In this document: positions 1 through 64,000 of the stretch, one piece after another | How the letters are laid out: every line of letters begins with the position of its first letter | Position numbering within the stretch: position 1 is the first letter of the stretch | Source of the DNA: Patescibacteria group bacterium | GTDB taxonomy: Bacteria; Patescibacteriota; Patescibacteriia; UBA9570 | Length of the DNA: 64,000 bases | Assembly (NCBI GenBank): GCA_041665365.1 | Contig: JBAYIY010000004.1 | Location: forward strand, 8,610 to 72,609 | Reading direction: 5' to 3' | Notes under the pieces: generated by a model | What the model was told of the DNA's origin: nothing | The model's input: only the letters and a program-made list of their open reading frames with translations | Database searches by the model: none | Program-made: the position numbers and the translations under genes

Positions 1-3000
1 AAAGTAACTGTACCGAGTGATGGTAGCGTGGTAGATGGTTCATATGCCTTTTCTGAAGATAAAACTGCAGCGGTGTTTTATCCAGCCAGTGATTATCAGG
101 CTGATACTACTTATAAGGTAGAATTAACCAGTGCCATCGAAGGGATTAACCCAGATACCGGCGCGGTCTATAATTTATCCTCCAGTGATTCAAAACGGAT
201 TTTTACTTTCAGCACCGGTACCACCACCGATGATATTCCACCAACTGTTAATGTGGCCGAACTGGCACCATTTCCAGCTGACGGTGATGTGGATATTTGT
301 TTGAACCCAACACTGCAGGTATCATTTTCGGAAAGCCTTGATCCGGCATCGCCATCTGATAATAATTTTTGGTTATTCAAAGCCGCTGACGTTGTAGCCG
401 ATACATTAGATATTGGTAACATTCGGTTAACCAGTATTGGTGGGGAATCGGATGATACTATTGTTACCTCTCCGCAAGACCAATTAGATAGTAACACTGA
501 GTATGGCATTAGTTTGTATAGTGGTGACCCAGCGACCGATCAGTTTACTGGCGCCATTTATGATACATGCGGCAACCCGTTGAGTGGTAATTTTGATGTT
601 CTGATGACAGGTAGCCCAACGGATGATTATATCGATTCGGCTGCCACCACCTATCCCTGGACATTTACGACCGGCGATCAACCATATTGTGTACCGAATA
701 TTGATAGTGTCAGCCAAGAAGATTCTTACTACAGTGAAGATCAAGCACCAATCGGTACCAGTGGAGATGAAGATACTGGTGTTACCACTTTAACCGGTGA
801 TTATCTTTATCCATTTTATGATGTTAATTTTAACGATAATATCTCGGCAGCTGGAATAAATTGTTTTGATACTGGGCACGATACTACATTAGGTTGTTTT
901 GTTAGCCATACTGGTAGTTCCAGTATTTCTTTGCGCTTACCGGTGGCCAGTCAAACCGGGGTAGTGAGTGTGGAAAATAATAATGGTGCCGATGATTCAC
1001 CGCAAGTGGCGGTAGTAGCTTCACCTTATCTGCGTAGTACTTCACCAGCCACTGGGCCAGTTGGACAGTATATTACCATTCGCGGAAAGCATTTCGGTGA
1101 TTATGATCCAGCTGTATCTGGCAGTGAGCGTGGTCAAGTGTGGTTTGGTGATGTGGCCGGTGAATTCGTTTGTGCGGATGGTTGGGACGATACCAGTATT
1201 ATTGTGCGTGTACCAGTGGGGTTAAATGTTGATGATACACCAACCATTCAAGTTATTACAGCCGCCGGTAAATATAGTAATCAATTAAGCTTTACCGTAA
1301 CCGACGGTACACCTGGCCCTGGTTTGTGTGAGTTAGTACCAAAGTGTAGTGATACTGGAGCCGATAGTGTCACGGCCTTAGGAGAAAATTTTGGAGATGA
1401 TGGTGCCGTTTATTTTCAATCATCTTCTGGTGAGGTTAATATTGGCACGGTGACTAGTTGGAATGTGTATAATGAAACCTATCTTAGTCAGACCGTTGTC
1501 ACGGATGGCACGCCGGTAACTGCTCTAGATACGTATAGTTTTTCAGTTGGGTCTACTGGTATTAGTAATAGTTTAGATTTTAAAATTTCCTGTGCCGAAC
1601 CGCCTAGTTTATTTGAGTCTTATAGTTGTGATCTCAGTGCCGGCACCTATTATCTACCAAATCCAACCAGTTCGAGTGATAATGCCTGTGTTAATAGTGT
1701 GATTGATTTTGCTTTCACCACGACTATGGATGATACTGCGGTTGAATCTGGCGTGGCGATTTATAAGTGTAATAATACAGAACCATTCGATGATACAACT
1801 TGTACGCCAATTACTGGTGAGTATATTAGCGGTTTTCTCGATTCAGCTTATGGTGCCGGCAGTACGGCTAGTGAATATTCCTTCACTCCGAGCGGTGGTT
1901 TTTCGGCTGGTTACTACTATAAAGTAACTATACCATCAAGTGTGACTGACAGCACTGGTGTGGGCTTAGATAGTGATTACGCCTGGAATTTTAAAGTGCG
2001 AGATGATACTAGTGCCTGTAAAGTAGATTCTTTATCAGTTTCACCAGCCACGGAACGTGTCACGGGTTATGACGCGGTGGATGCGTGTCTGGATAATCAT
2101 AATTATAAAGACACAAGCTATTCATTGCGCGCTCGTCCGGCCACGGCTGATTGTTTGATGCTTGATGCGGTGGGGGATTACACTTGGGATATAAGTGAAC
2201 CTGCTATATTAACTTTTGGTAGCAATAGCACCACCGGTAGCGATGTCGTTGGTAGTAGTCTGACTCATACTACAACTAATGGTTATGATACTGTTTGTTT
2301 ACAGGGAGCCGGCGAAACCAATGATGGTTTATCTACTGTCTCTGCCTCCATCGAAGGTGTGTCAGATTCAGCTGATATTGAGGTTGATTTTGGTTATTGT
2401 ACGCAAGATAGTGATTGCTATACGGCCGATTGTCGTGATACCTATTGTGATGCCACCACGTCACATTGTGCTCCAGATGTAATTGGATTTACCCCAGCTA
2501 CGGTTGGAGCCGGTGGTTGTTTAACTTTAAATGGTTGCTATTTTGGTAGTGATCAAACTCAATCGGGTTATTGTACGTGTACCAGTTTAAAAGCAGACGG
2601 TGAAACCTGCACGATTGATGAAGGTGATGTGGCCTGTTTGTTATCTGGTGGTATTTCCAGTTGTACTTTAAATGAGGAATATTGTGAGTTAGGTAGCACT
2701 TGTACCACTGAATCAGCCGAGGCTAATTATGATTTAGGTTATTTTAGGGGTTGTGACTGTATCATGACTGATGGTACTAGCCGCACTTGTCGTGTGGAAG
2801 ATGGTGCTACCCAATGTGTGGTAGCTGGTTCTGAAACTTGTTCAGCTACTTCAAGTACATTTACCGCCGGTGGTGCTGGCAGTATCAGTTTTGGTAGTAC
2901 TACCGCCTCAACTCCAGCTTCAACCTACTGTGGTGACGTTTGGAATACCGATCAAGTAGTGGTACAAGTTCCAGAAGATGGTTCAGTTACCCCGGGCACC

Positions 3001-6000
3001 TACGATGTAACATTACAGAGTTACTACGGATTGTCTGACACCATTGAGGGTTGTGCGGTGGGTAGTGACCCAACAGCTTGTTTATGTAGAATAGAGCCAG
3101 CTCGTGGCCAAGAAGGTACCATCGCCGATTTATTTGGTGACCACTTTGATCTTTTCACCACCAATCGGCGAGTCACTTTTGCTGGTTCAATCAGTCGTGT
3201 TCAGACTGATGGCACTGAAACTTGGACTAGTGCCAATGAAATTAACAACTCTATCGTACCAGAAGGGGCTGTTAGTAGTTCTGAAGGTGTGCAATTGGAG
3301 GACGATACTTCTACCAGTAACGCTTTGAATTTTAATGTGAGTTGTAGTTCCGATTTTGATTGTGCCACCGGTTGTTGTAACGCCGGGCAGTGTGCAGCGG
3401 CCGAGCAGTGCAATATTTGTACCACTGACAGTGATTGTTCTTCCAGTGCTTGTACTTCCACTTGTGTGGCCAGTACTTGTGCGCCGGTTATTACTAAGCT
3501 TAGTCCAGATCATGGTGCCGTCGGGCAACCGGTAACTATTCAGGGTTGTCATTTTGGGTCTTATTATGATCCCGCCAGTTCCACTCCGGGAAGTACCGTT
3601 ACCATGGATGGTATTCAAGCCGAGTTAGCCTGTTCAGAAACGCAAGAGTGGAGTAACCGCCAGATTATTGTCACAGCACCAGATGGTATATTTACTGATG
3701 CCACCACTGATTTAGCTAGTGTGCAAGTGCAACAGGTTAGTACAGTGAATGCGGAGTTGATCGCTCAAACCAGCAATGCCGTTGATTTTACTATGGATAA
3801 TAGCTGCTCTGAAGTTGATTTGCCAGTGTTGTGTAATGCTAATCCCGTCTACAGCCCAGTGGCTAATGATGTTACTTTAACCGGTGAGAATTTCCGCGCT
3901 GAAGCTGATGGTTATTGCGCTTGTACTACTAGTTTAGGTGACTGCAAAATCACGGCGGGTGATACCTCTTGTACTCTCACAGAAAGTAACACGTATTATG
4001 TCAATCCGACTGATACCAGTGAAGTTTGTGCTAATGGCAGTTCCGGTCCGGCCACCTCCAATGCCAATACTTTTTACGATGCCACCGTTGGTGCTTGTGT
4101 GTATACCGATACCACTGATACAACTATTACTTGTCAGATTACAACTGGGTCGGCCAGTTGTGTAGTAACAAATTCAGACACGTGTTATGCCGATCGGATT
4201 GATACCAGTTTGAAATGTTCAAAAGATGTTACCGGTTTTGTATCATTAGATGGTTCTGCTCAATACTATTCAGATCAAGCAGCAATCATAGATTGGACGA
4301 CATATTCCAGTACAAAATACGATACAACTGTGCCGAGTGATAGTGAAACTGGAGATGTCAACGTAATTTCTACCACTCAAAATAATACTCAGTGCGTCAG
4401 TAATGGTCTTGAATTTCCAATTTCTTGTGCCTCGTGTGGGGAATGTAACAGTACCGCCGATCATGCATTGAATTGTGATCTCACCTATGATGCCGCCTTT
4501 GGTAGTTGTACCACCTCAAGTACTGGGTTTTGCCGCGCTCAACCGGATTCATGCTGTAATGTCTCCAGTTGTATCTACGATGATACTGCCACTACTGCCG
4601 TCGATGGTGGTACTTGTGTTGGTCAGCCAGTAGTAGCCTTTACTGATCCGGTTATGGCTGTTCAACCAGGTGATACAAATATTTGCGCCAATGTGCAGCT
4701 ACATGTGAAATTTAGTGAAGGCATGACTACCAGTGCCGCCACTGATACGAGCGATAACTTTGATAAATATATTTTCTTACGCCCATCTTCAGCTGATGAC
4801 ACAGCTAGTGATGAAACAGTGTTGAGCACAATTACTCCAACCAAAACCGGCAGTGAGTTAACTTTAGATCTGACAAAATTATTGGATTATGACACTGACT
4901 ATGAATTGATCATTCGTAGTCAGGATACAATTGTGTCAGGCACAAAGCATCAATCGGGTGTAATTTCAGCCACGACCGGTGCCGCTATTGGCTGTGATGC
5001 GACCATGAGTGCACTCGGTGTGTGTCATGATGGTTATATCAAATACACTTTTACCACTGCATCAGCGGCTGATTATTCGACCCAGTGTGGTCCGGCCAGC
5101 GTAGTATTAGAGGCGGATAGTAGTGACTTTATTGACCATGATTATACCTTTAATGAATCAGGGCAAACGGAAGATATCACCGCTACCACCTATTCCGGTG
5201 ATAGTCAGGCGATTAGTAGAATTGATGATGGTACAGAACCTGGTTTTTCTTGGAGTTATGACTGGACACCAACCTATACCACCTTAGCCGATTTAGAAGC
5301 CGATATCTGTCCGATTGCTGGCATTATTGGTGCCAGTACGGATGTGCCTAATCAAACTCTCACCGCTGATACACCAGATGCTGAAGGTGAACATACTGAT
5401 ACAGTAAAAGTTTCCATCACTGGAGATGGTTCCGTTGAACAAGGTTGGAATAATTCTTTTACCGATAGTTTATTATACGATTTTCAATACTGTGATCCAG
5501 ATAAATTAGTCACTTATAGTAACAGTGATTACAACTTATATTGGTCATACTGTCAGGGTGATATGGCTGAGTTTGATGAGGTGTTTAGTAGAGATAGCGC
5601 TAAAATTACTGAAGAATATGGTCACACGGAAGATTTTATTTATGAAATCGGTTTTAAAGATACTGCTGCGACTACCAATGATGCCACTACTAATAATAAC
5701 TTGATTGTGTTACGGGTTTATCCAAACGATATTGACGGTTCACCAGCTTCACCTTGGGATAGTATCAATCCAGATTTATGGTATATGCTAAATACCAATA
5801 ACCCTTCGGCTACCGCTACTCCAACCACAGTGAATGGTTATGATGCTGTCACAGTCGGTAATACTGTTTATGTGGCGGCCAATAATTTGGATGATCACGA
5901 TGATTCTATAGAGGTTGAGGGGGAGGAAGAAGAAGATCTTAATTATGGTACTTTATCATCTTACATGTTTGTAGTGGCTTACAGTGCCGATGCCTCCAGT

Positions 6001-6672
6001 GCCACGACTGATGTAGTCACGGCTATTTTAGATGGTTTCAAATTTAATCGTAATGAGACATTATCAACCGATTGTGCCTTAGAAAAAGCTAAATTAGTCA
6101 TCGATACCAACCGGGTGACCGACTTAGGTACGATCGCTTATTTATTAAGTAGTTATTATTATCATGATAGTGACGGTAATGGTGTAAATGATTTTCCAGA
6201 TTTAACCAGTGGTTCATATATTACCGGTTTAACCACGTCAGTTTGGCCATCTTGGGATGCAGTGTTAGGCGATGCGCTGGGGCAGACGTTGTTTACGGAT
6301 CCGGTTAATACTTTTGCCGATGCAACCACACAGTGCCCATACGCGCCGGACGATAATAAATACTATGATGCCTCTGGCTCATGTTGGGATCCGGTAAACA
6401 AAAAATTCTTCGGGCCAACTGATTCTCATGTTTATCTTTATGAATATCAATCGGCTGATCAATTTGCTTTATATTCCAAGCTAGATTATACCGGTTTAGG
6501 TAGTTGGGGACAGAGTTACTCGTATGATCCATGCACGACATATTCTGATGGTACCACAGCTGTGTCTACTAAAATCAGTGGTTTTTCCGGAGGGTGTTCG
6601 ACCTTTAACTACCTGGTCAATAATACATTGACGACAGATAATACCCTGTATGCCAAACTCTTTGCCGATTGA
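1..6672 (+). CDS. Giant secreted/cell-surface protein (over 2214 aa). The reading frame is open from base 1, so the gene is probably 5'-truncated by the window edge. It is Thr/Ser/Asp/Gly/Cys-rich with repeated IPT/TIG-like modules and many CxxxC pairs.
   Basis: The track ORF 28..6672 is in frame with bases 1-27 with no stop. Repeated '...GQ(Y/P)(I/V)TI(R/Q)G.HFG...' segments resemble IPT/TIG domains. The composition is extreme in Cys and Thr. No TM segment is seen in the part covered. Confidence 0.6.
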   Translation, partial: KVTVPSDGSVVDGSYAFSEDKTAAVFYPASDYQADTTYKVELTSAIEGINPDTGAVYNLSSSDSKRIFTFSTGTTTDDIPPTVNVAELAPFPADGDVDICLNPTLQVSFSESLDPASPSDNNFWLFKAADVVADTLDIGNIRLTSIGGESDDTIVTSPQDQLDSNTEYGISLYSGDPATDQFTGAIYDTCGNPLSGNFDVLMTGSPTDDYIDSAATTYPWTFTTGDQPYCVPNIDSVSQEDSYYSEDQAPIGTSGDEDTGVTTLTGDYLYPFYDVNFNDNISAAGINCFDTGHDTTLGCFVSHTGSSSISLRLPVASQTGVVSVENNNGADDSPQVAVVASPYLRSTSPATGPVGQYITIRGKHFGDYDPAVSGSERGQVWFGDVAGEFVCADGWDDTSIIVRVPVGLNVDDTPTIQVITAAGKYSNQLSFTVTDGTPGPGLCELVPKCSDTGADSVTALGENFGDDGAVYFQSSSGEVNIGTVTSWNVYNETYLSQTVVTDGTPVTALDTYSFSVGSTGISNSLDFKISCAEPPSLFESYSCDLSAGTYYLPNPTSSSDNACVNSVIDFAFTTTMDDTAVESGVAIYKCNNTEPFDDTTCTPITGEYISGFLDSAYGAGSTASEYSFTPSGGFSAGYYYKVTIPSSVTDSTGVGLDSDYAWNFKVRDDTSACKVDSLSVSPATERVTGYDAVDACLDNHNYKDTSYSLRARPATADCLMLDAVGDYTWDISEPAILTFGSNSTTGSDVVGSSLTHTTTNGYDTVCLQGAGETNDGLSTVSASIEGVSDSADIEVDFGYCTQDSDCYTADCRDTYCDATTSHCAPDVIGFTPATVGAGGCLTLNGCYFGSDQTQSGYCTCTSLKADGETCTIDEGDVACLLSGGISSCTLNEEYCELGSTCTTESAEANYDLGYFRGCDCIMTDGTSRTCRVEDGATQCVVAGSETCSATSSTFTAGGAGSISFGSTTASTPASTYCGDVWNTDQVVVQVPEDGSVTPGTYDVTLQSYYGLSDTIEGCAVGSDPTACLCRIEPARGQEGTIADLFGDHFDLFTTNRRVTFAGSISRVQTDGTETWTSANEINNSIVPEGAVSSSEGVQLEDDTSTSNALNFNVSCSSDFDCATGCCNAGQCAAAEQCNICTTDSDCSSSACTSTCVASTCAPVITKLSPDHGAVGQPVTIQGCHFGSYYDPASSTPGSTVTMDGIQAELACSETQEWSNRQIIVTAPDGIFTDATTDLASVQVQQVSTVNAELIAQTSNAVDFTMDNSCSEVDLPVLCNANPVYSPVANDVTLTGENFRAEADGYCACTTSLGDCKITAGDTSCTLTESNTYYVNPTDTSEVCANGSSGPATSNANTFYDATVGACVYTDTTDTTITCQITTGSASCVVTNSDTCYADRIDTSLKCSKDVTGFVSLDGSAQYYSDQAAIIDWTTYSSTKYDTTVPSDSETGDVNVISTTQNNTQCVSNGLEFPISCASCGECNSTADHALNCDLTYDAAFGSCTTSSTGFCRAQPDSCCNVSSCIYDDTATTAVDGGTCVGQPVVAFTDPVMAVQPGDTNICANVQLHVKFSEGMTTSAATDTSDNFDKYIFLRPSSADDTASDETVLSTITPTKTGSELTLDLTKLLDYDTDYELIIRSQDTIVSGTKHQSGVISATTGAAIGCDATMSALGVCHDGYIKYTFTTASAADYSTQCGPASVVLEADSSDFIDHDYTFNESGQTEDITATTYSGDSQAISRIDDGTEPGFSWSYDWTPTYTTLADLEADICPIAGIIGASTDVPNQTLTADTPDAEGEHTDTVKVSITGDGSVEQGWNNSFTDSLLYDFQYCDPDKLVTYSNSDYNLYWSYCQGDMAEFDEVFSRDSAKITEEYGHTEDFIYEIGFKDTAATTNDATTNNNLIVLRVYPNDIDGSPASPWDSINPDLWYMLNTNNPSATATPTTVNGYDAVTVGNTVYVAANNLDDHDDSIEVEGEEEEDLNYGTLSSYMFVVAYSADASSATTDVVTAILDGFKFNRNETLSTDCALEKAKLVIDTNRVTDLGTIAYLLSSYYYHDSDGNGVNDFPDLTSGSYITGLTTSVWPSWDAVLGDALGQTLFTDPVNTFADATTQCPYAPDDNKYYDASGSCWDPVNKKFFGPTDSHVYLYEYQSADQFALYSKLDYTGLGSWGQSYSYDPCTTYSDGTTAVSTKISGFSGGCSTFNYLVNNTLTTDNTLYAKLFAD

Positions 6673-7237
6673 CCCTAATGTTGAAGATATCTTCGCTGAA
6701 TCTGTTAATGCCGCAGCGGGAGCGGAACCAGAGCCAGTTGCGCAACCATATGAACCGGTAGTTTATCCCCGATCACATCGTAAGCTATGGATTATTGCCA
6801 TAGTGCTAGTAGGTTTGCTACTATTAGGTGGTCTAGTGGTTGGTGGTTATTTATATTGGCAGACATTGCCTAAACCACAATCACCCGTTCCTACCAATAT
6901 CAATACCAACACAAACATCAATACTAATATACCAGTCACGGTTCCTATCAATACCAACACAAACATCAATACTAATACCAATATTAATGTTACTAGTGTG
7001 GATACCGATCATGATGGATTATCAGATGAGGAAGAATTGGTGTTAAATACCAATCCAAAAAAGAAGGATACCGATGAAGATGGATTATCCGACCGTGAGG
7101 AAGTACGGGTTTATGATACTGACCCGCGTAATCCTGATACGGACGGTGATGGCTACACTGACGGTGATGAAGTAACCCACTTCTATGACCCTAATAATCC
7201 TGATTCAACTAAACGTTTGTTCGATTTACCAAAATAA
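6650..7237 (+). CDS. Membrane-anchored protein with Asn/Thr (NTNTNINTN) low-complexity repeats and three thrombospondin type 3-like Ca-binding repeats (DxDxDGxxDxxE).
   Basis: Single TM 'LWIIAIVLVGLLLLGGLVVGGYLYW'. Motifs 'DTDHDGLSDEEE', 'DTDEDGLSDREE', 'DTDGDGYTDGDE'. An exact 31-bp direct repeat lies at 6899-6929 and 6947-6977 inside the CDS. Confidence 0.55.
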   Translation: MPNSLPIDPNVEDIFAESVNAAAGAEPEPVAQPYEPVVYPRSHRKLWIIAIVLVGLLLLGGLVVGGYLYWQTLPKPQSPVPTNINTNTNINTNIPVTVPINTNTNINTNTNINVTSVDTDHDGLSDEEELVLNTNPKKKDTDEDGLSDREEVRVYDTDPRNPDTDGDGYTDGDEVTHFYDPNNPDSTKRLFDLPK

Positions 7238-7254
7238 ATAACTTAAATTACATT

Positions 7255-8433
7255 ATGGATTTTCCACAACCACCCCAAGGCGCAGCTACTCCATTTCCAG
7301 CCGCGCCACAACCCACTCCTACTACACCACCGTCTTTTCCGGCCACTCCACCAACCTCACCATTGCCCGCCCCATCATTTCCACCACAACCTGTGCAAAT
7401 TCCAGTGCAAGGGGTAAGCGACGAGCAGGTTTATGCTATGCCAGAAAAATTTTTATCGACTAATCCGGCCGGTAGCAGCCCGAGTAGTGAAAAACCGCCG
7501 CGAAAAAAACTGACCATTGTGTTAATTGTGCTAATAATATTAATGGTGCTCGCTACGATTGGTGGAGTAGCCTATTATTTCTTAGTATTGGCTAAAGCTC
7601 CAGTCACAACCACTACATCAACCACTTCTTCCAAAACAACTTCTACTAGTACTACTAACACAAGTAACAATAATGTTAATGCTGTGAATGCCAGCAATGC
7701 AAACAGTAACACGAATAAAATTAATAGTAATGTCAGTAATGTTAATAATGCCAACACTAATAGTAATACAAATTCAAATACCAATGCTGTTGTTAACACA
7801 AATACCAACGTTAATACTAATGTAAATGCTCCGGTAAATACCAACACGAATATTAGTGTCCCGGCCAAAGACACTGACGGTGATGGTTTAACCAATGACG
7901 AAGAAAAAATTTGGGGAACTAAAGCCGATTTACCTGATACGGATGGTGATGGTTATAAAGACGGTGTTGAAGTAGTCGCCGGTTATGATCCAACTAATGC
8001 TACGAGTGCTGGTAAAATATCTGATAATGCAGCTTTAGTCGATACTTATACAAATAGTATGTATAGTTACACTGTGTTACATCCAAACAAGTGGATTGCC
8101 GATGCCTTAACGGAGGGTGATAATACTGAAATATTATTTACGCCAAATACCCTTGAATTAGCGGGACAGTTCGTGGCGATTAGTGTCACTAGTAATCCAT
8201 CTGGGTTAACTGCCTTAGATTGGTACGTTGAAACCAACAAAGTAGCCGAAACTAGTGTAAAACCGGTGACAACATTTTCCGGTTTAAAGGGTGTCTGGAG
8301 TGCTGACGGTAGTACCGCTTACTTTGTTGATAATGATTATGTCTATGCTGTCAGTTATCGTTATGGCACCAGTGCTGAATTGTTCTTCCCTGATACCTTT
8401 CAGTTAATGGTGAAAAGCTTTTCCTTGAATTAA
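7255..8433 (+). CDS. Paralog of the preceding gene: Pro-rich N-terminus, one TM, a long N/T/S/V low-complexity tract, two TSP3-like Ca-binding repeats, and a C-terminal globular domain.
   Basis: 'DTDGDGLTNDEE' and 'DTDGDGYKDGVE'. TM 'IVLIVLIILMVLATIGGVAYYFLVL'. NTN/NSN repeats. Confidence 0.55.
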   Translation: MDFPQPPQGAATPFPAAPQPTPTTPPSFPATPPTSPLPAPSFPPQPVQIPVQGVSDEQVYAMPEKFLSTNPAGSSPSSEKPPRKKLTIVLIVLIILMVLATIGGVAYYFLVLAKAPVTTTTSTTSSKTTSTSTTNTSNNNVNAVNASNANSNTNKINSNVSNVNNANTNSNTNSNTNAVVNTNTNVNTNVNAPVNTNTNISVPAKDTDGDGLTNDEEKIWGTKADLPDTDGDGYKDGVEVVAGYDPTNATSAGKISDNAALVDTYTNSMYSYTVLHPNKWIADALTEGDNTEILFTPNTLELAGQFVAISVTSNPSGLTALDWYVETNKVAETSVKPVTTFSGLKGVWSADGSTAYFVDNDYVYAVSYRYGTSAELFFPDTFQLMVKSFSLN

Positions 8434-8435
8434 TC

Positions 8436-8849
8436 ATGCAACTTGAGTTATCCAAGCGTGTATCTGCTCAGCTGGTGACGGAATCATTCATAAAGACTAT
8501 ATTTTCAGCTCTGCAGCGTTATGTAAAAATTCCAGACAGTTATGACTTTATCAGTGTAGATGTAGTCGGTGATACGTCAATGCAGGCTTTAAATAAGACA
8601 TACCGTCAGCAAAACTACATTCCAGATGTACTCTCGTTTCCGTATGGGCCAGAAGGTGGTGAAATTGTACTGTGTTATCCACAAGCCAAGCGGCAAGCCA
8701 AAGCCAAACAAGTCCCACTACGTTCAGAATTAGCTTGGTTATTAATACATGGATTTTTACACATCCTTGGATATGATCATGAACAAGCCACGGCTGCTAA
8801 AATTATGCGCCCACTCGAACAACGTATTTTACAGGCAATAAAATTATGA
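8436..8849 (+). CDS. ybeY: Endoribonuclease YbeY (rRNA maturation factor)
   Basis: Zn-binding motif 'HGFLHILGYDHE' (H-x3-H-x5-H) characteristic of YbeY. About 137 aa. Confidence 0.8.
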   Translation: MQLELSKRVSAQLVTESFIKTIFSALQRYVKIPDSYDFISVDVVGDTSMQALNKTYRQQNYIPDVLSFPYGPEGGEIVLCYPQAKRQAKAKQVPLRSELAWLLIHGFLHILGYDHEQATAAKIMRPLEQRILQAIKL

Positions 8850-9223
8850 TTAGTGTACGACAACTCCATAACAGTTTCTACTATGCTGTTCAAGGCCTAC
8901 AGTATGTTTGGCGCAATGAACAGAATTTTCGCTTACAGTGCGGTATAGCTGTGTTAGTGGTGCTGGCGATGGTATTCTTTCGTGTTACTTTACCAGAAGC
9001 TATTGTGCTCACTATGATGATAGTGTGTGTCTTAGTGTTAGAAGTGATTAATACCATTTTTGAGAAGCTGGTTGATATCCTAAAACCGCGCATGCACACT
9101 TATGTTGGCATTATTAAAGATATGATGGCAGCGACAGTGCTGTTAGCTTCGGTAGGGGCGGCTTTGATTGCTGCGATGGTGTTCATACCTTATTGCCTTG
9201 AATTGGTGCAATTGCTACAATAG
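8846..9223 (+). CDS. dgkA: Diacylglycerol/undecaprenol kinase (DgkA family)
   Basis: Three TM helices in about 125 aa. 'WRNEQNFRLQ' and 'EVINTIFEKLVD' resemble DgkA conserved blocks. ybeY-dgkA synteny is common. Start overlaps the ybeY stop (ATGA). Confidence 0.65.
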   Translation: MISVRQLHNSFYYAVQGLQYVWRNEQNFRLQCGIAVLVVLAMVFFRVTLPEAIVLTMMIVCVLVLEVINTIFEKLVDILKPRMHTYVGIIKDMMAATVLLASVGAALIAAMVFIPYCLELVQLLQ

Positions 9224-9227
9224 TACC

Positions 9228-10478
9228 ATGGCGCGCGCTGACATCATTACTGGATTAGATATAGGCTCAACGACTATTCGTGTTGCGGTTGGGCAGGTCA
9301 ATCAGCACGATGGTGATTTACATATTATTGGTGCTGCTGAGCATCCCGCTGAAGGTATCAACAAAGGAGTTGTGACCAGCATCGAAGATGCGGTGTCGAG
9401 TATTTCTGGTGCTCTAGATAAAGCTGAGCGCATGACCGGCATTCCCATCGAGCGAGCTTATGTGAGTGTTAATGGTAGTCATATTGTGGCGCAAGATAGT
9501 CATGGCGTAGTGGCGGTGTCTAAAGCCGATGGTGAAATTCGTGAAGATGATGTGCAACGCGCCATTGAAGCCGCGCAGACCGTAGCCACCCCACCGAACT
9601 ATGAAATTTTACATGTGATTCCACATCAGTTTCAGGTGGATAATCAATCTGGCGTAAAAGATCCAATTGGCATGACCGGCATAAAGTTAGAAGTTGATGC
9701 TCAGATTATTTTGGGTTTAACCGCGCAAATCAAAAATTTAACCAAGTGTGTTTATCGTACCGGAACAGATATTCAAGATCTCGTGCTGGGTGTATTAGCA
9801 GTCGGTGAAGCAGTTTTAACTAAAAGACAAAAAGAATTAGGTGTGGCTTTAGTGAGTATGGGTGGATTAACCACCAGCATAATGGTATTTGAAGAAGGGG
9901 ATATGATTCATACCAAAGTTATCCCAGTCGGTTCTGGTCACATCACTAATGATATTGCCATTGGCTTACGCACGTCTGTTGATGTGGCTGAAGCCATCAA
10001 GGCTCGCTTTGGCACAGCTGTTCCGGATGAAGTGGGTAAGCATGAAGAAATTGATTTACGTGAAATTGATCCAAATGAAAATAGTCGTGTCTCACGCCGC
10101 GAAGTAGCCGAAATTATTGAAGCGCGTTTAGAGGAATTATTTACCTTAGTGAATAAAGAATTAAAAGTCATTAATCGTCATGGCATGTTACCAGCTGGTA
10201 TAGTTTTAACCGGTGGTGGTGCTAAGTTGACCGGCATTACAGAGGTGGCTAAAAAACAATTCTCATTACCAGCCTCAGTTGGTACACCCCGTCAGTTCAA
10301 AACAGCTATTGATAAGATAGAAGATCCGGTCTTTGCGACTGCATTAGGCCTGGTTTTGTGGGGAGAAAATATGAATGAACAACCGCACGCTGGTGGTTTA
10401 GCCTCACTAGCTCGTTTTTCTGTAGTGGGCGATGCCACGACAAAAATGAAGAAGTGGTTTAAGAGTTTACTACCATAA
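9228..10478 (+). CDS. ftsA: Cell division protein FtsA
   Basis: The N-terminus 'MARADIITGLDIGSTTIRVAVGQV' is the actin-like FtsA phosphate-1 motif. The start was moved to the ATG at 9228 (the track ORF begins at 9168 inside dgkA). Lies directly upstream of ftsZ. Confidence 0.85.
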   Translation: MARADIITGLDIGSTTIRVAVGQVNQHDGDLHIIGAAEHPAEGINKGVVTSIEDAVSSISGALDKAERMTGIPIERAYVSVNGSHIVAQDSHGVVAVSKADGEIREDDVQRAIEAAQTVATPPNYEILHVIPHQFQVDNQSGVKDPIGMTGIKLEVDAQIILGLTAQIKNLTKCVYRTGTDIQDLVLGVLAVGEAVLTKRQKELGVALVSMGGLTTSIMVFEEGDMIHTKVIPVGSGHITNDIAIGLRTSVDVAEAIKARFGTAVPDEVGKHEEIDLREIDPNENSRVSRREVAEIIEARLEELFTLVNKELKVINRHGMLPAGIVLTGGGAKLTGITEVAKKQFSLPASVGTPRQFKTAIDKIEDPVFATALGLVLWGENMNEQPHAGGLASLARFSVVGDATTKMKKWFKSLLP

Positions 10479-10510
10479 ATTTGTGTGGACACAAAAAGTG
10501 TTCAGAACTA

Positions 10511-10539
10511 TTGACGTAATATACTATTGCTAGTATCAT
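10511..10539 (+). promoter_or_regulatory. Sigma70-like promoter upstream of ftsZ (TTGACG-17 bp-TATCAT)
   Basis: Read directly: ttgacg at 10511-16 and tatcat at 10534-39, with a 17-bp spacer. Confidence 0.4.
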
Positions 10540-10580
10540 TGGCAATTGTATAACTTAGCATTGAACAAAAAAAGTGTTAT

Positions 10581-11735
10581 ATGGCTAATGGTAAATATGT
10601 AGAAGTTAAACCTGATGTAGAAACATTCGCAAAGATTCTTGTGGTGGGCGTTGGTGGCTCCGGTGGCTCTGCCGTTTCCCGCATGATTGACAGTGGTTTA
10701 AAAGGGGTTGAATTTGTCGCTATTAACACCGATGCCCAGGCTTTACACCATAATCCAGCTAAGAACAAAATCCATATTGGTAAGAGTACAACTCGCGGTT
10801 TAGGTGCCGGTATGGATCCTGCCATTGGAGCGAAAGCCGCTGAAGAAACTAATGAAGAATTAACCGCCATGCTCAAGGGAGCGGATATGGTGTTTGTGAC
10901 CTGTGGTTTAGGTGGTGGTACTGGGTCTGGGGCTGGTCCTATTATTGCTCGTTTAGCGCGTGATGCCGGTGCGTTAACAGTAGCCGTTGTAACCAAACCA
11001 TTTCAATTTGAAGGAGCGCAACGTAACCAAATTGCCGATGCCGCTTATAATGAAATGGCCGATGCGGTGGATACAATTATCACCATTCCAAATGATCGCT
11101 TGTTACAAATTATTGATAAGAAAACATCTTTACTTGATGCCTTTAAAACTGTCGACAATGTTTTATTTCAAGGTGTGCAAGGAATCTCTGATTTGATTAC
11201 TGTACCAGGTTTAATTAACGTTGACTTTGCTGATGTAAAATCGGTTATGGCCAACGCCGGTTCGGCCTTGATGGGGATCGGTAAAGCCACGGGTGAGAAT
11301 CGAGCTGTAGAGGCAGCTAAATCAGCCGTTGATAGTCCATTATTAGAATTGAGTATTGATGGAGCTAAGGGTATCTTGTTTACCATCACTGGTGGACCAA
11401 ATTTGAGTATGTACGAAGTCAATGAAGCCGCTCGGGTGATTACTGAATCGGCTGATCCATCCGCCAAGATTATTTTTGGATCCAATGTTGATGAATCTTT
11501 AGGTGATGAAGTTAAAGTAACGGTCGTAGCGACTGGTTTTGGTCAACCAGCCAAAGCCGCCAAAAAAATTCAAGCTGTGCGCCAAACGCCATTTAGCAAA
11601 CGCGAAGATAAAGATATGCCCGTTGCAACCAGTAATACTTTCCGCAACAAAAATATCATGGACGAAGCTCCCGTAGATAATTCCTCCGATGAAGATTTAG
11701 AGGTACCGGCCTTCATTCGGAAGAAGATGATGTAA
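10581..11735 (+). CDS. ftsZ: Cell division GTPase FtsZ
   Basis: Tubulin signature 'GGGTGSGAGPIIA'. 'VVGVGGSGGSAVSRM'. Confidence 0.95.
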   Translation: MANGKYVEVKPDVETFAKILVVGVGGSGGSAVSRMIDSGLKGVEFVAINTDAQALHHNPAKNKIHIGKSTTRGLGAGMDPAIGAKAAEETNEELTAMLKGADMVFVTCGLGGGTGSGAGPIIARLARDAGALTVAVVTKPFQFEGAQRNQIADAAYNEMADAVDTIITIPNDRLLQIIDKKTSLLDAFKTVDNVLFQGVQGISDLITVPGLINVDFADVKSVMANAGSALMGIGKATGENRAVEAAKSAVDSPLLELSIDGAKGILFTITGGPNLSMYEVNEAARVITESADPSAKIIFGSNVDESLGDEVKVTVVATGFGQPAKAAKKIQAVRQTPFSKREDKDMPVATSNTFRNKNIMDEAPVDNSSDEDLEVPAFIRKKMM

Positions 11736-11752
11736 GGAACAACAATTAACAT

Positions 11753-11794
11753 AAAACTGGTAGAGACATGCCATGGCATGTCTCTACCAGTTTT
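11753..11794 (+). terminator. 42-nt perfect palindrome (aaaactggtagagacatgcc|atgg|catgtctctaccagtttt) after ftsZ. It is flanked by an A-tract and a T-tract, so it can act as a bidirectional intrinsic terminator. It belongs to the GTAGAGAC palindrome family.
   Basis: Reverse-complement identity checked base by base. T4 follows on the + strand and A4 precedes. Confidence 0.7.
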
Positions 11795-11860
11795 ATGTGT
11801 GTCAATATGTTTTTTATTATGGTTTATTTATGGCAGATGATCTATACTAACTGACGAACT

Positions 11861-12334
11861 ATGATCTGCCCAGCCTGTTTATTTACGGATACAAAAGTGG
11901 TCGATTCGCGTGACATGGATGATGGCATGGCGATTCGACGGCGACGGGAGTGTCCGAAATGTGAGTTTCGTTTTTCCACCAAAGAACAAGTCGAAATTCT
12001 TAACTTGACGGTAAAAAAGCGGGCTGGTCGAATGGAACCGTATTCTACAGAAAAAATTACCCGTGGTTTACACATTGCCTTAGAAAAACGTCTTAAAGAT
12101 GACGAACGGTTTAAGAAACTTGTAGCGGGGATTGAGCGGGATATTCAAATTGCCGCCACTAGCGAAGATGTGATTGAATCAAAGGCGATTGGGGATATCG
12201 TGATGCGTCATTTGAAAAAAATTGATAAAATAGCCTATATCCGATTTGCTTCAGTGTATCAAGATTTTGAAGATTTATTATCCTTTCAGGAAGAAGTTGA
12301 GCGCCTAATGAACAAACATAAGAAAAAAACTTAA
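11861..12334 (+). CDS. nrdR: Transcriptional repressor NrdR
   Basis: N-terminal Zn-ribbon 'CPACLFTDTKVVDSRDMDDGMAIRRRRECPKCEFRFST' followed by an ATP-cone. About 157 aa. Confidence 0.9.
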   Translation: MICPACLFTDTKVVDSRDMDDGMAIRRRRECPKCEFRFSTKEQVEILNLTVKKRAGRMEPYSTEKITRGLHIALEKRLKDDERFKKLVAGIERDIQIAATSEDVIESKAIGDIVMRHLKKIDKIAYIRFASVYQDFEDLLSFQEEVERLMNKHKKKT

Positions 12335-12342
12335 AAACCACT

Positions 12343-12915
12343 ATGCATATTCATCCTAAGCCAACCAAGTCACATCAGCCAAAGAAAAAATTAGGTTATC
12401 TTCATCTCTATACCGGCGCGGGTAAAGGTAAAACCTCAGCGGCTTTGGGTGTTTTGTTACGCGCGGCTGGGCAAGGCCATCGTGTCTTGATGATTCAATT
12501 TTTAAAGGGGCACAAAGATGCCGGTGAGTTTCTAGCCTTTCAGAAATTAGGGTCTAATATCGAAATTGTTCAATTTGGTCGAGCTGATTTATTGTCACTC
12601 GATGCACTTCAAGCCGCTGATGCTTATTTTACGAAACAAGGTTTAGATTATGCTCGCCAGGCGATGCGCAGTAAACAACGCCCGGATGTTCTAATCTTAG
12701 ATGAAATTACCTCAGCGGTGCACTATGGTCTATTGCCAATTGAAGAACTGGTTGATTTTCTTGATAATCGTCACCGTGAAACTGAAGTAGTTCTAACCGG
12801 CGCTGAAGCGCACCCGGCGCTCTTTAATCTGGCCGATTTAGTGACCGTGATGCAACCGGCTAAGCATTATTTCAATTACGTCAACTTTGCCCCTAGGCTT
12901 GGTATTGAACATTAG
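12343..12915 (+). CDS. cobA: Cob(I)yrinic acid a,c-diamide / cob(I)alamin adenosyltransferase (CobA/CobO/BtuR family)
   Basis: P-loop 'LYTGAGKGKTSAALG' and 'MIQFLKG', typical of the BtuR/CobA family. Lies directly upstream of the B12-dependent RNR. Confidence 0.75.
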   Translation: MHIHPKPTKSHQPKKKLGYLHLYTGAGKGKTSAALGVLLRAAGQGHRVLMIQFLKGHKDAGEFLAFQKLGSNIEIVQFGRADLLSLDALQAADAYFTKQGLDYARQAMRSKQRPDVLILDEITSAVHYGLLPIEELVDFLDNRHRETEVVLTGAEAHPALFNLADLVTVMQPAKHYFNYVNFAPRLGIEH

Positions 12916-12943
12916 AGCGCTACTAGGTTATCCACAGTGACAA

Positions 12944-12990
12944 CACAATATATTGTGGTATACTTTGTTTCTAACCACTATATATAGATA
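12944..12990 (+). promoter_or_regulatory. Tandem NrdR boxes upstream of nrdJ
   Basis: Box 1 'acacaatatattgtgg' at 12944-12959 contains the perfect palindrome CACAATATATTGTG. Box 2 'ccactatatatagata' at 12975-12990 contains the palindrome CTATATATAG. Centre-to-centre distance is 31 bp, matching the published NrdR-box arrangement (consensus acaCwAtATaTwGtgt, two boxes about 31-32 bp apart). Confidence 0.7.
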
Positions 12991-13005
12991 AATCAACATA
13001 ATCTT

Positions 13006-15300
13006 ATGTACAATCTGCAGGGCTTAGCCAAAGACGTCTTTTTCGATCGCTATACTTTAAAGGACGACCAAGGCAAGCGCATCGAAGACACTCCCGAACA
13101 AATGTGGCAGCGGGTAGCTAAAGCCATTGCGACTGTTGAAAAAACTGATAGCAAAAAACAAGAGTGGGAAGAAAAATTCTATAGTATATTAAATGGTTTC
13201 GATTTTGTTCCAGGTGGCCGAATATTATCCGGCGCGGGCTCTGGCGTACCTTTAACGTTATATAACTGCTTTGTTATCCCATCACCCGATGATAGTCGAG
13301 GTGGCATTTTGGATAGTGTTAAACTGATGGTGGAAATTATGAGCCGAGGCGGTGGTGTGGGAGTGAATCTTTCCAGTGTGCGTCCGCGCGGGGCTTATGT
13401 GAAAGGGGTCAATGGCACCGCTTCCGGGGCGGTCTCGTTTGGGGCATTGTATTCCTTTGCCACCGGCTTGATTATTCAAGGTGGGTCAAGACGAGGCGCA
13501 TTAATGCTCATGTTGGATATTGATCATCCTGATGTAATGGAATTCATCACGGTTAAACGTACCATGGGTCAAATTACTAACGCCAATTTGTCGGTGTGTG
13601 TGTCGGATAGTTTCATGCAAGCAGTCAAAGCCAATGCCGATTGGAATCTACAATGGCGCGGTAAAGTTTACAAAACAGTCAAAGCTAGAGATTTATGGAA
13701 TCTTGTCTGTGAATCCGCTTGGGCATCTGGTGAGCCAGGTTTAATGTTCAAAGAACGTTACAATAAAGAATCCAATGCTTGGTACTTTGAAGAAATTATC
13801 GCCACTAATCCATGTGGTGAGCAAGGTTTACCGGCTTGGGGTGTATGTAATTTAGGATCAATCAACGTAGCTAACTGTGTGCGCGCCGATAATACTTTTG
13901 ATTATGATCGTTTGGGAAAGGTAGCCCGGATTGCTATTCGGTTCTTAGATAATGTAGTCGATACCACTGAGTATTTCTTCCCAGAAAATGAAGCGGCCCA
14001 ACGGCGCATTAGACGCACTGGTTTAGGCACTATGGGGTTAGCCGATGCTTTGATAAAAATGAACGTGCGTTATGGTAGCCCAGAATCACTAGAGATTGTT
14101 GAAAAGATGCATCAGACCATTCGCGATGAAGCCTATGCCGCTAGCAGTGAATTAGCGGTAGAAAAAGGTCCGTTTCCGGCTTTTGACAAGGATAAATTCA
14201 TGCAAGGAGTTTTCATTAAACGTTTACCTCAGGCTTTGCAAGATACCATCGCGCGGCAAGGTTTACGCAATGGTGTGTTATTAACTCAAGCTCCCACTGG
14301 CACCACCAGTATTCTGGCTGGCGTTAGTTCTGGTATTGAACCAGTCTATGATTTTGCTTTCCAACGCAAAGATCGTTTAGGTGTACATACGGTGTATCAC
14401 CCCTTATATAAAGCCTGGAAGGATGCACACCCTGATGTTAATGACATGCCTGATTATTTTGTTAGTGCCAAAGTGTTAACACCAGAAGAACACGTGCGCA
14501 TGCAAGCTTCGATTCAGCGCTATGTTGATTCTAGTATCAGTAAAACGGTTAATGCTCCACATACACACACGCAAGAACAAGTACAAGAGCTTTATATCAA
14601 GGCGTATGATTTAGGTTGTAAAGGAGTAACATATTTCCGAGATGGTTCACGCAGTGAAGCCGTGTTGACCAGTTTAACCGACACTAAAAAAGACTCAGCC
14701 GCTAAACCTGACAAAACCGAGACCAAAGATGCGATTATTTCACCTCGTTTGCGTCCAGAAAAAGTGGCTGGCATCACGTATAAGATTAAAACTGGTTACG
14801 GTACCATGTTTGTAACAGTTAATCATGATGAAGACGGTAAACCATTTGAAGTGTTCGCCACGATTGGTAAAGCCGGTGGAGTGTTTGCGGAAGAATCTGA
14901 GGCGATCTGTCGGTTGGTGTCGCTCGCCTTACGCGCTCGTATCCCATTGCCAACTGTGGTTGAGCAAATTAAAGGGATTCGTGGACCAATGCCGATCTTT
15001 GGTAAGAACGGTATGATTTTATCTATTCCCGATGCTATCGCGCAGGTGCTCAGCCAACACATGCAAGACCTTGAATTAAAACCAGCCCCGGCGCAACAAC
15101 AAGCTGAAGTTGAACAAATGGTGGAAGACACTATGACAACCACGGTGAAAAAAGCCGAAGGCAAATATAAACTAATTTCCGCCAGTTCGTCGGTAGCCAA
15201 CACCGGTTTCTCCCCAGAGTGTCCGGAATGTAGTAGTATCATGGCCATGGCCGAAGGCTGCCTAACTTGCTTTAACTGTGGGTATTCTAAGTGTAGTTAA
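13006..15300 (+). CDS. nrdJ: Class II (adenosylcobalamin-dependent) ribonucleotide reductase
   Basis: 'NPCGEQGLPAWGVCNLGSIN' active-site block, 'TQAPTGTTSI', C-terminal CxxC..CxxC Zn-ribbon. 764 aa. Confidence 0.9.
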   Translation: MYNLQGLAKDVFFDRYTLKDDQGKRIEDTPEQMWQRVAKAIATVEKTDSKKQEWEEKFYSILNGFDFVPGGRILSGAGSGVPLTLYNCFVIPSPDDSRGGILDSVKLMVEIMSRGGGVGVNLSSVRPRGAYVKGVNGTASGAVSFGALYSFATGLIIQGGSRRGALMLMLDIDHPDVMEFITVKRTMGQITNANLSVCVSDSFMQAVKANADWNLQWRGKVYKTVKARDLWNLVCESAWASGEPGLMFKERYNKESNAWYFEEIIATNPCGEQGLPAWGVCNLGSINVANCVRADNTFDYDRLGKVARIAIRFLDNVVDTTEYFFPENEAAQRRIRRTGLGTMGLADALIKMNVRYGSPESLEIVEKMHQTIRDEAYAASSELAVEKGPFPAFDKDKFMQGVFIKRLPQALQDTIARQGLRNGVLLTQAPTGTTSILAGVSSGIEPVYDFAFQRKDRLGVHTVYHPLYKAWKDAHPDVNDMPDYFVSAKVLTPEEHVRMQASIQRYVDSSISKTVNAPHTHTQEQVQELYIKAYDLGCKGVTYFRDGSRSEAVLTSLTDTKKDSAAKPDKTETKDAIISPRLRPEKVAGITYKIKTGYGTMFVTVNHDEDGKPFEVFATIGKAGGVFAEESEAICRLVSLALRARIPLPTVVEQIKGIRGPMPIFGKNGMILSIPDAIAQVLSQHMQDLELKPAPAQQQAEVEQMVEDTMTTTVKKAEGKYKLISASSSVANTGFSPECPECSSIMAMAEGCLTCFNCGYSKCS

Positions 15301-15308
15301 CCAACAAC

Positions 15309-15394
15309 ACACCTCCCCAACCCTCCTATCGTAGGAGGGGGTAAGAAAAATTATCTTGCTCCCTTCCTAGAATAGGAAGGGCGGGGGGATGGTG
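15309..15394. repeat. GC-rich double-hairpin element (CCTCCCCAACCCTCCT + hairpin + GTAAGAAA + hairpin + GGGGGG). Second copy of the MITE-like element found at 22395-22516.
   Basis: Hairpin 1 is 15321-15339 (ccctccta/tcg/taggaggg). Hairpin 2 is 15361-15381 (cccttccta/gaa/taggaaggg). The shared block 'acctcccc(t)ccccaaccctcct' and the 'gtaagaaa' linker match the copy at 22402. Confidence 0.6.
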
Positions 15395-15408
15395 CAGTAC
15401 GATTCAAA

Positions 15409-15999
15409 ATGAAACATTTTACAAAAAAGAATTTAATAATCGCAATAAGTTTAATTGTCTTGGGTGGATTAGGTAGATTGTTATTACTTGAGTATCCAAA
15501 TGTTGAAACTTTAACTAGTGTATCGATTATAGCGGGGGCGTTACTGGGGCCGTATCTGGGATTACTAGTTAGTTTGTGTAGTGTCGTTGGTACGGATATG
15601 GTAATAGGTAATACCAATATTATGCTCTACACCTGGAGTGCCTGGGCGATAATTGGTTTAGCTAGTTCTTTGTTAAAAAGACGACAGCGTAAAACTATTC
15701 AAGTTTGGCAGGATAGTTTAAAGTTCACCGGGTTTGGTATGATAACAACACTATTCTTTTATTTGTGGACGAATTTTGGTGTCTGGCAGCTTAGTGGTAT
15801 GTACGCCCACACGTCGGCCGGTTTAATGCTATCATATATTAATGGGTTGCCGTTTTTACGCAATCAACTATTAGGGAATTTATTTCTAGTACCAGTGTTA
15901 TCGGTTATTTCCTTAACCGTCGTTAAATATCTAGTTTACTCTCATGCCTACAATCACCAAAGAATCTCTCATCGGCGAAGTATTGTTAGAGCATCCTGA
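15409..15999 (+). CDS. Small polytopic membrane protein, possibly an ECF-type S component-like substrate-capture subunit (inference).
   Basis: Five to six predicted TM helices in 196 aa. 'AGALLGPYLGLLVSLCSVVGTDMVIG' resembles ECF S-component helices. Lies in the RNR/B12 operon. Its 3' end overlaps the next gene by 56 nt. Confidence 0.35.
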   Translation: MKHFTKKNLIIAISLIVLGGLGRLLLLEYPNVETLTSVSIIAGALLGPYLGLLVSLCSVVGTDMVIGNTNIMLYTWSAWAIIGLASSLLKRRQRKTIQVWQDSLKFTGFGMITTLFFYLWTNFGVWQLSGMYAHTSAGLMLSYINGLPFLRNQLLGNLFLVPVLSVISLTVVKYLVYSHAYNHQRISHRRSIVRAS

Positions 16000-16162
16000 A
16001 GCCCAGGAGATTATGCTCAAGTATTTTGGCGAGCAGGTGGCCTGTGTGTTTTGTCCTGGGCAAGCTTTTGATACTTTTGCCATGATCGCTGAGCTGCATG
16101 GCGTGGAGGATAGTGTGGTTGAAGAAATGCTGGCGGAGATAAATCAAAGCATTGGCAAATAA
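15944..16162 (+). CDS. DUF1858-type small redox/disulfide domain protein
   Basis: 72 aa. 'ITKESLIGEVLLEHPEAQEIMLKYFG...CVFCPG' matches the DUF1858 architecture (about 70 aa, conserved Cys pair). Confidence 0.55.
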   Translation: MPTITKESLIGEVLLEHPEAQEIMLKYFGEQVACVFCPGQAFDTFAMIAELHGVEDSVVEEMLAEINQSIGK

Positions 16163-17460
16163 GTTTCGATTTCGTAGTGGTGCACTTGACGGCGGTAATT
16201 ATTCCATTCCATTTCTTTATTCATGATTAGTTTAGCGTGCACATCCTCACCTAAAGTGTCTTTCAGTAAAACACTGTTTTTGGCTAAATTAATCGCTTCT
16301 TTTAAGCTACCGGGCAGAGCGGTGATATTGGCTTTAGCCATCGCTTCATCAGACATTTCGAAAATATCATTTTCCGTGGCTGGGCTTAATTGATAATTTT
16401 CCATAATACCTTTTAGACCGGCGCGTAACATTACGGCAAAAGTTAAGTAAGGGTTAGCGGCTGGGTCTGGGCAACGTAATTCAATGCGGGTAGCATTAGC
16501 TTCACCACGGGTTAGAGGGATACGCACCAACGTAGAGCGGTTACGGCGACCCCAGGCTAGGTAAGCGGGTGCTTCGTAACCTGGCACGAGTCTTTTATAT
16601 GAGTTTACATACTGATTAGTTACTAAGACTATTTCCGGCATGTGTTTTAAAATTCCAGCCACATAGGATTTAGCTAAACTGGATAAACCATATTCATCGC
16701 GACTATCATGAAACATATTTTCCCCATTTTTCCATAAACTTTGGTGCACATGCATGCCGCTGCCATTTTGGCCAAAAATCGGTTTGGGCATGAATGTAGC
16801 ATAGGCGCCATGTTCACGAGCAATTTCTTTCACCACATATTTATATGTCATGACAATATCTCCCATCGATAGAGAATCACTGTATTTCATGTTGATCTCC
16901 TGTTGTGATGGAGCCACTTCATGATGGCCACGTTCAACGCTATAACCGAGTCGTTCTAGAGCCTCCACCGTGCGTTCACGCAAAATGGTACCTTGTTCCA
17001 GAGTAATCTGATCAAAATAACCGGCTTTGTCTAAACCAACTGTGGCGGTATTATCTTTAAAATAAAAGTATTCTAGTTCAGGTCCAACAAAATAATCATA
17101 ACCCTGTTGTTTAGCAAAAGCGACGTTGCGGGCTAAAACATTACGTGGGTCTGAGCCATACGGTAAACCATGAGCATCATATACCGAGCACATGAAGCGA
17201 GCGATTTTATGGACATCCGCCTCAATTGGTAAAATGGCGAACGAATCTAAAATTGGTTTGAGCACTAAATCGCTTTCTTCGATGCGGGAGAAACCATCAA
17301 TCGATGAACCATCAAAAAAGGTGCCCTCTTCTAAATAGCGCTCGAGTCTTTCTACCGGAAAAGTAATTCCCTTTAGTTGGCCGAGTACATCGGTAAACCA
17401 AAATCCTACCATGGTCACGTGTTCGGCTTTCACTTTGGCTAATATTTCCGCTGTCGTCAT
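16144..17460 (-). CDS. glnA: Glutamine synthetase
   Basis: 'FFDGSSIDGF' GS signature. 'GMHVHQSLW' and 'NRSTLVRIP' regions. 438 aa. Confidence 0.85.
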   Translation of the reverse strand: MTTAEILAKVKAEHVTMVGFWFTDVLGQLKGITFPVERLERYLEEGTFFDGSSIDGFSRIEESDLVLKPILDSFAILPIEADVHKIARFMCSVYDAHGLPYGSDPRNVLARNVAFAKQQGYDYFVGPELEYFYFKDNTATVGLDKAGYFDQITLEQGTILRERTVEALERLGYSVERGHHEVAPSQQEINMKYSDSLSMGDIVMTYKYVVKEIAREHGAYATFMPKPIFGQNGSGMHVHQSLWKNGENMFHDSRDEYGLSSLAKSYVAGILKHMPEIVLVTNQYVNSYKRLVPGYEAPAYLAWGRRNRSTLVRIPLTRGEANATRIELRCPDPAANPYLTFAVMLRAGLKGIMENYQLSPATENDIFEMSDEAMAKANITALPGSLKEAINLAKNSVLLKDTLGEDVHAKLIMNKEMEWNNYRRQVHHYEIETYLPML

Positions 17461-17597
17461 AAGATATTAAATTATTACTAATAAAGAAAAAATCTTCGCC
17501 CCCTTATATACATTGTATACAAGTGAGGTGAAGACAGCATTGTCTTAATTGGTGTACGACATTGTACTAGCAAAGTATAGCGTCTTGGAAAAAACTG

Positions 17598-18620
17598 TCA
17601 ACTGCGGAGTTTTTGTTCTATCGCAGCTGGTGCCAAGGCTTTGAGCAAAAGAGTCCGATCATGTATATAAGACAGACCAATGCCGGCAAATATTCGGTAT
17701 GGTTCAAAATTAATACGATCTGCCGGTGTAGTTTCTAAATAATGTTTTGTAGTTATCAAGGCCTCGTAGGCGGCTTGCTGCACGGCTGGGTCGTCTATCA
17801 AAGATTGCGGGCAATTACAAAACAAAAGTGTATAAGCTAAATCCAATTGGCGAAAAATATCATAGCGGGTAAAGCGTCTTTGTAAGACTTCATGATTTTG
17901 GCGATCATTTAACTTTTTTCTCAGTCTATCACGATCAATAATCTCAACTTCTATAAATGTACCATGACTAGCCTGACCAGGAATAAAATTAAATTGGGGT
18001 CGCACTGGAGCGATACCATGTTCCAGCATTTGTACTACAACACTATCAGGATTGATCTCGCGCGCTAACTTTAATGCCCGATCAATGGTGGCTGCTGGTG
18101 ATTGATCGGTGGCTCTGGCACTAGTTTCTCTTACCGTGTCACGCAAATCACTCCCAAAATGTTTTACTACGGCTCGATCAGCTTTTTGAGTGGCTCGTTT
18201 TTTTTGCTCAATTGTTTGAGTTTGATCCAATAATGTTTCATAGGCTTTATCAATTATGGCATCATACTCAGCTTGTTGTGTAGGATCACCGCTCACTCGT
18301 TTCATCACAGTAACGGGGTAGCCAGCACCATCAGCGGCACTATCCAAACGGGGATCGGCGGCACCAGTAACACCGATAGTGTGTTCCGGAAAAAGTTCGT
18401 AGATTAAAGACATTTCATAATATTTGGTTTTATGATGAAAGGGTGATATGGGAATTTTTTTACCGGTGGTTCGTTCAATTTGTCCATGCCAATGAGTTTG
18501 ATACCATTCTTTTAAAACCTGGGGATCGTCTGGTGTTCCAAAAAAATAGACACGTCCTTCCTCACCAGTTTTATCGGGTAAATGTTTTTTAAGTTCAAGT
18601 AATCCTTCACGATTAAGCAT
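17598..18620 (-). CDS. Hypothetical protein (340 aa) conserved next to glnA and the GAF-ANTAR regulator. No family recognised.
   Basis: Long ORF with normal composition. 'RVYFFGTPDDPQVLKEWYQTHWHG'. No motif I can assign. Confidence 0.5.
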   Translation of the reverse strand: MLNREGLLELKKHLPDKTGEEGRVYFFGTPDDPQVLKEWYQTHWHGQIERTTGKKIPISPFHHKTKYYEMSLIYELFPEHTIGVTGAADPRLDSAADGAGYPVTVMKRVSGDPTQQAEYDAIIDKAYETLLDQTQTIEQKKRATQKADRAVVKHFGSDLRDTVRETSARATDQSPAATIDRALKLAREINPDSVVVQMLEHGIAPVRPQFNFIPGQASHGTFIEVEIIDRDRLRKKLNDRQNHEVLQRRFTRYDIFRQLDLAYTLLFCNCPQSLIDDPAVQQAAYEALITTKHYLETTPADRINFEPYRIFAGIGLSYIHDRTLLLKALAPAAIEQKLRS

Positions 18621-18623
18621 AGT

Positions 18624-19301
18624 TTACAGCGATAAAGCAATAATAATCGCTTCGGCGATTTCTTTCATAGTCTTTTTTGTATCCATCGATTTTTTTTGAA
18701 TCAAACCATAAGCTTGCTCTTCGGTGAGTTGTTGTTTCTTCATTAAAATACCCTTAGCTTTTTCCACCACTTTACGCGTTTCTAGCGCCGCTTTGAGAGT
18801 TTGCGTTTCAGAAATCAGTTTAGCGTTATAAATGGCTCCACCAACTTGAGTGGCAATTAACCGTAATAATCTTAACTCGGTTTCTGGATGTTGTTTTTTG
18901 CGGCGGTGTTGCACATTAATTACTCCCACAATTTCATCCTGATAAATAATTGGTACTGATACAAAGGCTTCCCAGCGATCCTCATCTAAATAGGGTACTA
19001 CTTTAAAACGTTTATCGGCATAAGATTGCTCCGTAAGAGCTACTAACTGGCGATGTTCAGCTACCCAACCGGTGATACCTTCACCAAATTTCATGGCCAC
19101 TTGGTTAATCATTTTTGGGTGTGGTATCTTGGACGCTTTCAAAATTAAGTGATCATCCTGCACTAGATAGATCAAACAAGAGTCGGCTTTCATGGTATCT
19201 GAGACTAATTCAACCACTTCCTTCAATACTTCATCCAAATCAAGCTTATAGCTAATTGTATCCATGATGCGCTCTAATAAGGCTAATTGTCGTTTTAACA
19301 T
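18624..19301 (-). CDS. GAF-ANTAR RNA-binding antitermination regulator
   Basis: The N-terminal half is GAF-like ('DSCLIYLV...GEGITGWVAEH'). The C-terminus 'ETRKVVEKAKGILMKKQQLTEEQAYGLIQKKSMDTKKTMKEIAEAII' is a typical ANTAR helix bundle. Confidence 0.7.
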   Translation of the reverse strand: MLKRQLALLERIMDTISYKLDLDEVLKEVVELVSDTMKADSCLIYLVQDDHLILKASKIPHPKMINQVAMKFGEGITGWVAEHRQLVALTEQSYADKRFKVVPYLDEDRWEAFVSVPIIYQDEIVGVINVQHRRKKQHPETELRLLRLIATQVGGAIYNAKLISETQTLKAALETRKVVEKAKGILMKKQQLTEEQAYGLIQKKSMDTKKTMKEIAEAIIIALSL

Positions 19302-19318
19302 GGCAGTATCGTATAGTA

Positions 19319-19924
19319 TTAGAAGTGAGCGTGCAATAGGCTAGTATTATCAGTCATTTTACCCTGATCGAGTATAATTAAGTGCTGGCTCATGAACTGT
19401 GCCTCTTTAATATCGTGAGTAACGTATATGACAGTAATGTTTTTTTGCGTTATTAGTTGTTTAAACCAGCGCGCCAGCTCTACCCGAGTAATAGCATCAA
19501 GCGCGGCGAAAGGTTCGTCACACAATAATACCGTTGGTTCATAAACTAAACTTCTGGCTAACATTACACGCCTAATTTCACCACCACTAATTTCATGGGG
19601 GTAACGGGTAGTTAATTGTGCGACACCACAATCATTCATAATCTCAGTACTTGATTTTTTTAGGTGTCGAACATGTAAGGGATAATTTATATTTTCTTCG
19701 ACAGTAAGATGTGGAAAGAGGGTATTGTGTTGTTCAATATATCCAAGTCGTTTTGGATGGAAACCTGTTATATTACCAGTATAATCTTGTAAGCCGGCGA
19801 TACAGCGTAATAATGTAGTTTTACCCGAACCGGATTTTCCCAGCACAGTTAAAATATCACCAGTGGGTACAGTAATGTGAATATCTCTAAGGATTAACGC
19901 CTGAGTAATCTGGAGGTTGAGCAT
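19319..19924 (-). CDS. ABC transporter ATP-binding protein (thiamin/Fe3+/polyamine importer type)
   Basis: Walker A 'GKSGSGKTTLLRCIAGL', signature 'ISGGE', Walker B 'LLCDEPFAALD'. The start was chosen at the internal Met (the track ORF starts at 19954). Confidence 0.8.
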   Translation of the reverse strand: MLNLQITQALILRDIHITVPTGDILTVLGKSGSGKTTLLRCIAGLQDYTGNITGFHPKRLGYIEQHNTLFPHLTVEENINYPLHVRHLKKSSTEIMNDCGVAQLTTRYPHEISGGEIRRVMLARSLVYEPTVLLCDEPFAALDAITRVELARWFKQLITQKNITVIYVTHDIKEAQFMSQHLIILDQGKMTDNTSLLHAHF

Positions 19925-21219
19925 ATGGTTATAAAAATTATCCCTAATATACACACAAGCGCTAAACTACCAACTTGAAAATGATAACTAGATAACAAGC
20001 CAAAGGCTACTTGCATGCTAGTTGGAGCATTGTTGGGGGCAAGTAAACTAGCCAAGGCAATATCGCCAAACACAAAGGCGATGCCTAAACTTATCACCTG
20101 GCTAATAGTCGGTTTTAACCAGTTAATTTCTAACAGATATTGTTGTAAGTAATTAGCACCTAATATTTTGGCTGTGTTATGAAAATATTCCGGTAGTTGC
20201 CGATAACTTTGGGCGATGAAATAATTTGTGATCGGTACTAATCCGATTACCAGAGCTAACCAGAGGCTTAATTTACTTTGGCCTAATATCAGTAACCAGA
20301 TAAAACCCAGTGTTACTGGTGATAAGGTTAATAATAAAACACTGATTTTAAAGGAAGATTTTAATAATAGACTGATAAATAAAGTTGTTATAATAACAGA
20401 ACTGGCTAACATTGTTGTCCAAAGAATACTTAGAAAAAAATGGCTGTGAGTTAATAAGGTCAGTGTTTTAAGATTGGTTTGACTAATTGTTTTAAAAACA
20501 AAGAATGCAAGAGGAGTTAGTACTATTATTGCTAAACAGGCATGAATAAAATGAATGAAGAATGAAGAATGATGAATGATGGTGGGGGGCGTAAAAGATA
20601 GTTGGGGTTTAAGATTGGGACGAATTATTAATAAAATAACCAGACTGAAAATCACAGTCTGCAAGCCGGTGATCCAACCAACTAGGTTATAATCATGATA
20701 GAGGATAATGCGTTGATACAGCCACACTTCGAGAGTTTGGGCATGGATACCACCTAGTTGTAAGGGTAGTGCAAAACTAGTGATACAGTACAAAAAGATG
20801 ATACCGGCTACACCTAGGATAGTTGGTTTGAGTTGTGGCCACCACAGGGTAAGAAACAGTTGTTTATTGTTCGCTCCTAACACCCGAGCCGACTCTTCGG
20901 TATGAAATGAGATAGCCTGCAAAGCAGAATGAATCGCAAGATAAGCCAGAGGGATATTGTAGTAGAGGTGGGCCAGTACCACCATGGTTGGTGTATAGAG
21001 CAGTGACGAGCCCGAAAAGAGCTGAATAAAACTGGTACTCACTAGGATAGGGGGAAGAAAAACAGGTAGATAGAAAATAGGAAATAGGAAAGTTGGGGGA
21101 TGGGCACGAGTAGCACGCTCAAACAGGGCTAGACTACCACCTAGAAAAATTGCCAATAGGGTAGTTAAACTAGCTTGCCAGAGAGTAAACCAAATTACAG
21201 ACCAAAGCTGGTATGCCAT
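19894..21219 (-). CDS. ABC transporter permease (polytopic)
   Basis: At least ten hydrophobic helices. Sits in an operon with the ATPase and the binding protein. Confidence 0.7.
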   Translation of the reverse strand: MAYQLWSVIWFTLWQASLTTLLAIFLGGSLALFERATRAHPPTFLFPIFYLPVFLPPILVSTSFIQLFSGSSLLYTPTMVVLAHLYYNIPLAYLAIHSALQAISFHTEESARVLGANNKQLFLTLWWPQLKPTILGVAGIIFLYCITSFALPLQLGGIHAQTLEVWLYQRIILYHDYNLVGWITGLQTVIFSLVILLIIRPNLKPQLSFTPPTIIHHSSFFIHFIHACLAIIVLTPLAFFVFKTISQTNLKTLTLLTHSHFFLSILWTTMLASSVIITTLFISLLLKSSFKISVLLLTLSPVTLGFIWLLILGQSKLSLWLALVIGLVPITNYFIAQSYRQLPEYFHNTAKILGANYLQQYLLEINWLKPTISQVISLGIAFVFGDIALASLLAPNNAPTSMQVAFGLLSSYHFQVGSLALVCILGIIFITICSTSRLLRR

Positions 21220-22232
21220 TGTTCTAGGTAAGGTGTGTAATTATTTTGTATAGTAATTTCATCAAGTGGTAAGCTGGTTTTTAAATTCGGTGTGATAATT
21301 TGTGAATAGGCATCAGGCAGTGTTACCTCATTTTTCAAAACAGGGAACATCCATTGGGTAGTAGGGATAGCTTGTTGGACAGGTTGACTCAACATGTAAT
21401 CAATAAACTGTTGTCCTAGAGTTGTGGCTGCACTACCATGCACCAAGCCGACACCTTCAACTTGTGGTAAATAACCATCTGTTATGGGAATTGTTTTGTA
21501 ACGGTCGGTTTGTTCTTGATCAATGTGGTACGCCGGACTGGTAACATAACTTAATACAATCGGAGCTTGATCATTTAAAAACATTGAGTAGTAAGCCGTG
21601 TTCCAATCTGGCGCTACTGTTAGAACTTGATTGGATAGTTTATCAAAAAATTCTTTGGCTTGGTCATCGCCTAAAGCCTGATGTGCCCAAAACAATAATT
21701 GTGTACCGGGGGAGGACAAACCGGGTTGTTCGATAATAATTTTTTTATTGTAAGCTGAATTATTTACTAATTCCATCAAGCTAATCGGTTCAGAAAAGGT
21801 TAGTGCCTGACTATCATAGACGAAACTAACATAACCATAATCAAACGGGGTCATAGTAAAATCATTATCAAACCGGAGTCGTTTTGGAATAGCACTAGCT
21901 CTGGTTGGTTTATATGGATCTAGTAGATTATTAGTTTTTAAATCAGGTAGGTTAATGTTATCTAACCCTAACACTACGTCGGCCTTAGGATTATTTTTCT
22001 CCGCGATTAATTGATTTAACATCGCCCCAGTATCAGTAAAACTAACAATATTTAAAGTGATTTGATGATCCTGTTCAAATTGATCTTTAATGGCTGGGAG
22101 TAATCCATAGTCGGCCGATAAGCTGTCGTATGTGTAAACTGTTAATGTAGTCGGTTCGGTGGCCACTGGTGTTGATTTTACACAACCAGTACCAAAAAGA
22201 AATACGGTGAGTAGTATATATATTTTTTTCAC
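21195..22232 (-). CDS. ABC transporter substrate-binding lipoprotein (thiamin/iron/spermidine SBP fold)
   Basis: Lipobox 'LFGTGC'. Size and periplasmic-binding-protein-like composition. The operon order SBP-permease-ATPase fits. Confidence 0.65.
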   Translation of the reverse strand: MKKIYILLTVFLFGTGCVKSTPVATEPTTLTVYTYDSLSADYGLLPAIKDQFEQDHQITLNIVSFTDTGAMLNQLIAEKNNPKADVVLGLDNINLPDLKTNNLLDPYKPTRASAIPKRLRFDNDFTMTPFDYGYVSFVYDSQALTFSEPISLMELVNNSAYNKKIIIEQPGLSSPGTQLLFWAHQALGDDQAKEFFDKLSNQVLTVAPDWNTAYYSMFLNDQAPIVLSYVTSPAYHIDQEQTDRYKTIPITDGYLPQVEGVGLVHGSAATTLGQQFIDYMLSQPVQQAIPTTQWMFPVLKNEVTLPDAYSQIITPNLKTSLPLDEITIQNNYTPYLEQWHTSFGL

Positions 22233-22380
22233 AAAATATGTTTATTAAAAATAAAATTCCCAATTTATAGGGAATACAGCCTGTATTCCCTACGCTGGCA
22301 TAACCCAGATCAGGTAATGTAAGGATACTTCTCAGTCCATAAGGACGCTCCTATACAGTGCTATCATATTACCAGTTGAG

Positions 22381-22394
22381 TTATTTTTGGCAAC
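22381..22394. repeat. Direct repeat / target-site duplication copy 1 (ttatttttggcaac). It duplicates the last 14 nt of fpg.
   Basis: Identical 14-mer at 22517-22530, which encodes the fpg C-terminus ...CQK plus stop on the minus strand. Confidence 0.7.
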
Positions 22395-22516
22395 TCGAGA
22401 GACCTCCCCTCCCCAACCCTCCTCTCCTTCCTCAGGAGAGGAGGGAGTAAGAAAGAAAAGATTTATAAAAAGCTCCCCTCTCCTTCTGAAGGAGAGGGGC
22501 AGGGGGAGAGGTCTGT
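22395..22516. mobile_element. MITE-like 122-bp GC-rich element. It has imperfect terminal inverted repeats (agacctcccctcccc / ggggagaggtct) and two internal 11-bp-stem hairpins. It is inserted exactly at the fpg stop codon and flanked by 14-bp direct repeats.
   Basis: Hairpin 1 is 22417-22445. Hairpin 2 is 22475-22499. Left TIR about 22398-22414. Right TIR about 22500-22515. The 14-bp direct repeats are at 22381-94 and 22517-30. A related copy lies at 15309-15394. Confidence 0.65.
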
Positions 22517-23347
22517 TTATTTTTGGCAACCCGAACAATAACACGTGCCTCGGCCAGCACATCTGGTTTTTTTGATAATCGAACCGCATCTCAAACATGG
22601 TTCGCCCACCCGTTGATAAACTTTACGGTGATTCCAGTAAGAACCTTGTTTACCAGTGACCGAATAAAAATGGCTAAAAGATGTACCGCCAAGTTTGATC
22701 GCTTCTTGCAAAATGGTTCGAGCCGCTACGTGAATGGCTTTACGCTCAGACAGTGTCAAGGTTTTTACGCGCCGCATTGGTTTTACTTTAGCTTGCCAGC
22801 AAATATCATCACTATAAATATTACCAATGCCGCCAATTAATTGTTGGTTTAATAAAACTGCCTTAAGTGATGTGTTACCGTGACTTTTTAATTGTTGATT
22901 AAAGTACGCAAAAGTAAAAGTCGGTTGAATGGGTTCTATTCCTGGACGTTTTTTTATAAAATACTCGGCTAAACCAGTTGGGCTATAAAGCTCTACATAA
23001 CCAAACTTACGCATATCTTGAAAAAATAATTGGGTTTTATCGCTGAACATGAATTGTACTCGGGTATGGTTGTTCGGTAACGGCAGGGGTTCTTTTTTTT
23101 GATAAAGTAACTGCCCGGTCATTTTGAGATGAATGACAAAACTATAACCTGAAGACAGCTTTAAAACCAACCATTTGGCTTTTCTGTCTACAGCAGAGAC
23201 GGTTCTTTTCAGAACATATTTACGTAATTCTACTGGTGTGCCCTTAAACTTTTTGGCTTCATGAACAATAACCTTGGTGATAGTTTTACCAACAATATGT
23301 GTTCGTAAGCCTCGCGCTAATGTTTCAACTTCAGGTAATTCCGGCAT
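22517..23347 (-). CDS. mutM: Formamidopyrimidine-DNA glycosylase (Fpg/MutM; the Nei alternative is not excluded)
   Basis: N-terminal 'MPELPEVE' (catalytic Pro2/Glu3). C-terminal Zn finger 'CLRCGSIIKKTRCAGRGTCYCSGCQK'. Start set at the MPELPEV Met. Confidence 0.85.
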   Translation of the reverse strand: MPELPEVETLARGLRTHIVGKTITKVIVHEAKKFKGTPVELRKYVLKRTVSAVDRKAKWLVLKLSSGYSFVIHLKMTGQLLYQKKEPLPLPNNHTRVQFMFSDKTQLFFQDMRKFGYVELYSPTGLAEYFIKKRPGIEPIQPTFTFAYFNQQLKSHGNTSLKAVLLNQQLIGGIGNIYSDDICWQAKVKPMRRVKTLTLSERKAIHVAARTILQEAIKLGGTSFSHFYSVTGKQGSYWNHRKVYQRVGEPCLRCGSIIKKTRCAGRGTCYCSGCQK

Positions 23348-23395
23348 ATTGGTATTATACAACATTTTACACTTGTGCTACTATAATCTCTGACT

Positions 23396-23737
23396 ATGCC
23401 ACAACCCAAGACAGATAAAATCACCCGCAAAGAGGGTGCACAAAAACCCAGCCGGTCAATTAGTACGGTGCAGTTTATTAATGTTAAAAAGGTCGAAGAA
23501 AAAACCGACTTAATGCGTTTATTAACAAATATTGTTCAGCGCTACACTAAAGATAAAACAGTATTAGTACAAGCTAAAACTACCGTCAACACTATTGAGT
23601 ATAAAGTGTTAAACAGAAAAGTGGCTCTGGCTTTAGCCACCAAAGCGCAAGCGGCTTTTAAACAACATCATCCCACTGTTACAATCCATTCGCCCAACGA
23701 TGATGCCTACTGCCAAATTGTCGTCCAATTTAATTGA
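23396..23737 (+). CDS. Hypothetical small basic protein (113 aa)
   Basis: ORF only. No recognisable motif. Confidence 0.35.
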   Translation: MPQPKTDKITRKEGAQKPSRSISTVQFINVKKVEEKTDLMRLLTNIVQRYTKDKTVLVQAKTTVNTIEYKVLNRKVALALATKAQAAFKQHHPTVTIHSPNDDAYCQIVVQFN

Positions 23738-26504
23738 CGTTCAGTATCAGTTATTAAACCCGGAACAGGTTCGGGCGGTTGATCATGTCGATGGCCCGAT
23801 GTTGGTTTTGGCTGGAGCCGGTACGGGTAAAACTCAGATTATCGCTCTCAGGATAGCCCGTTTGTTGCAAACCCAGGATCTTAAACCCAGTAATATACTG
23901 TGCTTAACCTTCACTGAAAGTGGAGTCCAGGCTATGCGGCAACGTTTAGTTAGCCTACTGGGTTCAATTGGCTATCAAGTGCGAGTGCATACCTTTCATA
24001 GTTTTTGTAACGAAGTGATTATTGATCATCCGGAGTTATTTGTCGCCCAAGCGGCTTTACAACAAATCACCGATTTGGATCATATTACTTTAATTCAGGA
24101 GATCATCGAAACGCTTCCAGCTGATAGTTTATTAAAACCATTCGGCGCACCGGATTTTTATATTTCTGAAATTGTCCACGCCATTCAAACCCTAAAACGT
24201 GAACATGTCTCACCGGATGATTTAGCCAAATTTGAACTAACCGAAAAGCAGCAAGCTTTAGTAGAAGTGTATCGCGCCTATCAGGTAAAATTGCAAGATC
24301 AACAACTCTATGATTATGAAGATATGTTGTTGCACGTTATCGCTGTTTTTAAAAAAGACCCAGATTTGTTAGCTGAGTATAGAGAACAGTATTTGCATTT
24401 ATTAGTGGATGAATATCAAGATACCAATAATGCGCAAAATGAAATTATTAACTTATTGGCAGGGAATGATCCGGCGCCTAATGTATTTGTGGTGGGGGAT
24501 GATAAACAATCGATTTACCGATTTCAAGGCGCGGCCTTAGAAAATATTTTATCGTTCCAACACCGCTATGGCAAAGCCGCTAAATTAATCAGTTTACAGC
24601 AAAATTATCGCAGCCAACAATGGATACTGGATGCCGCCAGTGCCGTGATTGATCACAATGAACAAAGTTTAGCCAAATATATTCCAGAATTAAAATCTCA
24701 CTTAAAGTCGGCGCGTGATTTACCAACTGTTCCACTAGAAATAGCTACGTTAAGCTCGCCCAGTACAGAACTATTTTGGGTTGGGAAACGCATTCAGGCG
24801 CTATTAGCTAACGGTGTGGCTCCGGAAGAAATCGCTGTGTTGTATCGAACTAATAGTGACGGTGAAGCCATCTTAGAAACGCTCAGACAATTAAATATAC
24901 CAGTGCATAGTGTGTCGGGACGAAATATTTTATCCGATCCATTAATTCAACAATTATTGCGGTTATTTCAATATATTTCTTACGGTGATAGCGACGCGAA
25001 TTTATTTAGCTTAGTGCATGCTCGTTGGCTGGGATTACACAATGATAAACTTCTCCAATTAACCGATCCGGTAATTACAGAATTTAAGCAGCGTGTGGTT
25101 CATTGGCGCAGTGCAATGCATAATGATTTGTGTACGGAGTGGTTTACTCAGATAGTGAACGAATCTAGTTGGTTACGCTATGTGCTGCAACACGATCATG
25201 CGATTGAGCATCTAAACCGATTAAGTAGTTTGTATCATGCCGTCGTCAATTTAACACGCCGTGAACCAACTATTACTATTAAGAATGTGTTAGATTATTT
25301 TCAGTTATTACAACACCATGATCTAACTTTAGAAGAAGAACCGTTATCCACTCAGGCCAATGCTGTACAACTTATGACCGCGCATCGAGCCAAAGGGTTA
25401 GAGTTTAAACATGTGTTTATGATTCATTGTCGCGATAAACACTGGGGTAACGTACCGGATCGCAGCAAATTAAAACTACCCGAAGGCATTATTCAATTAA
25501 GCGCTGAGTTGGCCAAGCATGAACGCAATGAAGATGAGCGGCGCTTATTTTATGTGGCCATGACGCGCGCTAAAGAACATTTATATTTAAGTGTGGCTAA
25601 ACAATCCGCTACCGGCCGTGCCCTGATGCCAAGCCAGTTTTTAAATGAATTACCGAGTGATATTGTAAAACCGGCTGATGGTGTAGCCGAGGTTGAAGCT
25701 GAACCGATCGAGCGTTTGCAACTGACTCTTAGCCAGCCTAAAGTTGTTATAGAAACCAATCAAGTTTATCTTAAGAGTTTGCTAGAGAATTATCGAATGA
25801 GTGCCACGCACTTGAATGATTATTTGGAGTGTCCGATCAAGTTTTTGTATCAAGATTTATTACGTGTACCGCAAACCATGTCACGCGCCGTTGGGTTTGG
25901 AGTAGCCATGCATAACACTTTAAAGGAGCTGCCGAGCCAAGCGGATGTGTTTTTAATATTTAAAAGAGAACTTGAAAAACAATTAATGAGTAAAAAAGAT
26001 TTTAAAGATAGTTTAGATTTTGGTGAAAAGTTGCTAGACAAATATTACCCGGTGCATTATGAGTTTTTGCAAAAAAACAAGTTTATGGAGAAAGACTTTA
26101 AACCGTATAATTGTCTGGTCGGGGAAGTGCCCATTGTCGGAAAAATTGATGCGATTCAAGTGGTTGATGAAGCCAGTAAACAAATACATGTGATCGATTA
26201 TAAAACCGGCAATCCGGATAATAAAAGTGCCAATTTGGCCGTGGGTGGATCTTATTACCGTCAATTAGTGTTTTATAAATTACTCTGTGACGCCGCTGGT
26301 GATTTTGGTTATACCCCTGTGTCAGGCGAAATTCACTTTATTCAGCCGAGTAAAAAGAAACAACAATTTGTGCATCGGCGGTATGAGTTTAGTGACGACG
26401 ATGTGAAACAGGTGACCACTGAATTAGTGGAGACTTATCAACACATTCAAAATCTAGAATTCTCAACTGGTTGTAATGACTGCGAATGGTGCAAGTTATT
26501 ATAG
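23700..26504 (+). CDS. UvrD/PcrA-family SF1 helicase fused to a C-terminal PD-(D/E)xK (RecB/Cas4-like) nuclease with a Cys cluster
   Basis: Walker A 'LAGAGTGKTQ'. 'VDEYQDTN' (helicase motif II). C-terminal 'IDAIQV...HVIDYKTG' nuclease motif and a terminal 'CNDCEWC' four-Cys cluster. Confidence 0.8.
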   Translation: MMPTAKLSSNLIDVQYQLLNPEQVRAVDHVDGPMLVLAGAGTGKTQIIALRIARLLQTQDLKPSNILCLTFTESGVQAMRQRLVSLLGSIGYQVRVHTFHSFCNEVIIDHPELFVAQAALQQITDLDHITLIQEIIETLPADSLLKPFGAPDFYISEIVHAIQTLKREHVSPDDLAKFELTEKQQALVEVYRAYQVKLQDQQLYDYEDMLLHVIAVFKKDPDLLAEYREQYLHLLVDEYQDTNNAQNEIINLLAGNDPAPNVFVVGDDKQSIYRFQGAALENILSFQHRYGKAAKLISLQQNYRSQQWILDAASAVIDHNEQSLAKYIPELKSHLKSARDLPTVPLEIATLSSPSTELFWVGKRIQALLANGVAPEEIAVLYRTNSDGEAILETLRQLNIPVHSVSGRNILSDPLIQQLLRLFQYISYGDSDANLFSLVHARWLGLHNDKLLQLTDPVITEFKQRVVHWRSAMHNDLCTEWFTQIVNESSWLRYVLQHDHAIEHLNRLSSLYHAVVNLTRREPTITIKNVLDYFQLLQHHDLTLEEEPLSTQANAVQLMTAHRAKGLEFKHVFMIHCRDKHWGNVPDRSKLKLPEGIIQLSAELAKHERNEDERRLFYVAMTRAKEHLYLSVAKQSATGRALMPSQFLNELPSDIVKPADGVAEVEAEPIERLQLTLSQPKVVIETNQVYLKSLLENYRMSATHLNDYLECPIKFLYQDLLRVPQTMSRAVGFGVAMHNTLKELPSQADVFLIFKRELEKQLMSKKDFKDSLDFGEKLLDKYYPVHYEFLQKNKFMEKDFKPYNCLVGEVPIVGKIDAIQVVDEASKQIHVIDYKTGNPDNKSANLAVGGSYYRQLVFYKLLCDAAGDFGYTPVSGEIHFIQPSKKKQQFVHRRYEFSDDDVKQVTTELVETYQHIQNLEFSTGCNDCEWCKLL

Positions 26505-26557
26505 TGTGCTAATATAAATTTATTAATTAAGTTAATTTTTAATTGGGGAGGACAATT

Positions 26558-27010
26558 ATGAAAAAAATTACAAAAATGCTATTCGTTGTTAGTTCGTTGT
26601 TCGCTGTTACTAGTTGGTTTATGCCAATGTCAGCCTATGCTTTTGTACCGTCTAATTTGGAGGGTCGATACAATGGTGATTGGGAATTGCTTGATGGCGG
26701 GTTGTGCTATACAGCCGGTGCCACGGGCAATATTGTCATTAGAATTGTGGACATGGACGCTAATGGAACAATTAATGATGCGCGAGTAAAATTTTCCGAT
26801 GAAGCGCAAACTCCAGCGGAACTTGGTACGGGTCGTATTTTTATGCGTAACGGAGTACGGCGCATTCGTTTAAATTATGATATTGCCGGTTATGACCGAT
26901 ATATTAAAGGTAGATTAACCAGAACCAGAAAGATTAAAGGTAATTATTATCATGCCGCCTCAGATGATAGTTGCATTTGGTCAGGATCAGTTAGCGCCAG
27001 TCATATCTAA
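26558..27010 (+). CDS. Small secreted hypothetical protein (signal peptide)
   Basis: 'MKKITKMLFVVSSLFAVTSWFMPMSAYA' signal peptide. The rest is unassigned. Confidence 0.45.
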   Translation: MKKITKMLFVVSSLFAVTSWFMPMSAYAFVPSNLEGRYNGDWELLDGGLCYTAGATGNIVIRIVDMDANGTINDARVKFSDEAQTPAELGTGRIFMRNGVRRIRLNYDIAGYDRYIKGRLTRTRKIKGNYYHAASDDSCIWSGSVSASHI

Positions 27011-27778
27011 AAATTGTTTATGAGCAGCCACATCGTGCACCCGTAACCAGGCGGCACCATGTTGGACGGCTATAAAATGGGCTGCCAGCGTACCTGGTAG
27101 CCTGTTTTGTATATCAGCGCCGGTTAATTTACCGATAAATGATTTGCGTGATGCCCCCACCATGACGGGTTTTTTTCCGAACACAGCAATGTTTTTAATC
27201 AATGCCAAATTATGTGAGACAGTTTTTCCAAACCCAATGCCAGGGTCTAAAATAATCTTATCTGGTTTAATACCAGATGCAAGACACAGTTTGATTTGTT
27301 GTTTAAAAAAATTATTTACCTCAAAAACGACATTTTTATAACGTGGGTGTTTTTGCATGGTTTGTGGTTCACCTAGCATGTGCATTATTATCACGGTACA
27401 GTGGTGTTGAGCGGCTAACTGGCGCATGGCCGGATCACGCAGGCCGGTAATATCATTTATCCAGGTAGCACCAGCTTGAATGGCCTGTTTGGCTACCTCT
27501 ACTTTGTAAGTATCAATCGAAATGGGTGTGTTGGTTTTTTTATGTAAAGCCTTAATTGCTGGAATAACCCGGTGTAGTTCTTCTTGCAGTGAGACAGGTT
27601 TAGCACCCGGCCGGCTAGATTCACCGCCAATATCAATCACCGCAGCGCCTTCACGCACGAGTTGCAGAGCATGCTGGACAGCTGCGCGAGTGGTTTTTAA
27701 TTGACCACCATCCGAGAATGAATCCGGTGTGACGTTAACGATACCCATTAAATTAACTCTACTTTTTTTCATACTCAA
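26987..27778 (-). CDS. folP: Dihydropteroate synthase
   Basis: 'MGIVNVTPDSFSDGG' pterin-binding motif and a DHPS TIM-barrel-like sequence. Confidence 0.9.
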   Translation of the reverse strand: MSMKKSRVNLMGIVNVTPDSFSDGGQLKTTRAAVQHALQLVREGAAVIDIGGESSRPGAKPVSLQEELHRVIPAIKALHKKTNTPISIDTYKVEVAKQAIQAGATWINDITGLRDPAMRQLAAQHHCTVIIMHMLGEPQTMQKHPRYKNVVFEVNNFFKQQIKLCLASGIKPDKIILDPGIGFGKTVSHNLALIKNIAVFGKKPVMVGASRKSFIGKLTGADIQNRLPGTLAAHFIAVQHGAAWLRVHDVAAHKQFLDMTGAN

Positions 27779-28484
27779 ACAACTTTATTAATTCTTTAGT
27801 AATCTGACCTGGTTTACCAACCGGTACAATCCCCGTAGATGTTTGGGTGATGAAACATTCCGCACTATGTTGGATATCCTGCCAGGTGATTTTCTTAAAC
27901 ACAACGCGATAACGGTTTTTGCACAAATTCAAAACAACTTGTCTAGTGACACCATACAGAATATCTCGATTGGGAGTAATGATAGTATTATTTTTTATGA
28001 TAAATATATTTGCACAGGCACATTCATTACCCAGATAGGCATCAAAACAGCCTTGTTTTAGAGCTAATTCATGTGCTTGATATTCAAATATTCTGGCTAA
28101 AGATTTTATTTTTGGCACAGCTGGTTGATAGGGATAGTTTAATAATTTCACCCCAGTTTTATATATTTTAGAATCTATTTTTAATTCCTCAGACAACACA
28201 TAAATTCTATTTGGTGCCCCAATTACTTTTATTCTTAATTCTTTATTCTTTATTCTTTCATCAGTATGTTTTGAAATATATTGAGTAATCGTTTTCTGAG
28301 AAGCCATTTTTAACCCAATCACCTTAGCTGATTCTTGTAATCTTTTTAAATGAGCCGATAACTGAAACGGTTTACCACCATAGGTTCTAATCGTTTCAAA
28401 CACACCATAAGCACACATAAACTCAGGTTCTTTCCCAGATAAAGAGATTTTTTTTACAAACTGACCGTTTATGGAAATTTTCAT
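27759..28484 (-). CDS. pabC: Class IV aminotransferase fold, probable aminodeoxychorismate lyase
   Basis: Fold-type IV PLP enzyme size and motifs. Embedded between pabB and folP. Confidence 0.6.
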   Translation of the reverse strand: MKISINGQFVKKISLSGKEPEFMCAYGVFETIRTYGGKPFQLSAHLKRLQESAKVIGLKMASQKTITQYISKHTDERIKNKELRIKVIGAPNRIYVLSEELKIDSKIYKTGVKLLNYPYQPAVPKIKSLARIFEYQAHELALKQGCFDAYLGNECACANIFIIKNNTIITPNRDILYGVTRQVVLNLCKNRYRVVFKKITWQDIQHSAECFITQTSTGIVPVGKPGQITKELIKLFEYEKK

Positions 28485-29575
28485 GGTAATAATAATCTGG
28501 CTTTAGTTAGGGTTTCTTGATACTCTTTGGCTGGAGTAGATGCCAACGTAATACCACCCCCAACGTAATAATGCAATTGATTGTCTCGCAGAGTAGCCGT
28601 GCGAATCGCGATATTAAATTCAGCTTGATTACGCCCGGCGATATAACCCATCGCGCCACAATACACATCGCGGGGTTGAGTTTCTAAATCTTGTAATATT
28701 TCTACCGCCCGTTGTTTAGGCGCCCCCGTCACTGAACCAAATGGTAACATCACTTTTAATACATCGAGTATATTGTAGTGTTTGTCTTTCATACCTTGAA
28801 TCACCGCTTGAGCTTGATAAACCGTTTTGTATTTAATAATTTCCCGTCGTTTTTTTACCACCACACTTCCCGGCAGACACACTCGATTCAAATCATTGCG
28901 GTGCACATCAATAATCATATCCAACTCGGCTTTTTCTTTGGCACTGGAAAGTAGCTGTGATCTTGGTGAAGACACCGACGCAGTTCCTTTCATTGGTTTT
29001 GTCTCCAATAAATTATTATTTAGTCTTATCCCTAATTCCGGAGAGTTACAAACTATTTGGTGATCGGGAGTAGTAATGATAGCCGCATAAGGGGTTGGTT
29101 GATTGTGTAATAAACGGTAAGCAATTTGCTCAAGACTAGCCCGTGTTTTACCAGATAATCTATAGCAGTAATTAGCTTGATAAATATCCCCAATACTTAA
29201 ATGGTGAATAATTTTATTAATGGCTTTTTTATATTGAGAATAATTTGGGTAAGATAGTTTTATCTTAAATGGTGTTGGATTCAACAGGGTCTGTAAAGAT
29301 ACTGGTTTGAAACGATCAAATATTCCAAAATACACTTGATCCTGTTCATAGTTGATAAAGCCAATAACTAGTTGATGTCTAGCCGCACCAGAACAATACC
29401 ATTTTTTTAATTGTAGCCACGAGGTGATTAGACCATGATAACCATCACCTTGATATGCACGTGTCTTATCGATCAAGACAAAGCGATAAGAATTCATGTC
29501 TCGTATTTTGGTTGATTTTAAATAAGCCGCGAAATGATGATGTCGTAACAATGGTGTTTTGTTTTTCCACGCCAC
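28481..29575 (-). CDS. pabB: Aminodeoxychorismate synthase component I (chorismate-binding enzyme; short form)
   Basis: C-terminal chorismate-binding blocks 'GSVTGAPK', 'GAMGYI', 'GGGIT'. The start is uncertain: the track ORF overlaps folE by 110 nt, and the internal Met at 29497 is an alternative. Confidence 0.65.
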   Translation of the reverse strand: MAWKNKTPLLRHHHFAAYLKSTKIRDMNSYRFVLIDKTRAYQGDGYHGLITSWLQLKKWYCSGAARHQLVIGFINYEQDQVYFGIFDRFKPVSLQTLLNPTPFKIKLSYPNYSQYKKAINKIIHHLSIGDIYQANYCYRLSGKTRASLEQIAYRLLHNQPTPYAAIITTPDHQIVCNSPELGIRLNNNLLETKPMKGTASVSSPRSQLLSSAKEKAELDMIIDVHRNDLNRVCLPGSVVVKKRREIIKYKTVYQAQAVIQGMKDKHYNILDVLKVMLPFGSVTGAPKQRAVEILQDLETQPRDVYCGAMGYIAGRNQAEFNIAIRTATLRDNQLHYYVGGGITLASTPAKEYQETLTKARLLLP

Positions 29576-30023
29576 GCGCTTGCATGCATAAATGAGTGGC
29601 TTCTAGCACCACACCAATCCCTTTGGCTTGTAAGGCGTGATCTAAAAACTCAGTTATTTGTGAGGTTAAACGTTCTTGATTTTGTAATCGGCGCGCAAAT
29701 ACTTCCACTATTCTGGGCAATTTTGATAAACCAATAATCTTAGATTGTGGGATATAACCAATGTGTGCCTTGCCGTAAAACGGTAATAAATGATGTTCAC
29801 AAGTTGAATAGAAATCAATCGCTTTGCACGTCACCATTTCATCGTAGTGTTCACTATCAAAAAAAGTTAACAACGAGGCCGGATCAATATCGTATCCAGC
29901 AAATAATTTGTGATAACTTTTAGCTACTCGGGCTGGAGTGTCTTTTAACCCTTCCCGCGCTGGTGCTGGATCTATCTCTTTTAGAAGTTGGGCAATCAGA
30001 GTTTCAATTTTAGTTTGGTTCAT
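29466..30023 (-). CDS. folE: GTP cyclohydrolase I
   Basis: 'CEHHLLPF' Zn-binding motif of GCH-I (FolE type I). Confidence 0.9.
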   Translation of the reverse strand: MNQTKIETLIAQLLKEIDPAPAREGLKDTPARVAKSYHKLFAGYDIDPASLLTFFDSEHYDEMVTCKAIDFYSTCEHHLLPFYGKAHIGYIPQSKIIGLSKLPRIVEVFARRLQNQERLTSQITEFLDHALQAKGIGVVLEATHLCMQARGVEKQNTIVTTSSFRGLFKINQNTRHEFLSLCLDR

Positions 30024-30531
30024 ATAGTTTTACTTGGAGTGTATCCGGACAGTTATCTAATAATTGTTTAATAGTTTTACCAGACCGGGGTTCTATTATT
30101 AATTGTGCGACATCTGATAGTGGTTGAAGAAAAAAATTTCTATCAGCCAAAGCCCGATGAGGGATAATTAACTCATCCGACGCTAGTACTGTATCGTTAT
30201 ATAGTAAGATGTCAATATCAATTTCACGATCAGTGTAGCCGGGGTATGGTTTGCGGCCTAAAGCCTGTTCGATTTGTTTACAGCTCGCTAACAAAATATC
30301 TGGTTCCAGTGAAGTATCTAACACCACCACTTGGTTTAAGTGCCAACCGTGGGCACTAGCCCCAAGTGGCTCGGTTTCATAAATGGGTGATAATTCTATA
30401 ACTCGGCCACACTGTTCTAAGGCGGTGATAGCGCGATCCAAATAATCAAGGCGCGGTTCGATGTTACTGCCGATGCCCAGGTAAGCCCGCATTAGCCGGT
30501 GTAGGTTACTGATGATGTGTCTGTTTCCCAA
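30010..30531 (-). CDS. folK: 6-hydroxymethyl-7,8-dihydropterin pyrophosphokinase
   Basis: 'YLGIGSNIEPR...ETEPLG' HPPK motifs. 173 aa. Confidence 0.85.
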   Translation of the reverse strand: MGNRHIISNLHRLMRAYLGIGSNIEPRLDYLDRAITALEQCGRVIELSPIYETEPLGASAHGWHLNQVVVLDTSLEPDILLASCKQIEQALGRKPYPGYTDREIDIDILLYNDTVLASDELIIPHRALADRNFFLQPLSDVAQLIIEPRSGKTIKQLLDNCPDTLQVKLYEPN

Positions 30532-30839
30532 AGCTGAATGGTTGTTACTGGTATATATTTCTTTAATTCAGTAAATATCCATTCAGCCACTAGCTCACAA
30601 GTTGGATTAGAAAATCTGTCATTTAAATTTGTATGATCCAAAATATCTAGTATGTGTTTTTTTACCAGATTTTTTAATTCCGTAAAATCTATCACTAGAT
30701 CATCATTGTTTAATGGCCCAGTGACAGTAACAGCCAGACGATAATTGTGACCATGTAAATTTTCACATTTACCATGATATTTTGTCAAGAAATGTGCAGC
30801 CGAAAAAGTAAACTCTTTAGTAACACTAATTGTTGTCAT
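30492..30839 (-). CDS. 6-pyruvoyl-tetrahydropterin synthase family protein (QueD/PTPS). In this folate cluster with no folB visible, it is a candidate PTPS-III acting as a dihydroneopterin-aldolase replacement.
   Basis: 'FSAAHFL...CENLHGHNY' carries Cys and Glu just upstream of the HGH Zn motif. 115 aa. Confidence 0.6.
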   Translation of the reverse strand: MTTISVTKEFTFSAAHFLTKYHGKCENLHGHNYRLAVTVTGPLNNDDLVIDFTELKNLVKKHILDILDHTNLNDRFSNPTCELVAEWIFTELKKYIPVTTIQLWETDTSSVTYTG

Positions 30840-32520
30840 AAAAACTCAGGCTGTCGGCCATAGATTGTAAATCGGTTTTATCGGTTTCTTTCAAACCAGC
30901 ATCGCGTTGCACAGTAAATAAATAAACCGTGTTGTTATGTAAAAGAGCCGCTTCAGCGTTGATAGAATTAGTAATCATACCATCGGGGCGATTTACACTT
31001 AACCATTGGTTGAGTGTTATACCGGGTGCGCTGTACGGTTTAAGCGTGATACTGTAGCCAGTCCAGGCGGTACTGGAGAGAAAGGTAGTTTCGGTAGAAT
31101 AAAATACTATAGTGCCGTCCGGTAAAATTTTACCAGTGAGATTACTTGGGTGTAAAACCGTAAATAGATCGGTGCTAAAAAATTTCCGCGTGGGTTGAAT
31201 AGCACCCAGTTTGGCCAGTTGTATATAATTATTACCTTGATCGGTGAGATTAGTCTTAATGGCATTATCAACGCGCCAAATTACATTACCGGTATCATCT
31301 TTTATTACCAGTGTTACCGTTGGCACATCAGGAAATGTAGCAAAGATGGTTTTTAGGGTATCCAAGAATGTGGTTTCAACCGGTGGTTTATAAACGAATT
31401 CAACATACAAACCTTGATCAGTGGTCGTGAAACGATATGTCTTAAGATCGATCTTTAACTTAGCCACGATGTTTCTTATTGTATTATTGTAGTTATCCCA
31501 TTCATCAGCGGTGGTAGTAAATGTACCGGTTGTGGTTGGAGTGCTTGGAATATCTGGTTCAATTGTAACTGGTAGTGAGCTATAACTGGGTTGATAGGCA
31601 AAGGCCGTTAACTTACCAGCGGTTTTGGCTGGGACTTCCTGAGTAATTTGATTGAAGCGATTATAAGCTAACCAAGTATTGCGCCAGGGGTGAAAAAATA
31701 ACCATTGACTACCATCCGTTGACCAAACCACTACTGGTACACCAACCCGATCTAATATTTTATGTTCTTCGGCTTTTGTCCCATCGCGTTGTAACACCAA
31801 AACATAGGGTGAAAACGGTTCAGGATTTTGCGTTGCACTAGTTACTACTAATCCAAACTCATTAGCTGTAATCCAACTTAATGAATGAAACTCATAAAAC
31901 GGTAAACTAATCGAGTTATATAACTCCGCGCCAGCTAAATCAACCGAAATAATTTTTTGACTATTTTCCACAAAAGCCATTTCACTACCGTCAGGTGCAA
32001 ACACTAGTTGATCATACAGTGCTCCAGTTGTGCCGGTATAAATAATTTTATCTTCGGCTGTAGCAATAGTATATAAATGTAATTGTTCGTTACTAAACCA
32101 AGCTACATACAATTCTGCTGAATCAACCGCTATAGCTTGAGGTTGAATGGACAGTTGACCAATTGTTCTTGTACCGGATGATTCGTGTAGAGACATTACA
32201 CCATTGGTCACACCATACCAATGATTAGTCGCGAGCAGATAATTGCTCAGTAATTCTTGGCTTTGATCAGATAAAGCCAGACTGGCCGTACTGGCAGTAT
32301 CGGTCGCGTAAACCGTTTTACCGGTCTCACTGGTACTAAGAAAAACCACTAGGCCGGCACTAATATCCAAAAAAGTTTTTTGGTCGATCGGCTCTACTGC
32401 TGCGTTTACCGCGGGGGGTGGTGTGGTAGTGGAATGTGGCCATAACCACCAAATAATCCCGGCAATTACAAGCAAACCAGAGGCAAGCACGATAAATATT
32501 AACACCCGTTGGCGATCCAT
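30826..32520 (-). CDS. Membrane-anchored hypothetical protein (564 aa), with a probable extracytoplasmic beta-rich domain
   Basis: N-terminal TM 'VLIFIVLASGLLVIAGIIWWLW'. No family assigned. Confidence 0.4.
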   Translation of the reverse strand: MDRQRVLIFIVLASGLLVIAGIIWWLWPHSTTTPPPAVNAAVEPIDQKTFLDISAGLVVFLSTSETGKTVYATDTASTASLALSDQSQELLSNYLLATNHWYGVTNGVMSLHESSGTRTIGQLSIQPQAIAVDSAELYVAWFSNEQLHLYTIATAEDKIIYTGTTGALYDQLVFAPDGSEMAFVENSQKIISVDLAGAELYNSISLPFYEFHSLSWITANEFGLVVTSATQNPEPFSPYVLVLQRDGTKAEEHKILDRVGVPVVVWSTDGSQWLFFHPWRNTWLAYNRFNQITQEVPAKTAGKLTAFAYQPSYSSLPVTIEPDIPSTPTTTGTFTTTADEWDNYNNTIRNIVAKLKIDLKTYRFTTTDQGLYVEFVYKPPVETTFLDTLKTIFATFPDVPTVTLVIKDDTGNVIWRVDNAIKTNLTDQGNNYIQLAKLGAIQPTRKFFSTDLFTVLHPSNLTGKILPDGTIVFYSTETTFLSSTAWTGYSITLKPYSAPGITLNQWLSVNRPDGMITNSINAEAALLHNNTVYLFTVQRDAGLKETDKTDLQSMADSLSFYDNN

Positions 32521-32554
32521 GGCAGCAATTATATCATTATGCTAATGTACTGTC

Positions 32555-33649
32555 ATGCAAAATATGTTAGAGCGCATTAGTACGATTGGTGAGCAATTAA
32601 ACATTGCCGGCATGCGGGCTAAAGTAGCCACCCTTGAAGCGGAAATGGCGCAGCCCGAGTTTTGGCAAAATCAATCTCATGCCCAAACGGTTAGCCGAAC
32701 CGTGAATGATTTGCGTAAAGAAATTCAAACCTGGGATGACTTGAAAGTGAGTTTGAAAAATCTCCAAGAGATGGCTGATTTAAATCAAACCGAGCCGGAT
32801 CCTGAAATTACCGCCGAACTAGAACTCCAACGCACCGCACTCACCAAACAGTTTACCGAATTAGAGTTTCATTTACTCTTCGGTAAAAAATATGATGATG
32901 CTTCGGCCGTGGTGGCCATTCACGCTGGCGCTGGTGGAGTAGATGCACAAGATTGGGCCGAAATGTTGATGCGTATGATGTTGCGTTATTGTGAACAAAA
33001 AGGTTTTGCCGTGTCTGTGCTTGAAGTGGCACGTGGTAATGAAGCTGGCATAAAATCGGCGACACTGGAAGTAACCGGGCGCTATGCTTATGGTTATTTA
33101 AAAAGTGAACACGGTGTGCATCGCCTCGTGCGGCAATCACCGTTTAACGCTGATGCTTTGCGCCAAACCTCTTTTGCTTTGATTGAAGTGTTACCTGAAC
33201 TGGGGGAATCATCGCCCGTGGAGATTAAAGATGAAGATTTGCGCATCGATGTGTATCGAGCTGGTGGCAAAGGCGGCCAAGGTGTTAATACCACCGATTC
33301 TGCCGTACGCATTACCCATTTAGCCACCAACATCGTGGTCACTTGCCAAAATGAACGCTCGCAACATCAGAACAAAGCCACCGCCATGAAAATCCTGCGC
33401 GCGAAATTACACCAGTTACAACTCCAAGCTGAACAAGCCGAAAAATTAAAACTCAGAGGCGAATACACGTCCGCCGAATGGGGGAATCAAATTCGCTCGT
33501 ATGTGTTACATCCTTATAAGATGGTAAAAGATCATCGTACCGATTATGAAGAATCCGACCCCGACGCAGTGTTAAATGGAAAACTGGAAGGGTTTGTTGA
33601 GGCGTATTTACGTAAGACGGTAGATGCGCGGGTGACGAATGAGGTTTAG
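32555..33649 (+). CDS. prfB: Peptide chain release factor 2, encoded without the programmed +1 frameshift
   Basis: 'SPF' tripeptide motif, 'GGQ' motif ('GGQGVNTTDSAVRITH'), full-length 364-aa single ORF. Confidence 0.85.
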   Translation: MQNMLERISTIGEQLNIAGMRAKVATLEAEMAQPEFWQNQSHAQTVSRTVNDLRKEIQTWDDLKVSLKNLQEMADLNQTEPDPEITAELELQRTALTKQFTELEFHLLFGKKYDDASAVVAIHAGAGGVDAQDWAEMLMRMMLRYCEQKGFAVSVLEVARGNEAGIKSATLEVTGRYAYGYLKSEHGVHRLVRQSPFNADALRQTSFALIEVLPELGESSPVEIKDEDLRIDVYRAGGKGGQGVNTTDSAVRITHLATNIVVTCQNERSQHQNKATAMKILRAKLHQLQLQAEQAEKLKLRGEYTSAEWGNQIRSYVLHPYKMVKDHRTDYEESDPDAVLNGKLEGFVEAYLRKTVDARVTNEV

Positions 33650-33748
33650 AGACTTGGTCGAATTGATCGCTGAGGCACTGAAAAAAACTGAAGACCCGCC
33701 TACGCTCAGAGCTTCGGCGGGCAGGCACTGAAAAAGATTGTAATATGA

Positions 33749-33783
33749 ATCTAGAAGAGATGTGTCACCGGCACGTCTCTTCT
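33749..33783. repeat. Palindromic hairpin (ctagaagaga[t/c]gtg-tcaccgg-cacgtctcttctag). A variant of the GAGACGTG...CACGTCTC family.
   Basis: 14-bp arms with one mismatch. Shares AGAGACGTGCC/GGCACGTCTCT with the element at 41366. Confidence 0.55.
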
Positions 33784-33847
33784 AGGCTAAACCACACGTT
33801 TACTGACTATGATTACAAATGTAATTCTTGAAAATTAATTCCTTGTT

Positions 33848-34750
33848 TTAAATTGTTATTTCCCGGTTTGTAAAATTCAAAACTTTAAAATTATTTTTTT
33901 GCAGATATTCTTCTGTCACGTCATAAAGTACGGGTACGAAATTTGTGGTAATATTATTTATTTTTATCACCTTATCATTGATTTTTGTTTCTATGCAAAT
34001 TTCATTATATCTAAAATATTTTTTACCTCTTTTGATAAAACAATGATTTTTTTCTAAGACATGAAATTTTTCTTGTATCTGGTGAGGGGATACTATTTGT
34101 CCTTTCAAATGATTATCGGTAAGCCATATTCTTAATTGTAATGGAGATGTAGATATGTTTTTTACTTTCAGATCTATGAAGTTGTATAAAATAGTTGCTC
34201 CACTGCCAAACGGCAAAGTTCTGCCTGAATCAGGAAAAACATCCATAGAATGATGATACCTTTCTACTGTTTCAATTGGTGCATGTAAGAAAATCCAGTA
34301 AAGAAAATTTGATAGTTGGCAGAGTCCGCCACCAATTCCCTCAATAACTTTACCGTTTGATAAAAGCATCCCATCAACATATCCATTTTCATATTTTAGT
34401 TCACCTATAATCTTCCAAATCGAAAAAATATGATTAGGTTCTATTATTATTCCGTTTAATTGCTGAATCGCTTGTTTTAGATTTACAATTTTTTGTTCTT
34501 GCAGTTTTGGATTACTATCTCCGAGTCTTCGTCTTAAAACTGATTGATGTCTTGCTACCACACAATCAAAAAAAACATCGTTTTTTTTGTACTTGATCCT
34601 AAAATCGAAGAAATTTTGAACATCTCTCAACTTATGGCGCAAGAAAATAATTGGTTTTATTAGAAAAGGATATTTTTTTGAAAGGGGAATCCTTTTGGGG
34701 TTTTCGTAATTATAGATATATTCCTCGATCTCTTTCTCTATATTTATCAT
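33848..34750 (-). CDS. VanW-like domain protein, in an AT-rich (about 30% GC) segment
   Basis: 'GGGLCQLSNFLYWIFLHAP' resembles the VanW core 'GGGVCQ(V/L)S..L(Y/F)'. The region 33850-34900 is visibly more AT-rich than its flanks. Confidence 0.5.
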   Translation of the reverse strand: MINIEKEIEEYIYNYENPKRIPLSKKYPFLIKPIIFLRHKLRDVQNFFDFRIKYKKNDVFFDCVVARHQSVLRRRLGDSNPKLQEQKIVNLKQAIQQLNGIIIEPNHIFSIWKIIGELKYENGYVDGMLLSNGKVIEGIGGGLCQLSNFLYWIFLHAPIETVERYHHSMDVFPDSGRTLPFGSGATILYNFIDLKVKNISTSPLQLRIWLTDNHLKGQIVSPHQIQEKFHVLEKNHCFIKRGKKYFRYNEICIETKINDKVIKINNITTNFVPVLYDVTEEYLQKNNFKVLNFTNREITI

Positions 34751-35049
34751 AGCTATTCAATACTCATAAGTTAATCATGACTAAAGGAAAAAAATGCTAA
34801 TATAATATTCGCAGATAAACTGATAAAAGTTTCGCTCATATATAGTTAGTGCATTTATGTGTCCAAGAAGGAGGACTTAATACGTACATTAGTACGTTCA
34901 AATCGCCAACGCGGATGAGTGTTTCACATTATAGTAGGTTTGTCAATCCGTACGATATTTTCCAGGGATACGCAATCAACCGGTAGGCTCATGGTGAGGA
35001 GCCTGGAGAGGTTGACTAACCCCACCAAATCCTTCATCCTTACGGCATT

Positions 35050-36882
35050 ATGTGTGGCATCATTGGATATATCGGTAAACAACCAGCTAGCCCAATCATT
35101 ATTGATGGACTAAAACGCATGGAGTATCGTGGTTACGATTCTTCGGGTTTGGCGGTGATAGAAAATGCTGGAGTGGCTTGCCATAAGAAGGTAGGCAAGC
35201 TGGGTAATTTACAAAGAGAGTTAACTAAATATAAATTAGCTGGCACAGTTGGTATTGGGCACACACGCTGGGCGACCCATGGTAAACCAAGTGACAATAA
35301 TGCTCATCCCCACCGCGATTGTCGGGAAGAAATTTATTTGATTCATAATGGCATTATCGAAAATTATCACGATATCAAATCAGCTCTGCAAGCTAAAGGG
35401 CATGCTTTCTATTCCGATACCGACACCGAAGCCCTGGTACATTTAATTGAGGAGTACCATAAAACTTTATCGTTTGAAGAGGCTTTTATAGCGGCGTTGA
35501 ACGATGTGGTGGGTACCTATGGGGTAGTAGCGTTATCGAACAAAGAACCGCGCAAGATTATGGCAGCGCGATTAGGCAGCCCGATGATTTTAGGCATTAT
35601 TGGCGAAGGTGAATACATGGTGGCGTCTGATGTGGCGGCGATTATGAAACACACGCGCGAAGTAATTTATTTAAACGACGGGGAAGTGTGTGTGTTAACT
35701 GATACTGGTTACACCATGAAGGATCTGAAGGCACAAACCATTGATGCCAAAATTCAACGAGTCGATTGGGATATTAACCAGGCGCAAAAGCAAGGCTACA
35801 AACATTTCATGTTAAAAGAAATTCATGAACAACCGGATGTAATCATGAATGCCTTACGTGGCCGTTTAAAACTGGAAGAGGGTTTAGCGCACATGAGTGG
35901 GTTTATTGAACAGGCCGATCGTTTACAAAATACTAATCGCATTATTATTGTCGCGATGGGTACGGCTTTGTATGCTGGGCTAGTGGGCGAGTATATGATC
36001 GAAGAGTATGCCGGTATTCCGGTCGAGGTCGAATCGGCCGCGGAGTTTCGCTATCGTAAACCGATTATCGATGAGCACACTACTGTAATTGCCGTTACCC
36101 AAAGTGGTGAAACGGCTGACTTAATTGCCGCTGTTAAAGAAGCTAAATTAAAAGGGGCTTTAGTACTTGGTTTAGTTAACGTAGTTGGTAGCACTATTGC
36201 CCGCGAGGTGCATGCTGGAGCGTATTGTCATGCTGGCCCGGAAATTGGTGTGGCTTCAACCAAAGCGTTTATGGCGCAACTAACTATGCTTGCCTTAGTG
36301 GCTTTATTTGTTGGTCGCCAACGTGGGTTAAGCGTAGTGATGGGTAATCGCATTGCCAAAGAATTATTAACCCTACCAGAAAAAGTAGAGATTATTTTTG
36401 CTCAAGAAAAAACCATTGCCAAATTGGCGAAAAAATACAGCAAGTATCATGATCTATTTTTCTTAGGGCGAAAATATAATTATCCCATTGCTTATGAGGG
36501 GGCGCTGAAACTAAAAGAGATTTCGTATTTACATGCCGAAGGTTATGGGGCGGGGGATTTAAAACATGGTCCAATTGCTTTGATTGATAAAAACTTTCCA
36601 TCGATTGTATTGGCACCGCAAGATAGTGTCTATGAAAAAGTATTGAGTAACATTCAAGAAGTTAAAGCGCGTAGTGGGCGAGTATTGGCCATTGCCACAG
36701 TTGGAGATAAACATATTGCTGAAGTCGCTGATGATGTGATTTATATTCCCAAAACCTTAGAAATGCTCACACCATTATTAGCCATCGTGCCATTACAATT
36801 ATTGGCTTATTATATCGCCGATACATTAAAGCGAGATATTGATCAGCCGCGCAACCTTGCTAAATCAGTCACAGTGGAGTAA
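35050..36882 (+). CDS. glmS: Glutamine--fructose-6-phosphate aminotransferase
   Basis: N-terminal 'MCGIIGYIG' (Ntn Cys). Two SIS domains. C-terminal '...SVTVE'. Confidence 0.95.
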   Translation: MCGIIGYIGKQPASPIIIDGLKRMEYRGYDSSGLAVIENAGVACHKKVGKLGNLQRELTKYKLAGTVGIGHTRWATHGKPSDNNAHPHRDCREEIYLIHNGIIENYHDIKSALQAKGHAFYSDTDTEALVHLIEEYHKTLSFEEAFIAALNDVVGTYGVVALSNKEPRKIMAARLGSPMILGIIGEGEYMVASDVAAIMKHTREVIYLNDGEVCVLTDTGYTMKDLKAQTIDAKIQRVDWDINQAQKQGYKHFMLKEIHEQPDVIMNALRGRLKLEEGLAHMSGFIEQADRLQNTNRIIIVAMGTALYAGLVGEYMIEEYAGIPVEVESAAEFRYRKPIIDEHTTVIAVTQSGETADLIAAVKEAKLKGALVLGLVNVVGSTIAREVHAGAYCHAGPEIGVASTKAFMAQLTMLALVALFVGRQRGLSVVMGNRIAKELLTLPEKVEIIFAQEKTIAKLAKKYSKYHDLFFLGRKYNYPIAYEGALKLKEISYLHAEGYGAGDLKHGPIALIDKNFPSIVLAPQDSVYEKVLSNIQEVKARSGRVLAIATVGDKHIAEVADDVIYIPKTLEMLTPLLAIVPLQLLAYYIADTLKRDIDQPRNLAKSVTVE

Positions 36883-36924
36883 TATACTTTTAAAGAGCGC
36901 TGCCGAAGTATTGGGGCGCTTTTT

Positions 36925-38238
36925 GTGCATAGATCAACGCTTGTTTGGTTGTCATGGTTAATCTTTATGGCCGGGGTGTGGCATATACCCCAACTAATTA
37001 TCTTTTTAGTAGGTTGTGGTTTTGTCACCAGCTTAATTGGCTGGAAACGTTATGTGTTGTTGGGTTGGTTAATGGGATGTGCCGCCATCGGGGTGGCTTA
37101 TTATGATCAGTTTTTTGTTGACCCAATATATTTAGACGGAGCGAAATTTAATGACACAGTGTTAGTGGATCGTTTACCGGTTTTGCATGAAGGTAGTCAG
37201 CGTTTGGTAGTTGTTACCAAAGAACAACAACATCTGCAACTCGATGCTGACTTGTATCCGGAATATCGTTATGGTGATGTGATAAATCTTAGATGCACCA
37301 TTCGGTTACCTAAACAAATCGAGGGATTTGCTTATGATAAATATTTAGCTCGGTTTCATATTCAAGCTTTATGTGATTATCCAACCACCGCGTTCGTTGC
37401 TACCAACCAAGGTAACAAAATAATTACTAGCATTTATGAGTTTAGAAATAATTTAAGGAAACGGGTTGAGAGTTTATGGCACGAACCGGCCGCGTCATTA
37501 TTATTAGGTGTGTTGATTGGCGAACAAGATACGATTCCTATTTCTATTTATACTAGTTTTCAGCGGGCTGGGGTGGTGCACATTTTAGTTGTGTCCGGCA
37601 TGCACGTGTTGTTGTTGGTGCAATTATTAACCAGTTTTACTAAATGGTTGCCAAAATTTTATCAAACATTAGTGATAGTTTTAGCCTTAACGGCTTTTTG
37701 TGTGCTAACCGGTTTTTCCGCCACCGTCATTCGCGCCACGGTGATGGGATCAATTCCGTTATTAGGTAGATTTATTGGTCGACCACATCGCATTCATCTG
37801 ACGTTAACCTGGGCGGCTGGAGTAATTACTCTGGTGAATCCATATATCTTAGTACACGATGTTGGTTTTCAATTATCGTTTTTAGCCACTTTAGGTTTGG
37901 TGTATATGACGCCGTTTGTTAAACCATTTACCAAATGGTTACCGGAAAAATTTGAATTACGCGATACCGTCACCACTACCTTAGCCGCCACTACCACCAC
38001 AGCACCGTGGATTGGTTATACTTTTGGTACTTGGTCTAATGTGGCCATGCTATCAAACATCGTGGTGCTGCCAACGTCGAATCTCATGTTATTTGCCGGC
38101 GGTGTCATCACAGCCCTGTCTGTATTATTTCCAAATCTAGCGCAAATGTTAGCGACATTATTGGAAGTGATTATAAATTTACTTGTGCAATATGTTGATT
38201 GGTGTGCCGCATTGCCTTATGCCTATATTAAGTGGTAA
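36925..38238 (+). CDS. comEC: ComEC/Rec2 DNA-uptake channel, membrane part (DUF4131 plus competence domain)
   Basis: Polytopic membrane protein. 'GVVHILVVSGMHV' is the typical ComEC competence-domain motif. Confidence 0.75.
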   Translation: MHRSTLVWLSWLIFMAGVWHIPQLIIFLVGCGFVTSLIGWKRYVLLGWLMGCAAIGVAYYDQFFVDPIYLDGAKFNDTVLVDRLPVLHEGSQRLVVVTKEQQHLQLDADLYPEYRYGDVINLRCTIRLPKQIEGFAYDKYLARFHIQALCDYPTTAFVATNQGNKIITSIYEFRNNLRKRVESLWHEPAASLLLGVLIGEQDTIPISIYTSFQRAGVVHILVVSGMHVLLLVQLLTSFTKWLPKFYQTLVIVLALTAFCVLTGFSATVIRATVMGSIPLLGRFIGRPHRIHLTLTWAAGVITLVNPYILVHDVGFQLSFLATLGLVYMTPFVKPFTKWLPEKFELRDTVTTTLAATTTTAPWIGYTFGTWSNVAMLSNIVVLPTSNLMLFAGGVITALSVLFPNLAQMLATLLEVIINLLVQYVDWCAALPYAYIKW

Positions 38239-39080
38239 AAAATATGTTTACAAAAATAAATAAATTGGTCATTTTAATCTGTGTTGGAGTGGCGCTGTAT
38301 TATTTTTATCAGCAATCTTTACCGGGTAATCTGACTGGTTCGTTTGTAGCATTTTTAGATGTTGGACAAGGCGATGCCATTTATATTCGTACCAGTAATG
38401 GGAGCGATGTGTTGATTGACGGTGGACCGGATCGTAAAATTCTCGAGCAGTTACCCAAAGTGTTAGCGCCACAAGACAATACCATTGAACTGATGTTACT
38501 CACTCATCCGGATGCCGATCATATCGATGGTCTGATTGAAGTGGTGAAGCGGTATAGTGTGAAACAAATTATCACCACAGCCTTGCCAGCCGAAAAATCA
38601 GACTATAAAGAATTATTAAACTTAATCGAAACAAAAAATATTCAACACACCGTAGTACAACAGGGGAATAAAATTGTGTTGGGTGAGCAAGATGATATCG
38701 ATATTTTATACCCTGAAGCGGATACACCTTTGACCACTTTAAGTACCAATAATACTTCATTGGTCGCTGAATATCATTATAAAAATCAAACTACGGAAAA
38801 AACGATCTTATTGGTGGGTGATGCCGAAACTCCAGTGGAGGATGAATTACTCAAACAAAATTTATTGCATGACGTCGATATTTTAAAAGTTGGTCATCAT
38901 GGTAGCAAAACGTCATCCTCAGAAGCATTCTTACAAAAAATTACACCGGAGTTGTGTATCATCGAAGTGGGAAAAGATAATTCGTATGGTCATCCGCACG
39001 CTGAGGTGGTACATAGGTTACAACAGTATTGTGAGATTAAAAGAACTGATGACTGGGGGAATATCGTGATTAACAATTGA
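38232..39080 (+). CDS. comEC: ComEC C-terminal metallo-beta-lactamase domain, encoded as a separate ORF overlapping the previous one by 7 nt
   Basis: 'LLTHPDADHIDGL' (HxHxDH), 'LKVGHHGSKTSSS'. N-terminal TM anchor. Confidence 0.75.
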   Translation: MVKNMFTKINKLVILICVGVALYYFYQQSLPGNLTGSFVAFLDVGQGDAIYIRTSNGSDVLIDGGPDRKILEQLPKVLAPQDNTIELMLLTHPDADHIDGLIEVVKRYSVKQIITTALPAEKSDYKELLNLIETKNIQHTVVQQGNKIVLGEQDDIDILYPEADTPLTTLSTNNTSLVAEYHYKNQTTEKTILLVGDAETPVEDELLKQNLLHDVDILKVGHHGSKTSSSEAFLQKITPELCIIEVGKDNSYGHPHAEVVHRLQQYCEIKRTDDWGNIVINN

Positions 39081-39215
39081 CCCCCACAATAATATTATAT
39101 ATACTGTCTTGAAGTGCTTGTTAGTTTTTGAGATTAACGGTTATTATCCTGTTATATAAAGGATTACTATTAGCCTCAAAAACTAAGCACCAACTTAGTA
39201 ATTAATTACAAAAAT

Positions 39216-40394
39216 ATGCGTAAAGTCTTCACATCTGAGTCAGTCACCGAGGGTCATCCCGATAAAATGGCTGATCAAATTTCCGATGCGGTGCTCGATG
39301 CCATTTTAGCCCTTGATCCAAAGGGGCGAGTGGCTTGCGAAACTTATTTAACCAATGGTGTGTGTTTGGTGGGTGGAGAGGTAACTACCTCTGCCAAGAT
39401 TGATGTCCCAAACTTAGTGCGCGCCGTCATTAAAGATATTGGTTATGCCAAATCCGATTATGGGTTTCATTGGGAAACGTCTGGTTTGATGGTAACAATA
39501 AAAGAGCAATCGCCTGACATTGCCATGGGTGTGGATAGTATTAAAGACCAACAAGAAGATCTGGCTAATTTAGGGGCAGGTGACCAAGGCCTGATGTTTG
39601 GTTATGCCTGTAATGAAACGAAAGAATTAATGCCATTACCAATTGTTTTGGCGCATAAATTAGCCAAACGCTTAGCAGAAGTGCGCAAAAAAAATATTAT
39701 TAAAGGTTTGCGCCCAGATGGTAAAAGTCAGGTTACGGTAGAATATGACGAAAATGATCAACCGGTGCGGGTTCGGTCAGTGTTAATTTCAGCACAGCAT
39801 AATCCAGAATTATCGGTTAAAAAACTCAAGCCGCAGATTATTAAACAGGTAATCAAAGCAGTTATTCCAAAAAACTTGTTAGATAAAGATACGCTATATT
39901 ATGTTAATCCAACTGGTCGATTTGTGATTGGTGGGCCACAAGGCGATACTGGTTTAACCGGCCGCAAGATTATTGTGGATACCTATGGTGGTTATGCCCG
40001 CCATGGTGGCGGTGCTTTTTCTGGCAAAGATCCCAGTAAAGTTGATCGCACCGGCAGTTACGCCGCGCGCTGGATTGCAAAAAATATTGTGGCGGCTAAA
40101 TTAGCCTCACGCGCTGAAGTGCAAGTAGCCTATGCCATCGGTATGGCCGAACCGTTATCGGTGCGCGTTGATACGTTTGGTACCGGCGTAGTTGGAGACG
40201 ATATTCTAGCTGACGCTGTACAACAAGTGTTTGATTTACGTCCCGGCATGATTATTAAAGCACTAAATTTACGTCAGCCAATTTATAAACAAACCGCGGC
40301 CTATGGTCATTTTGGTCGAAACGATTTAAAACTACCTTGGGAACAAACCAATCGTATTATCCAACTTAAACAAGCCGTGAAGAAATTACAATAA
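39216..40394 (+). CDS. metK: S-adenosylmethionine synthetase
   Basis: '[25 protein letters not shown]', '[23 protein letters not shown]'. Confidence 0.95.
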
Positions 40395-41359
40395 TGTCGG
40401 TTATCGTGTCAGGCTCAATTGCGTTCGATCGCATCATGGATTTTCCTGGAAAATTTTCTGACCATATTCTGCCTAATAAAATTCATAATCTCAATGTCAG
40501 TTTTGGTCTAGATAAATTATCCATCGAGTTTGGTGGTACCGCCGGTAATATCGCTTATACACTATCATTATTTGGAGAAAAACCCAGTATTGTTGGTAGT
40601 GTCGGTCATGATTTTGCTCCCTACAAAAAGCATCTTATCAAACACCATATCAATCTTCGGGACATTCGTGTAATTCCAAAAGAAACCTGTGCCACCGCTC
40701 ACATTATTACCGACCAAGGTGATAATCAAATAGCTGGTTTTCATTTCGGTGCCATTAGTTATCCGGCCGTGTCAGCACAGATCGTAACAAAACAAACCAA
40801 ATTAGGTATTATAGCGGCTGGTAATCTTGCTGATATGATGAAACTATCCGAGCAATATCGCCATAATCATGTTCCGTTTATTGTCGATCCAGGACAACAA
40901 CTTACCTGGCTAACCGGAGCACAATTAACCTATTTATTAAATGGTGCTCACACCTTGGTGGTAAATGATTATGAACTGGCTGTGGTTCAAAAAAAATTAA
41001 TGTCTGTAGAGACACGCCATGGCGTGTCTCTACAGAATAAATCGTCTCTACAAAATTTGACCCAATTGGTTGTCACCAAAGGTGAAAAAGGCGCCGATTG
41101 GTTTGTGGGTGGAAAACGCTATGTTTTGCCGGTGGCTAAACCCACCCGGGTATTAGATCCAACCGGGGCAGGTGATGCCTACCGCAGTGGCATAATTCTT
41201 GGTATACTCCGCCAGTGGTCACCCGAGCAAGCTGGTCGTGTGGCCGCTTTATGTGCGACGTATGCCATCGAACAATACGGCACACAAAACCACACGTTTA
41301 CAAAAACACAATTTAAAAAACGCTATTATAAAAATTTTAAACATAATATAATTATTTAA
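40394..41359 (+). CDS. PfkB-family carbohydrate/nucleoside kinase, likely adenosine kinase given the metK/ahcY context
   Basis: 'NDYE' (NxxE motif). 'DPTGAGDAYRSG' anion-hole motif. Confidence 0.7.
   Translation: MSVIVSGSIAFDRIMDFPGKFSDHILPNKIHNLNVSFGLDKLSIEFGGTAGNIAYTLSLFGEKPSIVGSVGHDFAPYKKHLIKHHINLRDIRVIPKETCATAHIITDQGDNQIAGFHFGAISYPAVSAQIVTKQTKLGIIAAGNLADMMKLSEQYRHNHVPFIVDPGQQLTWLTGAQLTYLLNGAHTLVVNDYELAVVQKKLMSVETRHGVSLQNKSSLQNLTQLVVTKGEKGADWFVGGKRYVLPVAKPTRVLDPTGAGDAYRSGIILGILRQWSPEQAGRVAALCATYAIEQYGTQNHTFTKTQFKKRYYKNFKHNIII
41003..41036. repeat. 34-nt perfect palindrome (tctgtagagacacgcc|atgg|cgtgtctctacaga) inside the adoK coding sequence, in frame (encodes SVETRHGVSLQ). A duplicated half-arm 'cgtctctaca' follows at 41044-41053.
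   Basis: Exact reverse-complement symmetry verified. Same arm family as 11753-11794. Confidence 0.75.
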
Positions 41360-41365
41360 TCGATA

Positions 41366-41396
41366 GGTAGAGACGTGCCGCCGGCACGTTTCTACC
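41366..41396. repeat. Imperfect palindrome ggtagagacgtgcc-gccggc-ggcacgtttctacc between adoK and ahcY
   Basis: One mismatch in the 14-bp arms. Family core GTAGAGACG. Confidence 0.6.
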
Positions 41397-41418
41397 GAGT
41401 GTATCAATTAACCATCAT

Positions 41419-42678
41419 ATGAAAAATTACGACGTCAAGGATCTCAAATTAGCCGATGGTGGTAAACAACGCATTGAATGGGCCGACCATGATATGCCCG
41501 TCTTACGCGCCATTCGTGACCGATTTTCTAAACAACAACCACTCAAAGGCATGACGATGTCGTGTTGTCTACACGTCACAGCCGAAACTGCGAATTTAAT
41601 GCGCACCCTGCAAGCCAGTGGCGCCGATGTGGTGCTCTGTGCTTCAAATCCTTTATCCACTCAAGATGATGTGGCAGCTGCGTTAGTGAAACACTACAAC
41701 ATTCCAGTGTTTGCTATTACTGGTGAAAATAACGCCTCATATTATAAGCACTTACAAGCAGCCGTCGCGCATAAACCCAATGTCACTATGGATGATGGCG
41801 CCGATTTAGTGAGTGCGATCCTAAAAGATCACCCTGAGTTGCATAATAAAATCGTCGCTTCCATGGAAGAAACCACCACTGGTGTTATTCGCTTACGCGC
41901 CATGGAAAAAGATGGTGTCTTGAAATTTCCTGTTGTGGCCGTAAATGATGCCGCCTGCAAACATTTTTTTGATAATAGATATGGTACTGGTCAATCAACC
42001 ATTGATGGTATCGTGCGTGCCACCGATGTGTTGTTAGCCGGTTCAACTTTTGTGGTAGCCGGTTATGGCTGGTGTGGCCGCGGTTTAGCCGATCGTGCCC
42101 GTGGTATGGGAGCTAACGTGATTGTGACAGAAGTGGATCCAATTAAAGCGTTAGAAGCGGTGATGGATGGTTTCCGCGTCATGCCGATGTTAGAAGCTGT
42201 GAAACAAGCCGATATTATTTGTACCGTGACTGGTAATATTAATGTATTAGACACTAAACATTTTCAAGCCATGAAGGATGGTGTGTTAGTAGCCAATTCA
42301 GGGCACTTCAATGTTGAGATCAATCTTGATAATCTAAAAAAACTTAGTAAATCGGTAGAACGGGTGCGTGAGTTTGTAGAAGCCTACACTTTAAAAACCG
42401 GTAAAATTGTTCATGTGCTGGGTGAAGGCCGCTTAGTAAATTTGGCCGCCGCCGAAGGTCATCCCGCTTCTGTGATGGATATGAGTTTTGCCGTGCAAGC
42501 TCTCACTACCGAATGGGCGATTAAGAATCATAAAACCCTCACGGCTCAAGTCTATAACGTACCGGAACAAATCGATGATAGTGTCTCCCGCTTAAAACTT
42601 AAAACCATGGGCGTTAAATTAGAACAACTTACTCCAGAACAAAAAAAGTATCTGTCTTCCTGGGAAATGGGGACATAG
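41419..42678 (+). CDS. ahcY: Adenosylhomocysteinase
   Basis: '[17 protein letters not shown]', NAD-binding '[10 protein letters not shown]'. 419 aa. Confidence 0.95.
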
Positions 42679-42736
42679 GGTGAGGAAGTGACATGCATAA
42701 TCACCTTATTTCATAAGGGTATTATAGTCATACTTG

Positions 42737-42766
42737 CAAATTGCTCTTTCATGAGCAATTTGTTTG
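42737..42766 (+). terminator. Intrinsic terminator after ahcY (caaattgctc-tttcat-gagcaatttg-tttg)
   Basis: 10-bp perfect stem, 6-nt loop, then a T-run. Confidence 0.6.
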
Positions 42767-42800
42767 AAGGTAGTCATAGTCTGTCCGAATCGTTCGCCTC

Positions 42801-42829
42801 TTGACATCAATTTCATGTACTAGTACACT
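42801..42829 (+). promoter_or_regulatory. Sigma70-like promoter (TTGACA-17-TACACT) for the trpR-like gene, overlapped by the 12-nt palindrome tgtactagtaca (42816-42827) and bracketed by ctgtcc/ggacag inverted repeats
   Basis: Read directly from the sequence. Confidence 0.4.
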
Positions 42830-42838
42830 AGGACAGAT

Positions 42839-43093
42839 ATGAACGATACGCAGCGGTACAAGAAAAATTTAATTCACTTTCTCACCAAGATTGATCGGCC
42901 TGAATTTATGGCCGCCGTGCTTAATGATCTGTTGACTCCTGGTGAGTTAGCCGAAATTGCTAAACGCTTAGAAATTATTACATTATTAAAACGCGGCGTC
43001 AGTCAACGAGCCATCAGCCAACAACTGGGTGTTGGTATTGCCACCGTCACGCGCGGTGCACGTCTTTTGGCCACATCAAAACACTGGCAGTGA
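42839..43093 (+). CDS. TrpR-like DNA-binding protein, YerC/YecD family
   Basis: 'LLTPGELAEIAKRLEIITLLKRGVSQRAISQQLGVGIATVTRGARLL' is a TrpR/YerC-type HTH. Confidence 0.65.
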   Translation: MNDTQRYKKNLIHFLTKIDRPEFMAAVLNDLLTPGELAEIAKRLEIITLLKRGVSQRAISQQLGVGIATVTRGARLLATSKHWQ

Positions 43094-43121
43094 TTTGTTT
43101 GTTGGCCAGAGGGAGACACAC

Positions 43122-43295
43122 ATGTCACATGTGCATCAATTCATCCTCGTCGTCGATCAGAACACCTCCACCGCTGTTATGCGTTGTGATGACTGTGGTG
43201 AGGAACGTCCGGTTGATGTCGTGGTGCCGGAGGAGACTGATTCTCAGGAAACTGATAGCGCTGAAGATGATGATTTCGGTGTGCTCTGCTGGTAG
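43122..43295 (+). CDS. Small acidic protein (57 aa) with a CxxC pair
   Basis: An ATG with a purine-rich stretch (gggagacacac) upstream. 'RCDDCGEERP'. Acidic tail. Confidence 0.35.
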   Translation: MSHVHQFILVVDQNTSTAVMRCDDCGEERPVDVVVPEETDSQETDSAEDDDFGVLCW

Positions 43296-43313
43296 TGGCT
43301 CCTTCATTCAAGT

Positions 43314-43346
43314 CCTGGAGTAGGTGATGCATTCATCTACTCCAGG
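43314..43346. repeat. Hairpin (cctggagtag...ctactccagg, 10-bp stem). Not a GTAGAGAC-family member.
   Basis: Inverted repeat read directly. No T-tract follows. Confidence 0.4.
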
Positions 43347-43403
43347 CACTATACCCCTCTGATAATAATTGACTAAATCAAAAAAAACTGATATTTTTTC
43401 ATT

Positions 43404-43568
43404 ATGAATGTACAGCTAAACGATCCAACTTTTGATGAATTGTGCGAAAAAATTGCTCAGGGCAAAGCCACACCTAGTGACATGGAAGCGGCGTTTAAAT
43501 CTTTGAATAGTGACATTGATGCCTTTTCAGCAGATGTCCAAGATCAGCTTTATAAGAATAAAAAATGA
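43404..43568 (+). CDS. Small protein (54 aa), translationally coupled (ATGA overlap) to the following 421-aa gene
   Basis: ORF 'MNVQLNDPTFDELCEKIAQGKATPSDMEAAFKSLNSDIDAFSADVQDQLYKNKK'. Its stop overlaps the start at 43565. Confidence 0.4.
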   Translation: MNVQLNDPTFDELCEKIAQGKATPSDMEAAFKSLNSDIDAFSADVQDQLYKNKK

Positions 43569-44830
43569 GCCACGAAAAAACTCGTCCACCGTTACCACGA
43601 CGAAGTGAGCCAAGGCAAGATACACCAAGGACAGGTGAGGCTACACCTGAAACGTTGCGGGCTTATCTTGATCATCTGGCTGAATCCAGCCGCCGTTTTG
43701 ACAGTGCTTTGACGCATTATCACACTTTATTGCAAGAACAAGATCAAGCCGAAGGAAATTTAATAACGCTGGAGCAACAATATCAAAATGAACAACGATT
43801 TGCGTTACTTAAAGCTAAGGCAACAAAGCTAGCCTGGGCGACAATACGTTATGTCACCTCTAGTACCATTGTAGGAGCAGGCAGTGGTGCAGCAGCCCAT
43901 ATGTTAAGTGGCGATCCGTCTTTCACTATTTTAGCTAGTGCTGGTGGAGCCATGGTTGGATCAGCGCTAGAGTTTGGTTTATCACATCTGGAAGAAACTA
44001 ATGATTACTCAGATAAATTTTTTGAGTTATATGAGCCGACGCAAGCATATATGCAAGATAAAAAACGGCGTGAACAAAATAAAGACGATAACCCTACCAA
44101 CCGTGAGGCCGAAATTAAATTGTTAGTAGAACAACTATCTGCTTTACAAACAGACATCGCTAACCTTGAAAAAGAAATTGATGATATCGGCAGTAGCGGC
44201 CAGGCCTTATTCAAAGACCCACGAGCACCGCTTCCCACTGCAGATCCAGCACGGTCAGAAGCTGAGGCGGCGGTGCGAGCTTTGGCGGAACATTTACGCA
44301 CAGCTGGCCAACGTTTAAATGAACTCTTAGCACAGTATTTTGAAATGACCGTGGTGGCCGAGAGTGCTGAACATTATTTGGCGGCACGTCAACAAATTTA
44401 TGATCGTAGTAAGGCAGCCGTGCAAATACGAGTGACTGCGCGCCAAGCTTGGGAGATGTTGAAAACAGCTCATATGACTCTCAGTGCAGCTGGTATTTTA
44501 GGGATGGCTGGCTATATCTATAATGCAGGTCAACCAGGTTCTAATGTACCTATGGCGGTATTAGGTGGAGCGGTCGGATCAGCCATAGGTTGGTTTCAAA
44601 TTTCTCGTTTGGAGAAAAAAGTTTGGCATAAAAATATACCCCATGGTCAATACGAGATTAGTGATCAATTAGCGGTGCGAGAAGATTATCAGTTGGCCAC
44701 TGATCCAGCCTTACAAGAGGCCGAAGCACTGTTAACTGAGGCACAATTACACCGGCAGCAAATGCAAGCTGAACAAGCTAAATTATCTGCCGAGCTTGAG
44801 GCCTTCATGGCTAAGTATCCAATGAAGTGA
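43565..44830 (+). CDS. Hypothetical 421-aa protein with long coiled-coil segments and four glycine-zipper-like (GxxxG/SxxxG) hydrophobic stretches, possibly membrane-inserting. Its GC content is higher than its neighbours.
   Basis: 'VGAGSGAAAHMLSG', 'ASAGGAMVGSALEFG', 'AAGILGMAGYIYNAG', 'AVLGGAVGSAIGWF'. Heptad-like Q/E/L-rich stretches. Confidence 0.45.
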   Translation: MSHEKTRPPLPRRSEPRQDTPRTGEATPETLRAYLDHLAESSRRFDSALTHYHTLLQEQDQAEGNLITLEQQYQNEQRFALLKAKATKLAWATIRYVTSSTIVGAGSGAAAHMLSGDPSFTILASAGGAMVGSALEFGLSHLEETNDYSDKFFELYEPTQAYMQDKKRREQNKDDNPTNREAEIKLLVEQLSALQTDIANLEKEIDDIGSSGQALFKDPRAPLPTADPARSEAEAAVRALAEHLRTAGQRLNELLAQYFEMTVVAESAEHYLAARQQIYDRSKAAVQIRVTARQAWEMLKTAHMTLSAAGILGMAGYIYNAGQPGSNVPMAVLGGAVGSAIGWFQISRLEKKVWHKNIPHGQYEISDQLAVREDYQLATDPALQEAEALLTEAQLHRQQMQAEQAKLSAELEAFMAKYPMK

Positions 44831-44846
44831 CATATTTAAATTTCAT

Positions 44847-44875
44847 TTGACAGCACTAATTTTTTGTAGTATCAT
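44847..44875 (+). promoter_or_regulatory. Sigma70-like promoter (TTGACA-17-TATCAT) upstream of the Bro-N gene
   Basis: Read directly. Confidence 0.4.
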
Positions 44876-44923
44876 CATCAATGATAGCGCCAACCAGAGC
44901 GCTTTTTATTTATAAACAATCCT

Positions 44924-45736
44924 ATGTCACCATCTAAAATTGCCTTATTTAAAGGTAAACAAATCAGAAAAACGTTCTATCACAAGGAATGGTGGTTTGT
45001 TATTAATGATGTAATCGAGTCTCTGACAGACTCCAGTGATCCGGCTCAGTACTTTAAACGTTTAAAATCTAGAGATGAGGAGCTAGCGGATCTGATCAAC
45101 AAAGGAGGGGTACAATTTGTACCACCCCTTATGCTGGCCATAGATACTACAGGAGGTAAACAAAAAATGTATTGTTGGCATACAGAAGGCCTCTTTCGTC
45201 TGGTTCAATCTATATCGTCACCAAAAGCTGAACCCTTTAAACGATGGTTAGCTAGAGTAGGTTATGAGCGCATTCAAGAAGTAGAAAATCCAGAATTGGC
45301 GACTAAACGAACTCGGATGTTGTACAAACTTAAGGGCTATAGTTCAGCCTGGATCGAAAAACGCCTTCGTGGTATGGCCATCCGTGAAGAATTAACCGAT
45401 GAATGGAAAAATCGCGGTGCTTCCGAGCAGCAAGATTATGAAATCTTAACAGCAGAAATTTCTAAGTCTACCTTTGGAGTAACACCACATGAGTACAAAA
45501 AACTCAAAGGTTTGAAACGTCAAAATCTACGTGATCATATGAATGACTTTGAACTGATTTTTAATATGCTTGGTGAACGCACAACCACAGAAATTCATCG
45601 TCTAGAAAATTCACAAGGTGTTCCAAAACTACGTAAAGACGCGAGAGCTGGTGGAGACGTTGCTGGTAATGCTCGACAACACTTAGAAAAACGCTTGGGT
45701 CGATCGATTGTGTCAAAAAATAACTTTTTAAAATAA
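44924..45736 (+). CDS. Bro-N domain protein (phage antirepressor-like) with an unassigned C-terminal half
   Basis: N-terminal 'FKGKQIRKTFYHKEWWFVINDVIESL...WHTEGLFRLVQSISSPKAEPFKRWL' matches the BRO-N pattern. Confidence 0.6.
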   Translation: MSPSKIALFKGKQIRKTFYHKEWWFVINDVIESLTDSSDPAQYFKRLKSRDEELADLINKGGVQFVPPLMLAIDTTGGKQKMYCWHTEGLFRLVQSISSPKAEPFKRWLARVGYERIQEVENPELATKRTRMLYKLKGYSSAWIEKRLRGMAIREELTDEWKNRGASEQQDYEILTAEISKSTFGVTPHEYKKLKGLKRQNLRDHMNDFELIFNMLGERTTTEIHRLENSQGVPKLRKDARAGGDVAGNARQHLEKRLGRSIVSKNNFLK

Positions 45737-45760
45737 TGTGATTCGTGATACATTCCTTCT

Positions 45761-45922
45761 ATGAATACTCTTACAACAACAAAAATTTGTCTGGCCTGTC
45801 GGCATGTATCCACCAATACTACCGACACCGCCTGCATGCAATGTGGTATGATGCTGGAAGAACAGTGTCCAAATTGTAAATTACCTAAATCGGAATGTGT
45901 ATGCCCAGAGAACCAGAACTAA
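45761..45922 (+). CDS. Small Cys-rich Zn-ribbon-like protein (53 aa), not in the supplied ORF track
   Basis: 'MNTLTTTKICLACRHVSTNTTDTACMQCGMMLEEQCPNCKLPKSECVCPENQN' carries four CxxC-type pairs. Codons counted directly. Confidence 0.4.
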   Translation: MNTLTTTKICLACRHVSTNTTDTACMQCGMMLEEQCPNCKLPKSECVCPENQN

Positions 45923-47013
45923 AACGGTTGCCACCTACTCATACTGAAAGAACTCCCCGTGAAGAATCAGGACAAATACAACCACGTGAGGTTGAAGCGC
46001 GGTCTTGGTGGAAAAAATTAATTGAACGTCATGTTAGCGAAGCATCAATTCCGGGTGTGGCCAATGGTATTGAACGTAGTACTTATGTGGCACCTAATAA
46101 ACCGGAAGATGAAGCTGTAATTATTCGTGAACGCATACTGTCAGGTAAATTAGTCGGTGTCACTCAAGTTCAGTTTAATCCAAAATCTGGTAGCGTTAGT
46201 GAGTATCGTCGCGAAACACCACAGGGGCAACCTTTGCGTGTGGTAGAAACCAATGACGCTGGTTGGTTGGATCAAGTCTATTCATATCAGGCACCCGGCA
46301 GAATTGCTCTGCAACAATATGATCATGAGCATAATGTGGTCTGGGATGGCACAATTACTCAAAGAGATGGGAGAGAAGTTGAAACCAGGCAAGCTACAGC
46401 CAACACTTTTGGTCAGATAGCAAGTGGTGTATTAGCAGATTGTAAAAGTATGGTGATTCAACGTGTGGGCACACGAGTTGATGGTGAAATCATAGAAGAT
46501 ATTATGGGTTTTAAACCGAACCAAGTTAAATTTACTGATGCCAGTAAGGGGCATGTCAATGTACACCGTGAAACTGTTATTATAGGAGGCAAACTTAGAA
46601 AAGAAAAAGTCACTGAATCAGTTGGTTCGGAAAGAAAAAGATATGTTACTTATACGAAACGACATGAGAGTGAATTAGATAGGCAAGTTGATGAAACCAG
46701 TGGTAATGTTATGAGATCTTATGAAATTAAAAAGCGCTACGATGATAGAGGCTCCATGGTCGAAACCAGAGAAACTACTGAGACGTTTACCGCCTCTGGT
46801 AAATTAGATCATAAAGAACTAAAGTTTAGTATAGGCGGCCGTGACTCTGTAGCACAGACCAACTATCAATATGACCAAAACTATCAATTGGTACTCATTG
46901 AAGAAATCGGTTTTGATGGTGTCACTAAACGCTATCATCGTGCCCCAAGAGGTACAAAAATACCAGAAGAAAAAGAACATTCTAGTGAATCTGGTTTTAT
47001 ATTGGTTGAATAA
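45895..47013 (+). CDS. Hypothetical charged protein (372 aa). The start is uncertain; it may begin at the TTG at 45927 after the Zn-ribbon ORF.
   Basis: Long ORF. No recognisable motif. Lys/Glu/Arg-rich. Confidence 0.45.
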   Translation: MCMPREPELKRLPPTHTERTPREESGQIQPREVEARSWWKKLIERHVSEASIPGVANGIERSTYVAPNKPEDEAVIIRERILSGKLVGVTQVQFNPKSGSVSEYRRETPQGQPLRVVETNDAGWLDQVYSYQAPGRIALQQYDHEHNVVWDGTITQRDGREVETRQATANTFGQIASGVLADCKSMVIQRVGTRVDGEIIEDIMGFKPNQVKFTDASKGHVNVHRETVIIGGKLRKEKVTESVGSERKRYVTYTKRHESELDRQVDETSGNVMRSYEIKKRYDDRGSMVETRETTETFTASGKLDHKELKFSIGGRDSVAQTNYQYDQNYQLVLIEEIGFDGVTKRYHRAPRGTKIPEEKEHSSESGFILVE

Positions 47014-47040
47014 TAATCAATCTGTGTTATACTGTTTTTC

Positions 47041-48033
47041 ATGTTAACACCAGGTAAAATCATTTTAGATCACGCTTTGCAAAACCATTATGCGGTTGGC
47101 GCGTTTAACGCCAATAATATGGAGCAAGTGCAAGCCATTATCGATGCGGCAGCGGAAACGCAATCGCCCGTGTTTATTCAAGTGTCGCGCGGGGCATTAA
47201 AATATTCCCGCTTAACTTATTTACGCAATATCATTTTAGCCGCCGCCGAAGAACATCCGGAAATACCTTTGGCTATGCACTTAGATCATGGCAACGGTTT
47301 GGAAGTAGTTAAAACCGCTATTGGTTTGGGTTTTACCTCTGTGATGATCGATGGTTCTTTAGATGAATCCGGGAAAAAGGCCTTGAGTTTTGAAGAAAAT
47401 TTAGCAGTCACTAAAGCGGTGGTTGAATATGCTCATCCGTTTGGGGTGAGTGTAGAAGCAGAATTAGGTACAATTGGTGGAGTCGAAGATGGCGCTGGTG
47501 TGAAAAGAATTTTAGTAACCGATCCAGCTCAAGCGGAAGATTTTGTCAAACAAACCTCGGTTGATTCTCTAGCCATCGCCATTGGTACTTCGCACGGGGC
47601 TTACAAATTTAAAGAGGCTTGTGTGTTGCAACATGAAGTAGTGGAAGAAATTCATCGACGCTTACCAAACTTACCTTTAGTGATGCACGGGTCATCGAGT
47701 GTGCCAGCAGAATTAGTGGCGATTGTGAATAAATACGGTGGCAATATGCCTAATAGTAAAGGTGTGGATATACCGCAGCTACAACAAACTATTAAGTTTG
47801 GTGTGAGTAAAGTAAATGTTGATACCGATGGTCGCATCGTGGTAACTGGCGCCATTCGTAAACAGTTCGCTGAACATCCCGAACAGTTTGACCCACGGGA
47901 ATATTTAGCTCCAGCGCGTGATGCCTTGCGGGACATGGTCAAAGGGCGCATGATCGCTTTTGGTTGTGCTAATCAAGCTCCAAAAATTAACCAAATTACT
48001 TTAGAACAAGCTAAACAATTTTATGCGCGTTAA
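47041..48033 (+). CDS. fba: Class II fructose-bisphosphate aldolase
   Basis: 'HLDHG' Zn site, 'AIGTSHGAYKF'. 330 aa. Confidence 0.9.
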   Translation: MLTPGKIILDHALQNHYAVGAFNANNMEQVQAIIDAAAETQSPVFIQVSRGALKYSRLTYLRNIILAAAEEHPEIPLAMHLDHGNGLEVVKTAIGLGFTSVMIDGSLDESGKKALSFEENLAVTKAVVEYAHPFGVSVEAELGTIGGVEDGAGVKRILVTDPAQAEDFVKQTSVDSLAIAIGTSHGAYKFKEACVLQHEVVEEIHRRLPNLPLVMHGSSSVPAELVAIVNKYGGNMPNSKGVDIPQLQQTIKFGVSKVNVDTDGRIVVTGAIRKQFAEHPEQFDPREYLAPARDALRDMVKGRMIAFGCANQAPKINQITLEQAKQFYAR

Positions 48034-48640
48034 AATTATTACCGTTATTTGTGTGCTGGCCATCATGGTTGGGTTAATTGCTTTAATTCAATGGAAAGCG
48101 TCAACTTCATCACCGGTACAAGGATCAACCGCTGATCCGGTGCGCGGCGACGACACCGCTAAAGTTTCCATTCAGGAATACAGTGATTTTCAATGCCCGG
48201 CGTGTAAGGCCTTAGAGCCAAACTTAAAAAAAGTCTTACAGGAATATCCCGGTCAGGTAAAGTTATCTTATAATGATTTTCCGTTACGTCAGGTACACCC
48301 GTCTGGTGCTTTAGCCGCCGAAGCTGGCCAATGTGCATATGCGCAAAATCGATTCTGGGATTACCATGATTTATTATTCCAACGCCAAAGTGAGTGGCCG
48401 ATAGCGGATAATGTTGAAACCACTTTAGCTGATTATGCGGCTGAGTTGGGGCTTGATCGAGATAAATTTCAACAGTGTTTAAATGACGATTCGACTCTGG
48501 CTAGTATTTCTGAAGATGAAACTGAAGGTAATAATGCCAAAATTACTTCCACACCAACCGTCTTTGTAAACGGAACTCGTTTAGTTGGACCAACCTATGA
48601 TCAACTCCATGCGGAAGTGGCAAAACAACTCGGTCAATAA
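48023..48640 (+). CDS. Membrane-anchored DsbA-like thiol:disulfide oxidoreductase (paralog 1)
   Basis: N-terminal TM. 'CPAC' thioredoxin active site. DsbA-fold length. Confidence 0.75.
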   Translation: MRVKIITVICVLAIMVGLIALIQWKASTSSPVQGSTADPVRGDDTAKVSIQEYSDFQCPACKALEPNLKKVLQEYPGQVKLSYNDFPLRQVHPSGALAAEAGQCAYAQNRFWDYHDLLFQRQSEWPIADNVETTLADYAAELGLDRDKFQQCLNDDSTLASISEDETEGNNAKITSTPTVFVNGTRLVGPTYDQLHAEVAKQLGQ

Positions 48641-49082
48641 GTATCTAGTATTTGGCCTACGGGTTGTCATTGGTTTGATTTTTGTGATCGCCGGTTTAAG
48701 TAAAACAACCGCGCCAATTGCAGAGTTTATTGGTTTAGCCAGACAGTGGAATATTTTACCAGAACCGTATGTCACCATTTACGCATTTTTATTGCCCTGG
48801 GTAGAACTAGTGTTTGGTTTAACTTTATTATTCGGTGCTTGGTCTCGATTAAGTGCCTTTATTGTGTTGTTAATGTTGCTGTCTTTTTTAATCGCTATTG
48901 GCATCAACATTTCTCGAGGAACGTTATTGCAAGACTGTGGTTGTTTTGGCGGTTGGTTTGAATTAGGTGCAACCTTCCAAGAATTATTCTGGCGAGATGC
49001 AGCTATGTTTGTTGGTACCCTATGGATAATGTTTATGCCAAAGCCATTGTGGTTATCGGTGGATCAATGGTTGACATCATAA
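48609..49082 (+). CDS. DoxX-family membrane protein
   Basis: 'VFGLRVVIGLIFVIAGLSK' and three or four TM helices. DoxX partners with DsbA-like proteins in known thiol-oxidoreductase complexes. The start is uncertain (48585 or 48609). Confidence 0.55.
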   Translation: MRKWQNNSVNKYLVFGLRVVIGLIFVIAGLSKTTAPIAEFIGLARQWNILPEPYVTIYAFLLPWVELVFGLTLLFGAWSRLSAFIVLLMLLSFLIAIGINISRGTLLQDCGCFGGWFELGATFQELFWRDAAMFVGTLWIMFMPKPLWLSVDQWLTS

Positions 49083-49132
49083 AATAATCATTTATACTAC
49101 ATACAGTAGTAATTAACTAACGCACGCGTTTT

Positions 49133-49192
49133 ATGAAAAAAATTATGGTCGGTGAAGGCTGTGACTGCGGCGGAAAATGCGGTTCTTGCTAA
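49133..49192 (+). CDS. Tiny Cys-rich peptide (19 aa: MKKIMVGEGCDCGGKCGSC), not in the ORF track. Possible metal-binding peptide or RiPP precursor.
   Basis: The ATG and stop were counted directly. Six Cys in 10 residues. Lies immediately upstream of a BlaI/CopY-family repressor. Confidence 0.3.
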   Translation: MKKIMVGEGCDCGGKCGSC

Positions 49193-49200
49193 AAGCCTAT

Positions 49201-49226
49201 AACAGGGGTGATTAATCACCCCTGTT
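49201..49226. promoter_or_regulatory. 26-nt perfect palindrome aacaggggtgattaatcacccctgtt between the Cys-peptide ORF and blaI. Candidate operator or terminator.
   Basis: Self-complementary. It shares the TGATTAATCA centre with the 59.6-62.9 kb palindromes. Confidence 0.5.
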
Positions 49227-49231
49227 CTATT

Positions 49232-49609
49232 ATGTTACATACCTTAAAACCATTAGGTGAACTAGAACAACATATCATGGATGTGATGTGGGGTAATGAT
49301 TTTAATACCGTGCGGGCTGTTTATGAATCTATGCAAAACCACCGGGATATTGCTTACACTACAGTGATGACAACGATGGATCGGCTCACCAAAAAAGGTG
49401 TCTTACAACGCGTTAAAGTGGGTAAGGCTTATCAATACAAAACAGCGCAAACCGAAACTGAATTGTGTTTACATACCACTAAAGTTATGATTGACATGTT
49501 GGTCAGTAGATATGGTGATTTAGCCATTGCGCAATTTGTTGATACAGTTGATCAAATTGATCCGAAAAAATTCGCCGCTTTAAAAAAAATCGTCAATGAA
49601 CATCGCTAA
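49232..49609 (+). CDS. BlaI/MecI/CopY-family winged-helix repressor
   Basis: 'LGELEQHIMDVMW...AYTTVMTTMDRLTKKGVL' matches the Penicillinase_R family pattern. Start moved to the ATG at 49232. Confidence 0.75.
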   Translation: MLHTLKPLGELEQHIMDVMWGNDFNTVRAVYESMQNHRDIAYTTVMTTMDRLTKKGVLQRVKVGKAYQYKTAQTETELCLHTTKVMIDMLVSRYGDLAIAQFVDTVDQIDPKKFAALKKIVNEHR

Positions 49610-50477
49610 GGCCATACACCGTTTTCTCATCTCAAATTGCATTTTAGTGCTGACTACTATTTGGTTAACACTTAGTTTGGGTAATGTACTTAAACCATTT
49701 TTGCAAAACATGGTGGATCGATGGTTGGGCTATAAACAAATGTGTGGTTGTGCTAATTACGCTTTGTTTCCAACCGATACCGCCGGACGGTTTGTTCTAG
49801 GAGTATTTATCATCGCCGTCATTGGTTTAATTATTTTTAGTCTTAATGCGATCATTGCTTTTATTCGCACAAAACTTTATCAAACAAAACTATCATCTAA
49901 TCATAAACGTCATACTTTTTATCAAGGTATACAGATAAATTATATTGATAGTAATGAAACGCTAGCCGTTTGTGTTGGTTACATCCGGCCACAGGTTTAT
50001 ATTAGTCGCGGATTAATTGCGCGTTTAGATGGTTTTGAATTGTTAGCCGTCATTCAACATGAAGTGGCGCATGCTAAATCGTTTGATCCTTTAAAACGAT
50101 TATTTATTGGAGCGGTACCAATTTGGTATAAACAATATCAACGTTATGTGACCGCCCAAGAAGTGTTGGCGGATAATGCCGTGGTTAATACTACATCGAT
50201 TCGGTCGGCGTTTGTTAAAGTAGTCGAAGAACTGTGTGTCACACCAGGTGTGTCGGCGTCATTTTTTTCCACCAGTCAGGCACGCATCAATGTTTGGTTG
50301 GGCGAACGGCTTACTTTGCCGAGTAGTCGCAGCGTTGTCATTGGGTTAAGTATCATCATTACCATGTTGTTGTTTAGTTATCGCACGTTTGCGGCCGAGC
50401 CGGAGATGCAGGCTTTTGGGCAATGTTTAACGGAACAAAATATGTGTCGAACCATCATGACCTATGTGGTATCATAG
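49596..50477 (+). CDS. BlaR1/MecR1-like M56 peptidase membrane protein (signal-transducing antirepressor type)
   Basis: Polytopic N-terminus. 'HEVAHAKSFD' HExxH motif. Overlaps the blaI stop. Confidence 0.7.
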   Translation: MNIAKAIHRFLISNCILVLTTIWLTLSLGNVLKPFLQNMVDRWLGYKQMCGCANYALFPTDTAGRFVLGVFIIAVIGLIIFSLNAIIAFIRTKLYQTKLSSNHKRHTFYQGIQINYIDSNETLAVCVGYIRPQVYISRGLIARLDGFELLAVIQHEVAHAKSFDPLKRLFIGAVPIWYKQYQRYVTAQEVLADNAVVNTTSIRSAFVKVVEELCVTPGVSASFFSTSQARINVWLGERLTLPSSRSVVIGLSIIITMLLFSYRTFAAEPEMQAFGQCLTEQNMCRTIMTYVVS

Positions 50478-51147
50478 TTTTGGAAAAGTATTAGCCTTAG
50501 TTATACTGGTGTTTATTTTACTGACTGGTTTATTATTTGGTTTATTGGTGTTTGCGCAATATCGAAATTTACAAAAACCAGTGACTCAAAATACCAACAC
50601 TATTACCAATAATAATTTATATGTCGCTCCCGATGCCGATGATGATCCGTCGCTCGGTAGTCCAGCGGCTAAAGTAACCATCATTGCTTTTGAGGATTTT
50701 CAATGTCCCTTTTGTAAAGAAGCTGAAGCCGCTCTCACAACTACCTTAAACAAATATTCTAACGATATCTATTTTGTCTATCGTGACTTTCCACTTTATA
50801 CCATTCATTTACAAGGTCGAGCTGCGGCGCAGGCGGGGGAATGTGCCGATGAGCAAGGTCAGTTTTGGGTTTGGCACGACATAGCCTATGCTAATCAATC
50901 GGCTCTGACGCAAGCGCCATTAATATTTTCCACATGGGCACAGCAAGCTGGATTAGACGTTACCAAATTTAATACCTGTATCACTAACGATACATATAAA
51001 AATGAGGTGCAGAAGGATATTGATGAAGGTTTTCTGGCTGGCGTTAGCGCTACTCCCACTTGGTTTGTGAATGGTAAAAAATATGAAGGCGTGTTAACCG
51101 AGCAGCAGTGGTCGGATATTATTGAGGCTGCTATAATCCAACCATGA
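50464..51147 (+). CDS. Membrane-anchored DsbA-like thiol:disulfide oxidoreductase (paralog 2)
   Basis: TM anchor. 'CPFC' active site. Confidence 0.75.
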   Translation: MWYHSFGKVLALVILVFILLTGLLFGLLVFAQYRNLQKPVTQNTNTITNNNLYVAPDADDDPSLGSPAAKVTIIAFEDFQCPFCKEAEAALTTTLNKYSNDIYFVYRDFPLYTIHLQGRAAAQAGECADEQGQFWVWHDIAYANQSALTQAPLIFSTWAQQAGLDVTKFNTCITNDTYKNEVQKDIDEGFLAGVSATPTWFVNGKKYEGVLTEQQWSDIIEAAIIQP

Positions 51148-51593
51148 TATATTTAGGTGCCGATCACGGCGGTTTTGCTCTTAAAGAACACCTCAAAACT
51201 GTTCTGAAAAAAAACAATTTAGAGTATGTTGATTTAGGTGCTACAGTGTTTGATCCGGAAGATGATTATCCGGATTATGCTTTTTTAGTAGCCAAAGCCG
51301 TCGCACAAGCACCGGGTGAGCGTAGAGGTGTGTTATGTTGTCGGTCAGCGGCTGGGGTAGTGATTGCGGCTAACAAAGTAATCGGTATCAGGGCAGTAGC
51401 ACCACTTAGTGTTGAAGCAGCTCAACATGCGCGCGAGCATAACGATGCTAATGTGATCGGTTTATCCGGTGACTGGTTGAACGAATCACAAGCATCGGCT
51501 ATTATGGATAAGTTCCTCGCCACACCATTTTCGAATGAGGCACGGCACATTAGACGTTTACAAAAAATTACTCAATTTGAACAACAAGTATGA
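51144..51593 (+). CDS. rpiB: Ribose-5-phosphate isomerase B
   Basis: 'MIYLGADHGGFALKEHL' RpiB/LacAB N-terminus. 149 aa. Confidence 0.85.
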   Translation: MIYLGADHGGFALKEHLKTVLKKNNLEYVDLGATVFDPEDDYPDYAFLVAKAVAQAPGERRGVLCCRSAAGVVIAANKVIGIRAVAPLSVEAAQHAREHNDANVIGLSGDWLNESQASAIMDKFLATPFSNEARHIRRLQKITQFEQQV

Positions 51594-52216
51594 TTACAGT
51601 TTTACCAGCCATTTTAGAAAAAGATGTCGCCACGATTCAACAACGGGTTAATGCCGTGGTGGGCTTAGCTCCAGAAATTCATTTAGATATTATGGATGGT
51701 GAATTTGTTCCTAATGTGACTGTTAATGATCCGGCTATACTGGAACAAATAGATTGGAAAGGTTTACGTGTCTCGTTACATTTAATGATCCGTCATCCGG
51801 AATTGTCGATTCGGCGATGGGCGCAATCGATGGTATCTAGCATTGTGGTGCACCGTGAAGCAGTTAATAATATGGATAATATTATTGAGTTGATTCATGG
51901 TTTAGATAAACAATGTGGAGTAGCTCTTAACCCCCATACTCCTAGTTATGATGTAATTGATTATCTTGAGAAGCTTGATTTAGTGATGATTATGGGTGTA
52001 GAACCGGGTTTTGCCGCCCAAGGTTTTAACAGTGATGTTTTAGAAAAAATCAAATATCTACACACCCAAAAACCGAATTTACCAATTGCCGTGGATGGTG
52101 GTGTGAATGATCAATCGAAACCCAGTATAGTCAAAGCCGGAGCTAATATTTTATGTGCTAATAGTTATTTATTTAAAGCTAACGATATCGCAACCGCCTA
52201 TGCATCCCTTAGATAA
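51590..52216 (+). CDS. rpe: Ribulose-phosphate 3-epimerase
   Basis: 'HLDIMDGEFVPN', 'MIMGVEPGFAAQ'. Confidence 0.85.
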   Translation: MITVLPAILEKDVATIQQRVNAVVGLAPEIHLDIMDGEFVPNVTVNDPAILEQIDWKGLRVSLHLMIRHPELSIRRWAQSMVSSIVVHREAVNNMDNIIELIHGLDKQCGVALNPHTPSYDVIDYLEKLDLVMIMGVEPGFAAQGFNSDVLEKIKYLHTQKPNLPIAVDGGVNDQSKPSIVKAGANILCANSYLFKANDIATAYASLR

Positions 52217-53003
52217 AACCGCCAAACTCATTCGTCAAGACATTTTAAAATCTTTAAATGCCGCCGGTTCTGGCCATTCAGCTGGGCCGCTCGGCATGGC
52301 TGATGTTTTTACAGCTTTGTTTTTTAAAGTCGCTAATATTCGTCCAACTGAAACAGACTGGCCGGAGCGTGATCGTATCTTGTTATCCAACGGCCATATT
52401 TGCCCCGTACTATATGCCACCATGGCACACGCCGGATATTTTCCGGTGGAAGAATTGATGACGCTGCGTAAATTGGGTAGTAGATTACAAGGGCATCCCC
52501 ATCGCACAGATTTACCGGGTTTGGATTCCACTAGTGGTCCATTAGGTTCAGGCACATCGCAAGCCGCCGGTATGGCGTTAGGTTTTAAAATGAATAAAAC
52601 CCCGCAACATGTGTGGTGTTTAACCAGTGATGGCGAGCAACAAGAAGGCAACACCTGGGAGGGAGTGATGTTTGCCGCGGCCAAAAAACTTGATAATCTC
52701 ACTGTCATCATGGATCGAAATTATATTCAGATTGATGGTAATACCGAAGATGTTATGCCGCTTGATCCATTGGCCGATAAGTATCGCGCGTTTAATTGGA
52801 ATGTATTGGAAGTTGATGGCCACGATATTGAGGCGGTAATTTCCATCATGGAGCAAAGTAAACACCTAAATCAAGCCCCGACTTTAATAATTGCTAATGT
52901 CATACCAGGTAAAGGAGTTAGCTTTATTGAAAATGATTATATTTGGCATGGTAAAGCCCCATCCAATGATGAATTAACTCGCGCTCTAAAAGAATTAGCC
53001 TAA
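52200..53003 (+). CDS. tkt: Transketolase, N-terminal (TPP-binding) subunit
   Basis: 'GSGHSAGPLGMADV' and the TPP-binding 'GDG' region ('LTSDGEQQEGNTWE'). Split-transketolase arrangement. Confidence 0.85.
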   Translation: MHPLDKTAKLIRQDILKSLNAAGSGHSAGPLGMADVFTALFFKVANIRPTETDWPERDRILLSNGHICPVLYATMAHAGYFPVEELMTLRKLGSRLQGHPHRTDLPGLDSTSGPLGSGTSQAAGMALGFKMNKTPQHVWCLTSDGEQQEGNTWEGVMFAAAKKLDNLTVIMDRNYIQIDGNTEDVMPLDPLADKYRAFNWNVLEVDGHDIEAVISIMEQSKHLNQAPTLIIANVIPGKGVSFIENDYIWHGKAPSNDELTRALKELA

Positions 53004-53007
53004 ATTT

Positions 53008-53997
53008 ATGCCAATTGTATCTTCAGCTCATTTAGTAGAAAACATTTTTGATCCTAAAGCTATTAAATATACCGGGACGCGGGATGGTTACGGTTCGGCG
53101 TTAGTAGAGTTAGGTAAACAAGATGATCGGGTAGTGGTATTGTGTGCTGATTTAAGTGAATCCACTCGCTCACATTTATTTCAACAAGCTTACCCAGAGC
53201 GTTATGTGCAAATCGGTGTGGCTGAACAGAATTTGATAACAGTGGGCGCGGGTTTAGCGGCTGTTGGTAAAGTGCCGTACATGGCGTCTTATGCCGCGTT
53301 TTCACCGGGCCGCTGTTGGGAACAAATTCGTACCACCTTTGGTTATAATAATTTACATGGCATTGTAGCTGGAGCACATGCTGGTGTGTCTGTTGGGCCA
53401 GATGGGGCTACTCATCAAGCGGTTGAGGATATTGCCACGATGCGTACCATTGCGCGCGCCACTGTGTTAGTACCCAGCGATAGTATTAGAGCTCATCAAG
53501 CGACCATGGCTACTATTACTGAACCGCATTTATGGTATATCCGTTTCGGACGTGATAAATACCCAATTTTTACTACTAATCAAACCCCTTTTACGGTGGG
53601 TAAAGCCGAAGTGTTTTATACCGGTGATGATGTGACCGTGATAGCCTGTGGACCGTTAGTATATGAAGCGTTGTTAGCAGCTAAAGAATTAGAAGCTCAA
53701 GGGATTGGCGTAGAAGTGATCGATGCTACTACAGTGAAACCACTGGATGTTGAAACAATTGTAAAATCTGTTAGAAAAACTCGGGCTGTTGTCACCGCCG
53801 AAGAGGCTAGTGTGATTGGTGGGCTAGGCGGCGCTGTGGCGGAAACATTAGCCAAACATTATCCCGCGCCGATTGAGTTTATTGGTATGCAAGATCGTTA
53901 CGGTGAATCCGGTACGGCCGACGAATTAATGACCATCTGTCACATGAAACAAGCCGATATCGTGGCCGCTATTCACACTGTGCTGAAACGTAAATGA
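53008..53997 (+). CDS. tkt: Transketolase, C-terminal (pyrimidine-binding) subunit
   Basis: Transketolase pyrimidine-binding and C-terminal domains. Directly follows the N-terminal subunit. Confidence 0.85.
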   Translation: MPIVSSAHLVENIFDPKAIKYTGTRDGYGSALVELGKQDDRVVVLCADLSESTRSHLFQQAYPERYVQIGVAEQNLITVGAGLAAVGKVPYMASYAAFSPGRCWEQIRTTFGYNNLHGIVAGAHAGVSVGPDGATHQAVEDIATMRTIARATVLVPSDSIRAHQATMATITEPHLWYIRFGRDKYPIFTTNQTPFTVGKAEVFYTGDDVTVIACGPLVYEALLAAKELEAQGIGVEVIDATTVKPLDVETIVKSVRKTRAVVTAEEASVIGGLGGAVAETLAKHYPAPIEFIGMQDRYGESGTADELMTICHMKQADIVAAIHTVLKRK

Positions 53998-54764
53998 CGC
54001 AGCTTGATCGTTTTATAAAACAAATAATATTTCAAGCCGGTAAAAGTGTTCGGAAAAATTATGGTGTCATCACAACCGGCACGGCCAAAACTTCACAACA
54101 TGACATTGTCACTGAGGCGGATTATGCATCAGAAAGAATTTTGATTTCAGCGATTCGAAAAAAATTTCCCTATCATAATATTCTCAGTGAAGAGAGTGGT
54201 GAGTTACGGGGTAAAAGTCAGTACACTTGGATTATTGATCCAATTGATGGCACCAGTAATTTTGCACGCCAAATACCTTTGTTTGGTATTATTGTGGCTT
54301 TAGTAAAAAATAATACCGTGACACACGGCGCGATTTACGACCCAATTCACGATGAGTACTATTATGCTAAACGAAAACACGGAAGTTACTGTAATGGTCG
54401 AAAAATTCATGTCAGCCAAGTAACCAGATTAGAAGATATGGTAGTAACCATTAGTAATGTGCGCCTGCGGAGTTCGTTGGAACAATTTGCCCATTGGCGT
54501 TCGTTGCTCGCTTTACATACCACCTATTACAAATCATTTGGCTCGGCGGCACAAACTTTCATGGCTTTAGCGTCAGGTAAAATTGACGCTTATATGATCG
54601 GTGGAGCTTACCCATGGGATATAGCCGCCGGTGGGTTGTTGGTGCAAGAAGCTGGTGGTATTATTACTCAACTAGATGGACGCACCTGGGATTGGCGTGA
54701 CAATAATCAACATATTTTAGCTACCAATAAATCATTACATAAACAACTAGTCAATATTTTATGA
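53994..54764 (+). CDS. Inositol monophosphatase family protein (IMPase/FBPase superfamily)
   Basis: 'WIIDPIDGTSNF' metal-binding motif. 'WDIAAG'. Confidence 0.8.
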   Translation: MTQLDRFIKQIIFQAGKSVRKNYGVITTGTAKTSQHDIVTEADYASERILISAIRKKFPYHNILSEESGELRGKSQYTWIIDPIDGTSNFARQIPLFGIIVALVKNNTVTHGAIYDPIHDEYYYAKRKHGSYCNGRKIHVSQVTRLEDMVVTISNVRLRSSLEQFAHWRSLLALHTTYYKSFGSAAQTFMALASGKIDAYMIGGAYPWDIAAGGLLVQEAGGIITQLDGRTWDWRDNNQHILATNKSLHKQLVNIL

Positions 54765-55714
54765 AAATATTTATCACCCGCCCGATTCCCGGTAGTGCTC
54801 TCAACATCATCAATACATTGGGGACAGTAAAATTAAGAAACAAAGATAGTGTGATTTCACGTCGTGAGCTTGAAGCCGGCGTGAAAGATTGTGATATTCT
54901 CGTACCTATCCTCACCGATAAAATTGATGATGCCTTATTATCTCAAGCACCCCGTTTAAAATTGATCGCCAATTATGGCGCTGGGTATAATAATATTGAT
55001 ATCGTGGCAGCTAAGAAACATGGTGTGGCTGTGACTAATACACCCGGTGTCCTCACAGAAACAACCGCCGAACTGACAGTGGCCTTAATGTTGGCAGTGT
55101 CTCGCCGCTTGGTAGAAACTGATGGCATTATGCGGGCAGGTAAGTATCCGGGTTGGGGACCAATGATGTATTTAGGACACGGCATTTCTGGTAAGACATT
55201 AGGTGTGATTGGCATGGGTCGAGTTGGTACCCGTGTGGCTGAAATTGCGCATCACGGTTTTGGTATGCATGTGTTGTATTACACCAAACGAAAAGAGCGG
55301 GAAGTAGAATTATCATTGGGGGCAAAAAAAGTTAGTTTAAATACACTCTTAAAAAAATCCGACGTGGTGTCTTTACATGTCCCGTTATTGCCCAATACGC
55401 AACATTTGATCGGTAAAAAACAGTTAGCCCTAATGAAATCATCAGCGTATTTAATAAACACGTCACGTGGTCCCGTAGTAGATGAAGTGGCTTTAGTACA
55501 AGCCTTAAAATCGAAACAGATCGCTGGTGCTGGTTTGGATGTTTATGAAAAAGAACCAGCTATGGTACCCGGTTTAGCCAAATTATCTAACGCTGTTTTA
55601 TTACCGCATATCGGTTCGGCCACCATTGATACCCGCACTGCTATGGCCATGGTAGTAGCAAAAAATATTAAGGCGTTTGTCCGTGGAAAAAAATTACCCA
55701 ATCAAGTTGCTTAA
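54761..55714 (+). CDS. D-isomer-specific 2-hydroxyacid dehydrogenase (hydroxypyruvate/glyoxylate reductase or PGDH-like)
   Basis: 'GVIGMGRVG' NAD Rossmann motif. Catalytic 'R...E...H' arrangement typical of 2-Hacid_dh. Confidence 0.8.
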   Translation: MKIFITRPIPGSALNIINTLGTVKLRNKDSVISRRELEAGVKDCDILVPILTDKIDDALLSQAPRLKLIANYGAGYNNIDIVAAKKHGVAVTNTPGVLTETTAELTVALMLAVSRRLVETDGIMRAGKYPGWGPMMYLGHGISGKTLGVIGMGRVGTRVAEIAHHGFGMHVLYYTKRKEREVELSLGAKKVSLNTLLKKSDVVSLHVPLLPNTQHLIGKKQLALMKSSAYLINTSRGPVVDEVALVQALKSKQIAGAGLDVYEKEPAMVPGLAKLSNAVLLPHIGSATIDTRTAMAMVVAKNIKAFVRGKKLPNQVA

Positions 55715-56939
55715 ACAGTTAGCTCAAGCAACTTTACGAGCTTTGCAGCCTGAGCAAATGGTTAAGGTTAATTTACCAAAATTAGGTGTTTATAAACATA
55801 TTTATGTCATTGGTGCCGGTAAGGCCACTTTTGGCATGGCGGTACAAATTAATAAAATGCTCGGCAAAAAGATTACCGCCGGTTATATAAATGTACCAGG
55901 CAATAGCCAACAGGCAATAGGGAAAATTATTGTACAGACGGGGTCACATCCGTTTCCAGATCAAAATACAGTACAAGCTAGTAACAATATATTGAAATTA
56001 GTACGATCTGCTGGAAAAAATGATTTAGTAATTGGCTTGTGGAGTGGGGGAGGGTCGAGTTTGTTTACTATTCCGCGGGCAGGTATCACTTTGCCACAAC
56101 AAGTTGAACTCACTAAAAAATTAATGAGAGCCGGGGCGGATATTATTGAGTTGAACACTGTGCGTAAACATATTTCACAGGTTAAAGGTGGGCAATTAGC
56201 CGCAGTGTGTTCTGCAGCGATGTTGAATTTGATTATTTCTGACGTGATTGGTGACCCGCTAGATGTTATCGCCTCAGGCCCTACCGTGGCGGATGCATCT
56301 ACCACTAAACAAGCCAGGCAAATTCTAAAAAAATATCATATCTATAATAAACCGTTAGAAAAAATTATCTTATTAGAAACTCCTAAAAAGATAAATTCAA
56401 AAAAAGTAAAGAATATCCTAATCGGTTCAAATAAAATTGCTTTAAATTATTTAGTTAAACTAGCCAAACAGAAACAGATCACACCGGTTATTATAACCGA
56501 TCGTTTATCTGGAGAAGCTAGAATTGTAGCTAAGAGATTGTGTCGTTATGCTAAAAAGATTCAAGCTATTAAACAGTTACCGGTTTTATTATTAGCCGGT
56601 GGTGAAACTACAGTGACGGTAAAAGGCAACGGTTATGGTGGGCGTAATCAAGAATTAGTATTGGCGGCTTTACCGCATTTGGCACCCGGTATCAGCCTAT
56701 TATCATTGGCCACCGACGGGGTTGATGGTTTTACACCTAAACCGGTCGCTGCCGCCTTTGGGACGTTTATTGGTGGTAAAGACGCGATTAATCGCGTCTT
56801 TACCACCAATAAATTTTTGGATAATCACGATTCCTATACAATCTTAAACAAATTGCACCAATTATTGTTTACCGGACCAACTGGTACCAATGTGGGGGAT
56901 ATCGTGCTGTTGTTGGTTGAAAAACCCCCAGTCCTGTGA
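55677..56939 (+). CDS. Glycerate 2-kinase (MOFRL family)
   Basis: 'LVIGLWSGGGSSLF' and 'LLAGGETTVTVKGNGYGGRNQE' are MOFRL/GckA hallmarks. Confidence 0.7.
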   Translation: MSVEKNYPIKLLKQLAQATLRALQPEQMVKVNLPKLGVYKHIYVIGAGKATFGMAVQINKMLGKKITAGYINVPGNSQQAIGKIIVQTGSHPFPDQNTVQASNNILKLVRSAGKNDLVIGLWSGGGSSLFTIPRAGITLPQQVELTKKLMRAGADIIELNTVRKHISQVKGGQLAAVCSAAMLNLIISDVIGDPLDVIASGPTVADASTTKQARQILKKYHIYNKPLEKIILLETPKKINSKKVKNILIGSNKIALNYLVKLAKQKQITPVIITDRLSGEARIVAKRLCRYAKKIQAIKQLPVLLLAGGETTVTVKGNGYGGRNQELVLAALPHLAPGISLLSLATDGVDGFTPKPVAAAFGTFIGGKDAINRVFTTNKFLDNHDSYTILNKLHQLLFTGPTGTNVGDIVLLLVEKPPVL

Positions 56940-56971
56940 TACCATAGACACATAATAAATTATTTACATAT

Positions 56972-58153
56972 ATGAATTTTGCCAATCGAATTTCACGTTT
57001 AGGTACAGAACAGGCGTTTCACGTTTTAGCTCGCGCTAAAGACGCTGAGCGTCAAGGCAGGGATATGATCCACATGGAAATTGGTGATACCGATTTTCCC
57101 ACACCCCAACCAATTGTTGAGGCAGCCATTCAGGCGTTGCGCGATAATAAAACGAAATATCTACCGTCAGCTGGTTTAATGGAGTTGCGGGAGGTGCTGG
57201 CCGAACAAATGTCAGCCTCGCGTAATATTTCCGCCAAACCGGAAGAGATGGTGGTTACACCTGGTGGTAAACCGATGATTTTTTATACCCTGTTAGCCAT
57301 GGTAAATGAAGGCGACGAAGTAATTTATCCCAACCCAGGTTTTCCCACCTATGAGTCAGTGATCAATTTTATTGGAGCTAAACCAGTGGCGTTAGAAATG
57401 AAAGGGGAGAACGGTTTCAATTTTGATGTGGAAGAATTACGCAGAGTTGCCAATAAAAATACTAAATTGATTATTGTTAACTCACCGCAAAACCCCACTG
57501 GTGGCATTTTAACGCATGAATCACTCCAAGCCATTGTCGATGTAGCCAAACAATATGATGCCATGATTTTTGCCGATGAAGTTTATTCAGAATTAGTCTT
57601 TGAAGGTAAATTTGAAAGTATTCTCAGTATTCCCGGTGCCCGTGAGCGTACCATTGTGTTGGATGCTTACACTAAAACTTTTTCCATGAGTGGCTGGCGC
57701 TGCGGTTATGGTTTATGCCCAAATAAGGCCACCGCTGATGTGATTGCTAATTTGATAAACAATACCGTATCTTGTTCAGCCAACTTTGTGCAATGGGCCG
57801 GTATTGCTGCCTGGAAAGATCCTAGTATGCCAGAAGCGGTAGCCAAAATGCGCGAGGAATTAAAGAAACGCCGTGATGTGCTCTACGCTGGTTTAGAAAA
57901 CCTTGATGGTGTGTCGTGCCATTTACCACAAGGCGCCATTTATTTATTCCCGGATATTACCGGTACCGGGCGTAGTAGCCAAGATGTGTATAACTTTATG
58001 TTTGATGAAGCCAATATTGCTGTGTTACCCGGCACATCCTTTGGCCGGTTTGGTGAGGGATACATTAGATTATCGTTTGCCAACAATGCCGTACCCAGAA
58101 TTGAACAAGCCATTGCTCGCTTAGAAAAGGTCTGGCCAAAACTCATCGGCTAA
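56972..58153 (+). CDS. Class I/II PLP-dependent aminotransferase (aspartate/aromatic family)
   Basis: 'YTKTFSMSGWRCGY' Lys-containing PLP motif. 393 aa. Confidence 0.8.
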   Translation: MNFANRISRLGTEQAFHVLARAKDAERQGRDMIHMEIGDTDFPTPQPIVEAAIQALRDNKTKYLPSAGLMELREVLAEQMSASRNISAKPEEMVVTPGGKPMIFYTLLAMVNEGDEVIYPNPGFPTYESVINFIGAKPVALEMKGENGFNFDVEELRRVANKNTKLIIVNSPQNPTGGILTHESLQAIVDVAKQYDAMIFADEVYSELVFEGKFESILSIPGARERTIVLDAYTKTFSMSGWRCGYGLCPNKATADVIANLINNTVSCSANFVQWAGIAAWKDPSMPEAVAKMREELKKRRDVLYAGLENLDGVSCHLPQGAIYLFPDITGTGRSSQDVYNFMFDEANIAVLPGTSFGRFGEGYIRLSFANNAVPRIEQAIARLEKVWPKLIG

Positions 58154-58157
58154 ATAT

Positions 58158-58895
58158 ATGCCCGAAGAGCATTTTTTTACCGCCCACACTAGTGCCCGTT
58201 TAACCTTTATTGTTGGCATTGTGATTGGTATGGTGATAATGACGGCTACCGGGTTTGGTTTTTTTGCCTATGTGTTTTCGGGTGGTGAAATAACAAGTTA
58301 TGCTATTGCGCCGTTAGATACGGAGAGTCAAATTCTCACCGAACCAATCACTCAAGTAATTGAACAAACCTCGACAGACATTTCTGGTGCTGACAACCAA
58401 ATTTTTGGTGCCAAAGAAAATTACACTATCACGCTGGTACAATATGTTGATTATGAATGTCGCTTCTGTAAAAAGTTTTTTCCGGATGTCGTGGCTTTAA
58501 CCAATGACCATAGTGATTCAGTCCGGTTAATAATAAAACAGTATCCACTGGTACAAATTCATCCTCGAGCCAAAGCGGCTAGTAGTGCAGCCACCTGTGC
58601 CGCTGCCCAAAATAAACTACTTGAGTACAGTACCGCCCTGTATGAACACCAAGCTGATTTATCCAGTGATGTTTTATTATCTTTAGCTAAAGACCAACAG
58701 TTAGATGAAAGTCAATTTAAAACTTGTCTCACTAGTAGTGCTACACTAAAACAATTAGAATCCGATGCTCAGGAGGCAAAAATTTTGGGTATTAAAACCC
58801 AACCGAATTTATTGATTATTAATAATAATGGCGATAAACAATTAATTGATGGTTACGTCAATAAAGATTATTTAGTGGGTGTGTTAGGCTTGTAA
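58158..58895 (+). CDS. Membrane-anchored DsbA-like thiol:disulfide oxidoreductase (paralog 3)
   Basis: TM anchor. 'CRFC' active site. Confidence 0.7.
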   Translation: MPEEHFFTAHTSARLTFIVGIVIGMVIMTATGFGFFAYVFSGGEITSYAIAPLDTESQILTEPITQVIEQTSTDISGADNQIFGAKENYTITLVQYVDYECRFCKKFFPDVVALTNDHSDSVRLIIKQYPLVQIHPRAKAASSAATCAAAQNKLLEYSTALYEHQADLSSDVLLSLAKDQQLDESQFKTCLTSSATLKQLESDAQEAKILGIKTQPNLLIINNNGDKQLIDGYVNKDYLVGVLGL

Positions 58896-58897
58896 AT

Positions 58898-59665
58898 ATG
58901 TTACCGAATTTACATTGGGCAACGATTACGCTTGGACCAATCGTGATTCAAGTGTGGGGTTTGTTTGTGGCACTTGGTATTATCGTAGCGGTATTGGTCG
59001 TTAAACAGTTTGCTAAACAGCGGCAATTAAATGACACCGCCGTAGTGGACGCCAGTTTTTGGATAATGGTGGCGGCCATGTTGATGGGTCGAGTGTGGTT
59101 TGTGTTTGATGAATGGTCTTTATTTAGCGGACATGTGTTAGATGCTTTAAAAATTTGGGAAGGAGGGATGTCAATCAGCGGTGGTTTCTTTGGGGCTTTA
59201 GTAGCCGGAGTGATTTATTTTAAATATAAAAAATTACCGTTTCTACCTTATGCGGAAGTAATGGTGTACGCTTTACCGTTAGGTATTGCCATCGGCCGGT
59301 TGGGTTGTTTCTTTATTTTTGACCATCCCGGAACGGTGACAAATTTCTTCTTAGGTGAGGTTTATTTTGTGGATGGCCTCGTGCGCCATAATCATGGGTT
59401 ATATCTAGTGATAGATGGAGCAGTGTTATTTAGTTTATTTACTTATCTACGGTACAAAACCAAAGCCTTACCACCATATTTTGTGACGATATTTTTACTG
59501 TGGGAAGGTTTGGTGCGAATTATTTTAGACAATTGGCGCATCGCCGATAACCACTGGTACGGCTTTACCGCCGCCCAATGGTGGGGAGTTGTGATGGTAT
59601 TAGGTGGTTTAACTGTGTTTGGCACGAGGCAGATTATAAGGAAGAAATACACACACGTCCTGTAG
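58898..59665 (+). CDS. lgt: Probable prolipoprotein diacylglyceryl transferase (Lgt-like polytopic membrane protein)
   Basis: Seven TM segments. 'GIAIGRLGCFFIFDHPG' resembles the Lgt GR.GNF region. The stop codon TAG lies inside the following palindrome. Confidence 0.45.
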   Translation: MLPNLHWATITLGPIVIQVWGLFVALGIIVAVLVVKQFAKQRQLNDTAVVDASFWIMVAAMLMGRVWFVFDEWSLFSGHVLDALKIWEGGMSISGGFFGALVAGVIYFKYKKLPFLPYAEVMVYALPLGIAIGRLGCFFIFDHPGTVTNFFLGEVYFVDGLVRHNHGLYLVIDGAVLFSLFTYLRYKTKALPPYFVTIFLLWEGLVRIILDNWRIADNHWYGFTAAQWWGVVMVLGGLTVFGTRQIIRKKYTHVL

Positions 59666-59694
59666 AGACGCGATTAATCGCGTCTCTACAGGAC
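59657..59694. repeat. 38-nt perfect palindrome gtcctgtagagacgcgattaatcgcgtctctacaggac
   Basis: Verified self-complementary. Overlaps the lgt stop codon. Confidence 0.8.
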
Positions 59695-59727
59695 AGGGCA
59701 TTGTAATTCCGCCGGTTTTTGTTGGGT

Positions 59728-59756
59728 TTGACAAAACTCAAAAAATGTGATAATGT
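59728..59756 (+). promoter_or_regulatory. Sigma70-like promoter (TTGACA-17-TAATGT with an upstream TGTG) in the AT-rich spacer between the two palindromes. No obvious ORF lies downstream.
   Basis: Read directly. Confidence 0.3.
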
Positions 59757-59922
59757 GTTCTGTTTTTGAGGCGCTTTTTTGTGCCTTAAAAACAAGCTAT
59801 TTGTCACGGTTTTTCGAGTCCTTTGACAATTTATCAATGTAAAGAATTAAAAAAACCATATATTTCTGTTTGGTTTGAAATATACGGTGCAGGTAGATCG
59901 AAATGAATAACCGAACCATCCC

Positions 59923-59976
59923 ACCCCCTGTCCTGGTAGAGACGCGATTAATCGCGTCTCTACCAGGACAGGGGGT
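59923..59976. repeat. 54-nt perfect palindrome (acccccctgtcctggtagagacgcgattaatcgcgtctctaccaggacagggggt), a longer copy of the 59657 element
   Basis: Verified base by base. Confidence 0.8.
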
Positions 59977-60095
59977 ACCGGGACGTCGGTTATTAATCTC
60001 GGTCTATCTGTGAGCCTTATCCAGGGGACGGTTGGGGCAATGATGCTCTGATCACACTGGGTGGGGTTTGGTCACAAAAACCGAAAGGAGAGGCC

Positions 60096-61835
60096 ATGAC
60101 CGGCTTCTTTTCTGATCTGAATGACGTCATGGAAAACCTCCTGTCCGGGCTGTCGGCCCGGCTGGTGGCTATCCTCGGGTTTTTGCTCGCCGTGCTCGGG
60201 GGTGGGGGCGCGTTCGCGTTCCTCGGTCCCGAAAACGAGTGGGTGACCCCCCTGTTCGGGGCGGGGGCGACGTTGGTCGTCCTCTCCCTGTTTGTGCGGG
60301 GGAGGCACGGGAATATCGGGGTGGAAGCCCCGGTTCCTGTGCAGGTTGTTCTCTGGGGACTGGCGATGTTTTTGTTGTGCCACGTCCCTATTGATAGGTC
60401 GGTCTGGATCTACCCCTGGATGCAGGGGGCGACCGTCCTGATCGTGGCACTCGGACTCGCCACGATCTTCATCCTCTCACCCGGGAGGGCGTTCCCGTCA
60501 GGGTCGTTCTTCTGGGGAGTGCTCTGTGCCTGGGGCGCAAGCCTCTTGCACTGGGGGCTCGTGGGGATGAAATGGGCGGCGACCGAGATCGCCCCGCAGG
60601 GTCCCATCGCCCAGGCCTCAGTGGCCGTGGCGTGGGTACTCGGCACCGTCTGCCTGATTGTGGCAACGGTGGCGTGGGCGATCATCCAGACCCACCGGTG
60701 GTCCAAGCGGGACCAGGTGTTCTTCCGCTTGGACAGGCCGGGAAAGTTCAAGGCCGTGCGCACGGGGCCCACGGTCTACACCTTCGTCGGGGATCTCACG
60801 GGTGTCCCCCCGGCGAAGGAGTCGGTACCAAGCGACGTTCTCTCCCAAGGGCCACAGGCGGTCTGGGAGTGGATGTGTGCGTGGCGGCCGACCCCCGCAT
60901 TGGTGGCACACGGAGCCCACCATGCGGATCCAACCATCCTGGACAATCCCAGGATGGATCCACGCCCGTTCCTCAACGACGCCCAGTGGATTCTCCCTGG
61001 TGCGTTCTTTGGGGGAGTTCCGGGGTTCGCCATCCCGGAACTGATGGTGGCAGAGATCTTCAATCGGAACCATGGCAACGGCGGCAACGGACACGCTGCC
61101 GGCGGTCATGGTGATCACAAGCAGCCCGACGCCCCGCGCCCCGGGGAGTACGGGACCTTGCAGGTCATTCCGGATGTGGACATGATCGTTGGGTTCGTGC
61201 CCACGAGCATGGCCGGTCCGGAAATCCGGCTGAAGATCGGCGTGTCCCTGCGGGCCGTCGGTCTGCCTTATCTTTTCCACGTGGACTCGCTGGATCACCA
61301 GCTTGAACACGCGGCGGAGATTCTCGGGCAGGCCCTCGCCGGTTCGGTGGGGACGTGGCTGTATGGCTTGACGGGGCACCTCTACGAGTTCGCTCGTCGT
61401 GGTGCTCCGCGTCGTCCTCGTACCCCGCTCGCCCCGGGGGATGAGCCCATCTCGGACATCCCGGCCGAGGTGGGGAATCACTTGGACCACTTCGTGCACC
61501 ACATGCACGAAGTTGGTATCCACGTTATTGAGTTGCGGCTCAAGGACGTGGATCTGCCGGACAACATCCGGCAGGTGAGTGATGAGAGGCTCACGGTCTT
61601 CATCCAGCAGACCGTGGCCAAGGCTAAGGCCGACATTCTCCGCCAGACTCGAATGGCGGAAATGGAAGCCTTCCTTGACACCGCCAAACTCTCTGACGAA
61701 AAGGTCAGAGGTGACGTGGTCAAGGAGCTGGCGAAGTTTTACTTCATTCAGGGGACGGATATGGCCGCCCTGCTTGGAGTAGCTTCCGCTGTCGGGTTCG
61801 CGCCCGGTATCGGTGGTGGCAAGAAGTCCACCTAG
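60096..61835 (+). CDS. High-GC (about 65%) foreign gene: polytopic N-terminal membrane domain, a His/Gly-rich linker, and a C-terminal SPFH/band-7 (flotillin/stomatin-like) domain
   Basis: GC3-rich codons throughout. SD 'aaaggagagg' upstream. 'IHVIELRLKDVDLPDNIRQV...AKAKADILRQTRMAEMEAFLDTAK' resembles the SPFH core. Linker 'NRNHGNGGNGHAAGGHGDH'. Confidence 0.6.
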   Translation: MTGFFSDLNDVMENLLSGLSARLVAILGFLLAVLGGGGAFAFLGPENEWVTPLFGAGATLVVLSLFVRGRHGNIGVEAPVPVQVVLWGLAMFLLCHVPIDRSVWIYPWMQGATVLIVALGLATIFILSPGRAFPSGSFFWGVLCAWGASLLHWGLVGMKWAATEIAPQGPIAQASVAVAWVLGTVCLIVATVAWAIIQTHRWSKRDQVFFRLDRPGKFKAVRTGPTVYTFVGDLTGVPPAKESVPSDVLSQGPQAVWEWMCAWRPTPALVAHGAHHADPTILDNPRMDPRPFLNDAQWILPGAFFGGVPGFAIPELMVAEIFNRNHGNGGNGHAAGGHGDHKQPDAPRPGEYGTLQVIPDVDMIVGFVPTSMAGPEIRLKIGVSLRAVGLPYLFHVDSLDHQLEHAAEILGQALAGSVGTWLYGLTGHLYEFARRGAPRRPRTPLAPGDEPISDIPAEVGNHLDHFVHHMHEVGIHVIELRLKDVDLPDNIRQVSDERLTVFIQQTVAKAKADILRQTRMAEMEAFLDTAKLSDEKVRGDVVKELAKFYFIQGTDMAALLGVASAVGFAPGIGGGKKST

Positions 61836-61962
61836 CCAGCCCGAGCCATTAGCGTGTGGCTCGTAAAAGATATCACGCCAGTTTCTCGTCGGTTTGAGCC
61901 ATAGTCATTACTGTGGTTCGCCGACATTCGTGTTTCAACAAACAACAATTCAAACAACAAAT

Positions 61963-61993
61963 TGTAGAGACGTCCCGCCGGGACGTCTCTACA
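61963..61993. repeat. Palindrome tgtagagacgtcccg-c-cgggacgtctctaca between the two high-GC genes
   Basis: 15-bp arms, verified. Confidence 0.75.
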
Positions 61994-62003
61994 GGGAGAT
62001 TTC

Positions 62004-62792
62004 ATGAGTCTCACTACGGCTCTTGCGATTCTGGTTCCGTTCTTGATGACTATTATCGGGGTCGCGATCGTGCGCTCAATTATGTACAGTGGAACTGACG
62101 ACCCCGCCGCCCACGCCGGTGGGAAGGAGGAGGCTCATCACGAGCCCTTCCTCCCCAACTGGCTCACCCTGGGGTACCACCCCAAGGTGTGGGTCGCGGC
62201 CGCCGCGCTCGTGGCGGTCGTCTGGCTCGGGCCGTGGGTGTGGGAGTGGGGATACGGGACCCCACTCGCCGACCCAGAGGTGGTCGAGCGACTCCAGTGG
62301 CCAGGCACCGTCCTGGCAATCCTGGTGGTGTTGATCATCAACGCCGCCAGGAAAAAGTACCCGGATGCCCACTCCCACGGGCCGGAGGACGCGGATGTCC
62401 TCTTCATGCTCGTGGTCACCGCCGTCATGGTGCTGATGGCGACCGGGGGCATCGGGTTCCTCCACCTGTTGGGGAACAACTGGGTGAAGGTCGGGGATAC
62501 CTGTTGGCGGCTGTATCACTGCCCCGCCAGCTGGATCCTGATCTTCCTCTTTCCCCACATGGGTGAGAGGTCGTTTGGGAAGGGAACCGGGCCGGCCACC
62601 GTGTCGACGGTGATCGTGGTCGGCCTGTGGGCGTTCTTCGTCGGACCGTACGTGTCCGACGGATGGAACGCAGTGTGGTTCGACCACATGGTGCTGCACG
62701 CCATGGGGTTGAATCACGCGTGGGAAATGCCAGACTGGTTCCTCTGGCTTTTCCCGGTTGACGATCACCTGCCACCGGAGTGGCGCTGGTGA
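62004..62792 (+). CDS. High-GC foreign gene: hypothetical polytopic membrane protein (262 aa), Trp/His-rich
   Basis: Six or more hydrophobic helices. GC3-rich. SD 'agggag'. The alternative-frame ORFs in this stretch are treated as GC artefacts. Confidence 0.55.
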   Translation: MSLTTALAILVPFLMTIIGVAIVRSIMYSGTDDPAAHAGGKEEAHHEPFLPNWLTLGYHPKVWVAAAALVAVVWLGPWVWEWGYGTPLADPEVVERLQWPGTVLAILVVLIINAARKKYPDAHSHGPEDADVLFMLVVTAVMVLMATGGIGFLHLLGNNWVKVGDTCWRLYHCPASWILIFLFPHMGERSFGKGTGPATVSTVIVVGLWAFFVGPYVSDGWNAVWFDHMVLHAMGLNHAWEMPDWFLWLFPVDDHLPPEWRW

Positions 62793-62895
62793 TCAAAGAG
62801 TAGTAAGGCTCGATTTGGATAGGTGTGGTAGGCTTGACGCGTTGTCGTCGCCGCCACCCATACATCCATCTCGAGCCTTTTTTCGTATACAAAAT

Positions 62896-62955
62896 AACTG
62901 TACCAACACAGGTAGAGACGCGATTAATCGCGTCTCTACCTGTGTTGGTACAGTT
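62896..62955. repeat. 60-nt perfect palindrome aactgtaccaacacaggtagagacgcgattaatcgcgtctctacctgtgttggtacagtt
   Basis: 27-bp arms, verified. Core identical to 59923-59976. Confidence 0.8.
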
Positions 62956-63040
62956 CAATTTGACAACAACAAAAAAATACCTTATTATCACCAGCATAAA
63001 GCGTTGCCAAAGTGATTGGGGACGCTTTTATTATCAGATT

Positions 63041-63718
63041 ATGAAAAACAACAAGCAGATTATTAAACAAAACACCTTTTCGAAGTTTTTATTATACACT
63101 ACGCCAAATGGCAAAGTTAAGGTGGAGATATTTTTGCATGATGAGAATATCTGGCTGACACAAATGAAGATAGCCAAGTTATTCGGAGTAGAAAGAAGTG
63201 TTATTACTAAGCATCTACAAAATATATTTAAGGAGGGTGAGCTTAATAAAGTAGCAACCTGTGCAAAAATTGCACAGGTTCAAAATGAAGGCAAAAGACA
63301 AGTAACAAGGGATGTTGAGTTTTATAATTTAGATGCGATTATATCTGTTGGATACAGAGTAAACAGTGTCATGGCCACTAATTTTAGAATTTGGGCGACT
63401 GAACGTCTCAAAGAATATATCATCAAGGGTTTTACCATGGACGATGAACGATTAAAAAACCCAAATACTATTTTTGGTCAAGATTATTTTGAAGAACAAC
63501 TGGCTCGCATCAGAGATATTAGAAGTAGTGAAAGACGATTTAATGAAAGGAATATTTTAGAAGACAATGGAAAAATTAGTCATGAAGTAGCAGTAGTTTC
63601 TGCAGAAAGCGAATACGAAAAATATCGTAAAAAACAAGACAAAAATTATATATCTGATTTTGATCGAGCAGCGAAGAAACTTATGAACAATAAATTTAAT
63701 AACAAAAATAACAGGTAA
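63041..63718 (+). CDS. rhuM: RhuM-family protein (virulence/phage-associated DNA-binding family), low GC
   Basis: 'GKVKVEIFLHDENIWLTQMKIAKLFGVERSVITKHLQNIFKEGEL' and 'ATNFRIWATERLKEYIIKGF' match RhuM conserved blocks. Start set at the ATG at 63041 downstream of the palindrome. Confidence 0.65.
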   Translation: MKNNKQIIKQNTFSKFLLYTTPNGKVKVEIFLHDENIWLTQMKIAKLFGVERSVITKHLQNIFKEGELNKVATCAKIAQVQNEGKRQVTRDVEFYNLDAIISVGYRVNSVMATNFRIWATERLKEYIIKGFTMDDERLKNPNTIFGQDYFEEQLARIRDIRSSERRFNERNILEDNGKISHEVAVVSAESEYEKYRKKQDKNYISDFDRAAKKLMNNKFNNKNNR

Positions 63719-63727
63719 GAACACCCG

Positions 63728-63755
63728 GTAGAGACGTTGTATGCAACGTCTCTAC
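63728..63755. repeat. Palindrome gtagagacgttg-tatg-caacgtctctac after rhuM
   Basis: 12-bp arms, verified. Confidence 0.7.
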
Positions 63756-63852
63756 TTGATTTCAGGGTTTAATTTCAGCGTTTTCATCTCCTTCATCTTT
63801 TCAGCGATCCATTTGACCTACCTGGTATTATAAAATATGTTATACTCCCTGC

Positions 63853-64000
63853 ATGTTTAAATTCTTCATTCTTACTTCATTATTCTTAATTCTTTATTCT
63901 TTTCCTCTCCCCACCCAGGCGGCTTTCGGTGATACCACCACTTATGCTGGTAAACTAATCTCCGGTGATGGCAGTTTCCGTACGGACGCTTATTTTGATT
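63853..64000 (+). CDS. 5' part of a secreted-protein gene (signal peptide MFKFFILTSLFLILYSFPLPTQAAFG...), running off the window end
   Basis: Preceded by a TTGACC...TATAAAAT promoter-like sequence. Open frame to the last base. Confidence 0.4.
   Translation, partial: MFKFFILTSLFLILYSFPLPTQAAFGDTTTYAGKLISGDGSFRTDAYFD

Follow-up and report, generated by a model that had tools for sequence, protein, structure and literature searches.

A giant Cys-rich protein and two TSP3 tethers encoded at a conserved position near ftsA and ftsZ in Patescibacteria: a candidate cell-surface scaffold or attachment module

The window analysed here, a stretch of 64,000 nucleotides from a Patescibacteria group bacterium, opens with three genes encoding a giant surface protein (gene 1, hereafter the giant) and two small membrane proteins (gene 2, tether 1; gene 3, tether 2). 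The question raised by this locus is whether the three form a dedicated apparatus of the cell surface, and whether such an apparatus would be a variable adhesin or a constant part of the envelope. The explanation that fits best, with a probability of roughly 0.55, is that the trio encodes a module of the cell surface, a scaffold or a device for attachment, which a Kerfeldbacteria-like Patescibacterium (CPR) has inherited vertically and probably transcribes as one unit. All three open reading frames were confirmed on the forward strand, at 28(1)..6672, 6650..7237 (195 aa) and 7255..8433 (392 aa). The features are as follows.

1..6672, + strand: giant surface-protein gene, 3' part (2,223 codons plus stop; frame open from base 1)
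about nt 1-141, + strand: Big_5 domain across the window start (full-length aa 110-196 match Big_5)
229..591, + strand: Big_5 (window aa 77-197; PF13205, E 3.4e-11, two stretches)
1024..1296, + strand: IPT/TIG (window aa 342-432; PF01833, E 4.1e-9, 36.8 bits against a cut-off of 20.9)
1660..1995, + strand: Big_5 (window aa 554-665; best stretch of the whole-protein Big_5 match)
2400..4620, + strand: central region rich in Cys; C-x-C...C knots break up its TIG-like P..G....hTI.G..F motifs
4627..4920, + strand: Big_5-like (window aa 1543-1640; PF13205, 20.7 bits, under the cut-off of 23.6)
5623..6555, + strand: giant core domain, about 310 aa, the best-conserved part among orthologues; no Pfam family
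6650..7237, + strand: tether 1, 195 aa, TM helix and three TSP3 repeats
6898-6929 and 6946-6977, + strand: exact 32-nt direct-repeat pair in the spacer of tether 1 (start-to-start 48 nt)
7255..8433, + strand: tether 2, 392 aa, TM helix, two TSP3 repeats and a PsbP/Mog1-fold domain
8436-8849, + strand: ybeY (Pfam YbeY)
8846-9223, + strand: dgkA (Pfam DAGK_prokar)
9228-10478, + strand: ftsA (precomputed Pfam)
10581-11735, + strand: ftsZ (precomputed Pfam)

The start of tether 1 overlaps the stop of the giant by 23 nt, and the trio runs on into the downstream genes with gaps of 2 nt (to ybeY) and -4 nt (ybeY/dgkA). In the terminator scan, nothing resembling a terminator was found up to the end of ftsZ; the first strong hairpin lies 3' of this gene, at 11750-11797. 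To judge from the DNA sequence, the trio is probably co-transcribed.

The first-pass annotation described the product of gene 1 as a Cys-rich IPT/TIG protein of more than 2200 aa. The size is correct for the part lying in the window (2,223 codons), but the reading frame begins outside the window. Locus L001 has the same sequence as the window, offset by 2,746 nt, and there the complete frame (L001:2300-9418) encodes a protein of 2,372 aa, 250.7 kDa and pI 4.05. Its first 149 codons, upstream of the window, encode a VirB2/TrbC-type two-TM hairpin, which is followed by Big_5 and IPT/TIG Ig-like domains, Cys-rich modules and the conserved core domain. The Cys-rich character is confirmed, with 89 Cys (3.75% of residues) and a density of 4-12 Cys per 100 aa between full-length residues 900 and 1700; acidic residues prevail (D+E 324, K+R 75), and S+T amount to 554. 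TIG is indeed above threshold, with a second, weaker stretch after the first (PF01833, E 6.8e-8, 32.8 bits), but Big_5 is the better supported family (PF13205, whole-protein match of 62.4 bits, E 7.7e-17, above the Pfam threshold, several copies). The further TIG-like motifs of the Cys-rich centre are below significance, and a Pfam segment scan of the central 600 aa or so was empty or sub-threshold. SLH and other S-layer Pfam families gave no match, and the S-layer matches of a profile search against the PDB were all insignificant (E 0.2-0.4). No DxDxDG motif was found in the giant by motif scan, so that the Ca-binding motifs sit on the separate tether proteins.

The core domain links the giant to tether 2. 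Its N-terminal half (nt 5629-6051) resembles PsbP/Mog1 and is a homologue (hhalign, 96.7%) of the domain at the C-terminus of tether 2, which covers aa 258-392 (nt 8026-8430; 135 aa). Its C-terminal half (nt 6052-6555) combines a helix with beta structure, carries K.KL.RD..R..D, WPSW, P.DP.N and TCW as conserved motifs, and shows no recognisable fold in a low-confidence model; a type IV pilin/GspG-like domain was considered as a candidate for this half. In the same low-confidence model of the giant core, the N-terminal half superposes on SciW, DcrB, Mog1 and TiME. For the tether 2 domain, a Foldseek search against the PDB retrieved CyanoP (2lnj, E 7.5e-6), as well as PsbP, Mog1p, Tsi3 and Apa, with a probability of 1.00 and E values of 7.5e-6 to 1e-3 for CyanoP, PsbP and Mog1p. 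Both domains thus resemble the alpha-beta sandwich proteins of the PsbP/Mog1/DcrB/TiME type, but at the fold level only (9-16% identity) and with no photosystem II or Ran link; the PsbP family PF01789 has no match on the tether 2 of the window and is carried by one distant homologue (P0095). The core domain is not exclusive to the trio, since about 1,500 clusters, for the most part of secreted, stand-alone proteins of middle size, contain it as well.

Both tethers are built on a common plan. Tether 1 consists of a cytoplasmic N-tail with a conserved VEDIFA motif (nt 6680-6697), a TM helix (aa 46-70, nt 6785-6859), an Asn/Thr/Ile-rich spacer and three TSP3 repeats, beginning at aa 118, 140 and 163 (nt 7001-7171) and matching TSP3_bac (PF18884) in three stretches (E 3.5e-18, 65.5 bits against a cut-off of 25). 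Because positive residues precede the TM helix, an N-in/C-out topology is predicted. In an alignment of 22 orthologues the TSP3 Asp residues do not vary at all, and D13 and F15 hardly do. In tether 2 the Pro-rich cytoplasmic tail ends in the conserved VYAMPEKF (nt 7429-7452), and is followed by a TM helix (aa 85-113, nt 7507-7593; also a helix in the AF2 model), a disordered, S/T/N-rich spacer (aa 114-203) and two TSP3 repeats starting at aa 206 and 228 (nt 7870-7971; PF18884, E 3.8e-11, 43.1 bits against the cut-off of 25). A single TM with N-in/C-out topology is predicted here too. The AF2 model has a pLDDT above 90 at aa 200-392 and below 50 at aa 119-197. For tether 2, 238 homologues were found; in an alignment of the protein M62, P63, F66 and W280 are nearly invariant, the TSP3 Asp residues, P277, W323 and Y356 being invariant.

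These features bear out the initial description of both small proteins as having one TM helix, an N/T-rich spacer and TSP3 repeats (65.5 and 43.1 bits for TSP3_bac). Their proposed paralogy is limited to the TSP3 block and the overall layout (39% identity over 87 aa), and does not include the additional Pro-rich tail and 135-aa C-terminal domain of tether 2. With their extracytoplasmic DxDxDGxxDxxE Ca-binding repeats, the tethers recall other PF18884 proteins, such as OmpA-family proteins with TSP3 linkers and CglD and MtsD of Myxococcus. The NCBIfam models of CglD and MtsD align to the repeat block, but the scores of 33 and 30 bits are far under the respective cut-offs of 400 and 800. In contrast to these proteins, the tethers lack OmpA and VWA domains, a beta-barrel and a lipoprotein signal (Pfam and NCBIfam scans find TSP3 only), and they look like short type-II membrane proteins of a monoderm-like CPR cell.

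The locus is conserved in relatives. The order rpsU-yqeY-giant-tether1-tether2-ybeY-dgkA-ftsA-ftsZ is found in about 65 species-level loci spanning Kerfeld-, Falkow-, Magasanik-, Buchanan-, Uhr- and Kuenenbacteria, and is complete from rpsU to ftsZ in 7/7 loci inspected by hand, where tether 2 identity ranges from 100% to about 31%. A species-level genome scan yielded 68 loci from other species, each with a tether 2 homologue; a TM+TSP3 gene (tether 1) lies directly upstream in 64 of them, ybeY follows in the same order in 65 and ftsA in 61. Upstream sequence of 3.5 kb or more is available for 52 loci; 42 of these have a giant ORF with the core domain, and five of the remaining ten have hairpin-bearing large proteins in its place. 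Hairpin-bearing large proteins without a detectable core domain are those of L026, L033, L035, L039 and L049; a shorter stand-alone core-domain protein lies beside tether 1 in L016 and L027, and two consecutive hairpin-bearing large proteins, still beside tether 1, are found in L020, L033, L035, L039 and L049. The TSP3 repeat number is near-constant in this clade: with few exceptions, tether 1 has three repeats and tether 2 has two. In contrast, orthologues differ in how much Asn their spacers contain (1 to 17%), Asn-rich spacers being lineage-specific, which indicates relaxed low-complexity linkers. Spacer lengths also differ among orthologues.

The view of the three genes as a dedicated unit is upheld by this linkage across the 68 loci and by the homologous domain shared by the giant and tether 2. 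The opposite possibility, that the anchors are OmpA-like proteins unlinked to giants in relatives, does not agree with a gene order kept in about 65 loci, nor with the domain content of the tethers. Distances among giant cores and among tether 2 domains track FtsA/FtsZ distances about as well as FtsA tracks FtsZ, which indicates vertical inheritance. Taken together, the fixed slot, the vertical inheritance at class level and the tight packing with ybeY, dgkA and ftsA favour a constitutive envelope component over an accessory adhesin. The trio is thus probably a core part of the cell surface in this ultra-small CPR/Patescibacteria group, and not a switchable adhesin.

How could such a module work? 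The giant would be a 250-kDa, acidic, disulfide-rich ectoprotein held in the cytoplasmic membrane by its VirB2/TrbC-type hairpin, and reaching outward as a chain of Big_5, IPT/TIG and Cys-knot modules, with the core domain of about 310 aa at its end. The tethers, as N-in/C-out bitopic proteins, would each combine a short cytoplasmic motif, a TM helix and a disordered spacer long enough to cross the wall, and would display outside it TSP3 modules presumably stiffened by Ca2+. Through the related PsbP-like modules they may make direct physical contact with the giant and dock its distal core domain, or help to arrange it, so that a coat or attachment layer would form constitutively on the surface. 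Its disulfides could be supplied by the DsbA-type oxidoreductases encoded in the same window, where three DsbA-like genes and one MauE/DoxX gene are found. The clade-wide gene linkage, the domain content, the predicted topology and the homology between the giant and tether 2 are established; from these we infer a role as envelope scaffold and/or in host attachment.

The adhesion or attachment role initially proposed is in itself plausible, and it came with a further proposal, namely that 31-bp exact repeats in both anchors expand and contract as a source of phase or antigenic variation. The repeat is real, but it is 32 nt long, forms a single pair and is confined to tether 1, tether 2 having only 66-79% matches to the repeat units. 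It is beyond chance, with two matches against 0 expected in 100 shuffles, and a repeat of 32 nt did not arise in any of 2,000 versions of the peptide with resampled codons. The pair encodes INTNTNINTN twice, its 48-nt spacing keeps the frame, and the two 48-nt units are identical at 38/48 positions. No tandem array was detected in genes 2-3 by TRF. The pair is identical in the three assemblies holding the locus, which effectively represent one population, and no cluster variants at 90% identity or more were found, strain-level sampling being minimal. With two in-frame copies and no array, the locus does not have the features of a phase-variable (contingency) locus, and the near-constant TSP3 number points the same way. 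The proposed variation therefore lacks support: instead of a genetic switch, the pair represents an in-frame duplication of recent date within a spacer of low complexity.

An accessory host-attachment adhesin with repeat tracts varying in this way is accordingly unlikely as an explanation of the locus, even if giant Ig-like, Cys-rich, acidic ectoproteins are typical of adhesins, CPR bacteria are thought to be host-attached, the duplication is recent and exact, and the lengths of the spacers and of the giant (2,095-3,722 aa) vary among orthologues. Against it stands, besides the repeat analysis, a locus that keeps its position, is inherited vertically throughout a class-level clade and is packed in a housekeeping operon. 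This evidence counts against the variation mechanism alone, not against an adhesive role as such. Gram-negative RTX adhesins of the LapA, SiiE and MpIBP type are instructive in this respect: they are acidic chains of Ig-like domains, thousands of residues long, stiffened by Ca2+ and retained through their N-terminus. The giant is likewise a huge, acidic Ig-like chain with N-terminal surface retention. Unlike these adhesins, it is anchored by a VirB2-like hairpin, the trio comes without RTX repeats, T1SS genes or outer membrane (no RTX/HemolysinCabind Pfam match at the locus, and yqeY and ybeY as neighbours instead of ABC/MFP/TolC), its Ca motifs are on separate tethers, and the locus is core and syntenic, not accessory.

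A bolder version of the module reading would make the trio a previously undescribed core envelope machine, in which the giant is captured by the Ca2+-TSP3 tethers via the shared PsbP-like docking module while the cytoplasmic tails couple surface-layer assembly to FtsA/FtsZ. This is decidedly unlikely in its full form; if true, it would mean a trans-envelope link from the divisome to the outermost surface in bacteria devoid of most known envelope systems.

The hairpin of the giant brings in type IV secretion. The T4SS_pilin family (PF18895) matches aa 17-81 of the L001 giant (E 7.5e-12, 45.6 bits against a cut-off of 26.6) and the giant orthologues of L004, L005 and L006 (42-50 bits), and the T4SS_pilin hairpin is found on the giants of these four loci and of at least nine more. 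TrbC (PF04956) reaches 30.3 bits on the L006 giant, against a cut-off of 27.9, and the N-terminus also weakly matches TrbC/VirB2 and the pilin-like Mbov_0395 family. VirB2-like pilins are widespread in CPR, those described in Patescibacteria being small and often arrayed near virB4, and no PrgB-type adhesin has been found in CPR (10.1101/2025.01.22.634366). The module could thus be imagined as part or substrate of a Patescibacteria T4SS, with a polymerising or docking VirB2-like N-terminus and the giant ectodomain as a tip adhesin. This is very doubtful: virB4, virB6, coupling-protein and other T4SS genes are absent from the 64-kb window and from the called genes listed for the other loci (flanks of up to 10 kb per side), and the neighbours are always yqeY and ybeY-dgkA-ftsAZ. 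Whereas the described pilins have about 100 aa, the hairpin is here fused to a 2,283-aa ectodomain, a C-terminal extension hard to fit into VirB2-type pilus packing, and it may be a plain membrane anchor.

The cytoplasmic motifs suggest a different partner. The module adjoins ftsA-ftsZ in the 61 loci mentioned above, each tether has a short, nearly invariant motif by its TM helix, and the acidic-hydrophobic-Phe pattern of these motifs is loosely like the FtsZ C-terminal peptide of this genome (...EDLEVPAFIRK). The tethers might then be divisome- or elongasome-linked, EDIF (tether 1) and MPEKF (tether 2) binding FtsA/FtsZ or another partner and coupling surface-layer insertion to division. Such a role is very unlikely on present evidence: the motif likeness is weak, Pfam and NCBIfam scans did not detect known divisome domains, and ybeY and dgkA stand between the module and ftsA, an adjacency which may be inherited order.

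That the three genes encode functionally unrelated surface proteins in a frozen order is highly improbable, given the domain common to the giant core and tether 2, the TSP3 block common to the tethers, the membrane anchoring of all three with the ectodomain out, the overlapping or abutting genes, and a large protein that changes form in some lineages yet stays beside tether 1. What speaks for it also weighs on the module reading: CPR genomes, small and rarely rearranged, keep long syntenic blocks in which order can persist without functional coupling, the flanking housekeeping genes of unrelated functions are equally conserved in order, and the mirror-tree correlation (r 0.40) does not exceed that obtained with housekeeping genes, with no specific co-evolution signal. 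The large proteins devoid of a detectable core domain in a few lineages, and the wide occurrence of this domain elsewhere, count against the module reading as well.

A close analogy for the trio as a constitutive surface module is the archaeal SlaA/SlaB pair of Sulfolobus, a very large acidic Ig-like surface protein with a small membrane-anchored partner that forms a coiled-coil stalk. A two-component S-layer with a membrane-bound stalk has been described (PMC10903991). The trio likewise has a large acidic Ig-like protein encoded beside small membrane anchors, which may keep it away from the membrane, and would be constitutive and core to its lineage. In contrast, it has no sequence or fold relation to SlaA/SlaB, its host is bacterial, its giant has a hairpin of its own, and two tethers with Ca-binding TSP3 repeats take the place of the coiled-coil stalk. 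A second parallel is the Pam pilus operon of Saccharimonadia and Microgenomatia, a CPR-specific Ig-like surface structure (10.64898/2026.03.03.709456). The Pam proteins are not homologous to those of the trio, occur in other lineages and involve small pilins, donor-strand exchange and FimC/PapD-like chaperones; both systems have in common Ig-like folds, membrane-tethered accessory proteins and a conserved block next to housekeeping genes (10.64898/2026.03.03.709456).

Three successive open reading frames (ORFs), hereafter the trio, occupy window positions 1-8433 on the + strand:

1-6672, +, 3' part of the gene of a giant protein
6650-7237, +, tether 1, a single-TM protein with TSP3 repeats
7255-8433, +, tether 2, a second single-TM protein with TSP3 repeats

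The first ORF is listed from a GTG at position 28, yet its reading frame is open up to base 1. The full-length gene, of 2,372 codons, could be read on L001, the same locus reaching further upstream on a 365-kb metagenomic contig (ENA ERZ27249449, k141_1447249), which is identical to the window sequence with a shift of 2,746 nt. Its start codon is placed on this contig 4 nt inside the yqeY stop, and an 84-aa ORF lies upstream of yqeY, at the position held by rpsU (S21) in the related locus L006. Another giant gene (2,217 aa; DUF2341, Calx-beta; L001:1-1518) ends just upstream of this 84-aa ORF; it is not kept at that position in relatives, being replaced by GATase in L004 and by HisRS-HIT in L006.

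The 149 residues of the giant that are absent from the window consist of two hydrophobic helices and an intervening loop containing Lys/Arg. This N-terminus matches the Pfam T4SS_pilin model (PF18895) with 45.6 bits, for a cut-off of 26.6, and the N-termini of the orthologous giants also touch the TrbC/VirB2 models. The ectodomain which follows (2,283 residues, pI 4.05, 89 Cys) is rich in acidic residues (319 D+E vs 71 K+R) and contains 546 S+T. Its Pfam domains, in residues of the window translation, are as follows:

aa 77-197, aa 554-665 and one across the window start: Big_5 Ig-like domains
aa 1543-1640: Big_5, sub-threshold
aa 342-432, plus a weaker second stretch: IPT/TIG domain

No match was obtained in Pfam scans for the Cys-dense centre (about 600 aa). 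The label "Cys-rich IPT/TIG surface protein" of the first-pass annotation is acceptable, but Big_5 is the better supported of the two domain types.

Tethers 1 and 2 are 195 and 392 aa long, respectively. In each of them, Arg/Lys residues precede a single TM helix, and both are therefore predicted to be N-in, C-out. The helix is followed by a low-complexity spacer, then by TSP3_bac repeats well over threshold, of which tether 1 has three and tether 2 has two. The similarity between the two proteins is confined to the TSP3 block (39% identity over 87 aa), which they have in common. In the orthologue alignments of both tethers, the TSP3 Asp ligands are invariant and the spacers are hypervariable. 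Since the Asn content of the orthologues ranges from 1 to 17%, the "NTN repeat", previously proposed as a feature of the anchors, is not conserved but a lineage-specific variant of a disordered linker. Two near-invariant cytoplasmic motifs were also found, EPEDIF(A) close to the N-terminus of tether 1 (window 6680-6697) and V[YH]TMP[EDQ]KF just ahead of the TM helix of tether 2 (7429-7452, VYTMPEKF). The former, EPEDIFA, is loosely like the C-terminal peptide of FtsZ from this genome (EDLEVPAFIRK; FtsZ C-terminus 11685-11732). The exact product of the tether 2 gene is annotated at NCBI as a hypothetical protein from a "Patescibacteria group bacterium", and the nearest named relatives belong to Candidatus Kerfeldbacteria.

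The AlphaFold2 model of tether 2 (31 sequences) displays a TM helix at aa 85-113, disorder at aa 119-197 and pLDDT values above 90 for aa 200-392. According to Foldseek, its C-terminal domain has a PsbP/Mog1 fold, with CyanoP (E 7.5e-6) and also PsbP, Mog1p, Tsi3 and M. tuberculosis Apa among the matches. A related module is found in the giant. Seven orthologous giants (2,223-3,722 aa, Cys 3.3-4.3%) are collinear, and their best-conserved stretch is a core domain of about 310 aa (window nt 5623-6555), for which comparison with Pfam and PDB sequences gave nothing significant. In a library-wide HMM search, 1,532 clusters (50% identity) proved to contain this domain, mostly proteins of 300-1,500 aa in which it follows an N-terminal signal/TM segment. 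The core domain thus represents a large extracytoplasmic family that is still uncharacterised. The giants themselves are apparently poorly indexed, since protein-database searches with the giant C-terminus gave only 2 and 7 matches; the AlphaFold2 alignment of the core domain had therefore only 9 rows and its model is of low confidence. The core-domain HMM cross-matches the C-terminal domain of several tether 2 orthologues, and profile-profile comparison aligns core residues 3-143 with tether 2 residues 291-392 (96.7% probability, E 4.4e-10). A homologous PsbP-like module is therefore common to the giant and tether 2. Mirror-tree distances between these two domains correlate with r 0.40, about as strongly as with FtsA/FtsZ, a result to be read as informative for vertical inheritance only.

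Seven loci, with tether 2 identities from 100% down to about 31%, were inspected by hand using precomputed annotation. All seven share the order (rpsU)-yqeY-giant with T4SS_pilin hairpin-(optional Big_7 protein of about 500 aa)-TSP3 tether-tether 2, continued by ybeY-(dgkA)-ftsA-ftsZ-nrdR. A one-genome-per-species scan with 11 closer sequences gave 295 relatives; the best 80 of these 295 loci were analysed and counted together with six hand-inspected loci from other species (L004-L009). A tether 2-like ORF is present in 68 of them. It is directly preceded by a TM+TSP3 ORF in 64/68 loci, nearly always with three motifs, and directly followed by ybeY in 65/68, with a gap typically of -4 to +15 nt; ftsA was found in 61/68. 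Upstream sequence of 3.5 kb or more is available for 52 loci; 42 of these contain a giant ORF with the core domain, and five of the remaining 10 have hairpin-bearing large proteins. The anchors are thus not ubiquitous OmpA-like proteins unlinked to giants, and the three-gene unit proposed in the first-pass annotation is supported (giant 42/52, tether 1 64/68). The lineages concerned are Kerfeld-, Falkow-, Magasanik-, Buchanan-, Uhr- and Kuenenbacteria, which we take to match the GTDB class ABY1; Kerfeld- and Uhrbacteria are placed in the Parcubacteria group at NCBI. The Saccharibacteria and Moranbacteria matches have the TSP3 motif only, without the surrounding gene context.

The system is modular among lineages. 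Two successive hairpin-bearing large proteins lie upstream of tether 1 in five homologous loci, one of about 850-900 aa then one of about 1,700-2,290 aa in L033, L035, L039 and L049, and a 5'-truncated one ahead of a 2,666-aa giant in L020. In three others (L016, L027, L089), the core domain resides in a secreted protein of its own, up to about 1,090 aa long, the L089 copy being truncated by the contig end.

The genes of the locus overlap or abut, with a 23-nt overlap between giant and tether 1, a 2-nt gap between tether 2 and ybeY and a 4-nt overlap between ybeY and dgkA. The first terminator-like site downstream of the giant is a perfect 20-bp-stem hairpin at 11750-11797, immediately after ftsZ. 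Co-transcription is therefore likely, and this hairpin may be the end of a long yqeY-to-ftsZ transcript. In Firmicutes, the rpsU-yqeY-phoH block runs on to ybeY-dgkA. In Listeria, phoH comes after rpsU-yqeY (PMC4424878). From this rpsU-yqeY...ybeY-dgkA order, the slot of the trio lies inside an ancient housekeeping cluster. Such a setting raises the alternative of mere frozen synteny, which has weaker support than a functional unit; the giant and tether 2 also share the PsbP-like module. Another less supported alternative is a divisome coupling via the cytoplasmic motifs of the tethers.

Phase or antigenic variation had been suggested from 31-bp exact direct repeats inside the anchors. An exact pair does exist, but it is 32 nt long and restricted to tether 1 (6898-6929 and 6946-6977); the tether 2 gene lacks exact repeats of 15 nt or longer. 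Shuffles predict 0 matches, and resampling of synonymous codons for the same peptide never reached 32 nt in 2,000 trials (mean 13.7 nt), so that the pair reflects a recent duplication, beyond the repetitiveness of the peptide. There are two copies only, in frame, with a period of 48 nt (16 codons) and 38/48 identities between units, and TRF detected no array in this region. The repeat region is identical in the three assemblies containing the locus (effectively one population), which differ at one place only, a 15-nt to 10-nt replacement in ftsA; the tether 2 cluster at 90% identity has a single member. With two in-frame copies and no array, variation is unsupported at this minimal strain-level sampling, and slippage at the repeat could only extend or shrink a spacer. 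An accessory variable adhesin, for which the duplication and the hypervariable spacers might be invoked, is likewise a weaker reading; TSP3 repeat numbers are nearly fixed across the clade.

The sequence comparisons establish that three co-linear, membrane-anchored proteins, predicted to face outwards, are inherited together across a class-level clade. In the assembly that we propose, the hairpin of the giant would anchor its proximal end, and the tethers would cross the wall by means of their spacers, disordered stretches of about 45 and 90 residues. Beyond the wall, the putative Ca2+-loaded TSP3 modules and the PsbP-like domain would bind or organise the giant's distal core domain, yielding a constitutive surface coat or attachment layer. 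Such an assembly would function in the manner of a two-component S-layer held by a membrane stalk, or of a retained giant adhesin, but the trio is a member of neither family. The window also encodes the following proteins:

48023-48640, 48585-49082, 50464-51147 and 58158-58895, +, three DsbA/thioredoxin-like genes and a MauE/DoxX membrane protein gene

These genes make up an extracytoplasmic machinery for disulfide formation, in keeping with the 89 Cys of the giant. A T4SS-associated adhesin, as the pilin-like N-terminus might suggest, is less well supported, given that neither the window nor the other loci with called genes listed contain T4SS, T4P or T1SS genes. No class III signal peptide occurs in the window, the remainder of which consists of ordinary small-genome housekeeping genes, with no secretion-system or pilus genes.

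A large part of bacterial diversity consists of CPR/Patescibacteria, which rely on contacts with other cells. To our knowledge, their cell-surface molecules are almost unknown beyond a few cultured Saccharibacteria. The locus offers a concrete candidate, found throughout a class, for the principal surface structure of one large uncultured group. Its individual components (Ig-like chains, TSP3, PsbP fold, VirB2 hairpin) are already known, as is this kind of system, a large surface protein plus membrane tethers; the novelty lies in how the parts are combined, in the fixed position of the locus across the class and in the family of the core domain. No description of the giant-tether 1-tether 2 module was found in the literature searched. 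A survey of PF18895 in Patescibacteria reports small pilins only, near virB4 (10.1101/2025.01.22.634366), a giant-gene preprint deals with Omnitrophota, and the Pam pilus, a CPR surface system of other classes, is unrelated (10.64898/2026.03.03.709456). A VirB2-type hairpin anchoring a 250-kDa ectoprotein would be an unusual use of this element, and the locus also brings a domain family yet to be characterised (about 1,500 clusters at 50% identity) and two putative Ca-binding tethers. Because its site is fixed (yqeY / ybeY-dgkA-ftsAZ), the locus can readily be located in any MAG and so lends itself to metaproteomics, cryo-ET and heterologous expression.

Several other features of the window deserve mention:

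22270-22362, -, TPP riboswitch (62 bits; gathering score 54.3), upstream of the operon of an ABC importer
21195-22232, -, solute-binding protein of this importer
19894-21219, -, permease
19319-19954, -, ATPase
18624-19301, -, GAF+ANTAR regulator gene
16144-17460, -, glutamine synthetase gene

The riboswitch-linked importer probably mediates thiamine uptake. The GAF+ANTAR gene is close to the glutamine synthetase gene, with one unannotated 340-aa gene (17598-18620) in between, which may mean that this CPR genome controls nitrogen assimilation by RNA antitermination. Finally, an ORF of 579 aa that contains several hydrophobic segments and matches no Pfam family is found at 60096-61835 (+), where the GC content reaches 61.7% (60001-62000) vs about 41% elsewhere; a RhuM-like gene (63041-63718; 12946-13623 in locus L092) and a Bro-N gene (44924-45736) are also noted near this ORF. 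This GC-rich region looks like foreign or mobile DNA amid housekeeping genes.

Follow-up and report, generated by a model that had tools for sequence, protein, structure and literature searches.

Y1 enzymes have been split into subclasses (Quentin, Siguier, Chandler and Fichant 2018; PMC6006769), among which subclass 2.4 corresponds to RAYT group 4 of Bertels et al. and carries the motifs NH[IFV]H, WQ and YIxNNP. The same study defines the "double foot" REP by the pattern 5' GT[AG]G ... C[TC]AC 3', describes REPs inserted in frame within tnpA_REP genes and records REPs that occur without the tnpA_REP gene (PMC6006769). Its Table S1 gives GTAGAGACGCACGGCCGTGCGTCTCTAC, GTAGAGACGCAATGCATTGCGTCTCTAC, GTAGAGACGTTGCATGCAACGTCTCTAC and others for subclass 2.4 genes and places GTAGAGACG....CGTCTCTAC in Chloroflexus, Chlorobium, Calothrix and Cyanothece (PMC6006769). 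Binding and cleavage of the folded single strand is, as cited there, known only for the E. coli enzyme, which belongs to another subclass, and our search of the REP/RAYT literature found no biochemically assayed enzyme of subclass 2.4. Di Nocera et al. 2013 (PMC3733652) described GTAG-tagged REP super-families, cyanobacterial ones included, as well as intragenic REPs; they further classed the Rickettsia palindromic elements (RPEs) as CGTC-tagged, a type of repeat for which no transposase partner was found.

Here, we analysed a 64-kb stretch of DNA (positions 1-64000; the window) whose genes include FtsA, FtsZ, NrdR, class II RNR, PfkB, AhcY, Lgt and ComEC, and in which the homologues of PfkB and of a glycerate kinase point to Patescibacteria (CPR), near Kerfeldbacteria. 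An inverted-repeat search of the window revealed nine perfect or near-perfect GTAGAGAC palindromes of 28-60 nt together with a variant bearing GTAAAGAC arms, which amounts to ten dispersed copies per 64 kb with a core unit of 28-31 nt. The perfect palindromes came directly from this search, and the variant-arm copy surfaced when one mismatch was allowed. The features are listed below; strand is given only for the solitary half-site, the palindromes being unstranded.

11749-11798, HP1: 50-nt perfect palindrome, ACATAAAACTG-GTAGAGAC-ATGCCATGGCAT-GTCTCTAC-CAGTTTTATGT, located 13 nt past the ftsZ stop and 62 nt short of the nrdR start; the coordinates first given for it, 11753-11794, fall within it.
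33751-33785, possible decayed relative: CTAGAAGAGATGTG...CACGTCTCTTCTAG, 93% complementary, with foot CTAG, not GTAG.
41003-41036, HP2: 34-nt perfect palindrome within a pfkB-family kinase ORF (40394-41359).
41043-41051, plus strand: solitary half-site CGTCTCTAC, 7 nt after HP2.
41366-41396, HP3: 31-nt palindrome whose 13-nt centre is GTGCCGCCGGCAC, with a single G.T position (GTAGAGAC / GTTTCTAC), located 6 nt past the pfkB stop and 22 nt short of the ahcY start.
56766-56813, HP4: 48-nt perfect palindrome; its arm is the symmetric variant GTAAAGAC/GTCTTTAC, its centre GCGATTAATCGC.
59657-59694, HP5: 38-nt perfect palindrome, centre GCGATTAATCGC.
59923-59976, HP6: 54-nt perfect palindrome around GCGATTAATCGC, marking the left edge of a GC-rich (0.62) segment.
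61963-61993, HP7: 31-nt palindrome whose 13-nt centre is GTCCCGCCGGGAC, between two GC-rich ORFs.
62896-62955, HP8: 60-nt perfect palindrome around GCGATTAATCGC, where the GC-rich segment meets an AT-rich RhuM gene.
63728-63755, HP9: bare 28-nt unit, GTAGAGAC-GTTGTATGCAAC-GTCTCTAC, located 10 nt past the RhuM stop, at the edge where native composition resumes.

The family is real, and its occurrence in the window departs strongly from randomness. The 8-mer GTAGAGAC has 17 exact matches against 0.68 +/- 0.85 expected from shuffles of the 64 kb, none of which reached 17. Singletons are rare, 16 of the 17 matches being palindrome arms or adjoining a palindrome, and the solitary 8-mer at 32187, within an ORF, is probably a chance occurrence. 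The longer pattern GAGACG-N(0-30)-CGTCTC was found five times against 0.01 expected in the 64-kb window. When folded as single-stranded DNA, every copy forms one long hairpin of -13 to -35 kcal/mol (z = -6 to -13.5). These results confirm the shared-arm palindrome family proposed in a preliminary description of this DNA, which had also listed the varying, self-palindromic centres correctly, and they revise several of its details. GAGACG/CGTCTC had been assigned to every copy, but three deviate (GAGACA/TGTCTC at 11749 and 41003, and CGTTTC on one arm at 41366), and the arms, said to measure 12-27 nt, actually span 12-30 nt. The description had overlooked a tenth copy (56766-56813, arm GTAAAGAC/GTCTTTAC), and what it listed as a variant at 33749 is only a degenerate look-alike (33751-33785, CTAG foot), possibly, and at best, a decayed member whose place in the family is uncertain. 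Its copy positions were given with no mention that those at 41003 and 56766 lie inside coding sequences and that the one at 59657 overlaps the lgt stop.

Each copy is built in up to three layers: a conserved foot of 8-9 bp, (T/G)GTAGAGAC(G/A); a variable centre; and, in some copies, an outer arm. The centre, 12-13 nt long, varies between copies yet is palindromic in itself. GCGATTAATCGC was seen four times; A(T/C)GCCATGGC(A/G)T was seen twice, the two instances differing by a compensatory pair, as do GTGCCGCCGGCAC and GTCCCGCCGGGAC; and GTTGTATGCAAC was seen once. A symmetric 1-bp difference, again a compensatory substitution, separates HP5 from HP6. Outer perfect arms of 5-16 bp, unique to each copy, occur in five of the nine GTAGAGAC-armed copies (HP3 counted). 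The basic unit is described as a 28-29-bp dyad, 5'-GTAG-AGAC(G/A)-[variable self-complementary 10-11 nt]-(C/T)GTCT-CTAC-3', either strand of which forms a 12-bp hairpin whose 5' foot is the REP guide tetranucleotide GTAG.

The palindromes belong to an already catalogued REP type, because Table S1 of PMC6006769 lists the same sequences; what is new is the Patescibacteria host. We consider it very probable that they are double-foot REP elements, the cognate repeat of TnpA_REP subclass 2.4 (RAYT group 4) transposases. Under the double-foot criterion GT[AG]G...C[TC]AC, 5' GTAG and 3' CTAC are found in all ten copies, with GTAA/TTAC in HP4. The local elements resemble the published double-foot REPs in this paired foot, in their length of 28-29 nt, in a 12-13-bp stem closed by a 3-4-nt loop and in their in-frame insertion into genes; they differ in their host, as Patescibacteria has 0 mentions in the text of that paper, in the lack of a tnpA_REP gene within ~75 kb and in the extra arms (5-16 bp) of 5/9 copies (PMC6006769).

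The REPs, BIMEs and REPINs of E. coli and Pseudomonas, with their RAYTs of subclasses 2.2/2.5, likewise consist of short hairpins that are dispersed and carry GTAG as the guide at their foot; they are mainly extragenic and in high copy number, flank a single-copy Y1 enzyme and show no target duplications. However, the GTAG of classical REPs is unpaired and present on one side only, whereas the two feet of the double-foot type pair with each other, and the mobile form of REPINs consists of two inverted REPs plus a spacer, whereas here a single 28-mer is symmetric on both strands. Species specificity is also reported for classical REPs (PMC6006769), whereas the double-foot foot is invariant across phyla. 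This conservation of 9 bp across phyla, set against the species specificity reported for REPs, sharpens an open point. A literature search with the literal motif returned primer noise only. The SDR repeats of Nostocales, which Elhai et al. in 2008 reportedly described as mobile repeats of 21-27 nt with compensatory changes, lying in tandem heptamer repeats and mutually nested, offer a possible lead, as their tandem setting resembles that of many cyanobacterial copies of the GTAGAGAC hairpin.

Of the ten local copies, seven lie between genes, one covers a stop codon and two are in frame within genes. The intergenic copies, mostly right after a stop (HP1, HP3, HP5 and HP9), and the very stable stems would suit transcript-level elements, namely terminators or mRNA-stabilising 3' stem-loops maintained by RNA selection, with the shared arm as a by-product; REPs of other bacteria reportedly influence termination and mRNA stability (PMC6006769), and such an effect could coexist with REP identity. 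As an account of the family, this reading appears very unlikely. No T-tract follows on the transcribed strand: a consensus terminator scan gave no convincing plus-strand terminator at any copy and only weak minus-strand matches with poor T-runs, in agreement with the preliminary description, which had noted that most copies lack T-tracts. The regulatory hairpin and the termination by the copy after ftsZ that the same description had raised are putative roles. Two copies lie within coding sequences, in 79% of copies the loop is itself palindromic, a property unnecessary for RNA folding, and an invariant 9-nt foot over at least eight phyla, together with the transposase link described below, is unexpected for terminators. 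Rfam covariance models also gave no match that would make the palindromes a known repeated structural RNA, the outcome that the preliminary description had set against its own proposal: only a TPP riboswitch exceeded the gathering threshold in the window, and at E <= 10 the palindromes matched only generic miRNA-precursor-like hairpins, with no curated model fitting them.

Beyond this genome, the unit was traced by two pattern scans. In IMG/VR, most of the listed matches to GTAGAGAC-N(4-16)-GTCTCTAC had a length of 28 nt and a palindromic centre. The other scan, which covered one genome per species with GTAGAGACG-N10-CGTCTCTAC and for which we estimate ~9 chance matches in the whole collection, placed the 28-mer GTAGAGAC-N12-GTCTCTAC, among the matches listed, in at least eight phyla: Bacteroidota, Nostocales and other cyanobacteria, Anaerolineae (Chloroflexi), Acidobacteria, Ignavibacteria, Zixibacteria, Spirochaetes, Planctomycetes and others, in addition to the IMG/VR contigs. 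The GC content of the host sequences ranged from 0.31 to 0.69 among the matches listed. None of the matches listed in the genome scan came from Patescibacteria, and the element therefore appears unusual for this phylum. Cyanobacterial copies often sit in short tandem repeats.

We analysed 128 distinct outside copies, in which the search pattern had fixed only the feet. All five inner pairs were Watson-Crick in 84-97% of these copies, and the central tetranucleotide was self-complementary in 101 of 128 (79%), as CATG in 43, TGCA in 15, AATT in 14, GGCC in 11 and TTAA in 7. Since the centre is self-complementary, the object is a true DNA dyad, more than a stem with a free loop, and its perfection through the centre goes beyond what a hairpin-recognition model needs. 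An outer palindromic extension of at least 5 bp was present in only 5 of the 128 outside copies versus 5/9 in the window (Fisher p = 7e-5). Extra solitary half-sites beside full copies, such as that at 41043-41051 in the window, recur in other phyla. About 29% of the outside copies fall within spanning ORFs of at least 200 aa, versus 76% of random positions; judged by the flanking peptides alone, the apparent intragenic hosts include a T9SS tail, an efflux pump and glycoside hydrolases.

The comEC gene at 36925-39080 in the window raises the thought that GTAGAGAC(G) is a DNA uptake sequence of the ComEC competence system of an episymbiont, arranged in inverted pairs. Neisseria DUS often occurs as inverted pairs, and the local motifs resemble it in being short, over-represented and paired in inverted orientation after genes. 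Nevertheless, we give this explanation almost no credence: uptake sequences are lineage-specific, whereas the motif is common to unrelated phyla of very different GC; single motifs are nearly absent, 16/17 matches lying in or beside palindromes; and the motif tracks a Y1 transposase.

This transposase was revealed by clustering the ORFs that neighbour 185 hairpins at up to 2.5 kb; loci L121-L240 are those of the genome collection. No neighbour was universal, but one ORF cluster, identified via Pfam and NCBIfam, was a Y1/HUH transposase at six hairpin loci of Bacteroidota/Balneolia. The protein carries the motifs MPNHLH, WQ and YIxNNP, has a weak match to Pfam Y1_Tnp and has a sole NCBIfam match to NF047646, REP-associated tyrosine transposase, at E = 1e-15. 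At the six loci the hairpin stands just upstream of the transposase gene, just downstream of it or in frame within it, and where it is inside the gene it encodes VETHGRASLQ or RRDAMHRVST. At a seventh, cyanobacterial locus, the hairpin and another RAYT-like gene are 146 nt apart. Phage capsid, protease and DnaA-C-like ORFs beside some IMG/VR copies are ordinary phage genes that we found to have no link to the hairpin.

The association also holds in the reverse direction. Among 80 metagenomic loci picked solely by the protein motifs of that transposase, 43 contained the full GTAGAGAC...GTCTCTAC hairpin and 60 contained the 8-mer, with 208 copies per 327 kb against ~10 expected. The 65 hairpins at these loci are closely placed with respect to the gene, 35 of them being intragenic, 17 at most 140 nt upstream and 7 downstream, all within 110 nt. 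This layout of hairpin and transposase is the REPtron arrangement. The suggestion in the preliminary description that the arm is recognised by a protein, for instance in a REP/RAYT-like system, is thus supported by hairpins that flank or interrupt RAYT-type Y1 genes in other phyla, by the 43/80 transposase loci and by the presence of the same sequences in the published subclass 2.4 list.

The recurrence of a Y1/HUH gene also bears on whether the palindromes could be minimal MITEs, each made of two abutted terminal inverted repeats and moved by a DDE transposase. The copies are palindromic, dispersed and short, and some are alike beyond the core, as are HP5 and HP6, in which the right flank AGGACAGGG of the former repeats the right arm of the latter. 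Yet target-site duplications were absent, direct repeats of 2-5 nt being at chance level around the 128 outside copies, as expected for Y1/IS200-type chemistry, and no recurrent DDE transposase was found near the hairpins and none in the window. The MITE interpretation accordingly strikes us as extremely unlikely.

A tnpA(REP)/IS200-like gene, for which the preliminary description had suggested looking, was not found in this genome within the ~75 kb examined, comprising the window with 3.3 kb upstream and 7.8 kb downstream as a portion of a 365-kb ENA contig that carries the same sequence. The Y1/HUH (tnpA_REP) search combined a profile built from the six transposases with a regular expression for the HUH...Y motifs and with Pfam, the last applied to most large ORFs in 17.6-49.6 kb, to selected ORFs elsewhere and, as precomputed calls, to the L242/L244 regions. 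With no Y1/HUH gene in these ~75 kb, the local copies could therefore be orphans.

By analogy with E. coli TnpA_REP and IS200/IS605 (PMC6006769), the cognate enzyme would bind the folded single strand, read GTAG at its foot and cut and rejoin single-stranded DNA, and copies would spread in trans, probably at replication forks, leaving the target unduplicated. The dyad would present the same substrate on both strands. This scheme predicts strand-specific binding and foot cleavage of GTAGAGACGCGATTAATCGCGTCTCTAC by a subclass 2.4 TnpA_REP. Recognition alone explains neither the perfection of the centre, nor the compensatory substitutions, nor the length of the copy-specific arms. During replication, template switching between the arms of a quasipalindrome can correct and extend it. 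We hypothesize that such inter-arm switching may account for the perfect symmetry, the compensatory changes and the long outer arms of the local copies; a palindrome might also gain length in this way with no net insertion, as HP4 suggests. Mobility of the copies in this genome is putative: in contig L243, from a 99.7%-identical strain and the only second strain compared, HP1 is identical.

The two intragenic copies are read in frame. HP2 encodes the in-frame peptide SVETRHGVSLQ, a 9-residue insertion missing from all eleven aligned PfkB homologues, and the half-site that follows it forms with the HP2 arm a direct repeat, GTCTCTACAgAAT / GTCTCTACAaAAT. HP4 lies within a DUF4147/MOFRL glycerate-kinase ORF, where it encodes FIGGKDAINRVFTTNK in a loop whose length varies across the family and which is 6 residues longer than in the nearest relatives. 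Such copies may persist upon landing in surface loops in either of two open frames, which would yield VETxxxxSL(Q) or (R/K)DAxxxVST. The third frame has a stop in the TAG of GTAG, and in this way HP5 came to end lgt, whose stop codon is the TAG (59663-59665) of the GTAG foot of HP5; the recurring peptides and the new lgt stop thus both follow from two frames being open and the third closed. Rickettsia palindromic elements are similarly found in frame within functional protein genes of a small-genome bacterium (PMC3733652), but they measure ~100-150 bp and have no sequence similarity to the local palindromes.

At the right end of the window, HP6, HP7, HP8 and HP9 are located exactly at the borders of segments with GC contents of 0.62, 0.61 and 0.32 in a genome of 0.42, and one hairpin marks each border of the GC 0.62 and GC 0.32 modules. 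We treat 59.9-63.8 kb as an island where REPs accumulated or served as junctions. Its 579-aa gene belongs to a rare family: an exhaustive search gave 10 relatives, the best of them on a contig of GC 0.60, whereas a homology search and BLAST against phages and plasmids gave none. An IMG/VR search with the copy-specific outer arms of HP6 and HP8 returned four matches, and L325, the one inspected, has no hairpin.

These borders and the rare gene could speak for recombination or integration sites resembling integron attC, which delimit acquired cassettes in this genome. Indeed, attC sites are imperfect palindromes recognised as folded single strands, and they lie between cassettes of differing composition. 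However, attC sites are 57-141 nt long and asymmetric, have extrahelical bases and are adjacent to an IntI integrase, none of which was seen here. An integron attC/cassette array was rejected, as no integrase is encoded in ~75 kb and the hairpins are symmetric and in some cases inside genes. Cassette-delimiting sites in the wider sense also seem highly improbable. No integrase or recombinase was found in the ~75 kb, and the contig with the best relative of the 579-aa gene has no hairpin. Among 106 copies in other genomes, hairpins did not mark a jump in composition (Mann-Whitney p = 0.68), and six of the ten local copies are away from such borders. REPs may, moreover, simply accumulate in the non-essential spacers of an island.

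A related proposal builds on the REP identity itself. Orphan double-foot REPs in a reduced CPR genome without a RAYT gene, kept symmetric and lengthened to 50-60-bp palindromes by cross-fork template switching, might serve as portable recombination points that stitch the GC 0.62 and GC 0.32 foreign modules into the chromosome. The portable role is suggested because the 28-bp core is identical across phyla; we regard this proposal as improbable, though less so than cassette-delimiting sites.

The double-foot REPs described here extend the host range of RAYT subclass 2.4 and its cognate repeat to Patescibacteria. Genomes of this group are ~1 Mb in size and are usually considered repeat-poor. The oddities of the local copies, namely long perfect arms, in-frame housekeeping copies, stop-codon donation and island borders, indicate that REPs can lengthen at their outer ends into long perfect palindromes, insert in frame into housekeeping genes or supply a stop codon. 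For annotation, the repeat can be masked, and peptides such as VETRHGVSLQ or KDAINRVFT in CPR proteins can be read as REP insertions, not as motifs. Finally, a perfect palindrome that exceeds k interrupts a de Bruijn assembly exactly at the palindrome centre, as seen in contig L241.

Examination of base composition revealed that window positions 59977–63755 form a composition mosaic, set within a surrounding genome of GC 0.42 and including the following features:

59977–62895, GC-rich segment, GC 0.62
63041–63718, RhuM gene, GC 0.32

The segment borders of this mosaic coincide with HP6, HP7, HP8 and HP9, double-foot REP palindromes of the window. The GC-rich segment encodes a 579-aa membrane protein, for which only about 10 relatives were found among 1.8 billion representatives, as well as a 262-aa ORF that received no family assignment. 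A near-consensus sigma-70-type promoter (62960–62988; TTGACA-17-TATTAT, 11/12 match) sits between HP8, which it directly follows, and the RhuM gene downstream. In an independent assembly, the Logan contig L241 corresponds to window 59947–62925, and both of its ends lie exactly at the centres of perfect palindromes, of 54 nt at the start and 60 nt at the end. The dyad axis of such perfect palindromes is a break point in de Bruijn-graph assemblies.

Many IMG/VR viral contigs (L005, L012, L021, L023 and about 25 other loci, mostly from sample 3300045988) contain a recurrent 28-mer, GTAGAGACTTCCTAAGGGCTGTCTCTAC, whose flanks are conserved. It has arms in common with the REP palindrome but is non-palindromic and is a different element, probably part of a conserved gene. 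Short tandem repeats (6–10 nt) often surround REP in Bacteroidota, cyanobacteria and Chloroflexi, as seen in the hairpin flanks of loci L148, L174, L191, L193, L198 and L238, and those lying inside transposase genes are translated as runs, e.g. DSHDSHDSH and SNEQSNEQ.

A near-perfect 32-nt palindrome, TATAACAGGGGTGATTAATCACCCCTGTTCTA, at 49198–49229 runs into the beginning of the gene for a BlaI/MecI-type repressor (49208–49609), and the next gene encodes an M56 peptidase. This palindrome lacks the GTAGAGAC foot, its centre GTGATTAATCAC is similar to a REP centre, and it is probably the operator of the overlapping repressor gene.

Elsewhere in the window, a riboswitch and a two-ORF comEC (36925–39080) were observed:

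22270–22362, minus strand, TPP riboswitch, 62 bits, exceeding the gathering score
36925–38238, comEC ORF with the Competence domain
38232–39080, comEC ORF with the metallo-beta-lactamase domain

The riboswitch lies upstream of an operon (19319–22232) encoding a solute-binding protein, a permease and an ABC ATPase, probably a thiamine-related transporter. The two overlapping comEC ORFs are explained by a split gene or, alternatively, by a frameshift. Large surface proteins are typical of CPR episymbionts; here, a giant protein of 2372 aa that carries T4SS_pilin and Big_5 domains (28–6672) is preceded by a second giant protein with DUF2341/Calx-beta domains, the region continuing upstream in L242, a contig overlapping the window and its upstream flank.

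Follow-up and report, generated by a model that had tools for sequence, protein, structure and literature searches.

The systems closest to the locus reported here serve the uptake of vitamin B12, for which the proteins are still unidentified in a large share of B12-dependent prokaryotes (PMC6072759). ECF-CbrT is an experimentally proven importer of B12 and cobinamide (Santos et al. 2018, PMC5997447; PDB 6FNP), and an nrdJ-cbrS-cbrT-pduO cluster has been described in Lactobacillales (Rodionov et al. 2009, as cited in PMC5997447). The gene order that we found in Lactobacillus helveticus is nrdJ-DUF4430-CbrT-PduO, in which DUF4430 corresponds to the beta-domain of transcobalamin (PMC4350170, PMC1796856). 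The BtuM-BtuR system occurs in Thiobacillus denitrificans and other proteobacteria (Rempel et al. 2018, PMC6072759), and Burroughs et al. (2007, PMC1796856) described bacterial operons for B12 scavenging that contain transcobalamin-like SLBB/DUF4430 proteins.

We analysed a stretch of 64,000 nucleotides of patescibacterial DNA (the window) and propose, with a probability of about 80%, that the locus listed below amounts to a self-contained gene module with which a B12-auxotrophic, Kerfeldbacteria-like patescibacterium makes deoxyribonucleotides in a B12-dependent way, by the mechanism set out further on. Like the Lactobacillales cbrT cluster, it combines a class II ribonucleotide reductase (RNR), a corrinoid adenosyltransferase and a six-helix S-component. 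Its membrane protein, however, belongs to PF20221 (DUF6580; 92 bits) and not to PF12822, the family matched by CbrT itself, and the two are about 20% identical. The adenosyltransferase is of the CobA type rather than the PduO type, and nrdJ encodes a reductase like NrdJ_Z and that of T. maritima rather than one of the monomeric Lactobacillus RTPR type. The patescibacterial locus also has nrdR in cis together with NrdR and DnaA boxes, and carries an extra DUF1858 CxxC gene but no cbrS/DUF4430, whereas most other DUF6580 loci have a cbrS-type DUF4430 gene directly upstream, as in L. helveticus. With BtuM-BtuR it shares an S-component-like membrane protein co-localised with a CobA/BtuR adenosyltransferase, a likeness that suggests, by analogy, that uptake precedes metabolic trapping and may do without an ECF module. 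The operons of Burroughs et al. are alike in occurring in B12 auxotrophs, and in relatives of the window locus the membrane component is accompanied by a DUF4430 protein, either secreted or lipid-anchored, and in some cases also by an alpha/alpha-toroid protein; the 2007 operons had CbiO/CbiQ-like (ECF A/T) genes, whereas the DUF6580 loci have none and the window lacks DUF4430. The features of the locus are as follows.

11752-11795, unstranded: hairpin with a perfect 20-bp stem after ftsZ, from a terminator-like scan; upstream boundary of the nrdR unit
11861-12334, + strand: nrdR, Zn-ribbon plus ATP-cone, repressor of ribonucleotide reductase genes
12343-12915, + strand: cobA/btuR-type ATP:cob(I)alamin adenosyltransferase gene (PF02572), starting 8 bp past nrdR
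12928-12936, + strand: DnaA box TTATCCACA, perfect consensus, abutting the -35 of the nrdJ promoter
12937-12964, + strand: predicted nrdJ promoter, -35 GTGACA, 16-nt spacer, TG-extended -10 TATACT
12943-12958, unstranded: NrdR box 1 ACACAATATATTGTGG, within the promoter spacer, 15/16 to consensus
12975-12990, unstranded: NrdR box 2 CCACTATATATAGATA, downstream of the -10, 12/16 to consensus
13006-15300, + strand: nrdJ, class II adenosylcobalamin-dependent ribonucleotide reductase (TIGR02504) with a Cys-rich C-terminal tail
15310-15394, + strand: very stable imperfect hairpin without a T-run, between nrdJ and the DUF6580 gene
15409-15999, + strand: DUF6580 membrane protein (PF20221), six-helix ECF S-component fold, predicted corrinoid importer subunit
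15944-16162, + strand: DUF1858-like small cytoplasmic protein with CxxCPG, last gene of the unit

All five open reading frames of the initial annotation (nrdR, cobA/btuR, nrdJ and the DUF6580 and DUF1858 genes) were present at the positions given there, with families in agreement, and profile matches bore out its view that the repressor, the adenosyltransferase and the AdoCbl-dependent reductase are co-linear. NrdR matched TIGR00244 with 155.3 bits (cutoff 124.65) as well as PF22811 (63 bits) and PF03477 (59 bits), and a zinc ribbon (C3xxC6...C31xxC34) could be read in its N-terminus, followed by the ATP-cone. NrdJ matched TIGR02504 with 591 bits (cutoff 399.95) along with PF02867, PF00317 and TSCPD, and its closest solved relative is the B12-dependent RNR of T. 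maritima (1xjk; E 1e-85). For the adenosyltransferase, which has the P-loop GAGKGKTS, the PF02572 score was 170.3 bits (cutoff 25.7) and the closest solved relative was S. enterica CobA (1g5r/4hut; E 2e-21 over residues 12-188). It remained below the NCBIfam equivalog cutoffs (TIGR00708, 135.5 versus 167.75; NF004637, 152.5 versus 185). The Phe91/Trp93 pair, which has a role in S. enterica CobA, is absent from the window protein, where GRADL aligns with GFTWE. Judged by its sequence, the window CobA is a divergent member of the PF02572 family, and its adenosyltransferase function is supported indirectly by a comparison of 80 DUF6580 loci from Patescibacteria, DPANN archaea and Actinobacteria. 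Of these, 42 link an adenosyltransferase gene to nrdJ, in varied gene orders (CobA type in 31, PduO type in 11), and the swap of CobA for the unrelated PduO type, a non-orthologous replacement, points to function and not to inheritance. The earlier suggestion of an adenosylation step dedicated to NrdJ is likewise supported by this pattern.

With a gap of only 8 bp, nrdR and cobA form one predicted unit. Because cobA is paired with nrdR upstream of the boxed promoter, it would lie outside the NrdR-controlled transcript; co-localisation of the adenosyltransferase gene with nrdJ thus stands, but not the single operon that had been assumed for them. The DUF6580 gene lies 108 bp from nrdJ. The initial annotation was right about a small membrane protein downstream, although the overlap it described is one of 56 nt with the DUF1858 gene and not with nrdJ. 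The hairpin in the spacer that follows nrdJ (-53.1 kcal/mol, z = -6.5) has GC-rich counterparts at the corresponding spot in L003, L004 and L007. It is likely an mRNA-stabilising or attenuating element, and it could limit co-transcription of the two genes. When this spacer was searched for a riboswitch at E values up to 10, only spurious matches to miRNA models were obtained, caused by the hairpin, and the candidate was rejected.

The six-helix fold of ECF S-components, for which DUF6580 was tested, is present. A single-sequence search of the PDB with the window membrane protein returned neither BtuM nor CbrT and profiles were needed. In the profile search the sole PDB match was CbrT (6fnp_A; E 1.6e-4), near full length, and hhalign of DUF6580 alignment A2 against the CbrT family alignment A4 gave 97.8% (E 1.1e-12). 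At the sequence level, DUF6580 is distantly homologous to CbrT, the S-component for vitamin B12. Residues N31, E33, D63, N68, W76 and N122 of DUF6580 are invariant. Together, the fold, this homology and the DUF4430 and riboswitch context elsewhere support DUF6580 as a predicted corrinoid uptake component. The initial annotation had proposed a corrinoid-capture component, of which the corrinoid part is upheld by CbrT homology and context; extracellular capture would in most lineages belong to the DUF4430 partner, which is absent from the window. In the literature searched, no paper mentioned DUF6580/PF20221, and nothing relevant appeared on CPR with B12 and NrdJ or on Patescibacteria with ECF.

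The source of one of the 80 loci, L051, is the 1.19-Mb Saccharibacteria chromosome OZ246402.1, and DUF6580 is also carried by the 365-kb contig k141_1447249. Among the 80 loci, NrdJ is encoded in 45, and the secreted, transcobalamin-like DUF4430 protein is encoded directly upstream of DUF6580 in 40-48. A cobalamin riboswitch precedes the DUF4430-DUF6580 unit in 13-14 loci, either directly (L025, L028, L037, L039, L040, L081, L061, L044 and L052; up to 88.5 bits) or one gene farther upstream (L046, L048, L055 and L059). Neither a riboswitch nor a nearby nrdJ was found in the 11 actinobacterial-type loci; the DUF4430-DUF6580 pair is retained at least in L072, which is of this type. The type-D loci continue after DUF4430-DUF6580 with genes for dCTP deaminase, a ThyA-like protein and thymidylate kinase, and also hold an MtrA-like protein. 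The CbrT-like context of nrdJ, adenosyltransferase and DUF4430 is therefore present for the DUF6580 family, and the window has the first two only. No cobalamin riboswitch was detected in the window at the gathering threshold, nor in 12 type-A loci, and DUF4430 was absent from the window and from its clade. As a result, the strongest context evidence comes from relatives that are 36-50% identical. In gene content the window clade is a variant without DUF4430 and riboswitch, with an added CxxC DUF1858 gene and with the putative transporter behind a predicted NrdR-controlled promoter. Other cobalamin genes, which the initial annotation had proposed to look for in the genome, were sought in the 64-kb window and none were found.

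The DUF1858 protein scored just below the cutoff for PF08984 (31.0 versus 32.2 bits) and below that for TIGR03980 (36.9 versus 44.95), and in the PDB it reached 2k5e only at E 1.3. Its CxxCPG motif is invariant among orthologues, and the gene is kept after DUF6580 in 13-18 type-A loci, never together with DUF4430. Its role may be redox. In L011 and L003 the proteins encoded between DUF6580 and DUF1858 had no Pfam match.

Tandem NrdR boxes are reportedly a feature of the NrdR regulon described by Rodionov and Gelfand in 2005, and the ribonucleotide reductase genes nrdAB of E. coli are under DnaA-box control. We scored NrdR boxes against the 16-nt consensus ACACWATATATWGTGT. The window shows no essential difference from the NrdR regulon: its boxes are 16-bp palindromes matching acaCwAtATaTwGtgt, form a tandem with a spacing of some three turns of the helix, overlap an nrd promoter and have nrdR nearby. 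Particular to the window are a regulated transcript that probably includes the B12 transporter gene, and an nrdR gene that would be co-transcribed with cobA. Tandem boxes upstream of nrdJ had been recognised in the initial annotation with the correct position for box 2; box 1 lies one base to the left of the 12944-12959 given there, and the centres are 32 bp apart in consensus register instead of 31 bp. The best promoter-like site within 11600-16400 is that of nrdJ (10/12 plus TG), which overlaps box 1 and includes a GGTATACT block conserved in related spacers. From these sequence features nrdJ is predicted to have its own sigma-70-like promoter, with box 1 in the spacer and box 2 just past the -10. 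A conserved predicted DnaA box abuts its -35. The TTATCCACA sequence keeps this position in 11 type-A loci, and in L023, L040 and L081 it lies upstream of nrdR; 15 of its 25 exact occurrences in about 926 kb fall in nrd upstream regions. As in E. coli nrdAB, a perfect TTATCCACA closely precedes the -35 of an RNR promoter, whereas the target here is a class II nrdJ of Patescibacteria and a single box is predicted.

Could the two palindromes be chance products of AT-rich promoter sequence, leaving nrdJ without NrdR regulation? Box 2 carries four mismatches, and single boxes with at most three mismatches are not significant alone in the window (two found versus 1.7 expected). The core of box 2 is nevertheless intact, and as ACTATATATAG it is nearly invariant across 10 genomes. 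When pairs were required to have at least 12/16 in each box and a spacing of 31-33 bp, 12 were found in 926 kb comprising the window and related loci (11 distinct sources, namely the window plus 10 loci), all of them upstream of nrdJ or nrdR, compared with none in 30 block shuffles of the same 926 kb. In the cobA-nrdJ spacers of ten related genomes, conserved blocks are limited to the two NrdR boxes, the DnaA box and the -10; both box cores are kept while the flanks diverge, and the likeness to NrdR regulons, as first annotated, held up. The repressor gene itself adjoins, and in L022 and L030, where the order is nrdR-nrdJ, the pair has shifted to the front of nrdR. Chance is thus a very unlikely explanation. 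A non-corrinoid substrate for DUF6580 (heme or another tetrapyrrole, cobalt, or a (deoxy)nucleoside or base), with the adjacency to nrdJ reflecting general nucleotide metabolism, would fit the nucleotide genes of the type-D loci, the window copy without a riboswitch, and the proposal that an ECF system of Lactobacillus sakei, whose subunits include transcobalamin-like ones, takes up heme (bioRxiv 10.1101/864751). We consider it improbable, because 13-14 cobalamin riboswitches stand upstream of DUF4430-DUF6580, the linkage of two unrelated adenosyltransferase families is sensible only for corrinoids, CbrT as a homologue has nM affinity for Cbl and Cbi (PMC5997447), and MtrA, whose relative is encoded in those same type-D loci, is a corrinoid-binding family. 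Cobalt would be useless without a corrin pathway, none of which was found in the window. The initial annotation had proposed a comparison with CbrT/BtuM-type transporters. As a member of the BtuM family, DUF6580 would be a solitary transporter with a cysteine ligand for base-off B12, which it would also decyanate. Neither alignment A1 nor A2 has an invariant or near-invariant Cys or His (the best Cys column reaches 41%), leaving the invariant cobalt-ligating Cys of BtuM (Cys80 in T. denitrificans) unmatched, and BtuM membership is rejected for lack of a conserved Cys.

A corrinoid importer related to CbrT remains the preferred reading, and its energisation is uncertain, since no EcfT/EcfA genes were found in the window and the TM1 motif is A-x6-[G/A], not the AxxxA that acts as EcfT-docking signature in S-components. 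No EcfT/CbiQ or ECF-type ATPase gene was present within 6 kb of DUF6580 in the 80 loci either, and a scan for ECF ATPases near DUF6580 (Walker A plus signature motif) retrieved only an unrelated ABC importer downstream of glnA. These observations would fit import of B12 without an ECF ATPase module, by facilitated diffusion through toppling that is pulled by CobA trapping; the substrate would be identical and energisation alone would differ. The tight linkage of cobA, like that of btuR with btuM, and the precedents of solitary BioY and BtuM (PMC6072759) also speak for such a route. On the other hand, CbrT, the closest characterised homologue, is inactive without an ECF module (PMC5997447), and the absence of ECF genes nearby is uninformative because group II S-components are usually encoded apart from their module, Lactobacillus cbrT likewise having none adjacent. 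We regard import without a module as a real possibility, though on balance not the probable one.

In the mechanism that we propose for the module, NrdR loaded through its ATP-cone would occupy both boxes and repress nrdJ and, by way of read-through past the T-less hairpin, the DUF6580 and DUF1858 genes too. With the DUF6580 gene behind the NrdR-controlled nrdJ promoter, transporter supply would follow dNTP demand and not B12 level. DUF6580 would bind external corrinoid and move it across the membrane by S-component toppling, driven, as for CbrT and as our default assumption, by a common ECF ATPase/T module whose genes lie elsewhere. CobA would convert the imported corrinoid into AdoCbl, which would be trapped in the cell and supplied to NrdJ, and the DUF1858 CxxC protein would serve a step, possibly a thiol-redox one. 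More speculative, and to us rather doubtful, is an extension in which a motor-independent DUF6580 and a trapping adenosyltransferase make up the smallest known B12 acquisition system, in Patescibacteria and DPANN and perhaps without ECF, in which Kerfeldbacteria rewired B12-sensing (riboswitch plus capture protein) into demand-sensing (NrdR/DnaA), and in which DUF1858 is a new cytoplasmic partner for B12 processing or reduction.

Altogether, DUF6580, an uncharacterised Pfam family that is widespread in Patescibacteria, DPANN archaea and some Actinobacteria, gains a concrete predicted function linked to the proven CbrT system. The replacement of a riboswitch by NrdR and DnaA-box control of a vitamin transporter would be an example of regulatory rewiring. 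For ultra-small, host-dependent bacteria, our data are consistent with the view that DNA precursors are made with a scavenged cofactor whose import, activation and regulation are encoded side by side, and such use would make their metabolism depend directly on the B12 producers of the community.

The gene string in the window was read with an ORF listing and HMM scans, and both agreed with the order of nrdR, a corrinoid adenosyltransferase gene, nrdJ (the class II, B12-dependent RNR), a small membrane protein gene and a DUF1858 gene that the initial annotation had given. The genes and the predicted sites between them are as follows:

11861-12334 (+), nrdR; TIGR00244, 155 bits, above cutoff; Zn ribbon and ATP-cone
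12343-12915 (+), CobA/BtuR/CobO-type ATP:corrinoid adenosyltransferase; PF02572, 170 bits; S. enterica CobA, E 2e-21
12928-12936 (+), predicted DnaA box TTATCCACA; perfect consensus, adjoining the -35 of the nrdJ promoter
12937 to 12964, predicted nrdJ promoter; -35 GTGACA at 12937, 16-nt spacer, TG-extended -10 TATACT ending at 12964
12943-12958, NrdR box 1 ACACAATATATTGTGG; 15/16 to consensus
12975-12990, NrdR box 2 CCACTATATATAGATA; 12/16 to consensus, core intact
13006-15300 (+), nrdJ; TIGR02504, 591 bits; T. maritima B12-dependent RNR, E 1e-85
15409-15999 (+), DUF6580 membrane protein, 196 aa; Pfam DUF6580, 92 bits
15944-16162 (+), DUF1858-like protein, 72 aa; HMM score slightly below cutoff

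In the ORF listing, nrdR and cobA are separated by 8 bp, cobA and nrdJ by 90 bp, and nrdJ and the DUF6580 gene by 108 bp, while the DUF6580 and DUF1858-like genes overlap by 56 nt. The string is bounded upstream by a 20-bp-stem hairpin behind ftsZ, and its DUF1858-like end is convergent with glnA on the opposite strand. The CobA homologue is divergent, scoring below NCBIfam cutoffs and lacking the F91/W93 pair of SeCobA. The nearest relatives of the window protein belong to Candidatus Kerfeldbacteria. The nrdR, NrdR-box and nrdJ part of the locus is ordinary.

The membrane protein had been proposed as a possible corrinoid-capture component, to be compared with CbrT/BtuM-type transporters. A single-sequence search of PDB chains returned nothing relevant. 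With a 40-sequence profile the sole match was CbrT, a known B12 S-component (6fnp_A, E 0.052), and a 66-sequence profile again matched only CbrT, nearly over its full length (E 1.6e-4); the 6FNP entry is the ECF-CbrT vitamin-B12 transporter of L. delbrueckii (PMC5997447). A profile-profile comparison of the CbrT family alignment with DUF6580 (PF20221) gave 97.8% probability and an E of 1.1e-12 over 164 columns. TM1 ends in an Arg in both families, which also share a PNV(E/Q) motif in loop 1 and a GNL motif in TM6; CbrT is assigned to PF12822, and some members of each family weakly match the model of the other. An invariant cysteine that ligates cobalt defines the BtuM family (PMC6072759). Since the DUF6580 family alignments contain no conserved Cys or His, membership of the BtuM family was ruled out. 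No mention of DUF6580 was found in the literature searched. DUF6580 is a well-supported candidate for a CbrT-like corrinoid importer subunit.

Scanning species-representative genomes with the DUF6580 profile yielded 80 loci (designated by L numbers) in many classes of Patescibacteria, two DPANN archaea and Promicromonospora/Luteimicrobium-type Actinobacteria. Neighbours were counted from tblastn, a DUF4430 HMM and ORF maps. NrdJ lay within 6 kb of DUF6580 at 45 of the 80 loci, CobA was nearby at 31, a PduO-type adenosyltransferase (PF01923; verified in L041) at 11 and NrdR at 25, and DUF4430 was encoded directly upstream at 40 (strict criterion) or 48 (HMM). At least one of these links was present at 64/80 loci; most of the others are truncated contigs or come from Actinobacteria whose DUF4430 is divergent (L072). 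Four architectures recurred:

A: nrdR-cobA-[boxes]-nrdJ-DUF6580-DUF1858; the window and close Kerfeldbacteria
B: [boxes]-nrdR-nrdJ-cobA-DUF4430-DUF6580; includes archaeon L078
C: nrdR-nrdJ-pduO-(700-880-aa protein)-DUF4430-DUF6580; Gottesmanbacteria and others
D: DUF4430-DUF6580-dcd-(MtrA-like corrinoid protein)-(ThyA-like)-tmk

The shuffled gene order, the exchange of two unrelated adenosyltransferases and the occurrence in two domains of life argue for functional coupling of these genes rather than mere co-inheritance. A signal anchor or lipobox is present on the DUF4430 proteins (140-170 aa). In transcobalamin-type proteins, DUF4430 forms the C-terminal beta-domain, which binds B12 (PMC4350170), and its secreted bacterial versions were predicted by Burroughs et al. 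to be B12 scavengers in auxotrophs (PMC1796856). DUF6580 is predicted usually to work with a transcobalamin-like DUF4430 partner.

A known counterpart is found in Lactobacillus helveticus, where the CbrT gene cluster reads nrdJ, DUF4430 (136 aa), cbrT, pduO, the arrangement cited as nrdJ-cbrS-cbrT-pduO for L. delbrueckii (PMC5997447). ECF-CbrT was shown to import cobalamin and cobinamide (PMC5997447). The functional set of the Patescibacteria module is therefore the same, with a distant CbrT homologue as its membrane component. ECF genes were found near DUF6580 genes at none of the loci, and DUF6580 TM1 carries A-x6-[G/A], not AxxxA. Shared ECF modules are normally encoded away from the S-component gene. 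CbrT requires the ECF module (PMC5997447); BtuM and some BioY proteins function alone (PMC6072759).

Several loci showed further gene associations. In L024 (5537-10062), and also in L026, L042, L045 and L060, the genes behind DUF4430-DUF6580 encode dCTP deaminase, an MtrA-like/PterinBD-DUF4346 fusion, a weakly thymidylate-synthase-like protein, thymidylate kinase and DeoC. Members of the MtrA family bind corrinoids, and this cluster may reflect a corrinoid-dependent step in thymidylate metabolism. L041 (6528-9345) and 12 further type C loci share a conserved pair downstream of DUF6580, comprising a ~150-aa protein without Pfam match and a ~782-aa VirD4/TraG-type coupling-ATPase-like protein. 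The Gottesmanbacteria locus L059 has a group I intron match (10970-11173, +, 72.6 bits) near tRNA genes.

Rfam scans at gathering threshold over 70 loci placed a cobalamin riboswitch directly upstream of DUF4430-DUF6580 in L025, L028, L037, L039, L040, L081, L061, L044 and L052 (top score 88.5 bits), and an AdoCbl-II or cobalamin riboswitch one gene further upstream in L046, L048, L055 and L059; L019 may have another of the latter class. Finding a B12 riboswitch ahead of both a membrane protein and a domain that binds B12 is classically taken as the mark of a B12 uptake system. Together with the CbrT homology and the linkage to DUF4430, nrdJ and adenosyltransferases, these riboswitches support the proposed role of the membrane protein in corrinoid uptake. 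The riboswitch-controlled operons of L044 and L052 also encode alpha/alpha-toroid proteins, whose fold is of the class seen in the transcobalamin alpha-domain (PMC1796856). Upstream of this operon in L052 (39-2938), nrdD, nrdG and cobA are co-linear, an odd position for an adenosyltransferase beside a B12-independent class III RNR. Cobalamin riboswitches also lie immediately downstream of DUF6580 in L057 (6555-6680), L058 (6490-6609) and L066 (6524-6682), leading into 340-660-aa proteins without Pfam match that are followed in L058 by nrdD and nrdG; these could mediate B12 repression of a B12-independent RNR route or of B12-related genes.

The type A loci, including the window, contained neither a cobalamin riboswitch nor a DUF4430 gene near DUF6580; what they conserve instead is a DUF1858-like gene, whose CxxCPG motif is invariant and which never occurs together with DUF4430. 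Here the DUF6580 gene stands directly behind nrdJ, and it abuts or overlaps nrdJ in several relatives. A very stable imperfect hairpin separates the two in the window (15310-15394, +, -53 kcal/mol, z -6.5, no T-run), with GC-rich hairpins at the matching position in L003, L004 and L007 and none where the genes abut. The predicted nrdJ promoter is the top promoter-like site of the whole region, and with box 1 inside its spacer and box 2 immediately downstream of the -10, the boxes have a repressor-operator geometry. The tandem boxes of the initial annotation proved real, with box 1 shifted by one position (12943-12958 instead of 12944-12959) and a spacing of 32 rather than 31 bp. Counted singly in the window alone, box-like sites were not significant. 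Tandem pairs (each box at least 12/16, 31-33 bp apart) occurred 12 times in the 926 kb of the window and related loci (window and 10 loci), and never in 30 block shuffles used as background. Every pair in cobA-before-nrdJ loci was upstream of nrdJ, and in the nrdR-nrdJ-cobA order (L022, L030) the pair was upstream of nrdR instead. The conserved blocks in ten aligned cobA-nrdJ spacers were both box cores and GGTATACT, plus a further motif TTATCCACAG, so that conservation of the boxes in relatives was borne out. A lone weak box-like site at 39092-39107 (+; ATATTATATATACTGT, 3 mismatches), ~110 bp upstream of metK, is probably due to chance.

The DnaA box recurred at the equivalent position in 11 type A loci; in three type B loci (L023, L040, L081) it stood upstream of nrdR, and 15 of the 25 perfect DnaA-box matches in the 926 kb fell within nrd upstream regions. 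RNR genes are known to be under DnaA control in E. coli (nrdAB), and we infer that the predicted box at the nrdJ promoter may be bound by DnaA. The type A transporter would be expressed from this NrdR- and DnaA-box-controlled promoter, and would thus be governed by dNTP demand, not by B12 level. The adenosyltransferase gene, previously placed in one operon with nrdJ, is indeed co-linear with it, but is paired with nrdR and would lie outside the NrdR-repressed transcript.

Elsewhere, the window holds a TPP riboswitch (22270-22362, -, 62 bits) upstream of a minus-strand ABC importer operon (SBP_bac_1, BPD_transp_1, ABC_tran), an arrangement also seen in L004 and probably serving thiamine uptake. 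A compact folate/pterin biosynthesis cluster (26987-30839, -; Pterin_bind, Aminotran_4, Chorismate_bind, GTP cyclohydrolase I, HPPK, PTPS) represents a biosynthetic capacity that is unusual among Patescibacteria genomes, and a giant surface-type protein (28-6672, +; 2372 aa in the full contig) combines T4SS_pilin and Big_5 domains.

A check for other cobalamin genes found no cob/cbi, btu, metH or ECF-module genes in the remainder of the 64-kb window, which fits a B12 auxotroph in which NrdJ is the visible user of B12. For the clade of the window we infer a variant form of regulation, with NrdR and a DnaA box in place of the riboswitch. What the analysis adds beyond an ordinary nrdR/nrdJ locus is the functional assignment of DUF6580, as a predicted corrinoid importer subunit.
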